Below, piece after piece: positions 1-64,000 of a DNA stretch of 64,000 nt (within the stretch, counting starts at the first letter, position 1; every line of letters starts with the position of its first letter). The DNA comes from Eutreptiella sp. 'Long Island Sound 2002'. Its lineage: Eukaryota > Protista > Euglenida. The notes under the pieces are model-generated. The model worked only from the letters and a program-made list of their open reading frames with translations, had not been told where the DNA came from and did no database searches. The stretch is taken from assembly GCA_964036045.1 (NCBI GenBank), contig OZ038379.1, positions 58,404,001 to 58,468,000 on the forward strand. The letters run 5' to 3'. The position numbers were made by a program, and so were the translations under genes.

Positions 1-1109
1 GGGGGATGGCAACCGGCAATGGTGCGGGCTCACCGGTTGGGGGACAGGAAGTCCTTCGCATTTCGTGGTCGCAGCCTATGGGGCGTCTGCAGGGGATGGG
101 AGCCCCCAATGGTGCGGGCCCACGGGCCGGGGGGGTGGGGAGTCCCACTCAGTCAGTGGTCGCAGCCAAAGGAGCACTTGTAGGCGATGGCAGCACCAAT
201 GGTGCTTGCTCACCGGCTAGGGGGACGGGGAGTCCCGTTCATTCCGTGCTCGCAATAAAAAGAGTGCCTGCGGGGGCCGGCAGCCCTGAACGGTGCGGGC
301 CCGGGGGCCGGGGGGACGGGGATTCAAGCTTAGTTGGTGGTCGCGGCCAAGAGGGCACCTGCGGGGGATGCAAGCCCCCAATGGTGCGGGATCACCTGCT
401 GGGGGGGCTGCGAGTCGTGCGCATGCGGTGGTCGCAGCCTATCTATGGGGCGCCTGCAAGGGATGGCAGCCTCGAATGGTGTTGGCCCATGGGCCGGGGG
501 GGCGGGTTTTCAAATTGAGTTGGTTGTCGCGGCCAAAGGGGCGCCTGCGGGGGACGGCGGCCCCCAATGGTGCAGGCCGATGGGCCAGGGGGACGTAGGC
601 TATGTGGCGCCTGCAAGGGATGGCAAGCCCGAATGGCGCGGGCCCACCGGCCGGAGGGACGGAGAGTCCCGCTCAGTCATTAGTCGCAGCCAAAGGAGCA
701 CTTGTAGGCGATGGCAGTGACACCGACGTAGACGGTGTATTCGGCCGCCACGATGGCGGGGGGTCGCACTGCTTAGCCTCTAGCAATGCAAGGAGACTAC
801 GCCCAGGCTGACTGGGAGAGGGTGGTGGTGATGGTGACCACACCTTGGCACCATTGTTATTGATACTAGGGACTACTATACAGTTTGGGTATGGTACTGT
901 ACAAGCTTTGTGCACAGCGCGCACAGCGCGGGCACAACGCGATACGCCCCCCATGGCCCTCGGGGACAGGGAGTCTAGCTGAGCCGGTGGTCGCAGCCTA
1001 TGGATGCTAGCCTCCAATGGCGCGGCCCCACGGGCTACGGGGACGGAGAGTCCAGCCTAGTTGGCGGTCGCAGCCTATGGAGCACTTGCGGGGAATCGAG
1101 GCACCCAAA

Positions 1110-1536
1110 AAACGACGCATGCCCGGCCCAAGGGCTAGTCATAGTATTAGAGCCAACTGTAGTTACCGGCACTAGACTTGCTGTCCAATTGGCACTCATT
1201 GCTTCATCTTTTCTGACGGGGGCACTTGATCGTGAAACACTGCACATGCTTAACAGGGCCAAAAGGCTCTCCGGCTACCACCTAGCAGAATGTTGGGCCG
1301 CACTCTTGGTTGAAGGTATGGCACGAGTTTTGGCAACTGGGCGAATAAGCTCGGCAAGGCTTGGCAGCGAGCTCCAGCCCCTCATTACCCACGGTCGCAG
1401 GATTGCAACCTGCCTCTCCGGCTGCAGCGCAGTCCAACTCTCTAGGGCCCACACCCACCCACTCACTCACCCTGCATACCCCTTCCATTCCGATGCCGCC
1501 ATGGTGGCTGTGGATCGGGGGCCTCCACGTCTTTGA
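1110..1536 (+). other. Unique island in the satellite with an open frame of unknown nature
   Basis: About 140 non-repetitive codons without a stop (DACPAQGLVIVLEPT...); no motif recognised. Confidence 0.25.
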
Positions 1537-2475
1537 TGGTGGCACTTGCGGCAGAGGGGAGACATTGGGGCATGGGACGGGGAGGGGGTGGCATGTGGCG
1601 CTGGGGTTCAGGTGTTCTCCGTGGACGGGGCCTGGGGTCGGCGGGGGGGGGGGGGGAGTTAGCCGGTGGGGCTGCCCATGTGGGGGCTTTGTGTCGCCCA
1701 TGTGGGTTTTGTGACCGTGCTGCCATCACCTACAGGCGCCCCATAGGCTGCGAGCACCAATGGCGCAAGACACCCCGTCCCTCTAGGCGGTGAGCCCTCA
1801 CCATTGGGGGCCCCCATCCCCCGCAGGCGGTTCTTGGGCTGCGACCACCGACTGAGCTAGATGCACCGTCCCCCGGCCCGTGGGCCCGCACCATTGGGGG
1901 CTGCCATCCCCTGCAGGTGCCCCATAGGCTGCGACCACGGAATGCGAAGGATTTCCCGCCCCCAACCGGCGAGCCCGCACCATTGCTGGCTGCCATCCCC
2001 CGCAGGCGCTCCTTTGGCTAGGACCACGGACCAAACTGGACTCCCCGTCCCCCGACACATCGGCTTGCATAATTGGGTAGTGCCGTCCCCCGCAGGCGCC
2101 CCTTTGGCGCCGCTGAATTTTGCGTTCCCCCAGCCCATGGGCCAACACCATTCGTGGCCGCCATCCCCTGCAGGCGCACCATAGGCTGCGACCGCAGAAT
2201 GCACAAGAATCCCCTTCCCCCGAGTTGGTGATCCCGCACCATTGCAGGCGGCCATCCCCCGCAAGCGCCCTTTTGGCTGCGACCACCAACTAAGCTTGAA
2301 TCCCCGTCCCCCCGGCCGTGGGCCCGCACCGTTGAGGGCTGCCATGCACCGCAGGCGCTCTTTTAGTTGCGAGCACGGACTGAACAGGACTCCCCATCCC
2401 CCTCGCCGGTGAGCCAGCACCATTGGTGCTGGCAAACCAGTCGGCACGGTCCCCCTCCACTTCAACCGCTAGTAG

Positions 2476-2649
2476 TCCATCTCTAACGGTGCAGCGGACG
2501 TCACATTCGCGGTCGGCACCGGGGTTGGGACATTCACGCTCACGGGGCAGATCGCCTTCACACTCCACATCAAAGCCGAGGCCCTAAAGAGGACGCGCTC
2601 CGAAGACTACGGCACACTCCCGTCAGAACGAGAAGGAGTGCAACACTAG
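2476..2649 (+). pseudogene. Exon-like fragment similar to the piggyBac passenger protein at 50756-51403
   Basis: After TAGTAG, reads SISNGAADVTFAVGTGVGTFTLTGQIAFTLHIKAEALKRTRSEDYGTLPSEREGVQH*. GTFTLTGQIAFTLHIKAEALKRTRS aligns ungapped with GKMSLSGTIYFTEDQKTGGLKRSIS (11/25 identical by eye). Confidence 0.45.
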
Positions 2650-4014
2650 CGTTTGACCGATTTGCCCGTCTTTGGCATTTGAAAGTCATTCGAGACATTT
2701 GGATGGGTTCCGCCCATGACTAAGGGTTGGCGTGAAACATGAGGTTGTGCAACATCGTGGGGGTGCAGTATGGTCCACAGAGGCAAGAACATTGTCAATG
2801 GGAGCAAAAAATCCCCAATTTATCCCTGCAAAGTGCGCGTTGTGCGCGCGCCGTGCCCGCGCTGTGCATGCTGGGCCCGCGCTGTGCACCCGCTGTGCAC
2901 AAACGCCCTCATGGGCCCGCACCGTTGGGGGATGCCATCCCACGCAGGCGCCCCTTCGGTTGCGACGACCAACTGAGCATGACTACCCGTCCCCCCAGTC
3001 GGTGAGCTTGCGCCAGTGGGGCTGGCGTCCCCCGCAAGCGCCCCTTCGGTGGCAACCACCGATTCATTTGGACTCCCCGTCCCCCTAGCCCGTGGGCCCC
3101 AGCCATTGGGGGCTACCATGCCCCGTAGGCGCCCCTTAGGTTGCGACCACAGACTGATCTGGAGTCCCTGTCCCCCTAGCCCATTGGCCCGCACCATTGG
3201 AGGCTACCCCTTAGGCTGCGACCACCGACTGGGCAAAACTCCCCGTCCCTCCAGCCCGTGGGCCCCCGGCTTTGGGGCCGATGTCCGACGCAGGCGCTCC
3301 TTTGGCGGTGACCACCGACTGCATAGGACTCCTCGTCCCCCCAGCCCATGGGCCGGCACCATTGGCGGCTGCCCCTTAGGTTGCAACCACCGACTAGGCA
3401 AGACTCCGCGTCCCCCAAGCCCGTGGGCCCCCGCTTTTGGTGCCGGTGTCTGACGTAGGCGCTCCGTAGGCTGCGACGGGCGACTGGGCAGGACTCCTCG
3501 TCCCCCGAGCCCATGGGCCGGACGGGGAGTTAGTCGGTGATCGTAGCCTAAGGCGCGTCTGCGGGGAATGGCATGCCCTTTTGGCGCAAGCCCACGGGCT
3601 AGGGGGACGGTGAGTCATGCCCAGTCTCTGGCCGTAGCCTAAGGAGCGACGGCGGGGATGGCAGCCCCCAATGGCCCGTGCCCACGGGCTGGAAGGACAA
3701 AGAGGACTACCCAGTCTGTCATCGCAGCCTACGGAGCGCCTACGTTGGACGGAAGCCCCAAAGGCGGGGGCCCACATGCTGGGCGGACGGGGAGTCCTGC
3801 CCAGTCGGTGGTCGCAGCCTAAGGGGCAGCCTCCAATGGCGCGGGGCCATGGGCTAGGAGGACGAGGAGTCAAGGTCAGTCCGTGGTCGCAGCCTAAGGG
3901 GCGCCTATGGCGGATGGTAGCCTCCAACAGTGCGGGCCCACGGGCCGGGGTGATGGGAAGTCTTGCCCATTTGGTAGTCGCAGCATAAGGAGCGACTGCA
4001 GGGGGATGGCACCC

Positions 4015-4170
4015 CCCCGCAGGCGGGGGCCTGGTCTTCGCGTCGATCTTATACTCGGGGAACAGCTGTTGAAGGGGCCCCAGCAGATCTGTGACCCACG
4101 CGCTTTCCTTCGCAACCGTCACAAACCGCTGGCCCGCCGCCTCTGGCCGCACCAGAGCCTCGCAGTGCAC
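4015..4170 (-). pseudogene. Isolated exon of an extended SDR / NAD-dependent epimerase (dihydroflavonol/cinnamoyl-CoA reductase-like), C-terminal part
   Basis: Pyrimidine tract plus AG precedes VHCEALVRPEAAGQRFVTVAKESAWVTDLLGPLQQLFPEYKIDAK. This fits the family pattern H..A...PEA.G.RF...L...FP.Y.I. It runs directly into satellite with no donor site. Confidence 0.62.
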
Positions 4171-6559
4171 CTTGGGTCAAGAGAGTGAAGTGCCGGAAAG
4201 GGCCCATGGGCTGGGGGGATGCGGAGTCGTGGCAAGGCAGTGGTCGGAGTCTAAGGGAGTGCCTGCGAGAGACGGCAGCCCCCCATGGTGCAGGCCCACG
4301 GGCCGGGAGCACGGGGAGTTGTTCGCAGTCGGCAGTCACAGCCTACAGAGCTCCCGCGGGGGATGGTAGCCCCCAATAGTTTGGGCTCAGGGGCTAGGGG
4401 GATTAGGGGTCGTATGCAGTCGGTGATCGCAGCCAAAGGAGCGCCTGCCAGGAATGGCAGCCCCCAACGGCGCGGACCCACGGGTTGGTTGGACGGGCAG
4501 TCCTGCCAAGTCGGTGGTCACAGCATACGGAGCGCCTGCGGAGGAGGGCAGCCCCCAACGGCCCGGGCCCGCGAGATTGCGTGTTGCCATACCCCTTAGG
4601 CGCTCCTTGGGTTGAGACGACCAACTGACTTCGAATCCCCGTCCCCTCCATACATCGGCTTGCGCATGTAGGGGCTGCCACCCCTCGCACGCGCTCGTTT
4701 GGCTCCGACCACCAACGACGTAGGAATCTCCATCCCTCCTTCCCGTGAGCCCACACCATTGGATGATGGCACCCTCTGCAGGCGCCCCTTTGGCGCCAAC
4801 CACCAACTCAGCTTGAAAACCCGTCCCCCCGGCCCGTGGGCCCGCGCCATTCAAGGCTCCCATCCCTTGCAGACGCCCCATAGGTTGTGACCCCAGAATG
4901 CTCATGACTAATAGTCCCCCGAACCCGTGATCCCGCACCATTGCGGGCTGCCATCCCCTACAGGCGCCCTTTTGGCTGCGACCACCAACTAAGCTTGAAT
5001 TTCCGTCCCCCCGGTCGTGGGCCCGCACCGTTGAGGGCTGCCATGCACCGCAAGCGCTCTTTTTGTTGCGAGCACGGACTGAACAGGACTCCCCGTCCCC
5101 CTAGGCGGTGAGCCAGCACCATTGGTGCTGCCAACAGCCACAAGTGCTCCTTTGGCTGCGACCACTGACTGAGTGGGACTCCCCGCCCCCCCCGGCCCGT
5201 GGGCCGGCGCCATTCGGGCTTGCCATCCCTTGCAGGCACCCCATAGGCCACGACAACGGAATGCGCAGTACTCCGCGTCCTGCCAGCTCCCACTGGCGTC
5301 TCCTGGTTTGCGACCACCAACTGAGCTAGAATCCCGGCCCCCCCCCCCCGTCCCATGAGCCCACACCATTGGGGGCTGCCATCCCCCGCAGGCACTCTTT
5401 TGGTTGCGACCAGTGATTGAGCAGGACTCCCCGGGCCCTCGGCCCCTGGGCCCCCGACATTGGCAGCGGCCGTGTCCCCCCCAAGCGCTGCGCAGTCGGC
5501 TATCAGGGACAAGGTAGGGCACCCCGTCCCCAGCCCATTAACTCAGGTCATTGGGGTGCCCTATAGGCTGCGACCACCGATGGTGCAGGACTCCCCGTCC
5601 CTCTAGGCGGTGAGCCCTCACCATTGGGGGCCCCCATCCCCCGCAGGCGGTTCTTGGGCTGCGACCACCGATTGAGCTAGATGCACCATCCCCCCGGCCC
5701 GTGGGCCTGCACCATTGCAGGCTGCCATCCCCTGCAGGTGCCCCATAGGCTGCGACCACGGAATGCGAAGGATTTCCCGCCCCCCAACCGGCGAGCCCGC
5801 ACCATTGCTGGCTGCCATCCCCCGCAGGCGCTCCTTTGGCTAGGACCACGGACCAAACCGGACTCCCCGTCCCCCGACACATTGGCTTGCATAATAGGGT
5901 AGTGCCGTCCCCCGCAGGCGCCCCTTTGGCGCCGCTAGGTTTTGCGTTCCCCTAGCCCATGGGCCAACACCATTCGTGGCCGCCATCCCCTGTAGGCGCA
6001 CCATAGGCTGCGACCGCGGAATGCACAAGACTCCCCTTCCCCCGAGTTGGTGATCCCGCACCATTGCAGGTTGCCATCCCCTACAGGCGCCCTTTTGGCT
6101 GCGACCACCAACTAAGCTTGAATCCCCGCCCCCCCGGCCGTGGGCCCGCACCGTTGAGGGCTGCCATGCACCGCAGGCGCTCTTTTGGTTGCCGGCACGG
6201 AATGAACAGGACTCCCCATCCTCCTAGCCAGTGAGCAAGCACCATTGGTGCTGCCATCGCCTACAAGTGCTCCTTTGGCTGCGACCACTGACTAAGCGGG
6301 ATTCCCCGCCCCCCCGGCCGGTGGGCCCGCGCCATTCGGTGTCCTTGGAGATGCCGATTTGGTCGGCGTCCCTAGGGGGTCGTGTGACCATTCCCAAGGC
6401 CTAGGCAGCCGGTACTAGGGGGCCGCGGGGTCCTGGGGGTTGGTGTTTAGCGCTAGAGCGCGCATACATCCGACACTGTTAGTACACCGCCGCTAGGGCA
6501 GTGCCCGGGCCTTGTCATAAGGAGCTTCGCACCCGGCACCCAGCCCATGGGTAGAGTTG

Positions 6560-6715
6560 GGGAGTACTCAGGGTGTGGGGAGGTGTGGTGTGGTGTGGTG
6601 GGTGGTGTGGTGTGTTGGGGTGTGGGGTGGGGTGGGATGGGATCACGTGGGGTGGGGGGTGGTATGCTGTCGCGCACTTTGCTATGTTGTGGTGTGGGGG
6701 TGCGGTGTGCTTTGC
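6560..6715. repeat. GT/G-rich low-complexity repeat ((GTGTG)n/(GTGGG)n-like)
   Basis: Seen directly in the sequence. Confidence 0.8.
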
Positions 6716-7325
6716 TGCACGAACTTGGAACTCAAGAGATCCGAGGAGGAGTGTGACCGTGCCCCTTTGCCTTCCCACTTGTGTACACGGTGGTCCCTCA
6801 TGACCTGGCATAGGGTGCAATCGCTGTCCTCGCCAAGGGGGCAGTGCCACGTGAGGGCTAGGTCTAGCCCTCGTGCCTTGCCCGACGGCACTCGGAGCAA
6901 GTGCGGGGGCTGCAAATAGTCCCTCAGCTCCAGGACGAAGCTCCGGGGTGGAGCTCAGGGTATCAGGTGCAAGTCTAGTTGAATGGCACAGACAAAAGGG
7001 TTCGTGTCCATCAACAGCAGGGGGTGTCGGGAGAGAGGCAGTAGTTGGGCACGATTACGGGGACGTGGGGCTTAAGGCACGGGTGTGTGTGTTTGTTGGG
7101 CTGGGTGAGGGTGTAGAACTCCTTCACAAGATTCTTGGTGGTGGGCTTGTTGGTGGAGAATAGTGGTTCTCCCCCAAGGGTCTTGCCCACGTGGTGGCGG
7201 AGGGTGGAATTGGGGTCTAGGCGAGCTGCGGCCTGAGCTACCTCCTCTAACGCCTCCGTGTCCTGCGCCGTCAAGTCGACTTTAATGGTCGAGACGGAGA
7301 GCGCCCTGTCCATCACGTCCTGCAA
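6690..7325 (-). pseudogene. Degraded coding-like segment of unknown product
   Basis: Protein-like frames (QDVMDRALSVSTIKVDLTAQDTEALEEV...; LLLMDTNPFVCAIQLDLHLIP*APPRSFVLELRDYLQPP...) interrupted by a frameshift and a stop; no family recognised. Confidence 0.3.
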
Positions 7326-9968
7326 GAATCCACTCAAGCCCCCCCCCCCCCCCCGGAGCGCGCCTCATCAATAGGGGAAATGTAATGTGGGACTTGCATG
7401 CCGATCTTCTTTGGAGTTCCATGCGGGGGGATCCTTTGAGCATATCGATAGACACTATGCATCTCATAATTGAACTAACAAATTGATCTCAGTCCACTGC
7501 CATGTTGAATTGCACTGCCACGCATCGAGTCATCCTAGATGCGGCAGCGGTGCCCTTGGAGGCGCTCACGGGTGTTCCTTAGCAAGGGGAGCAGCCTGTT
7601 TAAATTCTAGACCCCAACCGGGTGCGAAAACTTTTGGGGGTCTGGAGGGGGGGGGGGGGGGGAGGGGGGTCGGCCGGTCAGCCGCCAGGGTCCACAAAGG
7701 GGGGGGGGGTCAGTGGGTACCCCAACATACATACCTCAAAATGATGCCCATGACGCGCTGATTATTTTGAACGTACACAAATGGGGTAAAAAATATTTTC
7801 AGAAAAAAATTTGCCCATTGGCTTAGGCTCCCATCAGCCAAGGTCACACCCGGAGATCAAGTCAGGGGTCAAAAAGGTTTCTGTGTTTTTCAAACATTCT
7901 TAAATTCTCCATAAAATTCTGAGCATTTTGAGTATAGACACACAGGATGAAAAAAAATTACCCTCTCAGGAAGGGCAAAAAAACTTTCAGCGCCTTCAGC
8001 GCTGACCCTTTCCCCCAAAATCTCAAATTGGAGAAACACGGGTTCGAAAATTTTGGGGAGGTCTGGAGGGGGGGGCGTCTGGAAATTGAACAGGCCACCC
8101 CCTGTTCCTTAGGGAGGCCAGAGTCTCTCTAGGGTTCAGCAGCAGCCTGCTGGCCAGGGGCACCTCATTGATGTGCCTCTGAGGGTCCCAGCTGCACCTC
8201 ACGCCGCTGCCCCGGGGTACATCGGGGGTTTCGTGTGGCCTAGGTGTGCGGGCGGCCCTGCACCCTAAGATCCCCAACGCCTTTCTCTTCTAGGCCTCCT
8301 CTGGGGCCATGAGGGACCGTTTCAGGGCCTCCACCCCCTCCTAGCCCCCCCCACCAATGGCCTGCGCATGGCGGAGGAACCTGCGTACAGTGGGCTGCAG
8401 GGCTGCCTTGGGGTGGGTCCTTTCTAAAGGGTGTTGCCAGAGGCGGTACAACCTGTAGTTGTGAGCATGGACCATGCCACGGTCCTGCGCCCTGTCGTAC
8501 ATGGCTTGCTAGAGGCACCACAGCCAGTTGATTGGCTGGTCCTCCGGGGGGTTGGGCCTACGGGCGTGCAGCGTGTGCCGGTAGTCCGCCTCATCCGCCG
8601 GGGTAAGGGTTACCAGGCACAAGTGGAGCTCCGGGGTGTGAGCCACCGCATCTGGGTGGGGCTTTTTGTCCCGGGCCACCAGGTGGGTGACAACCACCAA
8701 GAGGGGGAGATGGTGGTCGGAGAATAGGGCAGGGGAGGTTGGCATGGCAAGCCACCGCGCAAATTGTGCACACAACTGCGGCCACTGCTGCCACCACTGC
8801 TCTGTTTGGGTATGCAGCTCTGGTTGCCACACGGTGTGCCCACTACAATCTACAAACGCGCAACCCCCCCTCCCCGTTGGTTCCGGTATTCGACCAGTGG
8901 GATGTGGATGTCCGGGACTGGGTCGCATTGATGTTCATTGAGCACGAATGTTCAGGTCTAAATTGCTGTTGTGCAAAGCTCGACTCTGGAGGCAGTGGGT
9001 GGGTTACGCGACATGTGTTGGAGTGACAAAACTTTGGGAACAAAAATCCTGCCGGCCTATGTGCAACCCGAATCAATGGCTCTCCCATGGGGGGCCTAAT
9101 TCTTGTTTATTTGTCTGGCATATTTGAAGTCCCCGCGGAACTCCAAGTACACCAAGGGCGGGCGGTGCAGGAAACTCAACACGACATGTCATGGAATGGC
9201 GCTTTGCACAAGACAGTGTGCCCCGTGCACAAGACATGGGGCATGAAAGCCTGGCGCAAACCCCGTCCGGCTTGTCAAACTCGGGCGGCAAGATAGACAA
9301 TTCCTTGATGCTGGCAAACCCCTCTGCAGGCCTGTCGTCCCCATGTTTGGCAACACTGTTTCGTTTGTCCCGGGAGCTGCGGGGCTGGGCGGCTTGAGCG
9401 TAACCCACGTCGTCATAGCGGATGTCCAGAAGGTTCAGCCCCCTCATGTTGGGGCTGGACATGGGGACCTTCGGGCATGAGCTGCTGGAGGTGAGTGTGG
9501 CGCTGCTGCGACGCCGCTTCATGCTGCTGCAGGAGGACTGCAGCATGTCCGACCACATGGCCCTAAGCCCAAGAGAAGTGGGGTCAAGATTGCTGGGTTG
9601 GCTGCAAGTGCATGATGGGGGAACGTTCTTGGGATGAGGGCAGGGCGCACAGTTAGGGGCTGGGGCTGTTTGGATGGATGGATACGGGGACTCGCAGAGA
9701 CGGCAGTGGTGGAGGGATCGCTGGCCCTGAGTTAGGCAGCCTGGGAGGTGGATCAGCCCTGCGGGTGTTTTGGACAGCTGAAGCAAGAGGAATGTTTGCA
9801 GCAATCATAGTTATCGCGGATACAAATTGAGGTGTATTGTGACCCTCCTCCATGTGAACAGTTGCCGCGGTGCAAAAAAAAACCAGAAAAGACAGCAGCG
9901 ATTTTGGGGTGCATGTGGTCAAATGAGCAAACCTGTGAATCAGTTAGAATTGGAGCCTGACGAGGACC

Positions 9969-10078
9969 CTAATGAGGATCAGGGTAATGATGATGGCCTG
10001 GGCGGTGGAACTGATCGGAGTGATGCATCAGTGATGCAGTCATGGTCCTCTTGAAGGAGTCCCTCTTCATCCCAATTG
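9969..10078 (-). CDS. Membrane protein gene, terminal exon
   Basis: ttgtAG|CA ATT GGG ATG..., phase 1 matches the upstream donor; AIGMKRDSFKRT...YPDPH*. Confidence 0.6.
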
Positions 10079-13000
10079 CTACAATGTGAGTCAAACTTCT
10101 TCCTACGTACTCGGCCGTCCAAAACAAAAACAGCCCTATAACACCCCGTTGCGGCGGCTTTGGAAGGGGGAGACGGGGATTTGGGACAACGCGAAGGGAG
10201 GTGGGGGGTCTCGGTCTCCTTAAAAAATTTGTCGTTCTAACGCGTGCCTGGGCGGGGGGTATGGCTGGGCGCGGGTGGCGGGCATTGTCAGAAGATGGGA
10301 TCACACCAGCTTTCATCACCCTCGTCTTCATCATGGAATTCGTTGGTCTGCAGGATGAAGGTCTGGCCTCTGATGGTGACATTCTGATGATCATGATGAA
10401 ACTGATCACGGCTCCACTTGTTAGTAAACTCCAGCCAGGCCTCAGTGGCAGACGTGATCTGAAACAAGCACATGCAAATAAGCACTCAGAGGGGGTCGCC
10501 GAGACGCATGTAGCGTTACGTGGTCGTGCCAACGCAGTTGACTGATTGCAGGGGTCACAACACTGCACAGCATGGCGGGTGTTGGCCAGGGCTAGGGGGG
10601 AGGCCTAGGGTAGGAACGACGTCAGGGATCACTCAGTGGCCGGAGAAGAGAAGCTCTAGGCTAGGAACACGTGGCCTCAAGGCTGCGCCATCTTTGGCAC
10701 AGAAGGCCTTGGGGTGGGGGTTGCCACAAAGGCTACGTAACTGGGCCATTGGGTACTTCTGGGGGTACGTGCTGGTTTGACAATACATTCATATGTCGTT
10801 TGTTCCAATCCATTGGAGGAAAGTGTTTTCAACAAATGAGACTGGGGCTGTTGTCCCTCTGCTCACAAAAGCTGCTGCCTCTCGGCACCCCTCCCACGCC
10901 GGCGCCGGCAATGCTTTACATTCAGTCATTGCCATGACAGTGTGGAGGACGCTCACCACCATCGATGTGGGGAATGTGACACAGGGCCTGGGGGATCATC
11001 AAGCATTAACCAGCATTCCCAGGCATTTTGCCATTGGCGGTTGTTCCTTTTTCGTGTGCGCACTCACACCCGAGGAGGGGGATGGGGACTGGGCAGGGGC
11101 GGGGGGGGTCCTCGCGTTGACTGAGACAAGAACACCGTGACCTCCATGCGCACGTCCTTTGTTGTCTCCATTGGGTCTGTCCTGTTGCACTTGCTTGTGC
11201 ACATGCGTGTGCCTGCGCCTGAACTTGAGCAACCACTGGCCGTTGCCACCCAGTCTCACAGGAACACACAACGAAATACAGACGGACCTGCAGCCCGATG
11301 AGGGTACCCGCAGCGATCATGTTGACCTCTTGGATGAGCGTCAGCATCGTGGACATGTCCGTTTCATCGTCAGGGTCCTTTGGGAGGGTGCACATGACGG
11401 TATGGGCTTCACAAGGAAACGAGGGGAGGCATACGTGACGAGGCCGTACTGCACGCACACTCAGCATACACACAGACTGCTGAACATCCGGTACAACAGC
11501 AGACATTGGAGGTTAACCCACTGATTTCATCCAGCGAATTGGTCAGTCCCTCTTCTCTTCTTTTGTAACCACATACTAACACACAAGGGACATGGCAGAG
11601 CAGAATCCTACACACACACACACATACACACACATGCAAGAGAGAGGAGGGAGGGGTGTCCATCATTCAACAACAAAAAGGGCAATCCCTAGGCCAAGTT
11701 GTTGTATTGAGTGCGCACTGCAGGCATACTGCGCACGTAGATGCCGGGATACTCAGCCAAGATTACCTGTCACCTGTCTGATGGCACGGCGAAGCAGCAA
11801 AGCCCACACGACAACAACGAAACTGCCTTCAAATTGGTGCTCCAATGTCCCTATGAACAAACCACTCAACCTTGTAAGGTACAACTGTGCAAGGGTACGC
11901 AAGATGCACACATGTTCAAGTGGCAAGTGCCACACTTGGATATATCACTAGGACGGTGGCCACACAATTGGCAACAAACATCATCATCAGTTTCCTCCTC
12001 CTCAATGGTTGCCTCCTCCTCTGCCCACACAGACTCAGGCACATGAGGCCAAGGTTCATAAGCTTGATACCTAATTTGCCTGCGAATGCAAAACTGAGTA
12101 AGGTGGAGCAAAATGCTAACATGGCCATGCAGCTCCTTTGTAGAGTGTGTCCAAACATTGCGGACAATCCTCCATTGCCAGAACCGTGCAAAGACGTGCT
12201 CCGGCCTTGCACGATAGAAGCCATGGGCATCGTTTTCCTCTTGTTGGTCTTCACTCAAAGTTTTCCGACCAATATAAGGTACAACGGTGTGCAAGTGGCC
12301 CTTATAGGCGCCGTCATGCGCACCTATTTCAAAATCGAAAATTGTCCATGTGTTCGCAAAGGCCCGGATTGATCCCAAATCATAACATCCGCGGAGGTTC
12401 CCAGCATAAGGTCGCATATCCATACTATATTCCCAAGATTGTCCACAGCCATGTTTATCTTATAAGCATGGCGTGCGTACTTGGGATTGAAAAGGACATC
12501 CAACAATTCACCACCCACTGAGCATATGGGCATGCTGTTGGTAAAATGTGTTTACGAAATATGGGAAGTGGGGGTTATGGTTGTACGGAGAAAGTCTCTC
12601 GTCCCACCAAATCACGTCCACCACGGAATTCAACAAGGTTCGCACACGGGAAACATCTCGCAAAGATACGTCATCCAAACAATCGGAATGAGATTGATAA
12701 GCACAATTGTCCCAATTGGGACTTTGTCGGAGAAAGTAGAAGTATTGGAACAAACCTTCGCGGGCGGAATGGCTACATCACCGCTGCCTTCTCGGGGTCC
12801 CCATAGTGGGGAGAGTTCAATATGGCTACATCACCCCTGCCTTCTTGAGGTCCCCATAGTGGGGAGAAATCAATATGGCTACATCACCCGTGCCTTCTCG
12901 GGGTCCCCATGGTGGGGAGAGCCCAATATGGGGGTGAAAAAGGGGTAAAAATGGTTGAAAATGCGCAAAAATGGGTGACAATTCAAATGCGCCACATCTT

Positions 13001-14397
13001 GAATGCATAGGAAGCTAGAAAAAACCCAATATGGAACCAAAAACTTGTCAAAAGGGGCCAAAAGAGCGTCCGAGTATTCGCCGACATCCAAAACTTCGCA
13101 CTGCGTGCTCGGCATTCCCCTAGTATTCAGTACGCATGCTTCTGGTTGACTCATGCGGGGTCTCACCAACCAATCACACATGCACATGCCCAACAACCCA
13201 ACAAAAGAGTGCTGCAAAGAATTGCAGCAGCACAGTCACAACATCAGAAAGCTACAGGAGTGAGCTGGAAGGGCGCCCTTATCCAGCTGTGTCTCTTGCC
13301 ACCGCCATTGCATTGTAGCTTAGCCCTAGCTGGCTGCAAATATGCTTCACCAGACATCTAGCACGAACAGCTGCAAATCTCTAACTGATTGTGTCTCCCG
13401 TAGCACGGAGACGGACTGTTCAGCTAGCGGCAGCACATGCTGCCATTAGGTTCCAGCAGAGGCGTGGGTTAGAAGCCAAGCAAGCAGAGGCCCCAAGTAG
13501 GAACTCCAAAATTGACCCCATCCCTGCATTCTACGCCGTTTCTAGACACGCACACTATAGCAAGCATTGGCTCAGGATCGTCCAAAGACAAATCATTGAG
13601 CGTCCCCAAAGGAGAGGGCCTCACCTCCACGAAGAGGCCCTCGAACCTGAGCCCACGTCAACCGCATTGTCCTCGAGGAGCCCGGGGGCCTAAGCAACCG
13701 CATAATCATCCCACGTGAGATACAGCCGGGCGTACATTATGTACAAGACCTTGAAACACGCACCACCGTGGACTAGACTCCGCCATGCAAGTAAAAGGGG
13801 AGAGGAGACACAAATACAGGCTGTGCTAAAGGAGGAAGTAGCTGATCCAGAACAACTGGCAGGGTTGTCAGGCAAGGAATTGGCTCCCCCAGTTCAAAAG
13901 CTCCCCACTGGCACGCTGAACAGGAGTGGGGGGTGCGGTGAATTAGCAGGGTGAAACATGAAACGGGAGCAGCAGTATTTCAACCAGACGCGAGTGAAGT
14001 ACAATGTCATCAGCGGAGGAAGCACACGGCGACGTTCAGGGAGGGACGGGGGAAACAAAGGCAGGAGTACCATCATGAAGACATGCAAGGTACGGTCGTG
14101 ATCGAATGCCTCATTCTGCCGGATTTCTTCCCTTTGCTCTTCCGCAAGATCGCCCAAGACGTCAGCCTTATGCAATTCATGGTCTACGTACTGAAGAAAG
14201 TGCTTGCGCAAGAACTGTTTGATGGGGTTGAGGATGCTGCCGGTGCCAGAACTCGTCAACTAAGAACAGCGGTGCGGTGCCGTGTGGTGTGGGTGTGTCA
14301 AAGGTGAGGGGGATGATCTACAGACAGCTGCCGCAGGGGGCAGGACCTGGAAGGGCAAGGGGTGTGGCCACAAAAAGGACAGGGCTACCCTACAGCC

Positions 14398-14435
<38 letters not shown>

Positions 14436-17400
14436 AACTTGAAATACACAAACTTGGTTGTCGTTACTGTCGTTACTGATGCTTTTGTGTCAGCGGAGCC
14501 CAATACTTCCTCTGGCTGCGATTGGATCTCTCCCCAGCCGTCCACTCTTTCTCAGGCGTAAAAGACCAGGCGCATCCTCCCAATGGTGCACGACGCTCAG
14601 GGCGGTCGCATCGCCGGCCCCAGGGCGGCCTCATCAACTTCTTGGGCTGTGTTACTTGTGCTCACCGCCATAAGAGGCACCCCGTCTTTGATGCAGCGCA
14701 AAGGGACGACAGATGCAAAAGTTTCTAAAAGCCCCCAGGCTTCAAGGTATAACGGCATATTCACTTCTGCCCCTGTTGCTTGCCCTTTGGACCCTTTGCG
14801 TCCCTGTTTGCCTTCCACTGCCTCATTGTATCCACACGAACTCACAACCCGGGGGCACTGCCGCATACCAACGCAAAGCGGACGATTTTGGACAGCCACT
14901 GGTCGATGATGTTGACAAGGAAGTAGTACATGGGCACCAGAATGGCAATGAACAGGAGCACTGTGACCGTGATTGAGGCCCAGACGGGCAAATCCCACAG
15001 CAGCAGCGTGGCCAGGCTGATGGTGATGACGAGGCAGAAGAGGGACAAGATCTCCAGTTTGTTGAGCACGTCGGGGATGTATGGCTTCATTATCAAGGCG
15101 AAGAGCAGAGAGGCAAGAAGTACCCAAGTACCGCAGAAGGCCTGCATGGAACGAGGTAATGGTGCTTCATGGTCGTAAGAATCGCAAGCGCAGGGCAAAT
15201 GTCTTACCAATCCGATGTAGCTCCTGTACAATTGGTGAGGAACTACTGTACAAAGAAAATTCCTATAAAACCGCTCTTGTCCAACTCATGTACAACTACT
15301 GCACAACTACTGCACAACTACCGTACAACATCAACTCCTATAGAATTGCTGAACAACGCATGTACAATTACCGCACTTCCGTCACCACAACACCAAGAAG
15401 GGTTCGGTGGACAAAAAGTATGAATGAGAGGACGAAATTGGAATGGTGTCCGCATACCCTGAGAACCTAAAAAAAGACAGTGCAGTAGAGGGGCCTTGTC
15501 TGTGGACAATCCGATAGAGACTGCTCTACGGCTCATGCTCATGCTCATGCTGATGCTCATGCTCATGCAAGTGCGGCACACCTATAAACCTGCTGTCCAA
15601 CTGCTGTATGACAACTGCAACTCCCAAAAAGGGTGCTGTACAACTCATGTAGCATGTAGAACTGCTGAACTGCAAACTTCAATACTACTGCTGTTTGACC
15701 ACTGTACACCTGCTGCACAGCTGCAACCCCAATACAACTGCTGTGCAACTGCTGTACAAATTCAACTCTTAAAAAACTTCGGTACAGCTCATGCTGCATC
15801 CTTCAATCAACACGTTGCCATTTGGCGTCGTACTCAAGTGAGTTTGTACAGATGTCGGGCACCTAAGAGCTCCACCTTAGCAAAATGCAGCGTACCTGAC
15901 CTGCAACAACAACACCTTTCAGGTTGTACTACCTGCGGCGGCCTGAGCTGAGCCCTTTTTCTGAACGCACCTTATGCAGTCATTGCTTTTTGAACTGCAA
16001 TTTCCAGTGGAAACGGGTTTAGACAACTTGGTTTCCAGAGGTGGGAACATTGTTCTGCATCTGCAAACAAATCACGTCGATTGTGCAGTGCCCATTTTCT
16101 TGTGTGCCTCCTCGTCCCGTGACAAATACAATTGGTTTAAATCGCGATTTGTGGTCCTCTCTACTCTGGAGACACCTACTTGCCATTGTGTGCAGCATTT
16201 GCCTGCCGCTTTGTGTTCCCACTGTGCAGCTGAGGCAGTTGAGAAATGGGGCTGTGCCGTGTGCAAGAAGAAAGGCTGCCAGCGAGCATGTGTCGATTGC
16301 CTTGTCGCGTACCGGGGGCCATGTGCTTTTAGACACAAATACCCACCCCCTGCTCCCTACTTGCTTCCTGGAACCCCTCATGCCCTCTCCGGGGTCAGCG
16401 CCCCCCCCCCCCCCGCCCCCTGCAACCCTCCGTCCTTCTGCTGCCGGCCCCTATCAGAGCCCCACAGCCCCCCGCATCCCCCGCCCCACGGTGTGAGATG
16501 AGATGAGGTGAGGTGAGGTGAGGTGACGCTGAGCGTTGCCCTGCAAGAGTCCGAGGGGCAACCTAAGAATAGCCTGTTGCCATGGGCTGCACTGCCTCGC
16601 TCATCCGGGGCCCGGTTGTGACCGTGTTGTGTGAAATTGATGTGGCCCTTTTCTGTGATGCTGAAGACATGCGTTTTTTGCACTTCTGCAGGTGAACAAT
16701 CGTGCCGTTTGAAGCCGTACGAAGTGGGTGTGCCCTGAATTGCTTTTCTTGTTTGTATGCACCACATGCAGAGGGCGATCAGGTGCAAACTGTGCACTGA
16801 CAATCCCCTGTCGCCCTCCAGCGGGCCCAACATGTGAGTGCGCTATACCCAAACTTGCCACCACAGGCGCCGGAAATCACCTCGAAGAGGGTTAGATCAT
16901 CCCCCCCCGCTCCAACCCGTATTTCTGCACTTCAAGACCACACTTTGTTTTTTTTTTTTTTTTTTTTTGAATTTTTCGATTTTTAGCCGCCAGAATTCCC
17001 GATTCAGTGGGACTTGCTGGACTTCGTGGGACGGGGCGTCTGTGCAGTCTAGGCAGTGTTTGGCCGGTTTCGGGCCACTAATTCCCTGCTGGTGGAATTT
17101 GGTGGAAACACTATTTGCCAAATTCGCGAATTCAGGCAAAATAGCCCCAGCCCCCCTGATCCCCTCCCTAACCTGACAGATAGTGGTCCTAGGGTCACGC
17201 CGGAAGTATTCCTCTTGGTGCCTGGCTTAAGGGGTAAAATGCTTGGTTTTGACCCACATGTTCATCCTCAAATGCTCAGAGTTTAATACAGAATTCAAAT
17301 ATGCCTGAAATCCATGAAAATTCATTTTGACCCACCTCTGCTCTGGAAGACCTCGATATGGCAGCCCAAAGTTCTCCAAACCATGATGATTTGTGTTGCG

Positions 17401-19340
17401 GTAAATGTACCCGGTTGTTTTCTACGCTCGTTTTCATCGTTACTGCCACTGCAATGGTTCCTGTGCCATGCACAGTCTGGCGGTGGTGAAGAATCAAACG
17501 TAGCAAAGAGTACACATCGTCATGTCTTGTTTTCTGAATTCACAGTGAAATGGCAAAAGATATGGCACGAAGTTTTGTTTCCCACAAATAATCAGCAATC
17601 ACCTGTGTGGGTGTGCATATGGGGGATGATTCCCAGCTTCACACCCATCGTCTTCTGGTGTGACGGCGTCCAGGTGTGCCACAGCGCGGCTTGCTGAACC
17701 CAGTGCCTACCTAAAGCGATGTATGGTTCTGGCAGAGAGGTGTTTTACCCCGCTGAAAGATGCTGGATGAACCCTGTGCCGCAGGTTGCTGAGGCACCTC
17801 GCTGTTCTTGCCAGAGACCGCTGTGTGCTGTCACAAATTCTGCTGGGTGTTGTTATCATCTGTGGCACCCATCCGCTTGGGGCTGTGTGTTACTCAGCGA
17901 TCACATGAGACCGCATCTTACCGAGTCGCGATATCAGTCTGAGAGGCTAGTGGCAATCAGGTACCCACCTGCAAATACTTGTCGCTGACTTGCACACTGA
18001 TGAAGACCATGATGAACTTGCGAAATAGGATTGTTGCCTCCCAGTACCACCGGGACGGCTCCAGGCATTTGACCAGGAACGCCCAAAGATATAGCGTTCG
18101 CTTCCAACTCTGGAACTTCATTGTTACATAGATGCAGACCAGAAACACCGCCGGAATGCCTGCACAAAGCAACAGGCGCAGGTGGCTGGGCACGGGATAG
18201 GACGGGGATGACAAGCCTGCGCGACACGCAGGGAACAGGAGCCTTCCTTGCATGCCCATGATCACCATCCGATGGCAGGATTGCGCACCTCGACTACGGC
18301 GCAGGTGCACATACTGCGTCGCCTTGTGAAGCCCGCAGACATCCTTTGGCACTGTCTCTGCCAACCTTTGGTCTGGTCGACATACCACGACAGGGCCCAG
18401 CCACGCCTGCTTTGTCACTGCATACCAGCCGCATGGGCCCATGAGTGAAGAGGCGTGAGATGTTCAAATGCCGAAGACGTGTTGGCACAAGTCCGATTCT
18501 TGGGATCTTCTCTGTGGCAGTACGTCTTGCAGCCCCATCCCACACCGGGGAAGGCCCCTGTGTAACGGGTCTTGACAGAAACTACCGCTTTGGGTCATGC
18601 AGTGTCCGACCCATCCCCCATTTCCCTCGCAGTTCCTACTGATTCTTTGCGAGTACGCAGTGCCACTCTTGGGGGGGGGGGATATGCCGTAGCGGATGGG
18701 CTGAGGTAAAGCAGCAGACGGGCTGCTAGTGTTGGCGATGTACCATCGCGTGCTGTGTTGTGACATGATCCTGAAAGCGTCATGCCACATCGCAGGGGAC
18801 TTGTTGGTGGTCTTGCTTGTGGCCTGCGCAAGGACGGAGCCCCGGGATCCCCTTCCCAGCAGTACTGCACTCACACCGATCCCATAAAGCATTGCGAATA
18901 TCGTGGCGACCAGCACGTTCAGTTTGTGCTCAGAAGTCGAACAGTCGTGAGAGTAATCCACCCGTAAGAAGCGTTTGGTCACGCCGTCGCCCCAATCAAA
19001 CTCGTCGCATGTGAACAGTGCCATGGTCTGCGTGATCAGAGTCGAATATAAGAAGTACAAGAGGATCATCGTCGCAACCATTGTGATCTGTGTTTGCAGA
19101 AGAGGGAACTGCAGCAGGGGCTTTGAATCACCAAATGTTATATGTTCGGTGCTCCTCGCACCATATCATCCGCAAACAATACCACCGCTCATCGACGCAA
19201 AGCATCATCTGCATCCAACCATAAGTCCTCGAGTACCTGCTTCAAATTGAGGTGCTCATGCTCATCGTAGAAGTTGAACACTGACCACATATCCTCCTCT
19301 CCTTCGAAAGCTTCCGCCACTTCTTGCATTCGCTCATTGA
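9969..19340 (-). CDS. Multi-exon gene (5' part absent) for a multi-pass membrane protein with the protist TRP-like/7TM-like C-terminal module; left-arm copy with complete 3' end
   Basis: Eight GT-AG exons splice into one continuous frame of ~434 aa: 19237-19340, 18877-19087, 17969-18159, 14869-15141, 14071-14259, 11288-11377, 10320-10458, 9969-10078 (stop). Motifs: LYFLYSTL...FTC...FLRVDYSHDC, YGIGIP, FLVKCLEPSRWYWEATILFRK, KPY...LNKLEILSL. Confidence 0.8.
10320..10458 (-). CDS. Membrane protein gene, exon F
   Basis: tttcAG|ITSATEAWLEFTNKWSRD...HDEDE G|gtgatg. Confidence 0.65.
11288..11377 (-). CDS. Membrane protein gene, exon E
   Basis: aAG|DPDDETDMSTMLTLIQEVNMIAAGTLIGLQ|gtccgt. Confidence 0.75.
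11866..12760 (-). pseudogene. Frameshifted DDE_Tnp_4-type (Harbinger/ISL2EU/IS5-like) transposase in an intron, left-arm copy
   Basis: Motifs YKINMAVDNLGNIVWI...GTSAD, HDGAYKG, N..HGFYRARPEHVFARFWQWRIV in shifted frames; acidic tail then a Cys-rich end. Confidence 0.72.
12770..12930 (+). repeat. Three copies of a 53-bp repeat related to the 85-bp satellite
   Basis: TGGCTACATCACCCCTGCCTTCTCGGGGTCCCCATAGTGGGGAGA... starting at 12770, 12823 and 12876. Confidence 0.85.
14071..14259 (-). CDS. Membrane protein gene, exon D
   Basis: ttAG|LTSSGTGSILNPIKQFLRK...LHVFMM|gtactc. Confidence 0.75.
14401..14433. repeat. (CA)n microsatellite; mirror copy (TG)n at ~42221-42260
   Basis: Seen directly in the sequence. 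Confidence 0.9.
14869..15141 (-). CDS. Membrane protein gene, exon C (about three TM segments)
   Basis: gcAG|AFCGTWVLL...KPYIPDVLNKLEILSL...KIVRFAL|gtatgc; 273 nt, phase 0-0. Confidence 0.85.
16050..16330 (+). pseudogene. Cys-rich fragment resembling a piggyBac transposase C-terminal domain, antisense in an intron
   Basis: HLPAALCSHCAAEAVEKWGCAVCKKKGCQRACVDC resembles HVP...CVHC...RYKCKAC...HVEC of the transposase at 48958. Inverted copies at ~34087-34367, ~37204-37484 and ~40325-40605. Confidence 0.35.
17969..18159 (-). CDS. Membrane protein gene, exon B
   Basis: gcAG|GC ATT CCG...WYWEATILFRK...DKYLQ|gtgggt. Confidence 0.85.
18877..19087 (-). CDS. Membrane protein gene, exon A
   Basis: acAG|ITMVATMILLYFLY...LYGI G|gtgtga; joins exon B to give YGIGIP. 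Confidence 0.85.
19237..19340 (-). CDS. Membrane protein gene, exon Z (most 5' exon identifiable)
   Basis: gcAG|TC AAT GAG...HLNLKQ|gtactc; begins in phase 1, so an upstream exon is required. Confidence 0.7.
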
Positions 19341-20000
19341 CTGCAGGGACAGACCCATTCATGGCATGTACATCCGCTACACACACTGGGAACTAACACC
19401 CAAAACCACAAAAGAGGGCGGGTGGGGGATGCATCATGCGGTACTCAAAAAGGGCGGAGGGCCTGACCACGGGGATGGCATGATGCGGTACCTGGCACAG
19501 GCTCAGTGCACTTCTCAGTGGCCCGTCATGCGTGACACTGTGTCGTTGCATTGGCACACAACGTCCCCAACAGACCTTCGTCGGAACACCAAAGCTCTGC
19601 CTGGCCATTGCGAATTGCCTGTGCCTTTATTCCTATTGCTGTGCCTTTATTCCTATCGCTGCTAACACCCTTTGTCTCCTGTGCCCCCCACAGCCAGCTT
19701 CTGCCATTACCTCTCATGCCCCGTTCTGCCGCCTAGTCCCACTTTTTGCCATGTGCCTTCCAAAACGTACACCACCGAGACCCTGTTGCCCGTGGCAAAA
19801 ACAATCACAATCTGTAAAGAGCAACCAATTTACAAACATGTACCCAGCAAAAAGTCTGAGGCCGCTGGCTCCAAATGAATCAACACGCAAAAGAGGTCTT
19901 AAGTGAACGTGCTTCCTTCTGTGCAGCAAGTGCCTGAGCAGCACTGGCTCCCATTGAATTATGAGCGAGCACGGGGGGCGGGGGGGGGGGCAACCCCTCG

Positions 20001-23000
20001 GGGGGAGAAATCAGAAGTGGCCCACCTATGGGCAAAGTGGCTATGTCACCCCCTGCCGTCTCGGGGATCCCCACCGCTTCAGAGCGGGGGGGAAAATCAG
20101 AAGTGGCCCACAAGTGGGCAAAGTGGCTACATCACCCCTGCCGTCTCGGGGATCCCCACCGCTTCAGAGCGGGGGGGAAAATCAGAAGTGGCCCACTTGT
20201 GGGCAAAGTGGCTATGTCACCCCCTGCCGTCTCCGGGATCCCCACCGCTTCGAAGCGGGGGGGGAAATCAGAAGTGGCCCACTTGTGGGCAAAGTGGCTA
20301 TGTCACCCCTGCCGTCTCGGGGATCCCCACCACTTCAGAGCGGGGGGCAAAATCAGAAGTGGCCCACAAGTGGGCAGAGTGGCTACGTCACCCCTGCCGT
20401 CTCGGGGATCCCCACCGCTTCGGAGCGGGGAGGAAACTCAGAAGTAGCCCACAAGTGGGCAAAGTGGCTACGTCACCCCTGCCGTCTCGGGGATCCCCAC
20501 CGCTTCAGAGCGGGGGGGGAAAATCAGAAGTGGCCCACAAGTGGGCAAAGTGGCTACGTCACCCCTGCCGCCTCGGGGATCCCCACCGCTTGAGAGCGGG
20601 GGGGAAAATCAGAAGTGGCCCACTTGTGGGCAAAGTGGCTATGTCACCCCTGCCGTCTCGGGGATCCCCACCGCTTCAGAGCGGGGGGGGAAATCAGAAG
20701 TGGCCCACTTGTAGGCAAAGTGGCTACGTCACTCCTGCCGTCTCGGGGATCCCCACCGCTTCAGAGCGGGGGGGGAAATCAGAAGTGGCCCACTTGTGGG
20801 CAAAGTGGCTACGTCACCCCTGCCGTCTCGGGGATCCCCACCGCTTCAGAGCGCGGGGGGAAATCAGAAGTGGCCCACTTGTGGGCAAAGTGGCTACGTC
20901 ACTCCTGCCGTCTCGGGGATCCCCACCGCTTCAGAGCGGGGCATAAATCAGAAGTGGCCCACTTGTGGGCAAAGTGGCTACGTCACCCCTGCCGTCTCGG
21001 GGATCCCCACCGCTTCAGAGCGGGGGGGAGAATCAGAAGTGGCCCACAAGTGGGCAAAGTGGCTACGTCACCGCTGCTGTCTCGGGGATCCCCGGCGCTT
21101 CAGAGCGGGGGGGAAAATCAGAAGTGGCCCACTTGTAGGCAAAGTGGCTACGTCACCCCTGCCGTCTCTAGGATCCCCACCGCTTCAGAGCGGGGGGGGC
21201 GAAATCAGAAGTGGCCCACAAGTGGGCAAAGAGGCTACGTCACCCCTGCCGTCTCGGGGATCCCCACCGCTTCACAGTGGGGGGCAAAATCAGAAGTGGC
21301 CCACCGATTTCCCCCCCCGCTCTGAAGCGGTGGGGATCCCCGAGACGGCAGGGGTGACGTAGCCACTTTGCCCACAAGTGGGCCACTTCTGATTTTCCCC
21401 CCCCGCTTTGAAGCGGTGGGGATCCCCGAGACGGCAGGGGTGACGTAGCCACTTTGCCCACTTGTGGGCCACTTCTGATTTTCCCCCCCGCTCTGAAGCG
21501 GTGGGGATCCCGAGACGGCAGGGGTGGCGTAGCCACTTTGCCCACAAGTGGGCCACTTCTGATTTATGCCCCGCTCTGAAGCGGTGGGGATCCCCGAGAC
21601 GGCAGGAGTGACGTAGCCACTTTGCCCACAAGTGGGCCACTTCTGATTTCCCCCCCCGCTCTGAAGCGGTGGGGATCCCCGAGACGGCAGGGGTGACGTA
21701 GCCACTTTGCCCACTTGTGGGCCACTTCTGATTCCCCCCCCGCTCTGCAGCGGTGGGGATCCCCGAGACGGCAGGGGGTGACATAGCCACTTTGCCCATA
21801 GGTGGGCCACTTCTGATTTCCCCCCCCCCGCTCTGCAGCGGTGGGGATCCCCGAGACGGCAGGGGGTGACATAGCCACTTTGCCCACAAGTGGGCCACTT
21901 CTGATTTTCCCCCCCGCTCTGAAGCGGTGGGGATCCCCGAGACGGCAGGGGTGACGTAGCCACTTTGCCCACTTGTGGGCCACTTCTGATTTCCCCCCCC
22001 CGCTCTGCAGCGGTGGGGATCCCCGAGACGGCAGGGGTGACATAGCCACTTTGCCCACAAGTGGGCCACTTCTGATTTTGCCCCCCGCTCTGAAGCGGTG
22101 GGGATCCCCGAGACGGCAGGGGCGACGTAGCCACTTTGCCCACAAGTGGGCCACTTCTGATTTCCCCCCCCGCTCTGAAGCGGTGGGGATCCCCGAGACG
22201 GCAGGAGTGACGTAGCCACTTTGCCCACAAGTGGGCCACTTCTGATTTCCCCCCCGCTCTGAAGCGGTGGGGATCCCCGAGACGGCAGGGGTGACGTAGC
22301 CACTTTGCCCACTTGTGGGCCACTTCTGATTTCCCCCCCCCGCTCTGCAGCGGTGGGGATCCCCGAGACGGCAGGGGGTGACATAGCCACTTTGCCCATA
22401 GGTGGGCCACTTCTGATTTCCCCCCCCCCGCTCTGCAGCGGTGGGGATCCCCGAGACGGCAGGGGGTGACATAGCCACTTTGCCCACAAGTGGGCCACTT
22501 CTGATTTTCCCCCCGCTCTGAAGCGGTGGGGATCCCCGAGACGGCAGGGGTGACGTAGCCACTTTGCCCACTTGTGGGCCACTTCTGATTTCCCCCCCCG
22601 CTCTGCAGCGGTGGGGATCCCCGAGACGGCAGGGGTGACATAGCCACTTTGCCCACAAGTGGGCCACTTCTGATTTTGCCCCCCGCTCTGAAGCGGTGGG
22701 GATCCCCGAGACGGCAGGGGCGACGTAGCCACTTTGCCCACAAGTGGGCCACTTCTGATTTCCCCCCCGCTCTGAAGCGGTGGGGATCCCCGAGACGGCA
22801 GGAGTGACGTAGCCACTTTGCCCACAAGTGGGCCACTTCTGATTTCCCCCCCGCTCTGAAGCGGTGGGGATCCCCGAGACGGCAGGGGTGACGTAGCCAC
22901 TTTGCCCACTTGTGGGCCACTTCTGATTTCCCCCCCCCGCTCTGCAGCGGTGGGGATCCCCGAGACGGCAGGGGGTGACATAGCCACTTTGCCCATAGGT

Positions 23001-24643
23001 GGGCCACTTCTGATTTCCCCCCCCCGCTCTGCAGCGGTGGGGATCCCCGAGACGGCAGGGGGTGACATAGCCACTTTGCCCACAAGTGGGCCACTTCTGA
23101 TTTTCCCCCCCGCTCTGAAGCGGTGGGGATCCCCGAGACGGCAGGGGTGACGTAGCCACTTTGCCCACTTGTGGGCCACTTCTGATTTCCCCCCCCCGCT
23201 CTGCAGCGGTGGGGATCCCCGAGACGGCAGGGGTGACATAGCCACTTTGCCCACTTGTGGGCCACTTCTGATTTTGCCCCCCGCTCTGAAGCGGTGGGGA
23301 TCCCCGAGACGGCAGGGGCGACGTAGCCACTTTGCCCACAAGTGGGCCACTTCTGATTTCCCCCCCGCTCTGAAGCGGTGGGGATCCCCGAGACGGCAGG
23401 GGTGACGTAGCCACTTTGCCCACAAGTGGGCCACTTCTGATTTCCCCCCCCGCTCTGAAGCGGTGGGGATCCCCGAGACGGCAGGAGTGACGTAGCCACT
23501 TTGCCCACTTGTGGGCCACTTCTTATTTTCCCCCCCGCTCTCAAGCGGTGGGGATCCCCGAGACGGCAGGGGTGACGTAGCCACTTTGCCCACAAGTGGG
23601 CCACTTCTGATTTTCCCCCCCGCTCTGAAGCGGTGGGGATCCCCGAGATGGCAGGGGTGACGTAGCCACTTTGCCCACAAGTGGGCCACTTCTGATTTTC
23701 CCCCCCGCTCTGAAGCGGTGGGGATCCCCGAGACGGCAGGGGTGACGTAGCCACTCTGCCCACTTGTGGGCCACTTCTGATTTTGCTCCCCGCTCTGAAG
23801 TGGTGGGGATCCCCGAGACGGCAGGGTTGACATAGCCACTTTGCCCACAAGTGGGCCACTTCTGATTTCCCCCCCGCTTCGGAGCGGTGGGGATCCCGGA
23901 GACGGCAGGGGTGACATAGCCACTTTGCCCACAAGTGGGCCACTTCTGATTTCTCCCCGCGCTCTGAAGCGGTGGGGATCCCCGAGACGGCAGGGGTGAC
24001 GTAGCCACTTTGCCCACTTGTGGGCCACTTCTGATTTTGCCCCCCGCTCTGCAGCGGTGGGGATCCCCGAGACGGCAGGGGTGACGTAGCCACTTTGCCC
24101 ACAAGTGGGCCACTTCTGATTTTCCCCCCCGCTCTGAAGCGGTGGGGATCCCGAGACGGCAGGGGTGACGTAGCCACTTTGCCCACAAGTGGGCCACTTC
24201 TGATTTTGCCCCCCGCTCTGCAGCGGTGGGGATCCCCGAGACGGCAGGGGTGACATAGCCACTTTGCCCACAAGTGGGCCACTTCTGATTTCCCCCCCCC
24301 GCTCTGCAGCGGTGGGGATCCCCGAGACGGCAGGGGTGACGTAGCCACTTTGCCCACAAGTGGGCTACTTCTGATTTCCCCCCCCGCTCTGAAGCGGTGG
24401 GGATCCCCGAGACGGCAGGGGTGACATAGCCACTTTGCCCACAAGTGGGCCACTTCTGATTTTCCCCCCCGCTCCGCAGCGGTGGGGATCCCTGAGACGG
24501 CAGGGGTGACATAGCCACTTTGCCCACAAGTGGGCCACTTCTGATTTGCCCCCCCGCTCTGAAGCGGTGGGGATCCCCGAGACGGCAGGGGGTGACATAG
24601 CCACTTTGCCCATAGGTGGGCCACTTCTGATTTTTCCCCCCGC
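20001..24643. repeat. ~85-bp hairpin-rich satellite, forward to 21304 then reverse
   Basis: Unit GAAATCAGAAGTGGCCCACTTGTGGGCAAAGTGGCTACGTCACCCCTGCCGTCTCGGGGATCCCCACCGCTTCAGAGCGGGGGGG. Orientation flips at ...GGCCCAC|CGATTTCCCC (~21305). Confidence 0.95.
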
Positions 24644-24887
24644 TCCCCCCCCCCCCCCCAAACTGCCCCTCCCAACCCCGAGGGGTTGCCCCCCCCCCCG
24701 CCCCCCGTGCTCGCTCATAATTCAATGGGAGCCAGTGCTGCTCAGGCACTTGCTGCACAGAAGGAAGCACGTTCACTTAAGACCTCTTTTGCGTGTTGAT
24801 TCATTTGGAGCCAGCGGCCTCAGACTTTTTGCTGGGTACATGTTTGTAAATTGGTTGCTCTTTACAGATTGTGATTGTTTTTGCCAC

Positions 24888-25087
24888 NNNNNNNNNNNNN
24901 NNNNNNNNNNNNNNNNNNNNNNNNNNNNNNNNNNNNNNNNNNNNNNNNNNNNNNNNNNNNNNNNNNNNNNNNNNNNNNNNNNNNNNNNNNNNNNNNNNNN
25001 NNNNNNNNNNNNNNNNNNNNNNNNNNNNNNNNNNNNNNNNNNNNNNNNNNNNNNNNNNNNNNNNNNNNNNNNNNNNNNNNNNNNNNN
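24888..25087. other. Assembly gap (200 N)
   Basis: Run of exactly 200 n. Confidence 1.
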
Positions 25088-28000
25088 CAGACCCATTCAT
25101 GGCATGTACCATCCGCTACCCCACACTGGGAACTAACACCCCAAAACCACAAAAGAGGGCGGGTGGGGGATGCATCATGCGGTACCTCAAAAAGGGCGGA
25201 GGGCCTGACCCGGGGATGCCTGATGCGGTACCTGGCACAGGCTCAGTGCACTTCTCAGTGGCCCGTCATGCGTGACACAGTGTCGTTGCATTGGCACACA
25301 ACGTCCCCAACAGACCTTCGTCGGAACACCAAAGCTCTGCCTGGCCACTGCGAATTGCCTGTGCCTTTATTCCTATTGCTGTGCCTTTATTCCTATCGCT
25401 GCTAACACCCTTTGTCTCCTGTGCCCCCACAGCCAGCTTCCTGCCATTACCTCTCATGCCCCTTTCTGCCGCCTAGTCCCACTTTTTGCCATGTGCCTTC
25501 CAAAACGTACACCACCGAGACCCTGTTGCCCGTGGCAAAAACAATCACAATCTGTAAAGAGCAACCAATTTACAAACATGTACCCAGCAAAAAGTCTGAG
25601 GCCGCTGGCTCCAAATGAATCAACACGCAAAAGAGGTCTTAAGTGAACGTGCTTCCTTCTGTGCAGCAAGTGCCTGAGCAGCACTGGCTCCCATTGAATT
25701 ATGAGCGAGCACGGGGGCGGGGGGGGGGGCAACCCCTCGGGGGGAGAAAATCAGAAGTGGCCCACCTATGGGCAAAGTGGCTATGTCACCCCCTGCCGTC
25801 TCGGGGATCCCCACCGCTTCAGAGCGGGGGGGAAAATCAGAAGTGGCCCACAAGTGGGCAAAGTGGCTACATCACCCCTGCCGTCTCGGGGATCCCCACC
25901 GCTTCAGAGCGGGGGGAAAATCAGAAGTGGCCCACTTGTGGGCAAAGTGGCTATGTCACCCCCTGCCGTCTCCGGGATCCCCACCGCTTCGAAGCGGGGG
26001 GGGAAATCAGAAGTGGCCCACTTGTGGGCAAAGTGGCTATGTCACCCCTGCCGTCTCGGGGATCCCCACCACTTCAGAGCGGGGGCAAAATCAGAAGTGG
26101 CCCACAAGTGGGCAGAGTGGCTACGTCACCCCTGCCGTCTCGGGGATCCCCACCGCTTCGGAGCGGGGAGGAAACTCAGAAGTAGCCCACAAGTGGGCAA
26201 AGTGGCTACGTCACCCCTGCCGTCTCGGGGATCCCCACCGCTTCAGAGCGGGGGGGGAAAATCAGAAGTGGCCCACAAGTGGGCAAAGTGGCTACGTCAC
26301 CCCTGCCGCCTCGGGGATCCCCACCGCTTGAGAGCGGGGGGGAAAATCAGAAGTGGCCCACTTGTGGGCAAAGTGGCTATGTCACCCCTGCCGTCTCGGG
26401 GATCCCCACCGCTTCAGAGCGGGGGGGGAAATCAGAAGTGGCCCACTTGTAGGCAAAGTGGCTACGTCACTCCTGCCGTCTCGGGGATCCCCACCGCTTC
26501 AGAGCGGGGGGGGAAATCAGAAGTGGCCCCACTTGTGGGCAAAGTGGCTACGTCACCCCTGCCGTCTCGGGATCCCCACCGCTTCAGAGCGCGGGGGGAA
26601 ATCAGAAGTGGCCCACTTGTGGGCAAAGTGGCTACGTCACTCCTGCCGTCTCGGGGATCCCCACCGCTTCAGAGCGGGGCATAAATCAGAAGTGGCCCAC
26701 TTGTGGGCAAAGTGGCTACGTCACCCCTGCCGTCTCGGGATCCCCACCGCTTCAGAGCGGGGGGGAGAATCAGAAGTGGCCCACAAGTGGGCAAAGTGGC
26801 TACGTCACCGCTGCTGTCTCGGGGATCCCCGGCGCTTCAGAGCGGGGGGGGAAAATCAGAAGTGGCCCACTTGTAGGCAAAGTGGCTACGTCACCCCTGC
26901 CGTCTCTAGGATCCCCACCGCTTCAGAGCGGGGGGGGCGAAATCAGAAGTGGCCCACAAGTGGGCAAAGAGGCTACGTCACCCCTGCCGTCTCGGGGATC
27001 CCCACCGCTTCAACAGTGGGGGGCAAAATCAGAAGTGGCCCACCGATTTCCCCCCCCGCTCTGAAGCGGTGGGGATCCCGAGACGGCAGGGGTGACGTAG
27101 CCACTTTGCCACAAGTGGGCCACTTCTGATTTTCCCCCCCGCTTTGAAGCGGTGGGGATCCCCGAGACGGCAGGGGTGACGTAGCCACTTTGCCCACTTG
27201 TGGGCCACTTCTGATTTTCCCCCCCGCTCTGAAGCGGTGGGGATCCCCGAGACGGCAGGGGTGGCGTAGCCACTTTGCCCACAAGTGGGCCACTTCTGAT
27301 TTATGCCCCGCTCTGAAGCGGTGGGGATCCCCGAGACGGCAGGAGTGACGTAGCCACTTTGCCCACAAGTGGGCCACTTCTGATTTCCCCCCCCGCTCTG
27401 AAGCGGTGGGGATCCCCGAGACGGCAGGGGTGACGTAGCCACTTTGCCCACTTGTGGGCCACTTCTGATTCCCCCCCCCGCTCTGCAGCGGTGGGGATCC
27501 CCGAGACGGCAGGGGGTGACATAGCCACTTTGCCCATAGGTGGGCCACTTCTGATTTCCCCCCCCCCGCTCTGCAGCGGTGGGGATCCCCGAGACGGCAG
27601 GGGGTGACATAGCCACTTTGCCCACAAGTGGGCCACTTCTGATTTTCCCCCCCCGCTCTGAAGCGGTGGGGATCCCCGAGACGGCAGGGGTGACGTAGCC
27701 ACTTTGCCCACTTGTGGGCCACTTCTGATTTCCCCCCCCCGCTCTGCAGCGGTGGGGATCCCCGAGACGGCAGGGGTGACATAGCCACTTTGCCCACAAG
27801 TGGGCCACTTCTGATTTTGCCCCCCGCTCTGAAGCGGTGGGGATCCCCGAGACGGCAGGGGCGACGTAGCCACTTTGCCCACAAGTGGGCCACTTCTGAT
27901 TTCCCCCCCCGCTCTGAAGCGGTGGGGATCCCCGAGACGGCAGGAGTGACGTAGCCACTTTGCCCACAAGTGGGCCACTTCTGATTTCCCCCCCGCTCTG

Positions 28001-30634
28001 AAGCGGTGGGGATCCCCGAGACGGCAGGGGTGACGTAGCCACTTTGCCCACTTGTGGGCCACTTCTGATTTCCCCCCCCCGCTCTGCAGCGGTGGGGATC
28101 CCCGAGACGGCAGGGGGTGACATAGCCACTTTGCCCATAGGTGGGCCACTTCTGATTTCCCCCCCCCCGCTCTGCAGCGGTGGGGATCCCCGAGACGGCA
28201 GGGGGTGACATAGCCACTTTGCCCACAAGTGGGCCACTTCTGATTTTCCCCCCCGCTCTGAAGCGGTGGGGATCCCCGAGACGGCAGGGGTGACGTAGCC
28301 ACTTTGCCCACTTGTGGGCCACTTCTGATTTCCCCCCCCCGCTCTGCAGCGGTGGGGATCCCCGAGACGGCAGGGGTGACATAGCCACTTTGCCCACAAG
28401 TGGGCCACTTCTGATTTTGCCCCCCGCTCTGAAGCGGTGGGGATCCCCGAGACGGCAGGGGCGACGTAGCCACTTTGCCCACAAGTGGGCCACTTCTGAT
28501 TTCCCCCCCCGCTCTGAAGCGGTGGGGATCCCCGAGACGGCAGGAGTGACGTAGCCACTTTGCCCACAAGTGGGCCACTTCTGATTTCCCCCCCGCTCTG
28601 AAGCGGTGGGGATCCCCGAGACGGCAGGGGTGACGTAGCCACTTTGCCCACTTGTGGGCCACTTCTGATTTCCCCCCCCCGCTCTGCAGCGGTGGGGATC
28701 CCCGAGACGGCAGGGGGTGACATAGCCACTTTGCCCATAGGTGGGCCACTTCTGATTTCCCCCCCCCGCTCTGCAGCGGTGGGGATCCCCGAGACGGCAG
28801 GGGGTGACATAGCCACTTTGCCCACAAGTGGGCCACTTCTGATTTTCCCCCCCGCTCTGAAGCGGTGGGGATCCCCGAGACGGCAGGGGTGACGTAGCCA
28901 CTTTGCCCACTTGTGGGCCACTTCTGATTTCCCCCCCCCGCTCTGCAGCGGTGGGGATCCCCGAGACGGCAGGGGTGACATAGCCACTTTGCCCACTTGT
29001 GGGCCACTTCTGATTTTGCCCCCCGCTCTGAAGCGGTGGGGATCCCCGAGACGGCAGGGGCGACGTAGCCACTTTGCCCACAAGTGGGCCACTTCTGATT
29101 TCCCCCCCCGCTCTGAAGCGGTGGGGATCCCCGAGACGGCAGGGGTGACGTAGCCACTTTGCCCACAAGTGGGCCACTTCTGATTTCCCCCCCCGCTCTG
29201 AAGCGGTGGGGATCCCCGAGACGGCAGGAGTGACGTAGCCACTTTGCCCACTTGTGGGCCACTTCTTATTTTCCCCCCCGCTCTCAAGCGGTGGGGATCC
29301 CCGAGACGGCAGGGGTGACGTAGCCACTTTGCCCACAAGTGGGCCACTTCTGATTTTCCCCCCCGCTCTGAAGCGGTGGGGATCCCCGAGATGGCAGGGG
29401 TGACGTAGCCACTTTGCCCACAAGTGGGCCACTTCTGATTTTCCCCCCCGCTCTGAAGCGGTGGGGATCCCCGAGACGGCAGGGGTGACGTAGCCACTCT
29501 GCCCACTTGTGGGCCACTTCTGATTTTGCTCCCCGCTCTGAAGTGGTGGGGATCCCCGAGACGGCAGGGTTGACATAGCCACTTTGCCCACAAGTGGGCC
29601 ACTTCTGATTTCCCCCCCCGCTTCGGAGCGGTGGGGATCCCGGAGACGGCAGGGGTGACATAGCCACTTTGCCCACAAGTGGGCCACTTCTGATTTCTCC
29701 CCGCGCTCTGAAGCGGTGGGGATCCCCGAGACGGCAGGGGTGACGTAGCCACTTTGCCCACTTGTGGGCCACTTCTGATTTTGCCCCCCGCTCTGCAGCG
29801 GTGGGGATCCCCGAGACGGCAGGGGTGACGTAGCCACTTTGCCCACAAGTGGGCCACTTCTGATTTTCCCCCCCGCTCTGAAGCGGTGGGGATCCCCGAG
29901 ACGGCAGGGGTGACGTAGCCACTTTGCCCACAAGTGGGCCACTTCTGATTTTGCCCCCCGCTCTGCAGCGGTGGGGATCCCCGAGACGGCAGGGGTGACA
30001 TAGCCACTTTGCCCACAAGTGGGCCACTTCTGATTTCCCCCCCCCGCTCTGCAGCGGTGGGGATCCCCGAGACGGCAGGGGTGACGTAGCCACTTTGCCC
30101 ACAAGTGGGCTACTTCTGATTTCCCCCCCCGCTCTGAAGCGGTGGGGATCCCCGAGACGGCAGGGGTGACATAGCCACTTTGCCCACAAGTGGGCCACTT
30201 CTGATTTTCCCCCCCGCTCCGCAGCGGTGGGGATCCCTGAGACGGCAGGGGTGACATAGCCACTTTGCCCACAAGTGGGCCACTTCTGATTTGCCCCCCC
30301 GCTCTGAAGCGGTGGGGATCCCCGAGACGGCAGGGGGTGACATAGCCACTTTGCCCATAGGTGGGCCACTTCTGATTTTTCCCCCCGCTCCCCCCCCCCC
30401 CCCCAAACTGCCCCTCCCAACCCCGAGGGGTTGCCCCCCCCCCCGCCCCCCGTGCTCGCTCATAATTCAATGGGAGCCAGTGCTGCTCAGGCACTTGCTG
30501 CACAGAAGGAAGCACGTTCACTTAAGACCTCTTTTGCGTGTTGATTCATTTGGAGCCAGCGGCCTCAGACTTTTTGCTGGGTACATGTTTGTAAATTGGT
30601 TGCTCTTTACAGATTGTGATTGTTTTTGCCACGG
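25088..30634. repeat. Direct near-identical copy of 19349-24887 across the gap (offset ~5.74 kb), probably an unmerged contig overlap
   Basis: Same unique flank, same satellite variant order and same fold junction (~27044). Many differences are 1-bp indels in homopolymers. Confidence 0.85.
25738..30388. repeat. Second copy of the ~85-bp satellite, forward then reverse
   Basis: Same unit; orientation flip at ~27044. Confidence 0.95.
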
Positions 30635-31083
30635 GCAACAGGGTCTCGGTGGTGTACGTTTTGGAAGGCACATGGCAAAAAGTGGGACTAGGCGGCAGAA
30701 CGGGGCATGAGAGGTAATGGCAGAAGCTGGCTGTGGGGGGCACAGGAGACAAAGGGTGTTAGCAGCGATAGGAATAAAGGCACAGCAATAGGAATAAAGG
30801 CACAGGCAATTCGCAATGGCCAGGCAGAGCTTTGGTGTTCCGACGAAGGTCTGTTGGGGACGTTGTGTGCCAATGCAACGACACAGTGTCACGCATGACG
30901 GGCCACTGAGAAGTGCACTGAGCCTGTGCCAGGTACCGCATCATGCCATCCCCGTGGTCAGGCCCTCCGCCCTTTTTGAGTACCGCATGATGCATCCCCC
31001 ACCCGCCCTCTTTTGTGGTTTTGGGTGTTAGTTCCCAGTGTGTGTAGCGGATGTACATGCCATGAATGGGTCTGTCCCTGCAG

Positions 31084-34000
31084 TCAATGAGCGAATGCAA
31101 GAAGTGGCGGAAGCTTTCGAAGGAGAGGAGGATATGTGGTCAGTGTTCAACTTCTACGATGAGCATGAGCACCTCAATTTGAAGCAGGTACTCGAGGACT
31201 TATGGTTGGATGCAGATGATGCTTTGCGTCGATGAGCGGTGGTATTGTTTGCGGATGATATGGTGCGAGGAGCACCGAACATATAACATTTGGTGATTCA
31301 AAGCCCCTGCTGCAGTTCCCTCTTCTGCAAACACAGATCACAATGGTTGCGACGATGATCCTCTTGTACTTCTTATATTCGACTCTGATCACGCAGACCA
31401 TGGCACTGTTCACATGCGACGAGTTTGATTGGGGCGACGGCGTGACCAAACGCTTCTTACGGGTGGATTACTCTCACGACTGTTCGACTTCTGAGCACAA
31501 ACTGAACGTGCTGGTCGCCACGATATTCGCAATGCTTTATGGGATCGGTGTGAGTGCAGTACTGCTGGGAAGGGGATCCCGGGGCTCCGTCCTTGCGCAG
31601 GCCACAAGCAAGACCACCAACAAGTCCCCTGCGATGTGGCATGACGCTTTCAGGATCATGTCACAACACAGCACGCGATGGTACATCGCCAACACTAGCA
31701 GCCCGTCTGCTGCTTTACCTCAGCCCATCCGCTACGGCATATCCCCCCCCCCCCCAAGAGTGGCACTGCGTACTCGCAAAGAATCAGTAGGAACTGCGAG
31801 GGAAATGGGGGATGGGTCGGACACTGCATGACCCAAAGCGGTAGTTTCTGTCAAGACCCGTTACACAGGGGCCTTCCCCGGCGTGGGATGGGGCTGCAAG
31901 ACGTACTGCCACAGAGAAGATCCCAAGAATCGGACTTGTGCCAACACGTCTTCGGCATTTGAACATCTCACGCCTCTTCACTCATGGGCCCATGCGGCTG
32001 GTATGCAGTGACAAAGCAGGCGTGGCTGGGCCCTGTCGTGGTATGTCGACCAGACCAAAGGTTGGCAGAGACAGTGCCAAAGGATGTCTGCGGGCTTCAC
32101 AAGGCGACGCAGTATGTGCACCTGCGCCGTAGTCGAGGTGCGCAATCCTGCCATCGGATGGTGATCATGGGCATGCAAGGAAGGCTCCTGTTCCCTGCGT
32201 GTCGCGCAGGCTTGTCATCCCCGTCCTATCCCGTGCCCAGCCACCTGCGCCTGTTGCTTTGTGCAGGCATTCCGGCGGTGTTTCTGGTCTGCATCTATGT
32301 AACAATGAAGTTCCAGAGTTGGAAGCGAACGCTATATCTTTGGGCGTTCCTGGTCAAATGCCTGGAGCCGTCCCGGTGGTACTGGGAGGCAACAATCCTA
32401 TTTCGCAAGTTCATCATGGTCTTCATCAGTGTGCAAGTCAGCGACAAGTATTTGCAGGTGGGTACCTGATTGCCACTAGCCTCTCAGACTGATATCGCGA
32501 CTCGGTAAGATGCGGTCTCATGTGATCGCTGAGTAACACACAGCCCCAAGCCGATGGGTGCCACAGATGATAACAACACCCAGCAGAATTTGTGACAGCA
32601 CACAGCGGTCTCTGGCAAGAACAGCGAGGTGCCTCAGCAACCTGCGGCACAGGGTTCATCCAGCATCTTTCAGCGGGGTAAAACACCTCTCTGCCAGAAC
32701 CATACATCGCTTTAGGTAGGCACTGGGTTCAGCAAGCCGCGCTGTGGCACACCTGGACGCCGTCACACCAGAAGACGATGGGTGTGAAGCTGGGAATCAT
32801 CCCCCATATGCACACCCACACAGGTGATTGCTGATTATTTGTGGGAAACAAAACTTCGTGCCATATCTTTTGCCATTTCACTGTGAATTCAGAAAACAAG
32901 ACATGACGATGTGTACTCTTTGCTACGTTTGATTCTTCACCACCGCCAGACTGTGCATGGCACAGGAACCATTGCAGTGGCAGTAACGATGAAAACGAGC
33001 GTAGAAAACAACCGGGTACATTTACCGCAACACAAATCATCATGGTTTGGAGAACTTTGGGCTGCCATATCGAGGTCTTCCAGAGCAGAGGTGGGTCAAA
33101 ATGAATTTTCATGGATTTCAGGCATATTTGAATTCTGTATTAAACTCTGAGCATTTGAGGATGAACATGTGGGTCAAAACCAAGCATTTTACCCCTTAAG
33201 CCAGGCACCAAGAGGAATACTTCCGGCGTGACCCTAGGACCACTATCTGTCAGGTTAGGGAGGGGATCAGGGGGGCTGGGGCTATTTTGCCTGAATTCGC
33301 GAATTTGGCAAATAGTGTTTCCACCAAATTCCACCAGCAGGGAATTAGTGGCCCGAAACCGGCCAAACACTGCCTAGACTGCACAGACGCCCCGTCCCAC
33401 GAAGTCCAGCAAGTCCCACTGAATCGGGAATTCTGGCGGCTCAAAATCGAAAAATTCAAAAAAAAAAAAAACAAAGTGTGGTCTTGAAGTGCAGAAATAC
33501 GGGTTGGAGCGGGGGGGGATGATCTAACCCTCTTCGAGGTGATTTCCGGCGCCTGTGGTGGCAAGTTTGGGTATAGCGCACTCACATGTTGGGCCCGCTG
33601 GAGGGCGACAGGGGATTGTCAGTGCACAGTTTGCACCTGATCGCCCTCTGCATGTGGTGCATACAAACAAGAAAAGCAATTCAGGGCACACCCACTTCGT
33701 ACGGCTTCAAACGGCACGATTGTTCACCTGCAGAAGTGCAAAAAACGCATGTCTTCAGCATCACAGAAAAGGGCCACATCAATTTCACACAACACGGTCA
33801 CAACCGGGCCCCGGATGAGCGAGGCAGTGCAGCCCATGGCAACAGGCTATTCTTAGGTTGCCCCTCGGACTCTTGCAGGGCAACGCTCAGCGTCACCTCA
33901 CCTCACCTCACCTCACCTCATCTCACACCGTGGGGCGGGGGATGCGGGGGGCTGTGGGGCTCTGATAGGGGCCGGCAGCAGAAGGACGGAGGGTTGCAGG

Positions 34001-37000
34001 GGGCGGGGGGGGGGGGCGCTGACCCCGGAGAGGGCATGAGGGGTTCCAGGAAGCAAGTAGGGAGCAGGGGGTGGGTATTTGTGTCTAAAAGCACATGGCC
34101 CCCGGTACGCGACAAGGCAATCGACACATGCTCGCTGGCAGCCTTTCTTCTTGCACACGGCACAGCCCCATTTCTCAACTGCCTCAGCTGCACAGTGGGA
34201 ACACAAAGCGGCAGGCAAATGCTGCACACAATGGCAAGTAGGTGTCTCCAGAGTAGAGAGGACCACAAATCGCGATTTAAACCAATTGTATTTGTCACGG
34301 GACGAGGAGGCACACAAGAAAATGGGCACTGCACAATCGACGTGATTTGTTTGCAGATGCAGAACAATGTTCCCACCTCTGGAAACCAAGTTGTCTAAAC
34401 CCGTTTCCACTGGAAATTGCAGTTCAAAAAGCAATGACTGCATAAGGTGCGTTCAGAAAAAGGGCTCAGCTCAGGCCGCCGCAGGTAGTACAACCTGAAA
34501 GGTGTTGTTGTTGCAGGTCAGGTACGCTGCATTTTGCTAAGGTGGAGCTCTTAGGTGCCCGACATCTGTACAAACTCACTTGAGTACGACGCCAAATGGC
34601 AACGTGTTGATTGAAGGATGCAGCATGAGCTGTACCGAAGTTTTTTAAGAGTTGAATTTGTACAGCAGTTGCACAGCAGTTGTATTGGGGTTGCAGCTGT
34701 GCAGCAGGTGTACAGTGGTCAAACAGCAGTAGTATTGAAGTTTGCAGTTCAGCAGTTCTACATGCTACATGAGTTGTACAGCACCCTTTTTGGGAGTTGC
34801 AGTTGTCATACAGCAGTTGGACAGCAGGTTTATAGGTGTGCCGCACTTGCATGAGCATGAGCATCAGCATGAGCATGAGCATGAGCCGTAGAGCAGTCTC
34901 TATCGGATTGTCCACAGACAAGGCCCCTCTACTGCACTGTCTTTTTTTAGGTTCTCAGGGTATGCGGACACCATTCCAATTTCGTCCTCTCATTCATACT
35001 TTTTGTCCACCGAACCCTTCTTGGTGTTGTGGTGACGGAAGTGCGGTAATTGTACATGCGTTGTTCAGCAATTCTATAGGAGTTGATGTTGTACGGTAGT
35101 TGTGCAGTAGTTGTGCAGTAGTTGTACATGAGTTGGACAAGAGCGGTTTTATAGGAATTTTCTTTGTACAGTAGTTCCTCACCAATTGTACAGGAGCTAC
35201 ATCGGATTGGTAAGACATTTGCCCTGCGCTTGCGATTCTTACGACCATGAAGCACCATTACCTCGTTCCATGCAGGCCTTCTGCGGTACTTGGGTACTTC
35301 TTGCCTCTCTGCTCTTCGCCTTGATAATGAAGCCATACATCCCCGACGTGCTCAACAAACTGGAGATCTTGTCCCTCTTCTGCCTCGTCATCACCATCAG
35401 CCTGGCCACGCTGCTGCTGTGGGATTTGCCCGTCTGGGCCTCAATCACGGTCACAGTGCTCCTGTTCATTGCCATTCTGGTGCCCATGTACTACTTCCTT
35501 GTCAACATCATCGACCAGTGGCTGTCCAAAATCGTCCGCTTTGCGTTGGTATGCGGCAGTGCCCCCGGGTTGTGAGTTCGTGTGGATACAATGAGGCAGT
35601 GGAAGGCAAACAGGGACGCAAAGGGTCCAAAGGGCAAGCAACAGGGGCAGAAGTGAATATGCCGTTATACCTTGAAGCCTGGGGGCTTTTAGAAACTTTT
35701 GCATCTGTCGTCCCTTTGCGCTGCATCAAAGACGGGGTGCCTCTTATGGCGGTGAGCACAAGTAACACAGCCCAAGAAGTTGATGAGGCCGCCCTGGGGC
35801 CGGCGATGCGACCGCCCTGAGCGTCGTGCACCATTGGGAGGATGCGCCTGGTCTTTTACGCCTGAGAAAGAGTGGACGGCTGGGGAAGACGATGGGTGTG
35901 AAGCTGGGAATCATCCCCCATATGCACACCCACACAGGTGATTGCTGATTATTTGTGGGAAACAAAACTTCGTGCCATATCTTTTGCCATTTCACTGTGA
36001 ATTCAGAAAACAAGACATGACGATGTGTACTCTTTGCTACGTTTGATTCTTCACCACCGCCAGACTGTGCATGGCACAGGAACCATTGCAGTGGCAGTAA
36101 CGATGAAAACGAGCGTAGAAAACAACCGGGTACATTTACCGCAACACAAATCATCATGGTTTGGAGAACTTTGGGCTGCCATATCGAGGTCTTCCAGAGC
36201 AGAGGTGGGTCAAAATGAATTTTCATGGATTTCAGGCATATTTGAATTCTGTATTAAACTCTGAGCATTTGAGGATGAACATGTGGGTCAAAACCAAGCA
36301 TTTTACCCCTTAAGCCAGGCACCAAGAGGAATACTTCCGGCGTGACCCTAGGACCACTATCTGTCAGGTTAGGGAGGGGATCAGGGGGGCTGGGGCTATT
36401 TTGCCTGAATTCGCGAATTTGGCAAATAGTGTTTCCACCAAATTCCACCAGCAGGGAATTAGTGGCCCGAAACCGGCCAAACACTGCCTAGACTGCACAG
36501 ACGCCCCGTCCCACGAAGTCCAGCAAGTCCCACTGAATCGGGAATTCTGGCGGCTCAAAATCGAAAAATTCAAAAAAAAAAAAAACAAAGTGTGGTCTTG
36601 AAGTGCAGAAATACGGGTTGGAGCGGGGGGGGATGATCTAACCCTCTTCGAGGTGATTTCCGGCGCCTGTGGTGGCAAGTTTGGGTATAGCGCACTCACA
36701 TGTTGGGCCCGCTGGAGGGCGACAGGGGATTGTCAGTGCACAGTTTGCACCTGATCGCCCTCTGCATGTGGTGCATACAAACAAGAAAAGCAATTCAGGG
36801 CACACCCACTTCGTACGGCTTCAAACGGCACGATTGTTCACCTGCAGAAGTGCAAAAAACGCATGTCTTCAGCATCACAGAAAAGGGCCACATCAATTTC
36901 ACACAACACGGTCACAACCGGGCCCCGGATGAGCGAGGCAGTGCAGCCCATGGCAACAGGCTATTCTTAGGTTGCCCCTCGGACTCTTGCAGGGCAACGC

Positions 37001-40000
37001 TCAGCGTCACCTCACCTCACCTCACCTCACCTCATCTCACACCGTGGGGCGGGGGATGCGGGGGGCTGTGGGGCTCTGATAGGGGCCGGCAGCAGAAGGA
37101 CGGAGGGTTGCAGGGGGCGGGGGGGGGGGGGGGCGCTGACCCCGGAGAGGGCATGAGGGGTTCCAGGAAGCAAGTAGGGAGCAGGGGGTGGGTATTTGTG
37201 TCTAAAAGCACATGGCCCCCGGTACGCGACAAGGCAATCGACACATGCTCGCTGGCAGCCTTTCTTCTTGCACACGGCACAGCCCCATTTCTCAACTGCC
37301 TCAGCTGCACAGTGGGAACACAAAGCGGCAGGCAAATGCTGCACACAATGGCAAGTAGGTGTCTCCAGAGTAGAGAGGACCACAAATCGCGATTTAAACC
37401 AATTGTATTTGTCACGGGACGAGGAGGCACACAAGAAAATGGGCACTGCACAATCGACGTGATTTGTTTGCAGATGCAGAACAATGTTCCCACCTCTGGA
37501 AACCAAGTTGTCTAAACCCGTTTCCACTGGAAATTGCAGTTCAAAAAGCAATGACTGCATAAGGTGCGTTCAGAAAAAGGGCTCAGCTCAGGCCGCCGCA
37601 GGTAGTACAACCTGAAAGGTGTTGTTGTTGCAGGTCAGGTACGCTGCATTTTGCTAAGGTGGAGCTCTTAGGTGCCCGACATCTGTACAAACTCACTTGA
37701 GTACGACGCCAAATGGCAACGTGTTGATTGAAGGATGCAGCATGAGCTGTACCGAAGTTTTTTAAGAGTTGAATTTGTACAGCAGTTGCACAGCAGTTGT
37801 ATTGGGGTTGCAGCTGTGCAGCAGGTGTACAGTGGTCAAACAGCAGTAGTATTGAAGTTTGCAGTTCAGCAGTTCTACATGCTACATGAGTTGTACAGCA
37901 CCCTTTTTGGGAGTTGCAGTTGTCATACAGCAGTTGGACAGCAGGTTTATAGGTGTGCCGCACTTGCATGAGCATGAGCATCAGCATGAGCATGAGCATG
38001 AGCCGTAGAGCAGTCTCTATCGGATTGTCCACAGACAAGGCCCCTCTACTGCACTGTCTTTTTTTAGGTTCTCAGGGTATGCGGACACCATTCCAATTTC
38101 GTCCTCTCATTCATACTTTTTGTCCACCGAACCCTTCTTGGTGTTGTGGTGACGGAAGTGCGGTAATTGTACATGCGTTGTTCAGCAATTCTATAGGAGT
38201 TGATGTTGTACGGTAGTTGTGCAGTAGTTGTGCAGTAGTTGTACATGAGTTGGACAAGAGCGGTTTTATAGGAATTTTCTTTGTACAGTAGTTCCTCACC
38301 AATTGTACAGGAGCTACATCGGATTGGTAAGACATTTGCCCTGCGCTTGCGATTCTTACGACCATGAAGCACCATTACCTCGTTCCATGCAGGCCTTCTG
38401 CGGTACTTGGGTACTTCTTGCCTCTCTGCTCTTCGCCTTGATAATGAAGCCATACATCCCCGACGTGCTCAACAAACTGGAGATCTTGTCCCTCTTCTGC
38501 CTCGTCATCACCATCAGCCTGGCCACGCTGCTGCTGTGGGATTTGCTCGTCTGGGCCTCAATCACGGTCACAGTGCTCCTGTTCATTGCCATTCTGGTGC
38601 CCATGTACTACTTCCTTGTCAACATCATCGACCAGTGGCTGTCCAAAATCGTCCGCTTTGCGTTGGTATGCGGCAGTGCCCCCGGGTTGTGAGTTCGTGT
38701 GGATACAATGAGGCAGTGGAAGGCAAACAGGGACGCAAAGGGTCCAAAGGGCAAGCAACAGGGGCAGAAGTGAATATGCCGTTATACCTTGAAGCCTGGG
38801 GGCTTTTAGAAACTTTTGCATCTGTCGTCCCTTTGCGCTGCATCAAAGACGGGGTGCCTCTTATGGCGGTGAGCACAAGTAACACAGCCCAAGAAGTTGA
38901 TGAGGCCGCCCTGGGGCCGGCGATGCGACCGCCCTGAGCGTCGTGCACCATTGGGAGGATGCGCCTGGTCTTTTACGCCTGAGAAAGAGTGGACGGCTGG
39001 GGAAGACGATGGGTGTGAAGCTGGGAATCATCCCCCATATGCACACCCACACAGGTGATTGCTGATTATTTGTGGGAAACAAAACTTCGTGCCATATCTT
39101 TTGCCATTTCACTGTGAATTCAGAAAACAAGACATGACGATGTGTACTCTTTGCTACGTTTGATTCTTCACCACCGCCAGACTGTGCATGGCACAGGAAC
39201 CATTGCAGTGGCAGTAACGATGAAAACGAGCGTAGAAAACAACCGGGTACATTTACCGCAACACAAATCATCATGGTTTGGAGAACTTTGGGCTGCCATA
39301 TCGAGGTCTTCCAGAGCAGAGGTGGGTCAAAATGAATTTTCATGGATTTCAGGCATATTTGAATTCTGTATTAAACTCTGAGCATTTGAGGATGAACATG
39401 TGGGTCAAAACCAAGCATTTTACCCCTTAAGCCAGGCACCAAGAGGAATACTTCCGGCGTGACCCTAGGACCACTATCTGTCAGGTTAGGGAGGGGATCA
39501 GGGGGGCTGGGGCTATTTTGCCTGAATTCGCGAATTTGGCAAATAGTGTTTCCACCAAATTCCACCAGCAGGGAATTAGTGGCCCGAAACCGGCCAAACA
39601 CTGCCTAGACTGCACAGACGCCCCGTCCCACGAAGTCCAGCAAGTCCCACTGAATCGGGAATTCTGGCGGCTCAAAATCGAAAAATTCAAAAAAAAAAAA
39701 AAAAAACAAAGTGTGGTCTTGAAGTGCAGAAATACGGGTTGGAGCGGGGGGGATGATCTAACCCTCTTCGAGGTGATTTCCGGCGCCTGTGGTGGCAAGT
39801 TTGGGTATAGCGCACTCACATGTTGGGCCCGCTGGAGGGCGACAGGGGATTGTCAGTGCACAGTTTGCACCTGATCGCCCTCTGCATGTGGTGCATACAA
39901 ACAAGAAAAGCAATTCAGGGCACACCCACTTCGTACGGCTTCAAACGGCACGATTGTTCACCTGCAGAAGTGCAAAAAACGCATGTCTTCAGCATCACAG

Positions 40001-42219
40001 AAAAGGGCCACATCAATTTCACACAACACGGTCACAACCGGGCCCCGGATGAGCGAGGCAGTGCAGCCCATGGCAACAGGCTATTCTTAGGTTGCCCCTC
40101 GGACTCTTGCAGGGCAACGCTCAGCGTCACCTCACCTCACCTCACCTCACCTCATCTCACACCGTGGGGCGGGGGATGCGGGGGGCTGTGGGGCTCTGAT
40201 AGGGGCCGGCAGCAGAAGGACGGAGGGTTGCAGGGGGCGGGGGGGGGGGGGGGGCGCTGACCCCGGAGAGGGCATGAGGGGTTCCAGGAAGCAAGTAGGG
40301 AGCAGGGGGTGGGTATTTGTGTCTAAAAGCACATGGCCCCCGGTACGCGACAAGGCAATCGACACATGCTCGCTGGCAGCCTTTCTTCTTGCACACGGCA
40401 CAGCCCCATTTCTCAACTGCCTCAGCTGCACAGTGGGAACACAAAGCGGCAGGCAAATGCTGCACACAATGGCAAGTAGGTGTCTCCAGAGTAGAGAGGA
40501 CCACAAATCGCGATTTAAACCAATTGTATTTGTCACGGGACGAGGAGGCACACAAGAAAATGGGCACTGCACAATCGACGTGATTTGTTTGCAGATGCAG
40601 AACAATGTTCCCACCTCTGGAAACCAAGTTGTCTAAACCCGTTTCCACTGGAAATTGCAGTTCAAAAAGCAATGACTGCATAAGGTGCGTTCAGAAAAAG
40701 GGCTCAGCTCAGGCCGCCGCAGGTAGTACAACCTGAAAGGTGTTGTTGTTGCAGGTCAGGTACGCTGCATTTTGCTAAGGTGGAGCTCTTAGGTGCCCGA
40801 CATCTGTACAAACTCACTTGAGTACGACGCCAAATGGCAACGTGTTGATTGAAGGATGCAGCATGAGCTGTACCGAAGTTTTTTAAGAGTTGAATTTGTA
40901 CAGCAGTTGCACAGCAGTTGTATTGGGGTTGCAGCTGTGCAGCAGGTGTACAGTGGTCAAACAGCAGTAGTATTGAAGTTTGCAGTTCAGCAGTTCTACA
41001 TGCTACATGAGTTGTACAGCACCCTTTTTGGGAGTTGCAGTTGTCATACAGCAGTTGGACAGCAGGTTTATAGGTGTGCCGCACTTGCATGAGCATGAGC
41101 ATCAGCATGAGCATGAGCATGAGCCGTAGAGCAGTCTCTATCGGATTGTCCACAGACAAGGCCCCTCTACTGCACTGTCTTTTTTTAGGTTCTCAGGGTA
41201 TGCGGACACCATTCCAATTTCGTCCTCTCATTCATACTTTTTGTCCACCGAACCCTTATTGGTGTTGTGGTGACGGAAGTGCGGTAATTGTACATGCGTT
41301 GTTCAGCAATTCTATAGGAGTTGATGTTGTACGGTAGTTGTGCAGTAGTTGTGCAGTAGTTGTACATGAGTTGGACAAGAGCGGTTTTATAGGAATTTTC
41401 TTTGTACAGTAGTTCCTCACCAATTGTACAGGAGCTACATCGGATTGGTAAGACATTTGCCCTGCGCTTGCGATTCTTACGACCATGAAGCACCATTACC
41501 TCGTTCCATGCAGGCCTTCTGCGGTACTTGGGTACTTCTTGCCTCTCTGCTCTTCGCCTTGATAATGAAGCCATACATCCCCGACGTGCTCAACAAACTG
41601 GAGATCTTGTCCCTCTTCTGCCTCGTCATCACCATCAGCCTGGCCACGCTGCTGCTGTGGGATTTGCCCGTCTGGGCCTCAATCACGGTCACAGTGCTCC
41701 TGTTCATTGCCATTCTGGTGCCCATGTACTACTTCCTTGTCAACATCATCGACCAGTGGCTGTCCAAAATCGTCCGCTTTGCGTTGGTATGCGGCAGTGC
41801 CCCCGGGTTGTGAGTTCGTGTGGATACAATGAGGCAGTGGAAGGCAAACAGGGACGCAAAGGGTCCAAAGGGCAAGCAACAGGGGCAGAAGTGAATATGC
41901 CGTTATACCTTGAAGCCTGGGGGCTTTTAGAAACTTTTGCATCTGTCGTCCCTTTGCGCTGCATCAAAGACGGGGTGCCTCTTATGGCGGTGAGCACAAG
42001 TAACACAGCCCAAGAAGTTGATGAGGCCGCCCTGGGGCCGGCGATGCGACCGCCCTGAGCGTCGTGCACCATTGGGAGGATGCGCCTGGTCTTTTACGCC
42101 TGAGAAAGAGTGGACGGCTGGGGAGAGATCCAATCGCAGCCAGAGGAAGTATTGGGCTCCGCTGACACAAAAGCATCAGTAACGACAGTAACGATAACCA
42201 AGTTTGTGTATTTCAAGTT

Positions 42220-42263
<44 letters not shown>

Positions 42264-45200
42264 GGCTGTAGGGTAGCCCTGTCCTTTTTGTGGCCACACC
42301 CCTTGCCCTTCCAGGTCCTGCCCCCTGCGGCAGCTGTCTGTAGATCATCCCCCTCACCTTTGACACACCCACACCACACAGCACCGCACCGCTGTTCTTA
42401 GTTGACGAGTTCTGGCACCGGCAGCATCCTCAACCCCATCAAACAGTTCTTGCGCAAGCACTTTCTTCAGTACGTAGACCATGAATTGCATAAGGCTGAC
42501 GTCTTGGGCGATCTTGCGGAAGAGCAAAGGGAAGAAATCCGGCAGAATGAGGCATTCGATCACGACCGTACCTTGCATGTCTTCATGATGGTACTCCTGC
42601 CTTTGTTTCCCCCGTCCCTCCCTGAACGTCGCCGTGTGCTTCCTCCGCTGATGACATTGTACTTCACTCGCGTCTGGTTGAAATACTGCTGCTCCCGTTT
42701 CATGTTTCACCCTGCTAATTCACCGCACCCCCCACTCCTGTTCAGCGTGCCAGTGGGGAGCTTTTGAACTGGGGGAGCCAATTCCTTGCCTGACAACCCT
42801 GCCAGTTGTTCTGGATCAGCTACTTCCTCCTTTAGCACAGCCTGTATTTGTGTCTCCTCTCCCCTTTTACTTGCATGGCGGAGTCTAGTCCACGGTGGTG
42901 CGTGTTTCAAGGTCTTGTACATAATGTACGCCCGGCTGTATCTCACGTGGGATGATTATGCGGTTGCTTAGGCCCCCGGGCTCCTCGAGGACAATGCGGT
43001 TGACGTGGGCTCAGGTTCGAGGGCCTCTTCGTGGAGGTGAGGCCCTCTCCTTTGGGGACGCTCAATGATTTGTCTTTGGACGATCCTGAGCCAATGCTTG
43101 CTATAGTGTGCGTGTCTAGAAACGGCGTAGAATGCAGGGATGGGGTCAATTTTGGAGTTCCTACTTGGGGCCTCTGCTTGCTTGGCTTCTAACCCACGCC
43201 TCTGCTGGAACCTAATGGCAGCATGTGCTGCCGCTAGCTGAACAGTCCGTCTCCGTGCTACGGGAGACACAATCAGTTAGAGATTTGCAGCTGTTCGTGC
43301 TAGATGTCTGGTGAAGCATATTTGCAGCCAGCTAGGGCTAAGCTACAATGCAATGGCGGTGGCAAGAGACACAGCTGGATAAGGGCGCCCTTCCAGCTCA
43401 CTCCTGTAGCTTTCTGATGTTGTGACTGTGCTGCTGCAATTCTTTGCAGCACTCTTTTGTTGGGTTGTTGGGCATGTGCATGTGTGATTGGTTGGTGAGA
43501 CCCCGCATGAGTCAACCAGAAGCATGCGTACTGAATACTAGGGGAATGCCGAGCACGCAGTGCGAAGTTTTGGATGTCGGCGAATACTCGGACGCTCTTT
43601 TGGCCCCTTTTGACAAGTTTTTGGTTCCATATTGGGTTTTTTCTAGCTTCCTATGCATTCAAGATGTGGCGCATTTGAATTGTCACCCATTTTTGCGCAT
43701 TTTCAACCATTTTTACCCCTTTTTCACCCCCATATTGGGCTCTCCCCACCATGGGGACCCCGAGAAGGCACGGGTGATGTAGCCATATTGATTTCTCCCC
43801 ACTATGGGGACCTCAAGAAGGCAGGGGTGATGTAGCCATATTGAACTCTCCCCACTATGGGGACCCCGAGAAGGCAGCGGTGATGTAGCCATTCCGCCCG
43901 CGAAGGTTTGTTCCAATACTTCTACTTTCTCCGACAAAGTCCCAATTGGGACAATTGTGCTTATCAATCTCATTCCGATTGTTTGGATGACGTATCTTTG
44001 CGAGATGTTTCCCGTGTGCGAACCTTGTTGAATTCCGTGGTGGACGTGATTTGGTGGGACGAGAGACTTTCTCCGTACAACCATAACCCCCACTTCCCAT
44101 ATTTCGTAAACACATTTTACCAACAGCATGCCCATATGCTCAGTGGGTGGTGAATTGTTGGATGTCCTTTTCAATCCCAAGTACGCACGCCATGCTTATA
44201 AGATAAACATGGCTGTGGACAATCTTGGGAATATAGTATGGATATGCGACCTTATGCTGGGAACCTCCGCGGATGTTATGATTTGGGATCAATCCGGGCC
44301 TTTGCGAACACATGGACAATTTTCGATTTTGAAATAGGTGCGCATGACGGCGCCTATAAGGGCCACTTGCACACCGTTGTACCTTATATTGGTCGGAAAA
44401 CTTTGAGTGAAGACCAACAAGAGGAAAACGATGTCCATGGCTTCTATCGTGCAAGGCCGGAGCACGTCTTTGCACGGTTCTGGCAATGGAGGATTGTCCG
44501 CAATGTTTGGACACACTCTACAAAGGAGCTGCATGGCCATGTTAGCATTTTGCTCCACCTTACTCAATTTTGCATTCGCAGGCAAATTAGGTATCAAGCT
44601 TATGAACCTTGGCCTCATGTGCCTAAGTCTGTGTGGGCAGAGGAGGAGGCAACCATTGAGGAGGAGGAAACTGATGATGATGTTTGTTGCCAATTGTGTG
44701 GCCACCGTCCTAGTGATATATCCAAGTGTGGCACTTGCCACTTGAACATGTGTGCATCTTGCGTACCCTTGCACAGTTGTACCTTACAAGGTTGAGTGGT
44801 TTGTTCATAGGGACATTGGAGCACCAATTTGAAGGCAGTTTCGTTGTTGTCGTGTGGGCTTTGCTGCTTCGCCGTGCCATCAGACAGGTGACAGGTAATC
44901 TTGGCTGAGTATCCCGGCATCTACGTGCGCAGTATGCCTGCAGTGCGCACTCAATACAACAACTTGGCCTAGGGATTGCCCTTTTTGTTGTTGAATGATG
45001 GACACCCCTCCCTCCTCTCTCTTGCATGTGTGTGTATGTGTGTGTGTGTGTAGGATTCTGCTCTGCCATGTCCCTTGTGTGTTAGTATGTGGTTACAAAA
45101 GAAGAGAAGAGGGACTGACCAATTCGCTGGATGAAATCAGTGGGTTAACCTCCAATGTCTGCTGTTGTACCGGATGTTCAGCAGTCTGTGTGTATGCTGA

Positions 45201-45373
45201 GTGTGCGTGCAGTACGGCCTCGTCACGTATGCCTCCCCTCGTTTCCTTGTGAAGCCCATACCGTCATGTGCACCCTCCCAAAGGACCCTGACGATGAAAC
45301 GGACATGTCCATGATGCTGACGCTCATCCAAGAGGTCAACATGATCGCTGCGGGTACCCTCATCGGGCTGCAG
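31084..45373 (+). CDS. Right-arm copy of the membrane protein gene, lacking both 5' exons and the last two exons, with exon C in three copies
   Basis: Exons 31084-31187, 31337-31547, 32267-32457, 35276-35548 / 38393-38665 / 41514-41786, 42402-42590, 45284-45373, all with GT-AG boundaries. Confidence 0.75.
32771..42124. repeat. Tandem triplication of a ~3.12-kb unit
   Basis: Units 32771-35884, 35885-39001, 39002-42122. The identical junction CTGGGGA|AGACGATGGG has 2-bp GA microhomology. Confidence 0.95.
43735..43895 (-). repeat. Mirror copy of the 53-bp repeat cluster
   Basis: Reverse complement of 12770-12930. Confidence 0.85.
43900..44795 (+). pseudogene. Frameshifted DDE_Tnp_4-type transposase, right-arm copy
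   Basis: Same motifs as 11866-12760 with a few substitutions (ENDAH/ENDVH, VPES/VPKS). Confidence 0.72.
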
Positions 45374-45523
45374 GTCCGTCTGTATTTCGTTGTGTGTTCC
45401 TGTGAGACTGGGTGGCAACGGCCAGTGGTTGCTCAAGTTCAGGCGCAGGCACACGCATGTGCACAAGCAAGTGCAACAGGACAGACCCAATGGAGACAAC
45501 AAAGGACGTGCGCATGGAGGTCA

Positions 45524-45734
45524 ATGTAGCCATATTGAACTCTCCCCACTATGGGGACCCCGAGAAGGCAGCGGTGATGTAGCCATTCCGCCCGCGAAGG
45601 TTTGTTCCAATACTTCTACTTTCTCCGACAAAGTCCCAATTGGGACAATTGTGCTTATCAATCTCATTCCGATTGTTTGGATGACGTATCTTTGCGAGAT
45701 GTTTCCCGTGTGCGAACCTTGTTGAATTCCGTGG
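45524..45734 (+). repeat. 211-bp copy of 43830-44040 inserted at the distal breakpoint of the inverted duplication
   Basis: ATGTAGCCATATTGAACTCTC...GAATTCCGTGG appears identical at both sites. Confidence 0.9.
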
Positions 45735-47442
45735 CGGCAAAAGAGGACGCCGTCATCAGCATGCCCTTCAGCGCCAACACGCTAAAGAGAATGGCCTTTT
45801 GGGCGCCTGAGCGCCATTCAGTTTTTTGCCCTTGTCGCCTACGGCACCTTTGTTGGGGACAGCGCCTTTGCAGGCTTCGACGGGCCTGCTATATGCTTGC
45901 AGTGGAGGTGCTATGGTTATATGGTGATTACATTGTGTATACTATGTCTCACTCTTTGCATCAACAAGCTTTGTTTGAACCTTCGTTAGGTTCTCATAGT
46001 GGCGCTAGGCCTATGGCCTCGTCACTGAATCATGTCCGTGTTGTGCACCAATCTCAGAGCTTTGTTGGGTTTGCAAACCTGGGCATTACGAGGATACTCA
46101 TTCAGGCGTCCAGGGAAGTGGGCATGTCCCGTGCTGTCCAATCTGTGGCACAGCCCGGGCAGCGCGCCAAATATGTTGGTATAGGGTGCTGTTGTTGCAC
46201 CCCAATCAGCCCTGTGTGCCTTGTGGCGCCACTGGTGTTGTGATTGTGTGCCTTGTGGCGCCAAAGGCATGTATGTATTGGGTGTGCAGGGGTTGCGGTG
46301 AAGTTTGCCTTTGTGGCCATGAGTTGTGGCCCTGTTTGTCATCCGCCGTTGCTCAATCAATCACTGTCAGTCAAACAACACTATTAGGCAATCAAGTATT
46401 GTCAGCCGGTCGCCATTGTTAGTCCGTCAAACACTGTCAGTGAATCATTACTGTCAATTCAGTTGCAGAGCTGAAAAAAGATGATGGTTGTGCAGACCCA
46501 ACAAGGAACACTTGTATGCCTCTCAGTGTGCCTGCACACAGCAACCCTACCGCCTAATATGCACACCACCCAGGTCACCGAAACACAATCCCCGAAAAAA
46601 CAACGAAGTCTCAATACATACCGTGGGGTTGGGGGGAAAGCCTATGAAAAAACAGCGAATTCTCAATACATACCGTGGGGTTGGGAGGAAAGCCTCTGTG
46701 TGCTAGGTCGAAAAAAAACCCCATTCCAAAGCAAGAAAGCAGCACACAAGTGGCAAAACACACTCCTTGATGACAGCTGAACACATGGCTTGACCAAGGA
46801 ATAAACAGTGACCGGTGAATAGCGGTTGACCCTGTGAGACGCAGTAATAGTGCCACCGATGGACCATTGATAGACAGTGTTATGATTGATAGTGTTCGAC
46901 TGGTTTCAAAGCCCCCGGCTTTAAGCTTGGCCGGGGGGTGTAATGGCTGTGCAAACAGCGTGCACAAATCGCGCACCACGTGTTCCATAGTTAAAGTGTG
47001 ATTGTGAATTGTGTATCTTTATCGATTGTTGTTGTTACCTTAGTCCGTCCGTAATTAAAACTATTGCACTTCTATGTTTGCAGAGCCAGATGGGAAAGAG
47101 CTTACTTTCCGAATGAACATTGGGTTTCATTCTACTTTGGGCTGTAGAGCTTTGCATCGTTGCCGTCTCCTTCGGTATTGGGTTGAATACAGAGATATTA
47201 GAGAGTGGGATCAAGTCAGGACAAGTAGAGTGGGACAAGGCCATAACAATAGTCGCCGAAGTCAGGCCTGGCAGGAACCGAGGATGCTCAACACCAAACC
47301 ATCCGTCCATCTATCCACCCATCTGGCACCTGTTCCATGGTGTCAAGGGCCAGCGTTCGACCCCCCACGCCCTTGCACGCGTGCAGATGTGGAATATATG
47401 CCCCCGCCTGAGCTGTTTTTCAACTAAACCGGCGACAATCTG

Positions 47443-48070
47443 AAAAATACCACAAAGCTGCATGAAACCACCATGATATTCGGACTCGGCGACCTCACAA
47501 AAGGAAATGGGGTTATCCGACTTGAAAGTTTTGGGCTGTGTTACCCTATTTCGACAAGGGGGTCGAAACATCCCCCTGTAGCCTATTCCTAAAACATCCT
47601 TGTTCTAGGGGGGGCTCACTCCTAGGGTAGACTTTTGCCGTTTTTCGACATAGAACGGTGATCTGCTCAAGAACACCGCAAAATTGCATGAAACCTCCAT
47701 GATATGCGGACTCGGCGACCTCAAAATAGGGTATGGGGTTCCCTGACTTGAAAGTTCTAGGCTGGGTTACCCTATTTCCAAAAGGGGGTCAAAATGCCCC
47801 TCTGCAGCCTCGTCCTAAAACGTCCCCGCTCTAGGGTGGGCTCATTCCTGGGGTAAAATTTTGAACGAGGGTGACATAACCCCCTTATTTGGGGTCGAAG
47901 AACACGATTTTCATGGTGGTTTCGCCAAATCTTGCACCAAAACCTCCGCAGGATCCCCCCAAAGCTTGTTAGCATCCCCGGAAAAACTTAGTAGGACACC
48001 CCTTGCCCCCGCCCCCCGGTGAATTCGGACGTCACCTTGCGATCGGGCGACCTCAAACGAGGTGGGTGGT
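47443..48070. repeat. Diverged tandem repeat of ~226 bp (two copies plus a partial third)
   Basis: GGACTCGGCGACCTC at 47482 and 47708 with collinear flanks; GGGCGACCTC near 48045. Confidence 0.7.
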
Positions 48071-48217
48071 ATACTTGCCTTCAAGAGGGGTCGGGATGGC
48101 CAGAACACTCTGGTTGGTCCCCGAAAGTGCATCTTCAACTTGGGTGTTGGAGGGGGGGGGGGGAAGGGCAAGGAAGCTCAAGAACGCCCTCCAAACCATC
48201 ACCAGGCGGTTCAATGA

Positions 48218-48278
48218 CCCGCTTCAGAGCGTGGGACAAAATCAGGAGTGGACCACAAGTGGGCCTAGTGGCTACATG
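48218..48278 (+). repeat. Solo degenerate unit of the 85-bp satellite
   Basis: CCGCTTCAGAGCGTGGGACAAAATCAGGAGTGGACCACAAGTGGGCCTAGTGGCTAC. Confidence 0.75.
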
Positions 48279-48957
48279 CATGCATTTCTTCTTTTTAGTA
48301 AAATTGGAAAAGATTTTGTGGTAATTCGTGTACAAAAACATTGTCATGCCGTGTAATGGTTTTTGTGGCAAGTCGTGTCCATAAAAATCGTCAGGTCGTG
48401 TAGGTTTATTTTTTTTGCGTTAAACGCGAGACCAAAAAAATCGTGAAATCGTGTAATTTATTTTTCTTTGCGGTAATGTGCGAAACAGGTCTACATGTCT
48501 GACCGGGAAAAAAAAATCACCTAGCATGACAATTTTTGTTGTTGCATGCATTTACAGCAAAAATTCAATACACGAATTGAGACATACATATTCCTTTGGC
48601 TACCATACGCGAATATTTTCACAACCGGTCCACCGGTCTTCGTTAACTCACCGTTTCGACTAGGCAAAATCACCAACTGTTCAGTTGAGACCGTTTCGCG
48701 CCACTTTAGCTTTCTGTAGCGAACCGGTTAGTTCGGGGAGACCGGTCGGACCGGTCCGACCGGTCTTTGCAAACTGAACGGACCGGACCATTTTAGCACA
48801 CTTTAGCACACTTTGGAGCACTTGGTGATGCGTGTGTAGTGTGTGTGTCCGCATGTGTGTGTTGTGTGTGTGCGTGTGCTGTGTTGTGCGTGTTCACACC
48901 TTTGCACAGGCATTGCAATGCATGGGAGTCAATCCTCACAAGACATCTATTCATGGT

Positions 48958-50319
48958 TCATTCATGATGGTCCGCAAAGCATTCAACGTGTAGATAGCAC
49001 CCACATGCTTTGCACTTGTATCGGGTGGTGCCCATCCCACAATGTACACAAAAGCCCCGCTTCCCAACCACTATTGGTACATGCTTGTCCACCACCTGAG
49101 TTTGCCTTGCCGGAAACATGTATCTCATCAACCTCCATTGCCAGTCAAACATTGTTTCACCCCCCGGACTAAGGCGCAACGCTTGGCATGACGTAAATGC
49201 ATTTGTTGCCGCTATCCTTAACACCATCCCCCCAAGTGCCTTCCACCATGATTGAAACCGGTGCTCTTCCCGGTGTTGTAAGCACATTTGGTTAAACGTA
49301 TCCACCCCCGGGGCAAACCTACGGTAGTTGGCAATTATCCCCGGTAGGTGGTATCGTCCACTTCGGTGTGGGAGCGAACCTCCGGTTAAGCAATTGGTTA
49401 GTAGTGGTACCACCTTTGCCGGCTTGCGCCCCACTTTGGGGTTTTTGTATACCGAGAGTGCATACCGATGTTCCTTGTGCACCACCGTGTTCACATCCCC
49501 CGGGTCTAATCCAACGTTCCCATCTTGCACCAAAGCACTTGTGGAAGTGAGCATCAAGAACGGACGCTCTTGTGCACTTAGCATCGCCGCCGCATCATGA
49601 GACCCAAAGAATGAATCCGCCACAAGCACCTTTCCGGGTGGAGTCACATCATTCCAAAGTTGCACAATCTCAAACGCATTGTAGTGGCCTGCAAACCGGC
49701 TCCGGGACTCTGGACCCACACGAGGGGCTGCACCACGGTACAAATACACATGCCAAATGTAATGGCTTTGTGCGTCGCACAACGCGTACAGTTTCACACC
49801 GGTGCTGTGAGGCTTGCGCGGTATGAACTGGCGGATCACGAACAACCCCTTGTGGGGGACCACGGTCTCATCCCCGCACACCATGTCACCTAGTTCCCAT
49901 CCGCCTTGCCAGTGCATCGTGCACAACTCAATCAACGCATCCGCATCCGGGTCCGCAAGTCGCTGCAGCACATAAAACTGTCGCCTGCTAGGAAACAGTT
50001 CCGCCATGTATGCATTGTAGTGCATACTCTCTTTGTCCCACACATCATCTATTCTGCGCGGCTGCAGCATGCCCAAGCCAACTCGAAAGAGCACGTACCG
50101 CGGAAGAAGGTCCACAAGGTCTAACCGGTTGGCCTCTTCCAAACACAGCGTCATGGCCTCCAAAATTGGCCGGAACATAAAGTTCCAGACGGCAACGGGG
50201 GTCTTGCCATCCTCGGTGCCCTCCAAGAGGCTGCGCCCTTTGCGGAGTTCATCTCCAAAATCCCATTGGGCCTCTAGGGGGGCCAGGGGTCTTGGTTCCC
50301 ATGGTGTAGCAGCAGGCAT
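48958..50319 (-). CDS. piggyBac-like transposase (DDE_Tnp_1_7 type), 453 aa from the first ATG
   Basis: Uninterrupted ORF with CGDETVV, IPRKPHSTGVKLYALCD, VADSFFGS, YRRFAPGVDTFNQ and a C-terminal CxxC...CxxC...H/C domain. ATG at 50319 follows TTTTTTTTCAG|GC. Confidence 0.93.
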   Translation of the reverse strand: MPAATPWEPRPLAPLEAQWDFGDELRKGRSLLEGTEDGKTPVAVWNFMFRPILEAMTLCLEEANRLDLVDLLPRYVLFRVGLGMLQPRRIDDVWDKESMHYNAYMAELFPSRRQFYVLQRLADPDADALIELCTMHWQGGWELGDMVCGDETVVPHKGLFVIRQFIPRKPHSTGVKLYALCDAQSHYIWHVYLYRGAAPRVGPESRSRFAGHYNAFEIVQLWNDVTPPGKVLVADSFFGSHDAAAMLSAQERPFLMLTSTSALVQDGNVGLDPGDVNTVVHKEHRYALSVYKNPKVGRKPAKVVPLLTNCLTGGSLPHRSGRYHLPGIIANYRRFAPGVDTFNQMCLQHREEHRFQSWWKALGGMVLRIAATNAFTSCQALRLSPGGETMFDWQWRLMRYMFPARQTQVVDKHVPIVVGKRGFCVHCGMGTTRYKCKACGCYLHVECFADHHE

Positions 50320-50371
50320 GCCTGAAAAAAAAACAGAATACAAGCTTTTGCTGACCAGTCTTGGCAAACTA

Positions 50372-50570
50372 CCCTAAACCGTTCAGACCGCTTCACTTTA
50401 GATCACTTTGTCCACAGACCGGTTGGACCGGTCTTTGCAAACTACTCTAAACCGTTCGGACCGGTCCACTTTAGCTCACTTTGTCCAGAGACCGGTCAGA
50501 CCGGTCTTTGCAAACTACTCTAAACCGTTCGGACCGCTTCACTTTAGCACACTTTAGTACACTTTAGACT
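50372..50570. repeat. 73-bp internal tandem repeat of the piggyBac element, upstream of the transposase
   Basis: TAAACCGTTC at 50375, 50448 and 50521; each unit has the core GACCGGT(N)nGACCGGTCTTTGCAAAC and ACTTTAGCAC-like motifs. Confidence 0.85.
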
Positions 50571-50755
50571 TTCTTTGCTCCCAAACCAAACACGCAGCAG
50601 AAATCATGGAATCATGCAATCCTGGAATCATGTCGCTGGTGTCCCATCAAGCACATGTCTGGCACACGTCTGGCACACCGGCCACACAGGACCGAAACAG
50701 TTCGTCGATAAAATCAAAAGGGAATAGCAAATAGCAAAAGCAAATAGAAAATGAG

Positions 50756-51403
50756 TTACTCATCCTCATTATCCTCATTATCCTTCTTCTCTTCCCCGGT
50801 CTTCTTGTTGCGGGCCTCGAGCTGCAGCGCGAGTCGCGCCTGTTGTGCGGCGAAGGCCGGGGTGATTTTCATCCCCGGAATCCCGGTAGCAGCAGCAGCG
50901 GAAGCCGCCTGCAGCTGAAGTGCCTGGGTGGAGGGCTCCTGCAGAAAAAGGAAGTAAAGTGGTTTCAACCGAACGGACCGGTACACTTCGTGACACTTCG
51001 TTCAAGGACCGGTCGGACCGGTCTTTGCAAACTGTCGTAAACCGTTCGGACCGGTACACTTTAGCACACTTCACACGAAGACCGGTCGGACCGGTCGTTG
51101 CAAACTGTCGTAAACCGTTCGGACCGGTCCACTTTAGCACACGGTGACGAAGTCAAGCTCGCCCTTGCTGATGCTGCGCTTCAAGCCCCCGGTCTTCTGG
51201 TCCTCCGTGAAGTAGATTGTCCCGGATAGGGACATTTTACCGGACGCCTGCGACTCGCACGTGCCGGTGTAGCGGCCGCCGTGCGAGCCCTTCAGCAGCA
51301 GCACCACCCGGTCTCCGGCCCGGACCTTCTTGAAGGCCGTGGGCACGGGCGTCTCGGCGTCCTTCACGCCGGGGATCTTCGTGCCGGGGCCTGAAATCGG
51401 CAT
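50756..51403 (-). CDS. Two-exon passenger gene inside the piggyBac element; 147-aa protein with a predicted SH3/KOW-like beta-barrel and an Ala-rich, charged tail
   Basis: Exons 51143-51403 and 50756-50938 splice in phase 0 (ACC|gtgtgc...ttctgcag|GAG): ...KKVRAGDRVVLLLKGSHGGRYTGTC...KGELDFVT|EPSTQ...EDNEDE*. Strong G/C third positions. The start is uncertain because an AG acceptor also exists at 51391-51392. Confidence 0.75.
50939..51142. repeat. Intron of the passenger gene composed of the same 73-bp repeat
   Basis: TAAACCGTTC at 51038 and 51111; the GT donor lies inside the GTGTGCTAAAGT repeat motif. Confidence 0.85.
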
Positions 51404-52069
51404 TAAAGAAGACTAAGCAACAAAGCAGGGAAGAGCCGTCTGACCGGTCCTGTGAAAAGGCAGCAGGAAGTAGGGGACCAGGAGCGAGGTTCGGAAGACC
51501 GGTCTGACCGGTCTGCGTGAAACTGTTTGAACCGATCTATTTTCATGCTAATGGTGCATCCCACCCATCATGCATCGTTGAAACACCCAAGAGGACATGG
51601 GAAGCAAAGTCTGTGTATGTGTGTGTGGTTTGTGCATGGTGTGTGGTGGCGTGCATGCTGCAACGAGCGCGCAAAGGTAGGTTTGGGAGGCAAGTGTAAC
51701 AAAGTGCTCCAAAGTGTACCGAAGTGGTCCGGTCCGTTCGGTTTGCAAAGACCGGTCCCACCGGTCTCTGAAACTGGTCTTACTGTTTTTCTCTAAAATA
51801 CTATTGAGTCTAAGAAAACCACCAAAACCATCATTTCCTCCACGTTCAAAAACCCTTGACCCAATCCTTTGCCAGAAAGTGATAATTTTCCCCACAAGAC
51901 CAGACCGGTCCTCCGTCCGGTCTGGTAGCCAAAGGAATATATACTAAGTATATCTGTATGGGCATGTCGTGTGCACCTTTCGGGCAACCGTTAGGGTTGT
52001 GCACCTTGATGCGCAAGACCCACATAACAAGCAAAAGGTGTCTCGCTCTGCTATTTGATGGTTAGGCTA

Positions 52070-54060
52070 CTTGTGGCCCAAGAAAAGATGCCGAGTCACA
52101 CGCCCCCAGGGTGCACAACTGCCAACGCGTTGATTACAACCCTCAAAAAGCACGACAGTGTGCTTTGCCTCGGGTTCACTTCCAGTGGCGGGCGGCTGGG
52201 ATGACAATAAGGGGCCTAATATGGAATGCTCGGAACTCTTTTTGACAAGCCCATGCCCAAAAACCATTGTGGTAGAGCCTCAACTTGTTGTGTGTCAGTT
52301 CCCAAAGGTTGTACACTGTAGCCTTTGGCTTGACCATGTGGGTATGGGTGGCTAGGATATTGTACTTAGTCATCAACATCCTTCCCGTCCAATGCAAAAC
52401 TTGTGCCGCCTCTAGTGATTGAAAGGGCATGAATTTTGCACGGACCATTGCAGCACTGCCTTGCGTCACACTCACTGTTAGGTTAACAAGCCGGCTGTAT
52501 GTGCAAAATCAAGGACGTTAAAGAACCATGTGTGGTGGCGTATGTGGCTTATCACAATTACGTGTAATTTACCATAAGTGAATGTAATTTTGCGACCAAT
52601 TTCACGAGCACTGCACCTCATATCTGCCATGCATAGCACCAAAGTTGTGGACCGTGGATCATTGTGCCCTATAGGGCCCTCCTAGTGGCAGCGTTGTGTG
52701 GTGTTTTCTTTTTTAATTCCACCTACGCCTAGTAAACCTAACATATCGTTGCCGCAGACAACCGGTACCAAAGAGAAACACGGCTCCACTTCTAGGCCGT
52801 CGAACGCAAATTATTGTATATTGATCACGGCTGCAGCATGGGCAGCGCAATTCCTTGACGGGACGTATGAGCCACGAGCCGACGGGTTTAGGTGGTGTGC
52901 GGTGTGTGATGTGGTCGTCGGTTTATAAGTCTTGAGGTGTTGAACCCTCCATGGCAAGGTGGAGTTCTCGATGGGAAGCGTTGTACCTCCACTAGGCCTG
53001 AATTGTGCCGTTGCCAAATGGCATTGTACTGCAACTGTGATGTGGAGGGACGCTTCTATGTGTATCTATATTTTTTGGTACAGCGCCTTTGTAACCCTAT
53101 TGTGAAACGCAATATTGTTGACAGTTGGTGTGTATTGCAGTCTTCTTGGGGGCTGCGGGAATCATTGGGCTAAAAATTCAAAATTCATGGTATGGGACTT
53201 TGGGACCTATGGTAGTCATCTCACGAAAAATTAAAAATTCTTGGCATGCTAGCCAACACGCAACTAAAAGGCACCACGCTTGCATAGCATGGATGCAAAC
53301 ACCACGGGGAACAAGTGGCACATGTTAAGAATGCAATAAGAATGAAAAACAAACATCTGGAGCTCACTAATGTCCATCCACAAACATCAAGGAACAAAGA
53401 AATGGGCACCGGAATTGGCGTAAATATCGCAAATACAATCATAATAAGTAATCAAACGTCGTAATTCTCGTACTTACGACAATCATAATGTCATCCTGCC
53501 GCTACGGTAACTTGAAAGCATACACTTCCAACACAGCTGGCACGGTTTGTTCGTCATTCAAAGTGAAAAGACGCTTGGAAATTATGACATTGGCGAGCCG
53601 TTGCAAGCTATGGTCTGAGATTAGACTATCTCGGAACCATCAACCCCATTTCCCCCTGTAGTTCCGTGTCCGCTTATCAATGTGCCTATGGTCACGAGTG
53701 CGAGTACACCACCATACCCGTGCCGGGACATGGTCCTGTAAATGTAACAATAGACCATCGGTACGGTTCTCAGAGAGCAAATCAAAAGCGCGGGACTGCT
53801 TGAGATTCACGTCGCTATGCATGGCCCTAATGGACCCATACAAGGGGTCAAAATGCCTTGTCCATAAATCGAGCACACCATTGATCTTCTTGGACTCACC
53901 TTTTGCTAAGGACTTGTTGCAAGTGGCTTCAAAACTCAAAGCAACGAGGTGATAATCCGTGCGGTCCTGCCTCACAACACCAACAATCTTGCACCGTTTG
54001 GCAAGAAGCCACTAACCCTTGGCCAACTGCCGCAACACATGAATAAGAGACGGTAGCCCG
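52070..54060 (-). mobile_element. Heavily decayed, 5'-truncated non-LTR retrotransposon RT region
   Basis: NLRP(fs)SLQRLANVIISKRL near 53570-53620; IGHNDPRSTTLVLCM (decayed QGDPxS) near 52620-52675; TYGKLHVIV near 52560-52590. 54735-54960 is a partial related copy of 53820-54060. Confidence 0.45.
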
Positions 54061-54066
54061 TCATAC

Positions 54067-57000
54067 TCAACAAGAGGGGGGGGGGGGTGCATGCTCACGG
54101 AGTCCAACAAAGTGAGGTGTCTCCCCTTTCTTACCACACATGAGACACAACCATGGAAGCATGGCGGCTTCATCAATCAAAAGGTACATGGGCATCTGTG
54201 TAGGTGTGAGCATTGAGGCAAGGTACGGTGCTAGGACAAAACTATGCACCGTTCCGTACAAATTGAATGGCATGGGTGTGTGCTGTTGATTTTTCAGAAA
54301 CGGGGCATGCGGTAAGAGCCTTGCATGAGCGAATGCATATAGCAGAGGCCACCCACCTTGCACATACAACAAAGTGGCTACATCGGTGTCACGCCAGTCG
54401 TATTGCAAATTCAACTGCGGTAACACGGATGACTCCAACAATGACACACAATCCTTCAACAAATGGCCACGGCCCAACTCATGGTCCAGGAGGTGTCCCA
54501 CCCGAAAATATTTCTATATCCGGATAAAAAAGTGATCAGCTTCTCCCCGGTGGTAACATAAGTCTGTAGGGATTCCACGTGACGCCTAAGGTTCAAGATG
54601 TCCAATCGTTGTGTATCCCTCTCTTTTCAGTATGCATGCAACATGTCGGATATAGTGGCAATACCATACTGCAAATAGGTATGGTGGGTTTTCGGGTTCA
54701 TGGCACGTTGCATAATATCATTCTAGTGCTTGTTGTGAATGGGCCCATACAAGGGGTCAAAATGCTCCGTTGATCTTCTTGGACTCACCTCCGGCTGTGA
54801 ACTTGTTGCAACTAGCTTCAAAACTCAAAGGAATGAAGCGATAACCAGTGCGGTCCTGCCTCACAACACCAAAAAACTTACACTGTGTGGCAAGATGCCA
54901 CTGGCCCTTGGCCAAGTGCAACAACATGTGAATAAGAGATGGCGACCCGTCGTACTCGACACGGAGGAGGAGGAGGAGGAGCAGGAGGACTGGTGTACGG
55001 TAATTGGCCGTCCACTACGCCGAAGGCTGGTCACGTGACGGACCTCCGACTCACCCTCTGCGCTCCACCTCACGCATACTCTGTAGCCACATGCGTGTAC
55101 GACACATTACCCGGGAGACCTTCCGGTATACAGTGCCCCATGCGATTGTCCCCCAGGCGCCCCGGTTGAGAGCCTAGTGGAGTACCGTAGGGTGTCCTTT
55201 CACACACATGTGTCCATACTACGTCTCTAGTGATTCCCCTGGTATCTCAACCAGATTAAGCGGTCCCCCTGGGTTGAAGTCCTTGCACTGCGTGCATTGC
55301 GGTTTTGCTTTCTGCCTGGGACATAGCAAGACGGGCACTGATCAAACTCCTGCAAACCAATTCAATTGCCAAGTGGATGTTGTTTGTGGTTGCATCTCAA
55401 TACGATAATCTTGATATTCTTGGGCCACTGGTATGGCCAATGAGGCAAAGACTGCTTTGAAGACGTGTTGCATGACCGCTGCCTATGATATGAACGTTGT
55501 GTGTTGTTCCTGGTTAATACATGTCAAATACCTGCAGTGCTCTGGGTATCCATACTTCACAGACCAATATATGATACCCGTGATACACCCTTGCTGTCGG
55601 ATTGGTTTTGGGGTAGCCACAAAAGCTACCGAAGGTACACCTACCAGGATGTTTAGCCACTGGCCCGTAAACTTTGTTACATACCAGTATAGAACTCACG
55701 AAGGTCTGGAGAAGGCAAAAACATATGTGGCAACTTTGCATTCAACGACTTTTGATGAGCTACTTGATACAAAAGCGGCGGAGATGGTCCCAAAGCCGTG
55801 TCCCCCGTCCATGGCGTCCATTTACCTTGTAAGCACGCCGACAAAACCTACCAAATGCTTGTGAAGGTTAAAAGTGGCCGAGCATTTGCTATTGGTCCAT
55901 GGGGTATTTTGTGAGGCAGAGCATGAAAATCCCCTTGGAAAACTTTGTGGAGGTACTCTCCATTATACCACCGGTTATAGATCTCTGACAAACGTTCCAA
56001 TGGTTTGTCTGACGGGAAGTGCACGAATTTATATTCAAAAAGGTCTTGATAGGGGGTGGTGAGATGCATTGGACAGTGTGGGTTTGATCATCTGAGCTGT
56101 GAATCTGATGTCTGGTATTGTAAGTGGAGACCATTGCATATAATATTGTATGTGTTCCGCTTCCATGCGGAGAGGGGGAGCCAAGTGTTTGTGTCGAAAC
56201 TGGTCCATGCCAATCAGACCGTGCAGTTCTGTGGGAGCGGGGATGCCTGATACAAACATGGGTTCCACCCTGGTCTGTACCCCAGTGCGGAAAATTCTCC
56301 GATACAGGGGTTTTCTCGGGGCATTTGCTTCATTAGCTGTATGGACATTGATAATTGAATTCTGCAAATTGCGCTCCAACTGTACCAACTCCCATGCTTC
56401 CGTGATGTGTGCTCTCTTGTTTTGATATGTGAGTATGTGTGTGGTATCTTTCCACCAGTGTGGATATTGTGTAACAAACTGTTCCATGTCAGCTTGTGCT
56501 CGTTGTACCATTGTTGGTACAGCTGCAAGATTCGTGGGTGGTCCAAAAATTTTCTTGGCAGCTTGCAGTACTGCTGTTGAAAAACTTTGACATTCATCTT
56601 CCTATGTATCCGCTGTAGTGGGCAAAAATTCATCCAATGCTGTCTGATATCGCATCTTCATAGCAGGTGATAGCACCTTTGGACTGAGTATGTGGCCAGT
56701 GTGTTGCAGTGTTGATGGGGGGGTGACAGATGTGAGATTCGGTACACAAAGAAGTATTGGGGTATGATTTGACGGGAATGAGGATGTTGATTGTACACGT
56801 ACTGTAGCATTGTAATTGGAAGGTTCAGGTATCAAAAAATGATCCAGTGCTCCATAGAAACCCTGAGGTGCGACCCATGTGGGCATATCTTGTTCTCTGG
56901 GTACCACCTGTATGGAGGTGTCAGTAAAGGTATCCAAAATGGCTGTGCTGATCGCTGTGGATGCCAAAGGGCAGGACATGTCCCAACCTGGGTTTGCTTG

Positions 57001-60000
57001 AAAATCACCACCATATATAGTGAAAAAATCTGTATCCAAGAGAAAGGGTATAGTCCAATCTGATGTGACACGGAGTTCACGTGGCTCACCACCTCATTTC
57101 AAGTAAACATTGATCAGTTGCATCTTTTTTGATGATATGGTTGCACATACCATGTGCTCGGTAGTTTGGTTCCAAATGGACCTCCAAAACCACAATTTGT
57201 TGTGTCCTTCGCACCAAAATACAAGCACCTGCTGAGTTTCTGTTCGGTGACTTATAAAAATTGGCATATAGTGGATGAAAAATGAAGTCCTCTGGCATCT
57301 TGCCAATTTCTTGTAACATGAGAGCGGCCGGGTATCCGGTTTGCTTAATAACAACATGCAGAGCACGGATTTTTGATTGCACAGAGACTTGGGTATTCAA
57401 ATAGAGTACCTGTAAGGCTGACGTTGGTGAAGTTGCTCGTTCACTCATAGTCTTAGTAGGGAGGGGTACATGTGCTGGAAATCTGTGCAATGCATTAGGA
57501 ATGCGTGTGGGTATCTGTATTATCCTTCCCAGGAATTTTTTCATTGTTTTCATCTTGAAATTTGCATACAGCAGAGTTTGACTCTCCTCGGATGTTGGAC
57601 GTATGTGTACTGTGTGATGTGCAAAGAATGCATTATGTAACAAGATGGAATGTTTTTCAGGGAGCATGACTGGACCATATCGCATGCGTTTGGGAATGGC
57701 CATGGTTGTGGCATGGCCCTTGACTTGGCAGACAAAGATCTGCTCTGCCCATTGACTGAGAAGAGGAGAAAAGACTGTATCTATAGTGATGTACTGGACA
57801 TGCATCATCGAGGGTAGCACATTTGTGAGTGTCGGAAGTTCCAAGGGGGGTTCTGTATGCCTGGTGCATTCTATTCCTTCAAAACATAAACCCCATTGCT
57901 CACCTTGTTTCAGTTGAGCTCACAGATATCTTCGTATCATGTCTACTAGAATCGCGGGTGGGAAGGGACTCGGATCCATGTTTTTAGACAGGGGTCACCA
58001 GTTCCATTCACAGTCCCCTCCCCATCCTTGCCGATCCGGACCATTCTGCCAGGTCTATGCAAGTCTCGGGGTTTGATATATTTGTGTAGGATTGGGGGGT
58101 TGGGATTGAGATCCTGGAGTGTATTGGGTCGGGGGTGCTGAGTGTGTGTGTTGCGGGGTCACATCCGGCCTTTCTTTGCTTGTCTTGCGCTTTCTTCTTG
58201 ATCGTGATCTGGATCGTAACTGTGATCTTTTGTGTCTTCTTTGCTCCCGTCTTTCTCGTGACCCCTTGCGTTTGTCCCTGTCTGCAGAGCTGTCACTGCT
58301 TGCTGAGGAGGTACTTCTTGATCTTGACCGTTTGTGATGCTTGTGCTTCCTTCCTATGCTCTCTTTCTGTGTTTCCTTAGCCGGAGTTCGGGTTTTTTCT
58401 GTGATACCAGGTACCTAGAGGGTCCATGGTTGTCGCTTCGCTTTTTCCGGTTTACCCGCCATCCGGACGGATTGATTGCACCGGGAAACTCAGCCAATTT
58501 TTTTCCTTCTTCTGCAACACCAAGAAAAGTGAATGATTTTGGTGTCTTAACACGTCATCTCGGATGGAACACACGTGGTTCCTAAAAATGGGACGCAATG
58601 TTGTGCCTAGAATGCGTGCTGTGATAGGGGTTTGTGGTGGATCATCATATGCTGACCATCCAACCAAAATACTGATGGGGTATTTCGCCGGATCTGTGGA
58701 TGCAGGACTCGGTGCAGTGTGTGATGAAGTTGAAGATGTGGTGGGATCCCTGACTTCTGTCTTAATTGAGTCCCGTTTTGGGGTCGGAGGGTTTCCAGAA
58801 ACCAATGAATGACTTTTTTTATGGAATCTGTCAATTCCATGGACTCGAACTGACTCCATTGAGCATGAAGATCTGAATGAGGAAATACTGATATATGTAT
58901 ACTATGGGTATACAAGTGCATGTGAACACTTCTTGCTTGCTGAACACTGCGTTCACTGGACTAATTGTTTATCCAAATAAGAAAGCGTTGCATTACATCC
59001 GAAGACGTGACCCGGTCTGTCCTGCTTGTTACAGAGGGGTTAGCTCCTGATGCGGTGTCTCGATCTGATCGTCTTTCCTTTTACCTGTGTATAAGTTTTT
59101 GGTGGGGATTCTGGCAAAAAATTCAAAAGATTTCCACTGGTATCCATTCTTCGTTCCTACATGTTGAGTGTTGTCAACAATGGTTGTAAATCTTTCACTC
59201 TACCATTGACTGCCAAAAAGGTTGCAAAAATAGGTAACATGCTTAAGTAATGCTTGTGCATGGGGGGAGCTTGGGTTACATGAGGTGGTAGGTAAGGATC
59301 AATGTATTGAGGCACCGCATCTGGAGGAGGACCTTTCCATTCATGCCACTTCTGAACAAGTGAAATCAAATGGGGCATGGTAGAAGCGAGATTAGTGATG
59401 GCGTGATAATCTTTGGTCGCGGACAAAAGCAGAGCCTTGTTTCTCCATTTTTGAACTTCCTGTGAGACAATTTCCATTTGCTGTCGATGTGCTTGTGCCT
59501 GCTTGCGATTCTTGCGATTCTCGTTTTGCACCCGTTCCAATTCTGCTCGAGAAACCGAATCGATAGCAGCAAACAAGCTCATCGCTGAATGTGACCTCAA
59601 GGCTGGCATTGATTCATCATCCACCGGTATGATAAGAGATAGATTTGCTGACGGCTGAGAGAGCAAGTTGATGTGATCCGATGACATTGGGTGTGCATTG
59701 TCTGGAACCATGAGTGCATATGTTGGAGCTATGATCCATGAGATTGCTCCCGCTCCGTGGATCCGGTCGGGGTCAATGGCTGTGTTCACAAAGACAATGG
59801 AGTGCATGAGCTGTTCCTTGGCATTATCTATCGAGATGGATTGTATCTTTCCTTTCAATTTGTGGAGAGTCCTGAGATGCGGCAGAGCTATGTGGTCAGC
59901 AAGCCATGACAAAATATGCAAACTCAGCTGATGGTGATCCTTTGCGGTCATATTCGATGTGGTCTTCGCCGGAAGCAAATTTGGTAGAGCAAGGATGTGT

Positions 60001-60233
60001 TCAAGAATCTGCTTGTGACCATGCTTTTGCCACTTTGTCCATATCTTCCGCTCATATTGCGGGAGATAGTCTCTCATCGGGTCATACGTTTGTTATTTCA
60101 TCACTGTTGCTGAAACCTTATTCATGTCCGCATCCGGCGGTTTCAGGTGCTTCTGCAAGAAAGTTTTGATGTCCTTGTTCGCAATTGCACGATATGTGGG
60201 ATCCCACTGATGAACAAGTGGTTGTATTTCCAT
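54067..60233 (-). mobile_element. Decayed APE-type (L1/Tx1-like) non-LTR retrotransposon with ORF1 and ORF2
   Basis: ORF1 from ~60233 includes the 306-aa ORF at 59157-60077 and an RS/K-rich stretch at 58170-58380. ORF2 starts at ~57448 with YLNTQ, LQEIG, INVY, GGDFQA, PTW...LDHFL, SNHTPI. RT remnants at 55260-56070 include GLQPGGPL. The C-terminal part (54067-54730) has YLQYGIATISD and CLMCGKKGETPHF. Many stops and frameshifts. Confidence 0.78.
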
Positions 60234-60559
60234 TGGCTGCTGATCTATTTATCTTTGGCAGCTGCCCAGATGCACGGCAAGACATCTCTATGTTTGGCAG
60301 TGGCCCAGCTCTCCGATTACTAGCCTTCTCTTTGCTCGCGCCATCCACTCTGCTTGACAACGTGGAGGGCAACCTACAGTGAACGAAGGCCATGCCAAGA
60401 AACAAGGGTGTTCACGTGCAAATCGTTCTATTTTCTCCATGTTAGCATTTGCTTACAATGCGCGGGCACATACCGGATGAACCAACGCCTTCCTAGCAAG
60501 TATTACAAGTTTGGCAACGTTTTCGAGGGATATCCCGATGATTAGCGCTTGCCGTCTTC

Positions 60560-60774
60560 TTGGGTCCCCATATGCGTTCGACCAACCTTCCCATCATTGC
60601 TACCAATGCGCCGTTTATTAAGGCAGAAATCAACGACGTCTCGACGAGTACATAGGTCACCAGATTCCACAAGTGCAAGCCAAAGGTGTTGCGAGGACAC
60701 AACGAAAGTGTTGAGACCAAGCTTGGCATTAAGCTTGACAATAACCGACATAATAATAACAGGCTAGTAACCAT
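60560..60774 (-). pseudogene. Exon resembling TMEM115 / DUF1751 rhomboid-like membrane proteins
   Basis: LSLCPRNTFGLHLWNLVTYVLVETSLISALINGALVAMMGRLVERIWGPK fits the W.L.T...E........G..E..WG pattern; no other exon found. Confidence 0.5.
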
Positions 60775-62519
60775 CACATCTCACAGCCCATGGCAGAAGC
60801 TTTCTTCGCAATTGCTTTTCTGGCGTCGCTTCCAGATTCAGCGTATCCGCGGCATCGAGGTCTCTTCTCAACTCTACGGAATGAATTGCCGGCATCAGTC
60901 ATAAGTGAGGAACAACTGTCAATACCAACAGCGTTCCACAAGCCTGCCAAATTCGTATGTGACGCATTGAGATGGCTGACAGCACGTGGAAGGATTGTTC
61001 ACATAGCAAGCATCTCCAAGACTCTCACGCCGTATGGGATGCTACTTACGGCGGTAGCGGATATCCAAATGGACATGGAAAAGACTTCCTTGGAGTATGT
61101 CCAGCTTGCAGTCATGAGATTACCAGCGCTTCTATACAATGTGCAGCTTGCCCCAACGCTGGGCACTTGCTGAGGACATGTGCAACCCACAGACCTGTAA
61201 AATGAAATATGCACAAAACTTGTGTCTGGCTGATTCATTTCTATATTTTTGGTGACTAAACCCTCCTTGCACCTCGTTCCTCAAGTAGGTTTGGGCCACG
61301 TAGCATAGCGGTCGTGGTGCCAGCCGATGCCTTGAAGACGTTGGTTCGATTCCCCAAAGGGGAATACAAGGAGGAGATGCGGCTCCCGTCGGCCGGCGGT
61401 ACCGGCGACGGGGAGCAATGCTGCAAGTGTGCTGTGCTTGGTGCTTCGTTTTTGTGTGTGGGTTGTTGTGCTCTGTTGCCTGCCTCAAGCTATATCTATG
61501 TGATCAGTGCGATGAGAGAAAAACTACGAGGACGAGACACGCCACCCATCCATCAGCGGTACCGCTGGTGGAGCGGGATGCTGAAGGGGGCGGTGGCGGC
61601 TACCTCGCCAACGGGCCCCTGGACGGACGGGCGAACCGGTGATCGAACCTCTAACGACGACGAGCGCCACCCATGGCGCATACCACTAGACCGTCCATGC
61701 CTCTTATGCTCTGTAGTGCAAAAGTGGTCCAAAATTGACACGTCTTCACCTACTATGACACACGATCATTCAACAATCCATTTATGAAGGGCTAAGAAGA
61801 GACCTCGATGTCGTGGATTCGACGACTCTCAAAGTGGTACGAGGGAATGCCCATGAAACCAGGCCACTGGCAGTAAAGAGCTACAAGAAGGGATGCCCAT
61901 GAAGCCGGGCCACTGCCAATAAAGAACGCAAAGAGGATGATCTATTGTTCGTGATCGTGTCCACTAATCCATTGCAAGATCGCGTAGTGACAGAGGAATC
62001 TCAGTTCTTCCAACCCTTTCATGCTGTACATGATGTTCTTTGCGCTGTCATTGTTTCCCGTCCTTTGTGCTTTGTTGCCTTTTGCTGCATTTTCTATCGC
62101 GACACCACGTATTCTTTTGAACCCCTCAAGTCATTGCAACTGTAATAATAACAAATAAACATTTGTGCTGGATGCTTTGTAATAACATGCGCTGACGTTG
62201 CATTCTTATCTGGGAGGAGGAGAACACTACCCCGGCATGTGCCATAGGTGGGTTGGAGTAACACCGTTCTCTATATCCCCGCGCGGTGATCATTTTTGTT
62301 CTCATCTGTCTAGTGCATGGTCTCTCCTTTCACCGCGAGGGGATGGTGTCATCTGTGGTGCCTGTGACTGCTGCCATATGTACCGAGAGAGTATGTGTGA
62401 AGGGGATGGGTGGGGAGGGGGGGGGGGGGAGGTTAGTGGACCGGGTCTCTGAGACCCGGTCATCTTCTGCTATCCAGAAGATCCGCGGTGTTTTTAAAAA
62501 ATTGCACCCGGGGAGTTGA

Positions 62520-62990
62520 CACAGGTGGGGGGGGGAGGGCACATGCTCACGAAGTCCAACAAAGTGAGGTGTCTCCCCTTTCTTACCACACCCGAGAGAC
62601 CCCCTTGGAAGCATGGCGGCTTCATCAAGCAAAAGGTTCATGGATACCTGTGTAGGTGTGACCACAAAGGCAAGGTACGGTACTAGGACCAAGGTATGCA
62701 CCGTTCCGTAGCAATTGAATGGCATGGTGCGCGCTCCCGGTATTTCAAGGACGGGGAATGCCTTAAGAGTCTTGCATGGTGGAACACATGCAGCAGAGGC
62801 CAACCACCTTGCACTTACAGGAAAGTGGCTAGATCGGTGTAACGCGAGTCGTATTGCAAATCCAACTGCGGCACCACGGATGACCCCAACAGTGACACAT
62901 AATGCTTCAATGACTGCCTACTGCCCATTTCATGGTCCATGTCCCGGCAAGAAAATTTCTTTGTCGCATGTCGGGTGTGTGACATTGGGT
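62520..62990 (-). mobile_element. 3' fragment of the same LINE family as 54067-54510
   Basis: Collinear with 54080-54510; for example CATGCTCACG(G/A)AGTCCAACAAAGTGAGGTGTCTCCCCTTTCTTACCACAC is shared. Confidence 0.75.
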
Positions 62991-64000
62991 AAGTGAGGGG
63001 CATTGGGTGTGTGAGGGACATTTGGTGTGTTAGGGGCATTGGTGTGTGATGGGCCTTGTGTGTGTGAGGGGCATTGGGTGTGTGAGGGGGGGCACTGGGT
63101 GTGTGAGGGGTAATGGGTGTGCGAGGGGAATGGGGTGTGTTAGGGGCATTGCCTGTGTGAGTGGCATTGAATGTGCAAGGCATTGGGTGTGTGAGTGGCA
63201 CTGGGTGTGTGAGGAGCGTTGGGTGTGTGAGGGACATTGGGTGTGTGAGGAGCATTGGGTGTGTGAGTGGCATTGGGTGTTTGAGTGGCATTGGGTGTGC
63301 GAGGGGAATGGGGTGTGTGAGGGGCATTGCGTGTGTGACGGGCAGTGGGTGTGGGGGGGGCATTGGGTTTGTGAGCGGCATTAGGTTTGTGAGGGGCATT
63401 GGGTGTGTGAGGGGCATGGGGTGTGTGAGGGGCATCGTGTTTGTGAGGGGCATTGGGTTTGTGAGGGGCATTGGCTGTGTGAGGGGCATTGGGTGTGTCA
63501 GGGGCATTGGTTGTGTCGGGAGATTGGGTGTGTGAGGTGCATTGGGTTTGTGAGGGGCATTGGCTGTGTGAGGGGCATTGGGTGCGTGAGGAGCATAGGG
63601 TGTGTGAGTGGCATTGGGTGTGTGAGTGGCATTGGGTGTGCGAGAGGAAAGGGATGTGTGAGGGACATGGAGTGTATGAGGGCCAGTGGGTGTGTGAGGG
63701 GTAATGGGTGCGCGAGGGGAATGGGGTGTGTTAGGGGCATTGCGTGTGTGAGTGGCTTTGGATGTGCCAGGCATTGGGTGTATGAGTGGCATTGACTGTG
63801 TGAGGAGCATTGGGTGTGTGACGGGCATTGGGTGTGTGAGGAGCATTGGGTGTGTGAGTGGCATTGGGTGTGCGAGGGGAATGGGATGTGTGAGGGACAT
63901 CGAGTGTGTGAGGGGCAGTGGGTGTGTGAGGGGCATTGGGTTTGTGAGGGGCATTGGGTGTGTGAGGGGCATTGCGTGTGTGAGGGAATTGCGTTTGTGA
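62991..64000. repeat. 18-bp G-rich minisatellite (GTGTGAGGGGCATTGGGT)n, running off the window
   Basis: Gives MPLTHP-type periodic ORFs; an internal ~590-bp duplication (63101 vs ~63692). Confidence 0.92.

Follow-up and report, generated by a model that had tools for sequence, protein, structure and literature searches.

The window, by which we mean the whole 64-kb stretch of DNA analysed here, contains at positions 48588-51940 a piggyBac-type element of 3,345 bp with ATAT flanks. As judged by comparing this element with its relatives, its family very probably integrates at the palindromic tetranucleotide ATAT, in a weak Y-ATAT-R context, and duplicates ATAT upon insertion, while the window copy is an internally deleted form of a larger master element that carries an accessory gene in addition to the transposase gene.

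Boundaries, repeats and transposase of the element

The features of the element are listed below, with the strand given where one applies.

48588-48591, probable target-site duplication ATAT, flank on the transposase side (ATAT here in 13/13 family copies)
48592-48605, + strand, terminal inverted repeat of 14 bp, TCCTTTGGCTACCA, at the end adjoining the transposase gene
48749-48824, subterminal repeat with GACCGGTC pairs, inverted partner of 51691-51766
48958-50319, - strand, transposase coding sequence, 453 aa, intact, with DDD triad and Cys/His-rich C-terminal domain
50320-50335, - strand, pyrimidine tract and CAG that may act as an acceptor, 2 nt before the transposase ATG
50353-50566, - strand, array of the 73-bp GACCGGTC repeat (~3 copies) in the stretch separating the transposase and accessory genes
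50756-50938, - strand, final accessory-gene exon, 60 codons and stop
50939-51142, - strand, remnant of the last intron, built of 73-bp repeats, with the junction of the 1.75-kb internal deletion at its 5' edge (51142)
51143-51403, - strand, accessory-gene exon 1, truncated after 87 of its ~301 codons, with most of the predicted Sm-like barrel
51691-51766, subterminal repeat, inverted partner of 48749-48824
51923-51936, - strand, terminal inverted repeat of 14 bp, at the end adjoining the accessory gene
51937-51940, probable target-site duplication ATAT, flank on the accessory side

The terminal inverted repeats (TIRs) are perfect over their 14 bp. The only two exact matches of TCCTTTGGCTACCA in the 64-kb window are the two element ends (48592-48605 on the + strand and 51923-51936 on the - strand), with ~0.5 matches expected by chance even when two mismatches are permitted. 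The arms of the inner inverted repeat are 76 nt long and 83% complementary, and lie ~160 bp inside each element end. A TIR-like string, TCCTTTGGCTGCGA, and similar strings at 160-6284 of the window were rejected as related ends, being flanked by GCGC or GTGC within a GC-rich repeat.

The transposase open reading frame (48958-50367, - strand) encodes 469 aa when read from a TTG and 453 aa when read from the ATG at 50319, and matches P0053 in the ENA assembly without any difference. The protein matched the Pfam family DDE_Tnp_1_7 (PF13843) with an E-value of 3.1e-21 (76.5 bits, with a cut-off of 22.4) and the structure of the T. ni piggyBac transposase (PDB 6x67) with an E-value of 1.6e-9, while its Atlas neighbours are all DDE_Tnp_1_7. 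Residues D150, D235 and D340 align with D268, D346 and D447 of T. ni piggyBac, and this triad is invariant in 18 relatives, as are C423, C426, C435, C438, H443, C446 and H451 of the tail (query numbering). In Pfam, the tail gave no zf-Tnp_2 match and only a weak C1_1 match (E 0.017). By transposase homology, the element is assignable to the piggyBac superfamily, although outside its 'TTAA-specific' definition. The first-pass annotation had called the element piggyBac-like, and had pointed to perfect ATAT-flanked TIRs, an internal inverted repeat inside each end and an uninterrupted 453-aa transposase with three catalytic Asp residues and a Cys-rich tail; all of these readings were borne out. 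The dN/dS ratio of the transposase was 0.10 between the window and master copies, with an overall range of 0.06-0.16. Metatranscriptomes gave weak RNA support, with 13-16% of transposase words found in two estuary samples, and it should be noted that similar runs also held some words of the non-coding flanks.

ATAT as the probable target site

ATAT was found on both sides of all 13 family copies (the window copy and 12 from the public assembly, none of these 12 having TTAA or variable flanks) and of both complete sister-family elements, i.e., in 15 of 15 cases. The base five outward from the element ends is variable, and beyond ATAT no direct repeat is present at the 15 sites. One of the sister-family elements, in L014, sits inside a ~190-bp tandem repeat, two uninterrupted units of which are 97-98% identical to the flanks of the element and carry a single ATAT at the corresponding place (...gctcc ATAT ccatat...). 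The uniform flanks, the variable next base and the single ATAT of the uninterrupted units together argue that ATAT is the duplicated target rather than a part of the element, and the altered target choice proposed in the first-pass annotation is upheld by the 15 elements and by this paralogous empty site. A search of the JGI metagenomes for an empty-site pattern (left flank, 0-8 nt, right flank) yielded no matches.

In the families of this genome, the TIR begins with TCC, while three distant relatives (L018, L020 and L021, of 23-28% identity) are also ATAT-flanked and have CC(C)TT ends, beginning with CCTTT or CCCTT. As these relatives come from unrelated datasets, ATAT targeting is very probably a trait of a whole clade, common to the sister families in this genome and to distant relatives in other organisms. 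P0216, considered as an outgroup, has no clear TIR.

Two other readings of the flanks need to be considered. As ATAT is palindromic, the filled and empty strings are the same whether the 4 bp of ATAT are duplicated or only the 2 bp of its central TA, and so fit both; in the latter case, A-TA-T would be recognised, the cut would be staggered by 2 bp, and T...A (TTCCTTT...AAAGGAA) would be the true ends of the element. TA-centred sites are indeed where domesticated ciliate piggyBac relatives act, which counts for such a duplication. Nonetheless, the distant relatives would then begin with TCCTTT or TCCCTT, as opposed to the canonical CC(C)TT that they show if ATAT is duplicated, and the piggyBac strand-transfer complex sets a 4-nt stagger by the geometry of its active site (PMC7351741), such that we consider duplication of TA only to be improbable. 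It is very improbable that ATAT belongs to the element itself, which would then have 18-bp inverted ends (ATATTCC...GGAATAT) and would have inserted without duplication or lost the duplication by mutation. Although the inverted repeat does run on through ATAT by palindromy, the intact paralogous repeat units of the sister-family insertion retain one ATAT, the absence of any direct repeat beyond ATAT holds at all 15 sites, and where ends of different families abut (two cases) they have one common ATAT, not two.

With duplication of the whole ATAT as the preferred reading, the transposase, with its DDD triad and putative C-terminal Cys-rich domain, most likely recognises the 14-bp ends together with the family-specific GACCGGTC repeats. 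The element would be excised and reinserted by the piggyBac mechanism, with ATAT duplicated where canonical elements duplicate TTAA, and because ATAT is palindromic like TTAA, the 4-nt donor overhangs should still pair, presumably allowing seamless excision.

Copies of the family and the accessory gene

The master element of the family is 5,311 bp long. Positions 1-795 of the window element correspond to 1-795 of the master and positions 795-3345 to 2545-5311, with master positions 796-2544 missing, i.e., a loss of 1.75 kb. The window copy is therefore an internal deletion derivative of the master that retains an intact transposase and both ends. Since the identical 453-aa transposase is found on 12 contigs and full-length copies are 99.6-99.9% identical, the family is young, as the first-pass annotation had proposed, and has recently been active; several of the copies with deletions match the master at 99.9-100% identity.

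That annotation had also described an intact two-gene transposon with a second spliced gene. While the transposase and both ends are intact, the accessory gene in this copy (3.35 kb, compared to the 5.31-kb master) is a deletion remnant. The two-exon frame is present as described (51403-51143 joined to 50938-50756, in frame, with GT..AG borders), but corresponds to a truncated piece of a larger gene. Comparison with the master shows it to be a product of the deletion, in which the first 87 codons of a ~5-exon accessory gene were fused to its last intron, so that the N-terminal barrel lacks its last strand and nothing remains between codon 87 and the last exon.

In the master, the ~5 exons of the accessory gene lie upstream of the transposase gene in the same orientation. 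They encode an orphan protein of no known family that combines a predicted Sm-like beta-barrel with a disordered acidic/basic region and a coiled-coil tail. The dN/dS ratio of exon 1 is 0.07-0.12, and the gene is under purifying selection. In an AF2 model, the N-terminus forms a barrel with a pLDDT of 73-86 at residues 10-100. The top Foldseek matches of this barrel are Sm/LSm proteins (E 1.6e-4 to 1e-3, TM by target ≤0.75), and VIA gave a Z of 8.7 against Sm/LSm folds, a level which VIA calls common, while Pfam showed no LSM match in the protein. The predicted Sm-like nature of the N-terminus should thus be regarded as borderline, as are the fold scores of this small barrel. For both accessory proteins that were searched, the only homologues found were family members of the same assembly. 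Homology between the accessory gene of the window family and those of the sister families was not significant: tblastn of the accessory exons against the sister-family loci gave no matches, and in a profile comparison only a 24-column motif was aligned, with 13% probability. An open reading frame at 59157-60077 of the window (306 aa) equals accessory exon 1 in length but is unrelated to it.

The two genes might also form one transcription unit, in which alternative splicing would join exon 1, with the Sm-like barrel and the acidic region, either to the accessory exons or to that of the transposase. In that case, the active transposase would be a ~755-aa fusion with the accessory protein as its splice partner, much like TnpA/TnpD of En/Spm. 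With a phase-1 donor at exon 1 (CAG|GTTTGT) and a pyrimidine tract and CAG acceptor that end 2 nt before the transposase ATG, the junction G+GC followed by ATG would be in frame. Moreover, the N-terminus of T. ni piggyBac has ~119 acidic, disordered residues (PMC7351741) that are missing from the 453-aa transposase, and there is an acidic tract in the product of exon 1. Against this, such a phase match arises by chance in one of three cases, the sister families show no obvious counterpart of the acceptor, and the window copy, having lost the exon-1 donor, still has an intact transposase frame. We regard a single unit as rather unlikely. The broader proposal, namely a widespread, undescribed piggyBac clade whose obligatory target has changed from TTAA to ATAT and whose members in this genome use alternative splicing of a common first exon to produce both an Sm-like accessory protein and the transposase, is, as a joint claim, tentative and possible rather than probable.

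Relation to known transposons

TTAA specificity is treated as the hallmark of piggyBac, and has been explained structurally by hydrogen bonding between T0 and A3 within one strand of the melted target, an account in which no other base can replace T0 (PMC7351741). A naturally occurring clade with recent activity and with ATAT as its exclusive target would offer a direct test of the T0-A3 model and could point to the residues that set the choice of tetranucleotide. Candidates lie around the position corresponding to T. ni Y283, occupied in this clade by the Phe of its RQFIPRKPH motif, and in the omega loop. Such a clade could also supply a second transposon tool with seamless excision and a different target. 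In addition, a conserved orphan accessory gene and introns made from the element's own repeats represent an unusual gene architecture within the piggyBac superfamily.

The window family resembles T. ni piggyBac (IFP2) and canonical piggyBac-like elements in its DDE_Tnp_1_7 transposase with aligned DDD triad and a putative C-terminal Cys-rich domain, in TIRs that are short (13-16 bp) and open with C/T-C-C-T-T, and in a palindromic 4-bp target of A and T only. It differs from them, however, in targeting ATAT rather than TTAA, in a TIR that begins with T rather than C (TIRs of the superfamily are 12-19 bp long with a conserved first C), in lacking the ~119-residue acidic N-terminus of the T. ni transposase, in having an extra upstream multi-exon gene and in having its own 73-bp repeats in introns and between genes. 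In the open literature, to which this search was confined, we found no published ATAT-specific piggyBac lineage, ATAT being described only as a rare or mutated exception. ATAT adjoins piggyBac ends at 2 of 21 sites of CsuPLE1 of Chilo suppressalis (PMC4273485), and in single copies among the elements with odd target-site duplications surveyed by Bouallegue et al. 2017 (PMC5381638). In those cases, ATAT rarely takes the place of TTAA or was put down to mutation, whereas here all 15 elements, and the distant relatives as well, have it as their sole target.

En/Spm (CACTA) and PIF/Harbinger elements likewise encode a second protein beside the transposase and carry subterminal repeat arrays, and, as in En/Spm, both products here may arise from one unit by alternative splicing. 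Their transposases, however, are of unrelated superfamilies, their target-site duplications are of 3 bp as opposed to the 4-bp ATAT, and the accessory protein described here is an orphan with a predicted Sm-like barrel and without a Myb/SANT or TnpA-like domain. Indeed, the hallmarks of PIF/Harbinger (DDE_Tnp_4, a Myb-like second protein and a 3-bp duplication) are absent, with no such Pfam match on either gene and a duplication of 4 bp. Sola2 elements also have AT-rich duplications of 4 bp, ATAT among them, but these are variable (ATAT, AAAT, ATTT; PMC3627910) and the Sola transposase belongs to another family, while the family described here combines a piggyBac-type transposase with an invariant target-site duplication.

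Ends and transposase of the window element

The features of the window element are as follows, in window coordinates.

48592-48605 and 51923-51936: the 14-mer TCCTTTGGCTACCA, in inverted orientation
48749-48824 and 51691-51766: 76-nt inverted repeat, 83% complementary, ~160 bp inward of each end
48958-50367, minus strand: transposase ORF, 453 aa counted from the ATG at 50319
50353-50566: 73-bp repeat array, intergenic between the two genes
50967-51142: 73-bp repeat array, within an intron of the second gene

The 14-mer was found exactly twice in the window, with ATAT adjoining the outer side of each copy, so that the perfect ATAT-flanked ends of the first-pass annotation, as well as the internal inverted repeat that it placed near each end, were recovered. 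The motif GACCGGTC-N-GACCGGTC, which forms the core of the 73-bp repeat, occurs eight times within the element and zero times elsewhere in the 64 kb, with zero expected.

Based on transposase homology, the element can be assigned to the piggyBac superfamily. The transposase matched DDE_Tnp_1_7 in Pfam (3.1e-21) and the T. ni piggyBac transposase of known structure, 6x67 (1.6e-9), and in the latter alignment D150, D235 and D340 correspond to the catalytic D268, D346 and D447 of T. ni. An alignment of 18 relatives showed these three Asp to be invariant, together with a C/C/C/C/H/C/H set at the C terminus, in agreement with the earlier description of an uninterrupted 453-aa enzyme with three catalytic Asp and a Cys-rich tail. 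Unlike the T. ni enzyme, however, the window transposase lacks the acidic N-terminal region, as the protein starts ~119 residues later.

ATAT as the duplicated target

The closest proteins to the window transposase were all encoded in a single public metagenome assembly (ENA ERZ25074135), the contigs of which reach 6 Mb, so that a eukaryote must be among its sources. In this assembly, P0053 is identical to the window's transposase ORF, and 12 contigs encode one and the same 453-aa transposase variant. The further copies of the window family (L001-L012) have 14-bp ends identical to those in the window, each bordered by ATAT, in 12/12 cases, while the base outside ATAT varies between copies and no direct repeat continues past ATAT in the family copies examined. 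This is a young family that is probably active. Three sister families from ERZ25074135, as well as three distant relatives, are also flanked by ATAT.

ATAT-flanked relatives of the window family (identity is to the window transposase)
L013, sister family: 64%, end TCCTTTGGCTACA
L015, sister family: 43%, end TCCTTTATCT
L014, sister family: 37%, end TCCTTTATCTAGGG
L018, a Logan run: 28%, ATAT followed by CCTTTACAGCACCAAC, 16-bp TIR
L021, JGI metagenome: 25%, ATAT followed by CCCTTAAACGCCGAAA, 16-bp TIR
L020, JGI metagenome: 24%, ATAT followed by CCCTTAG

An exhaustive profile-free search yielded 1,314 relatives, 45 of them below 1e-30; the comparison of distant ends covered three distant relatives with readable DNA, from datasets other than ERZ25074135. 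As the G+C content of these contigs differs (34% for L020 and 49% for L021), they derive from different organisms. The clade has in common an RKPHxTGxK motif, where T. ni piggyBac has NKPSKYGIK, and ATAT flanking is a clade-wide trait.

In a 2017 survey of 157 piggyBac-like elements, TTAA was the target, and rare other flanks, including ATAT, were single copies put down to mutation (PMC5381638); ATAT was also reported at 2 of 21 CsuPLE1 sites (PMC4273485). Cryo-EM attributes the choice of TTAA to a single-stranded target conformation, together with a T0-A3 hydrogen bond for which T0 cannot be replaced by any other base (PMC7351741). Our search of the full-text literature for piggyBac with ATAT or non-TTAA sites revealed no ATAT-specific lineage; prior annotation in Repbase or Dfam is possible.

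The L014 element sits inside a ~190-bp tandem repeat (L014:600-1772 and 6871-7450), the units of which are 85-98% identical. Two uninterrupted units, 97-98% identical to the insertion flanks, read ...gtgctcc ATAT ccatatgg... with a single ATAT, and represent a paralogous empty site for this sister-family insertion. Since that site has only one ATAT, the comparison shows that ATAT is target DNA duplicated at insertion rather than part of the element. At two loci (L008 and L010), a window-family end is directly joined to an end from another family, with one ATAT in common, as expected from insertion into the flanking ATAT of a resident element. The altered target choice proposed in the first-pass annotation therefore stands, the flanks being neither variable nor TTAA and the empty site holding a single ATAT. 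An empty-site pattern search of JGI metagenomes found no empty allele of the window family itself. Around the target, a weak Y-ATAT-R context was seen, with a pyrimidine at -1 in 13 of 15 sites and a purine at +1 in 11.

A duplication of 2-bp TA, rather than of 4-bp ATAT, would fit the sequence equally well, but the strand-transfer geometry of piggyBac, applied by homology, favours 4 bp. The TA model is thus the less likely, and duplication of the full ATAT much more likely.

At L005:5717-6090 and L013:6970-7942, the right ends of elements from two different families, 66% identical in their transposase DNA, occupy one and the same ATAT in homologous flanking sequence. This flank is 93% identical over ~370 bp and has a 620-bp insertion in L013. 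Either a repeated sequence was hit twice at the same site or one element replaced the other.

The full-length element and its accessory gene

The 5,311-bp master element is located at L011 418-5728 and shares 98.7-99.9% identity with L004, L007, L008 and L012. As the window element aligns only with master positions 1-795 and 2545-5311 (~97.5% identity), it is a deletion derivative missing 1.75 kb, with the junction at window 51142. The element had been called an intact two-gene transposon; the transposase and both ends are indeed intact, but the accessory gene is truncated by this deletion. Further copies have internal deletions of their own, with junction overlaps of 0-6 bp, and some of them (L005 and L009) match the master at 99.9-100% identity outside the deletion. 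This pattern is typically left by recent cut-and-paste activity with abortive gap repair, which we infer here. In L012, the full-length copy is followed by a tandem duplication (5729-9362, period 3,311 bp) that repeats the 3' 1,477 bp of the element and 1.8 kb of flank, the flank being 100% identical; either a rearrangement or an artefact of assembly may account for this.

Upstream of the transposase, and on its strand, the master element carries an ORF of 306 codons that begins with ATG. Exon 1 of this gene has the donor CAG/GTTTGT and is followed by further open segments, giving a predicted ~5 exons and ~575 aa in total, in a model inferred from reading frames and GT..AG sites. The introns contain the 73-bp repeat. 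Sister families L015 (2554-4500) and L014 (1773-5000) have family-specific short repeats near their ends and in or around upstream accessory ORFs, a placement that mirrors these repeat-filled introns.

Homologues of the accessory protein were found only in ERZ25074135, down to 46% identity and with conserved blocks, and a Pfam search with it gave no family beyond low-complexity matches. Between subfamilies, dN/dS was 0.07-0.12 for accessory exon 1, and the transposase gave 0.06-0.16; both genes are real and under selection. AlphaFold2 predicts with confidence a small beta-barrel at residues 10-100 (pLDDT 73-86), the remainder being disordered or helical. Sm/LSm domains ranked top for the barrel in two independent fold searches, Foldseek (E 1.6e-4, with TM by target reaching 0.75) and VIA (Z 8.7); given the small size of the fold, these scores are borderline. 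The accessory proteins mentioned for piggyBac, such as a DEDDh nuclease (PMC3627910), include none like it. Homology was seen between the upstream ORFs of L014 and L015 (E 3e-15). The sole similarity of these ORFs to the window-family protein is the motif H-[VY]-x-Q-C-L, and it is weak (E 0.086; hhalign E 0.0023, probability 13%).

Exon 1 could also splice in frame onto the transposase, because its donor is in phase 1 and the transposase ATG is preceded, at a distance of 2 nt, by a pyrimidine tract with CAG. It is therefore possible that both genes use it as a common first exon, although one in three phases would be compatible by chance and no matching signal was evident in the sister families.

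In the window copy, the deletion joins exon 1 codon 87 to the last intron. The second spliced gene described earlier does exist as an in-frame 87+60-codon model, but without the last barrel strand and ~430 residues, and its product is probably not functional. Support from RNA is weak: of the transposase words, 13-16% were present in two estuary metatranscriptomes, similar runs also having 6-7% of flank words.

Other features in the window

A GC-rich (64-66%) repeated region at 160-6284 contains seven near-copies of TCCTTTGGCT(G/A)(C/G)GA; these were rejected as window-family ends, as they are flanked by GCGC or GTGC. Two similar ORFs of ~1,150-1,180 aa, in 64% G+C segments ~5.7 kb apart, possibly represent a different large mobile element that is present in two copies.

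21235-24675, minus strand: ORF of the similar pair
26973-30521, minus strand: ORF of the similar pair

Follow-up and report, generated by a model that had tools for sequence, protein, structure and literature searches.

The piggyBac elements are among the best-studied cut-and-paste transposons of eukaryotes and have been widely used as gene-transfer tools. To our knowledge, they have been described as single-gene elements and are regarded as a one-protein system, and we know of no piggyBac transposase elsewhere that does not act alone. Two-gene DNA transposons encode an accessory protein in addition to the transposase, with the Myb-like protein of PIF/Harbinger and TnpA of En/Spm-CACTA serving as examples. 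A full-text literature search returned neither a piggyBac element in Euglena nor an accessory protein or second open reading frame in any piggyBac element, a result that constitutes weak evidence. The locus described here lies in a 64,000-nucleotide stretch of the genome of Eutreptiella sp. 'Long Island Sound 2002' (contig OZ038379.1, positions 58,404,001 to 58,468,000; hereafter the window), where a piggyBac-like element of 3,353 bp occupies positions 48588-51940 on the minus strand. This element is an internally deleted copy of a 5.1-kb transposon carrying two genes, ORF1 and a transposase gene. In common with the piggyBac superfamily, it has a DDE_Tnp_1_7 transposase, whose Cys/His-rich end may correspond to the C-terminal Cys-rich domain of that superfamily, as well as short inverted repeats at its termini, flanks of 4 bp consisting of A and T only and many internally deleted derivatives. 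Nonetheless, it differs in being flanked by ATAT rather than TTAA, in the presence of a second, spliced and conserved gene of about 600 codons, and in the arrays of 73-bp ACCGGT repeats found in its subterminal regions, intergenic spacer and two introns. The segment at 50756-51403 of the window is probably what is left of that second gene after a private 1.76-kb deletion in one member of a many-copy piggyBac-like family, the intact ORF1 being a five-exon gene under selection that encodes a protein with a predicted Sm/LSm-type barrel.

The ends of the element are perfect terminal inverted repeats of 14-18 nt which are conserved among copies. The left repeat, ATATTCCTTTGGCTACCA, is located at 48588-48605 (plus strand) and forms the inverted-repeat pair I9 with the right repeat at 51923-51940 (plus strand); the same left end occurs in six of the seven copies compared, and the right repeat is likewise conserved across copies. 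No TTAA target-site duplication was detected at the ends of these seven copies. ATAT was found at both ends in six of them, either as flank or as part of the repeat, with the flanks of copy L064 being different, and the initial ATAT of the left repeat may be a target duplication. ATAT sites are seen at 48584-48591 and 51937-51944 of the window and likewise at the ends of copies L061-L066, and a few copies have 3-5 additional bases common to both flanks. The transposase gene extends over 48958-50319 on the minus strand, with an ATG at 50319, 453 codons and a stop at 48958-48960. Its frame is intact, ends in the Cys/His-rich tail and is present as the same open frame in the full-length copies. 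The open frame as a whole comprises 471 codons, of which residues 149-391 match Pfam DDE_Tnp_1_7 (PF13843) with an E value of 3.1e-21 and 76.5 bits against a cut-off of 22.4, while the sole match of the tail is a weak one to a C1-like zinc module (E 0.017, below cut-off). The spacer between ORF1 and the transposase gene (50304-50625) is made up of 73-bp ACCGGT-type repeats belonging to families D1 and D2, and ACCGGT motifs also occur in the region upstream of ORF1 (51404-51922, minus strand). The 73-bp unit, which contains paired ACCGGT palindromes, has been located at 50304-50625, 50894-51215, 48739-48824 and 51691-51777 of the window and at 6190-5966 and 5109-4868 of the full-length copy L061, the introns concerned being introns 1 and 4 of ORF1. 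Repeats of an ACCGGTC type are also seen in the intron after exon 1 in a subfamily of 38% identity, as read-through translation in P0038 and P0040. Introns filled with such repeats seem to be preferred sites of internal deletion.

The initial annotation had placed at this site two GC3-rich pieces, lying between the terminal inverted repeats, upstream of the transposase gene and co-oriented with it; both frames were recovered on the minus strand in this arrangement, and the quoted peptide strings are present in the first frame. This frame runs from an ATG at 51403 to 51134 and encodes 89 aa, while the second extends from 50941 to 50756, with an AG at 50942/50941, and comprises 60 codons and a stop (50756-50758). 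The same annotation had joined both pieces into a clean two-exon gene of 147 aa, a model that is not supported for the native gene, given that its supposed donor, ACC/GTGTGC at 51142/51143, is itself the junction of a 1,758-bp deletion and that the native protein has about 598 aa encoded in five exons. A DNA search of the organism's own genome (2.28 Gb) gave 115 matches, and all copies other than that of the window lose homology exactly at 51142, the exon-1 DNA being present in the same copies but some 1.76 kb further on. Six full-length copies were fetched together with their flanks, and each contains 1,758 additional bases between window positions 51142 and 51143; with the exception of this one gap, the window element is colinear with them at 98.4-99.6% identity. 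The full element measures 5,141 bp, as in L061 (contig C12:62072000-62081999), where it occupies positions 2488-7628. An 80-nt probe spanning the junction matched end to end solely at the window, with 40 of 326 candidates scored and the others matching one half, so that the junction is unique to the window copy among the scored candidates.

The deletion, with 1 nt of microhomology at the junction, leads from codon 88 of ORF1 to the inside of intron 4, and three remnants can be recognized around it, all on the minus strand. The head of exon 1 (51143-51403) retains codons 1-87 and is matched in tblastn by residues 1-87 of P0076, a 595-aa database protein described below, at 97.7% identity. It is followed by what remains of intron 4 (50942-51142), consisting of 73-bp repeats and shortened by 38 nt at its start, where the natural GC donor has been lost, and by the last exon, exon 5 (50756-50941), which corresponds to residues 535-595 of P0076 at 98% identity. 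Compared with P0076, 447 of 595 residues are missing, and the intron that had been taken as the sole one has lost its natural donor. The window copy has an intact transposase but is almost certainly without a working ORF1 protein, and it would depend on ORF1 supplied by other copies. The case also carries a warning for annotation, namely that internal deletions in multi-exon transposon genes can give rise to neat, in-frame "mini-genes".

It could be argued that the short form is itself a product, with the GT at the junction acting as a donor and the resulting protein of 146-147 aa acting as a regulator, for instance as a truncated competitor of full-length ORF1, a role for which KP of the P element provides a precedent. 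The junction, ACC/GTGTGCT, would indeed splice in frame with exon 5, an outcome with a chance of 1 in 3, and three genomic matches of 85% identity (C15:13295866, C1229:10079 and C1845:1359) also stop near residue 88 and have frames of 93 aa, which suggests that similar truncations may recur. This explanation is nevertheless very unlikely, considering that the junction is private to the window copy among the scored candidates, that the natural GC donor of intron 4 has been deleted and that no transcript of the short form is known. In addition, the coding sequence breaks off at residue 87, ahead of the fifth strand (residues 90-97) of the barrel predicted for the N-terminal domain, and a stable fold of the short form is doubtful in the absence of this strand.

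In full-length copies, ORF1 is an in-frame coding sequence of about 598 codons in five exons, which the exon model places on the minus strand of L061 at 7091-6191, 5965-5712, 5640-5437, 5364-5110 and 4867-4685. GT-AG borders are found in three of the introns, and the exception, with GC-AG, is intron 4, whose donor, CAG/GCATGC, lies 6 nt upstream of a GTGTGC sequence and was set by a transcript-derived protein. This protein, UniRef100_A0A7S4G8P1 (P0076), is a transcriptome-derived "uncharacterized protein" of 595 aa in the 90%-identity cluster of the exon-1 open reading frame, and it constitutes the transcript evidence for ORF1 as a single database entry. It is colinear with all five exons and reads across all four exon junctions, with tblastn against L061 returning four colinear blocks. 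It thereby bears out the five-exon pattern, and its match to the window is limited to residues 1-87 and 535-595. The entry is labelled Eutreptiella gymnastica and is about 98% identical to the element copies; the label may reflect cross-contamination of samples with material of another euglenid or, alternatively, an element that is shared or has moved between genera. The exons were searched and folded one by one, with P0076 used as a stand-in for the full-length protein. From the N-terminus, the protein comprises a predicted Sm/LSm-like barrel (residues 23-99, approximately), an acidic run with 29 Asp/Glu in 44 residues, a Lys/Arg-rich stretch containing a Phe-Phe pair (17 Lys/Arg in the 52 residues that follow the acidic run), and a helical region; a segment rich in Pro comes next, ahead of a long charged region encoded in exons 3-4 that is probably a coiled coil, and an acidic tail closes the protein.

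The order of the two genes allows for a further reading, in which they are one gene whose ORF1 exons are spliced onto the transposase exon, yielding a transposase with an extended N-terminus. ORF1 and the transposase are co-oriented, the Pfam match of the latter begins only at profile position 114, and a pyrimidine tract followed by AG (50320-50342, minus strand) provides a strong acceptor 2 nt before the transposase ATG, being a candidate 3' splice site or spliced-leader acceptor. However, P0076 extends no further than the stop codon of ORF1, and the transposase has its own ATG right after the acceptor. A fusion by splicing was rejected because the only GT near the ORF1 stop joins the acceptor at 50321 out of frame, and the single-gene reading is considered highly improbable.

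The 24-nt spliced-leader sequence of Euglena occurs in 3,309 exact copies in the genome as compared to none in the control, which indicates a euglenid with trans-splicing. In addition to the tract in front of the transposase, a pyrimidine tract with AG is seen at 51404-51440, 9 nt before the ATG of ORF1. Both tracts are possible trans-splice acceptors and would allow for polycistronic expression; with a spliced-leader acceptor in front of each ATG, the expression of both genes from a single element could be accounted for.

The conservation of ORF1 has been followed both within the young subfamily to which these copies belong and across more distant ones. When residues 1-100 were used as a protein query against the genome, at least 150 matches were obtained, ranging from 100% down to 54% identity; many of these are open frames of 300-310 aa, and several diverged ones still measure 272-335 aa. 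In a neutral simulation considering substitutions only, the frame was open in 0.3% of cases at 62% amino acid identity and in 0.06% at 46%. Selection was assessed on 20 independent full-length exon-1 copies of the young subfamily, for which 27-28% of changes are expected to be synonymous at the transition bias of the introns. Over the first 100 codons, variants shared between copies comprised 10 synonymous and 1 non-synonymous changes, and singletons comprised 8 and 5, giving the N-terminal domain a total of 18 synonymous to 6 non-synonymous against the 28% synonymous expected. The shared variants of the whole of exon 1 amounted to 16 synonymous and 6 non-synonymous (binomial p 1e-5). When the exons were taken together, shared variants did not differ significantly from singletons (Fisher p 0.43), with the signal being found in exon 1 and the N-terminal domain relative to the mutational expectation. 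Judging by these sequence comparisons, ORF1 is a real gene under purifying selection and not a set of chance open reading frames, in agreement with the selection that the earlier reading had proposed to look for across copies.

A similar picture emerges from the diverged subfamilies, in which, at 38-45% identity, neither the architecture nor the end of exon 1 has changed. In the P0038-type subfamily, ORF1 is colinear over 315 residues at 38% identity, and the parts follow in the same order, with the barrel succeeded by the acidic run, the Lys/Arg-rich stretch with its invariant Phe-Phe and the helical region. The latter keeps the pattern Leu-Glu-x-Tyr-Gly ... His-Val-x-x-Cys-Leu-Arg, and exon 1 ends at Tyr-Ala-Gly, as it does in the family of the window. 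A comparison of exon 5 with a diverged subfamily gave 33% identity over 60 aa, which is not significant. The Phe-Phe pair (residues 176-184, approximately, of the first sequence of the 22-sequence alignment A1) is present in all subfamilies, with Lys/Arg on its N-terminal side and acidic or polar residues on its C-terminal side, within a fast-changing charged linker, and it may be a short docking motif.

The second gene is also tied to the transposase. All six of the full-length copies contain both ORF1 and the downstream transposase, and in subfamilies of approximately 80-84% identity the open reading frames P0008 and P0010 are deletion fusions of ORF1 with a piggyBac transposase. P0057 is a further ORF1-transposase fusion, in this case from the subfamily at 40%, and its tail shows 69% identity with residues 226-257 of the transposase. 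Such fusions in diverged subfamilies, together with the six full-length copies, indicate that the association between ORF1 and the transposase holds across the family, and the proposal that homologues sit beside piggyBac transposases is upheld to the extent of these copies and fusions. The frames P0008, P0010, P0039 and P0057 of the public collections, in which pieces of ORF1 have become joined either with transposase sequence or with the final exon, show that many different internal deletions have occurred in the family.

A captured host gene, carried as a passenger without a role in transposition, had been put forward in the initial annotation as an alternative to a second gene dedicated to the element. 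The base composition would be in keeping with such an origin, with GC3 reaching 0.91 in the exon-1 piece of ORF1 and 0.70 in the last-exon piece, as compared to 0.59 in the transposase (48961-50319), in an element whose overall GC is 0.53; the contrast between exon 1 and the transposase could reflect a different origin or different expression. Nonetheless, every full-length copy examined has ORF1, as do subfamilies at 38-45% identity, where neither the architecture nor the intron position differs, and the gene has been under purifying selection within the transposon lineage. It is not a single-copy gene absent from other copies of the element. When two large protein collections were searched, all of the matches accepted belonged to the ORF1 family, down to 31-45% identity, and no relative outside the transposon family was found among 1.84 billion representatives. 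Capture as a passenger has a very low probability, and a second gene dedicated to the element agrees with its presence in every full-length copy examined, its retention in subfamilies down to 38% identity and the purifying selection acting on it. Matches to P0026 and P0030, giant proteins with bacterial-type Pfam domains, and to P0034, a 351-aa repeat protein, were judged to be spurious, the P0026 match consisting of a tandem repeat of about 53 aa at 30-37% identity summed over many copies. Elsewhere in the window, two blocks at 20001-24000 and 26001-30000 have 63-65% GC and near-identical composition and skew in surroundings of about 52% GC, and a further GC-rich repeat or gene is probably present there in duplicate.

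The structure of the N-terminal domain has been approached by prediction. With alignment A1, which is shallow and made up of 22 sequences from family members only, AlphaFold2 modelled residues 11-100 at pLDDT 87-95, as a short helical turn followed by strands at 32-37, 44-53, 56-67, 74-86 and 90-97. The domain was unusable when predicted from a single sequence (pLDDT 42.6), and for the helical region of ORF1 the alignment did not raise the pLDDT to 52. Among PDB entries, the best Foldseek matches were the LSm domain of LSM14, SmF, Lsm5 and archaeal Sm, with E values of 4e-4 to 2e-3 and TM scores, normalized by target, of up to 0.79. VIA-align, a comparison independent of Foldseek and covering 48,161 chains, returned nearly exclusively Sm/LSm proteins in its top 30 (Lsm, SmF, Naa38, EDC3, Gemin6/7 and Hfq), the best at Z 9.3 with an rmsd of 1.8 Å over 68 of 69 residues, a score little above the best Z of 7-8 typical of unrelated small models. 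Other libraries were less informative, with the ESM Atlas giving scores of at most 0.79 for the N-terminal domain and no usable match for residues 205-400, and the viral fold library BFVD returning uninformative phage barrels.

When compared to Sm/LSm proteins (SmF, Lsm1-8, SmAP, LSM14/Scd6, EDC3 and Naa38), the predicted domain shares the short helical turn and five strongly bent strands, and it superposes at Z 8-9.3 and 1.8-2.4 Å over 62-73 residues, which is nearly the whole of the target chains. At the sequence level, the resemblance is lost. The domain has no Sm1 or Sm2 motif, and no Pfam family was hit at E up to 1-10 when the exon of the window, exon 1 in its full length, 11 diverged members and the 595-aa protein were scanned; Pfam scans of every ORF1 exon, the 11 diverged N-terminal domains and the 595-aa protein yielded low-complexity noise only. 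Its conserved polar residues are located in other loops (a Lys-Gly-Ser-His-Gly loop and a Thr-Glu-Asp loop), and the barrel heads a transposon-encoded protein of about 600 aa. The N-terminal domain of ORF1 can therefore be described as a Sm-type fold by prediction, which cannot be placed within the LSM sequence families since no sequence family matches it.

The initial annotation had favoured a five-strand SH3-type barrel ending in ISKGELDFV. A small barrel of the broad SH3-like class is indeed predicted, but Sm/LSm proteins are its best matches and the fifth strand lies beyond the break, outside the piece on which that description was based. The domain has in common with SH3, KOW and Tudor barrels that it belongs to the broad class of small five-stranded barrels, and its Gly-Asp-x-Val-Val recalls the KOW motif. 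However, phmmer and profile searches against PDB sequences gave nothing significant, the nominal best being PsaE (E 0.52) and the KOW protein uL24 (E 0.82), and in VIA-align the scores of SH3-like and eIF5A-type barrels are clearly lower than those of Sm/LSm proteins, with the C-terminal domain of biotin ligase at Z 6.5 and eIF5A at Z 5.8. No Tudor, chromo or PWWP chain appeared in the VIA-align top 50. Matches to myoglobin and HSP90 among PDB sequences were due to the acidic linker and were discarded.

Proteins of the LSm14/Scd6/EDC3 class combine a divergent LSm domain at the N-terminus with a downstream FDF/FFD motif, through which DDX6-type helicases are bound. ORF1 could accordingly be imagined to act at the RNA level, as a look-alike of these proteins docking on the mRNP, decapping or DDX6-type machinery of the host and protecting or controlling the mRNAs of the element. 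The LSm domain of LSM14 is the top Foldseek match, the LSm domains of EDC3 and Tral reach Z 6.4-7.7, the barrel sits at the extreme N-terminus as in this class, and the Phe-Phe pair is invariant in a charged linker across all subfamilies of A1. Against this, canonical Sm/Lsm ring subunits score equally well or better, the LSM14, FDF and LSM profiles of Pfam remain without a match at E up to 10, the Phe-Phe pair differs from the FDF consensus, and a DNA transposon has no obvious need of such a factor. A role of this kind seems unlikely, though less so than the passenger, single-gene and short-form explanations.

A role in transposition itself can be compared with that of the accessory proteins of two-gene DNA transposons. 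As in Harbinger and CACTA elements, the second protein is encoded by the element and selected alongside the transposase, and the abundant subterminal repeats could serve as its binding sites; by analogy, the basic, NLS-like stretch of ORF1 could carry the transposase into the nucleus. It differs from those accessory proteins in having no match to Myb/SANT or another DNA-binding family, and the transposase superfamily is a different one, so that the analogy is confined to the role. On this basis, it is tentatively proposed that ORF1 may be a nuclear, oligomerizing adaptor required for transposition, in the manner of the second proteins of PIF/Harbinger or CACTA. The basic stretch would serve in nuclear import and the charged helical segment in oligomerization, while the barrel, together with the helical region, would make contact with a partner, most likely the abundant 73-bp ACCGGT repeats or the transposase, or else a host factor. 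Chromatin targeting, RNA targeting and anti-silencing, as suggested in the initial annotation, would be other possible roles.

An ORF1 with a predicted Sm/LSm-type barrel is unusual for a piggyBac-type transposon, and a large, young family with a second gene that is spliced, under selection and predicted to encode such a barrel would represent a different way to run a piggyBac element. It is conceivable, if still doubtful, that the piggyBac-like elements of euglenids are two-component transposons, in which ORF1 is a scaffold with an LSm fold and no sequence relatives outside the family that is required for mobility, either as a Harbinger-style partner for import and end binding or as a mimic of LSm14/EDC3-type mRNP scaffolds controlling mRNAs processed by the spliced leader. 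If true, this would provide a new context for the Sm fold, and in an organism that uses spliced-leader trans-splicing a transposon might encode its own cofactor or a module for interaction with the host.
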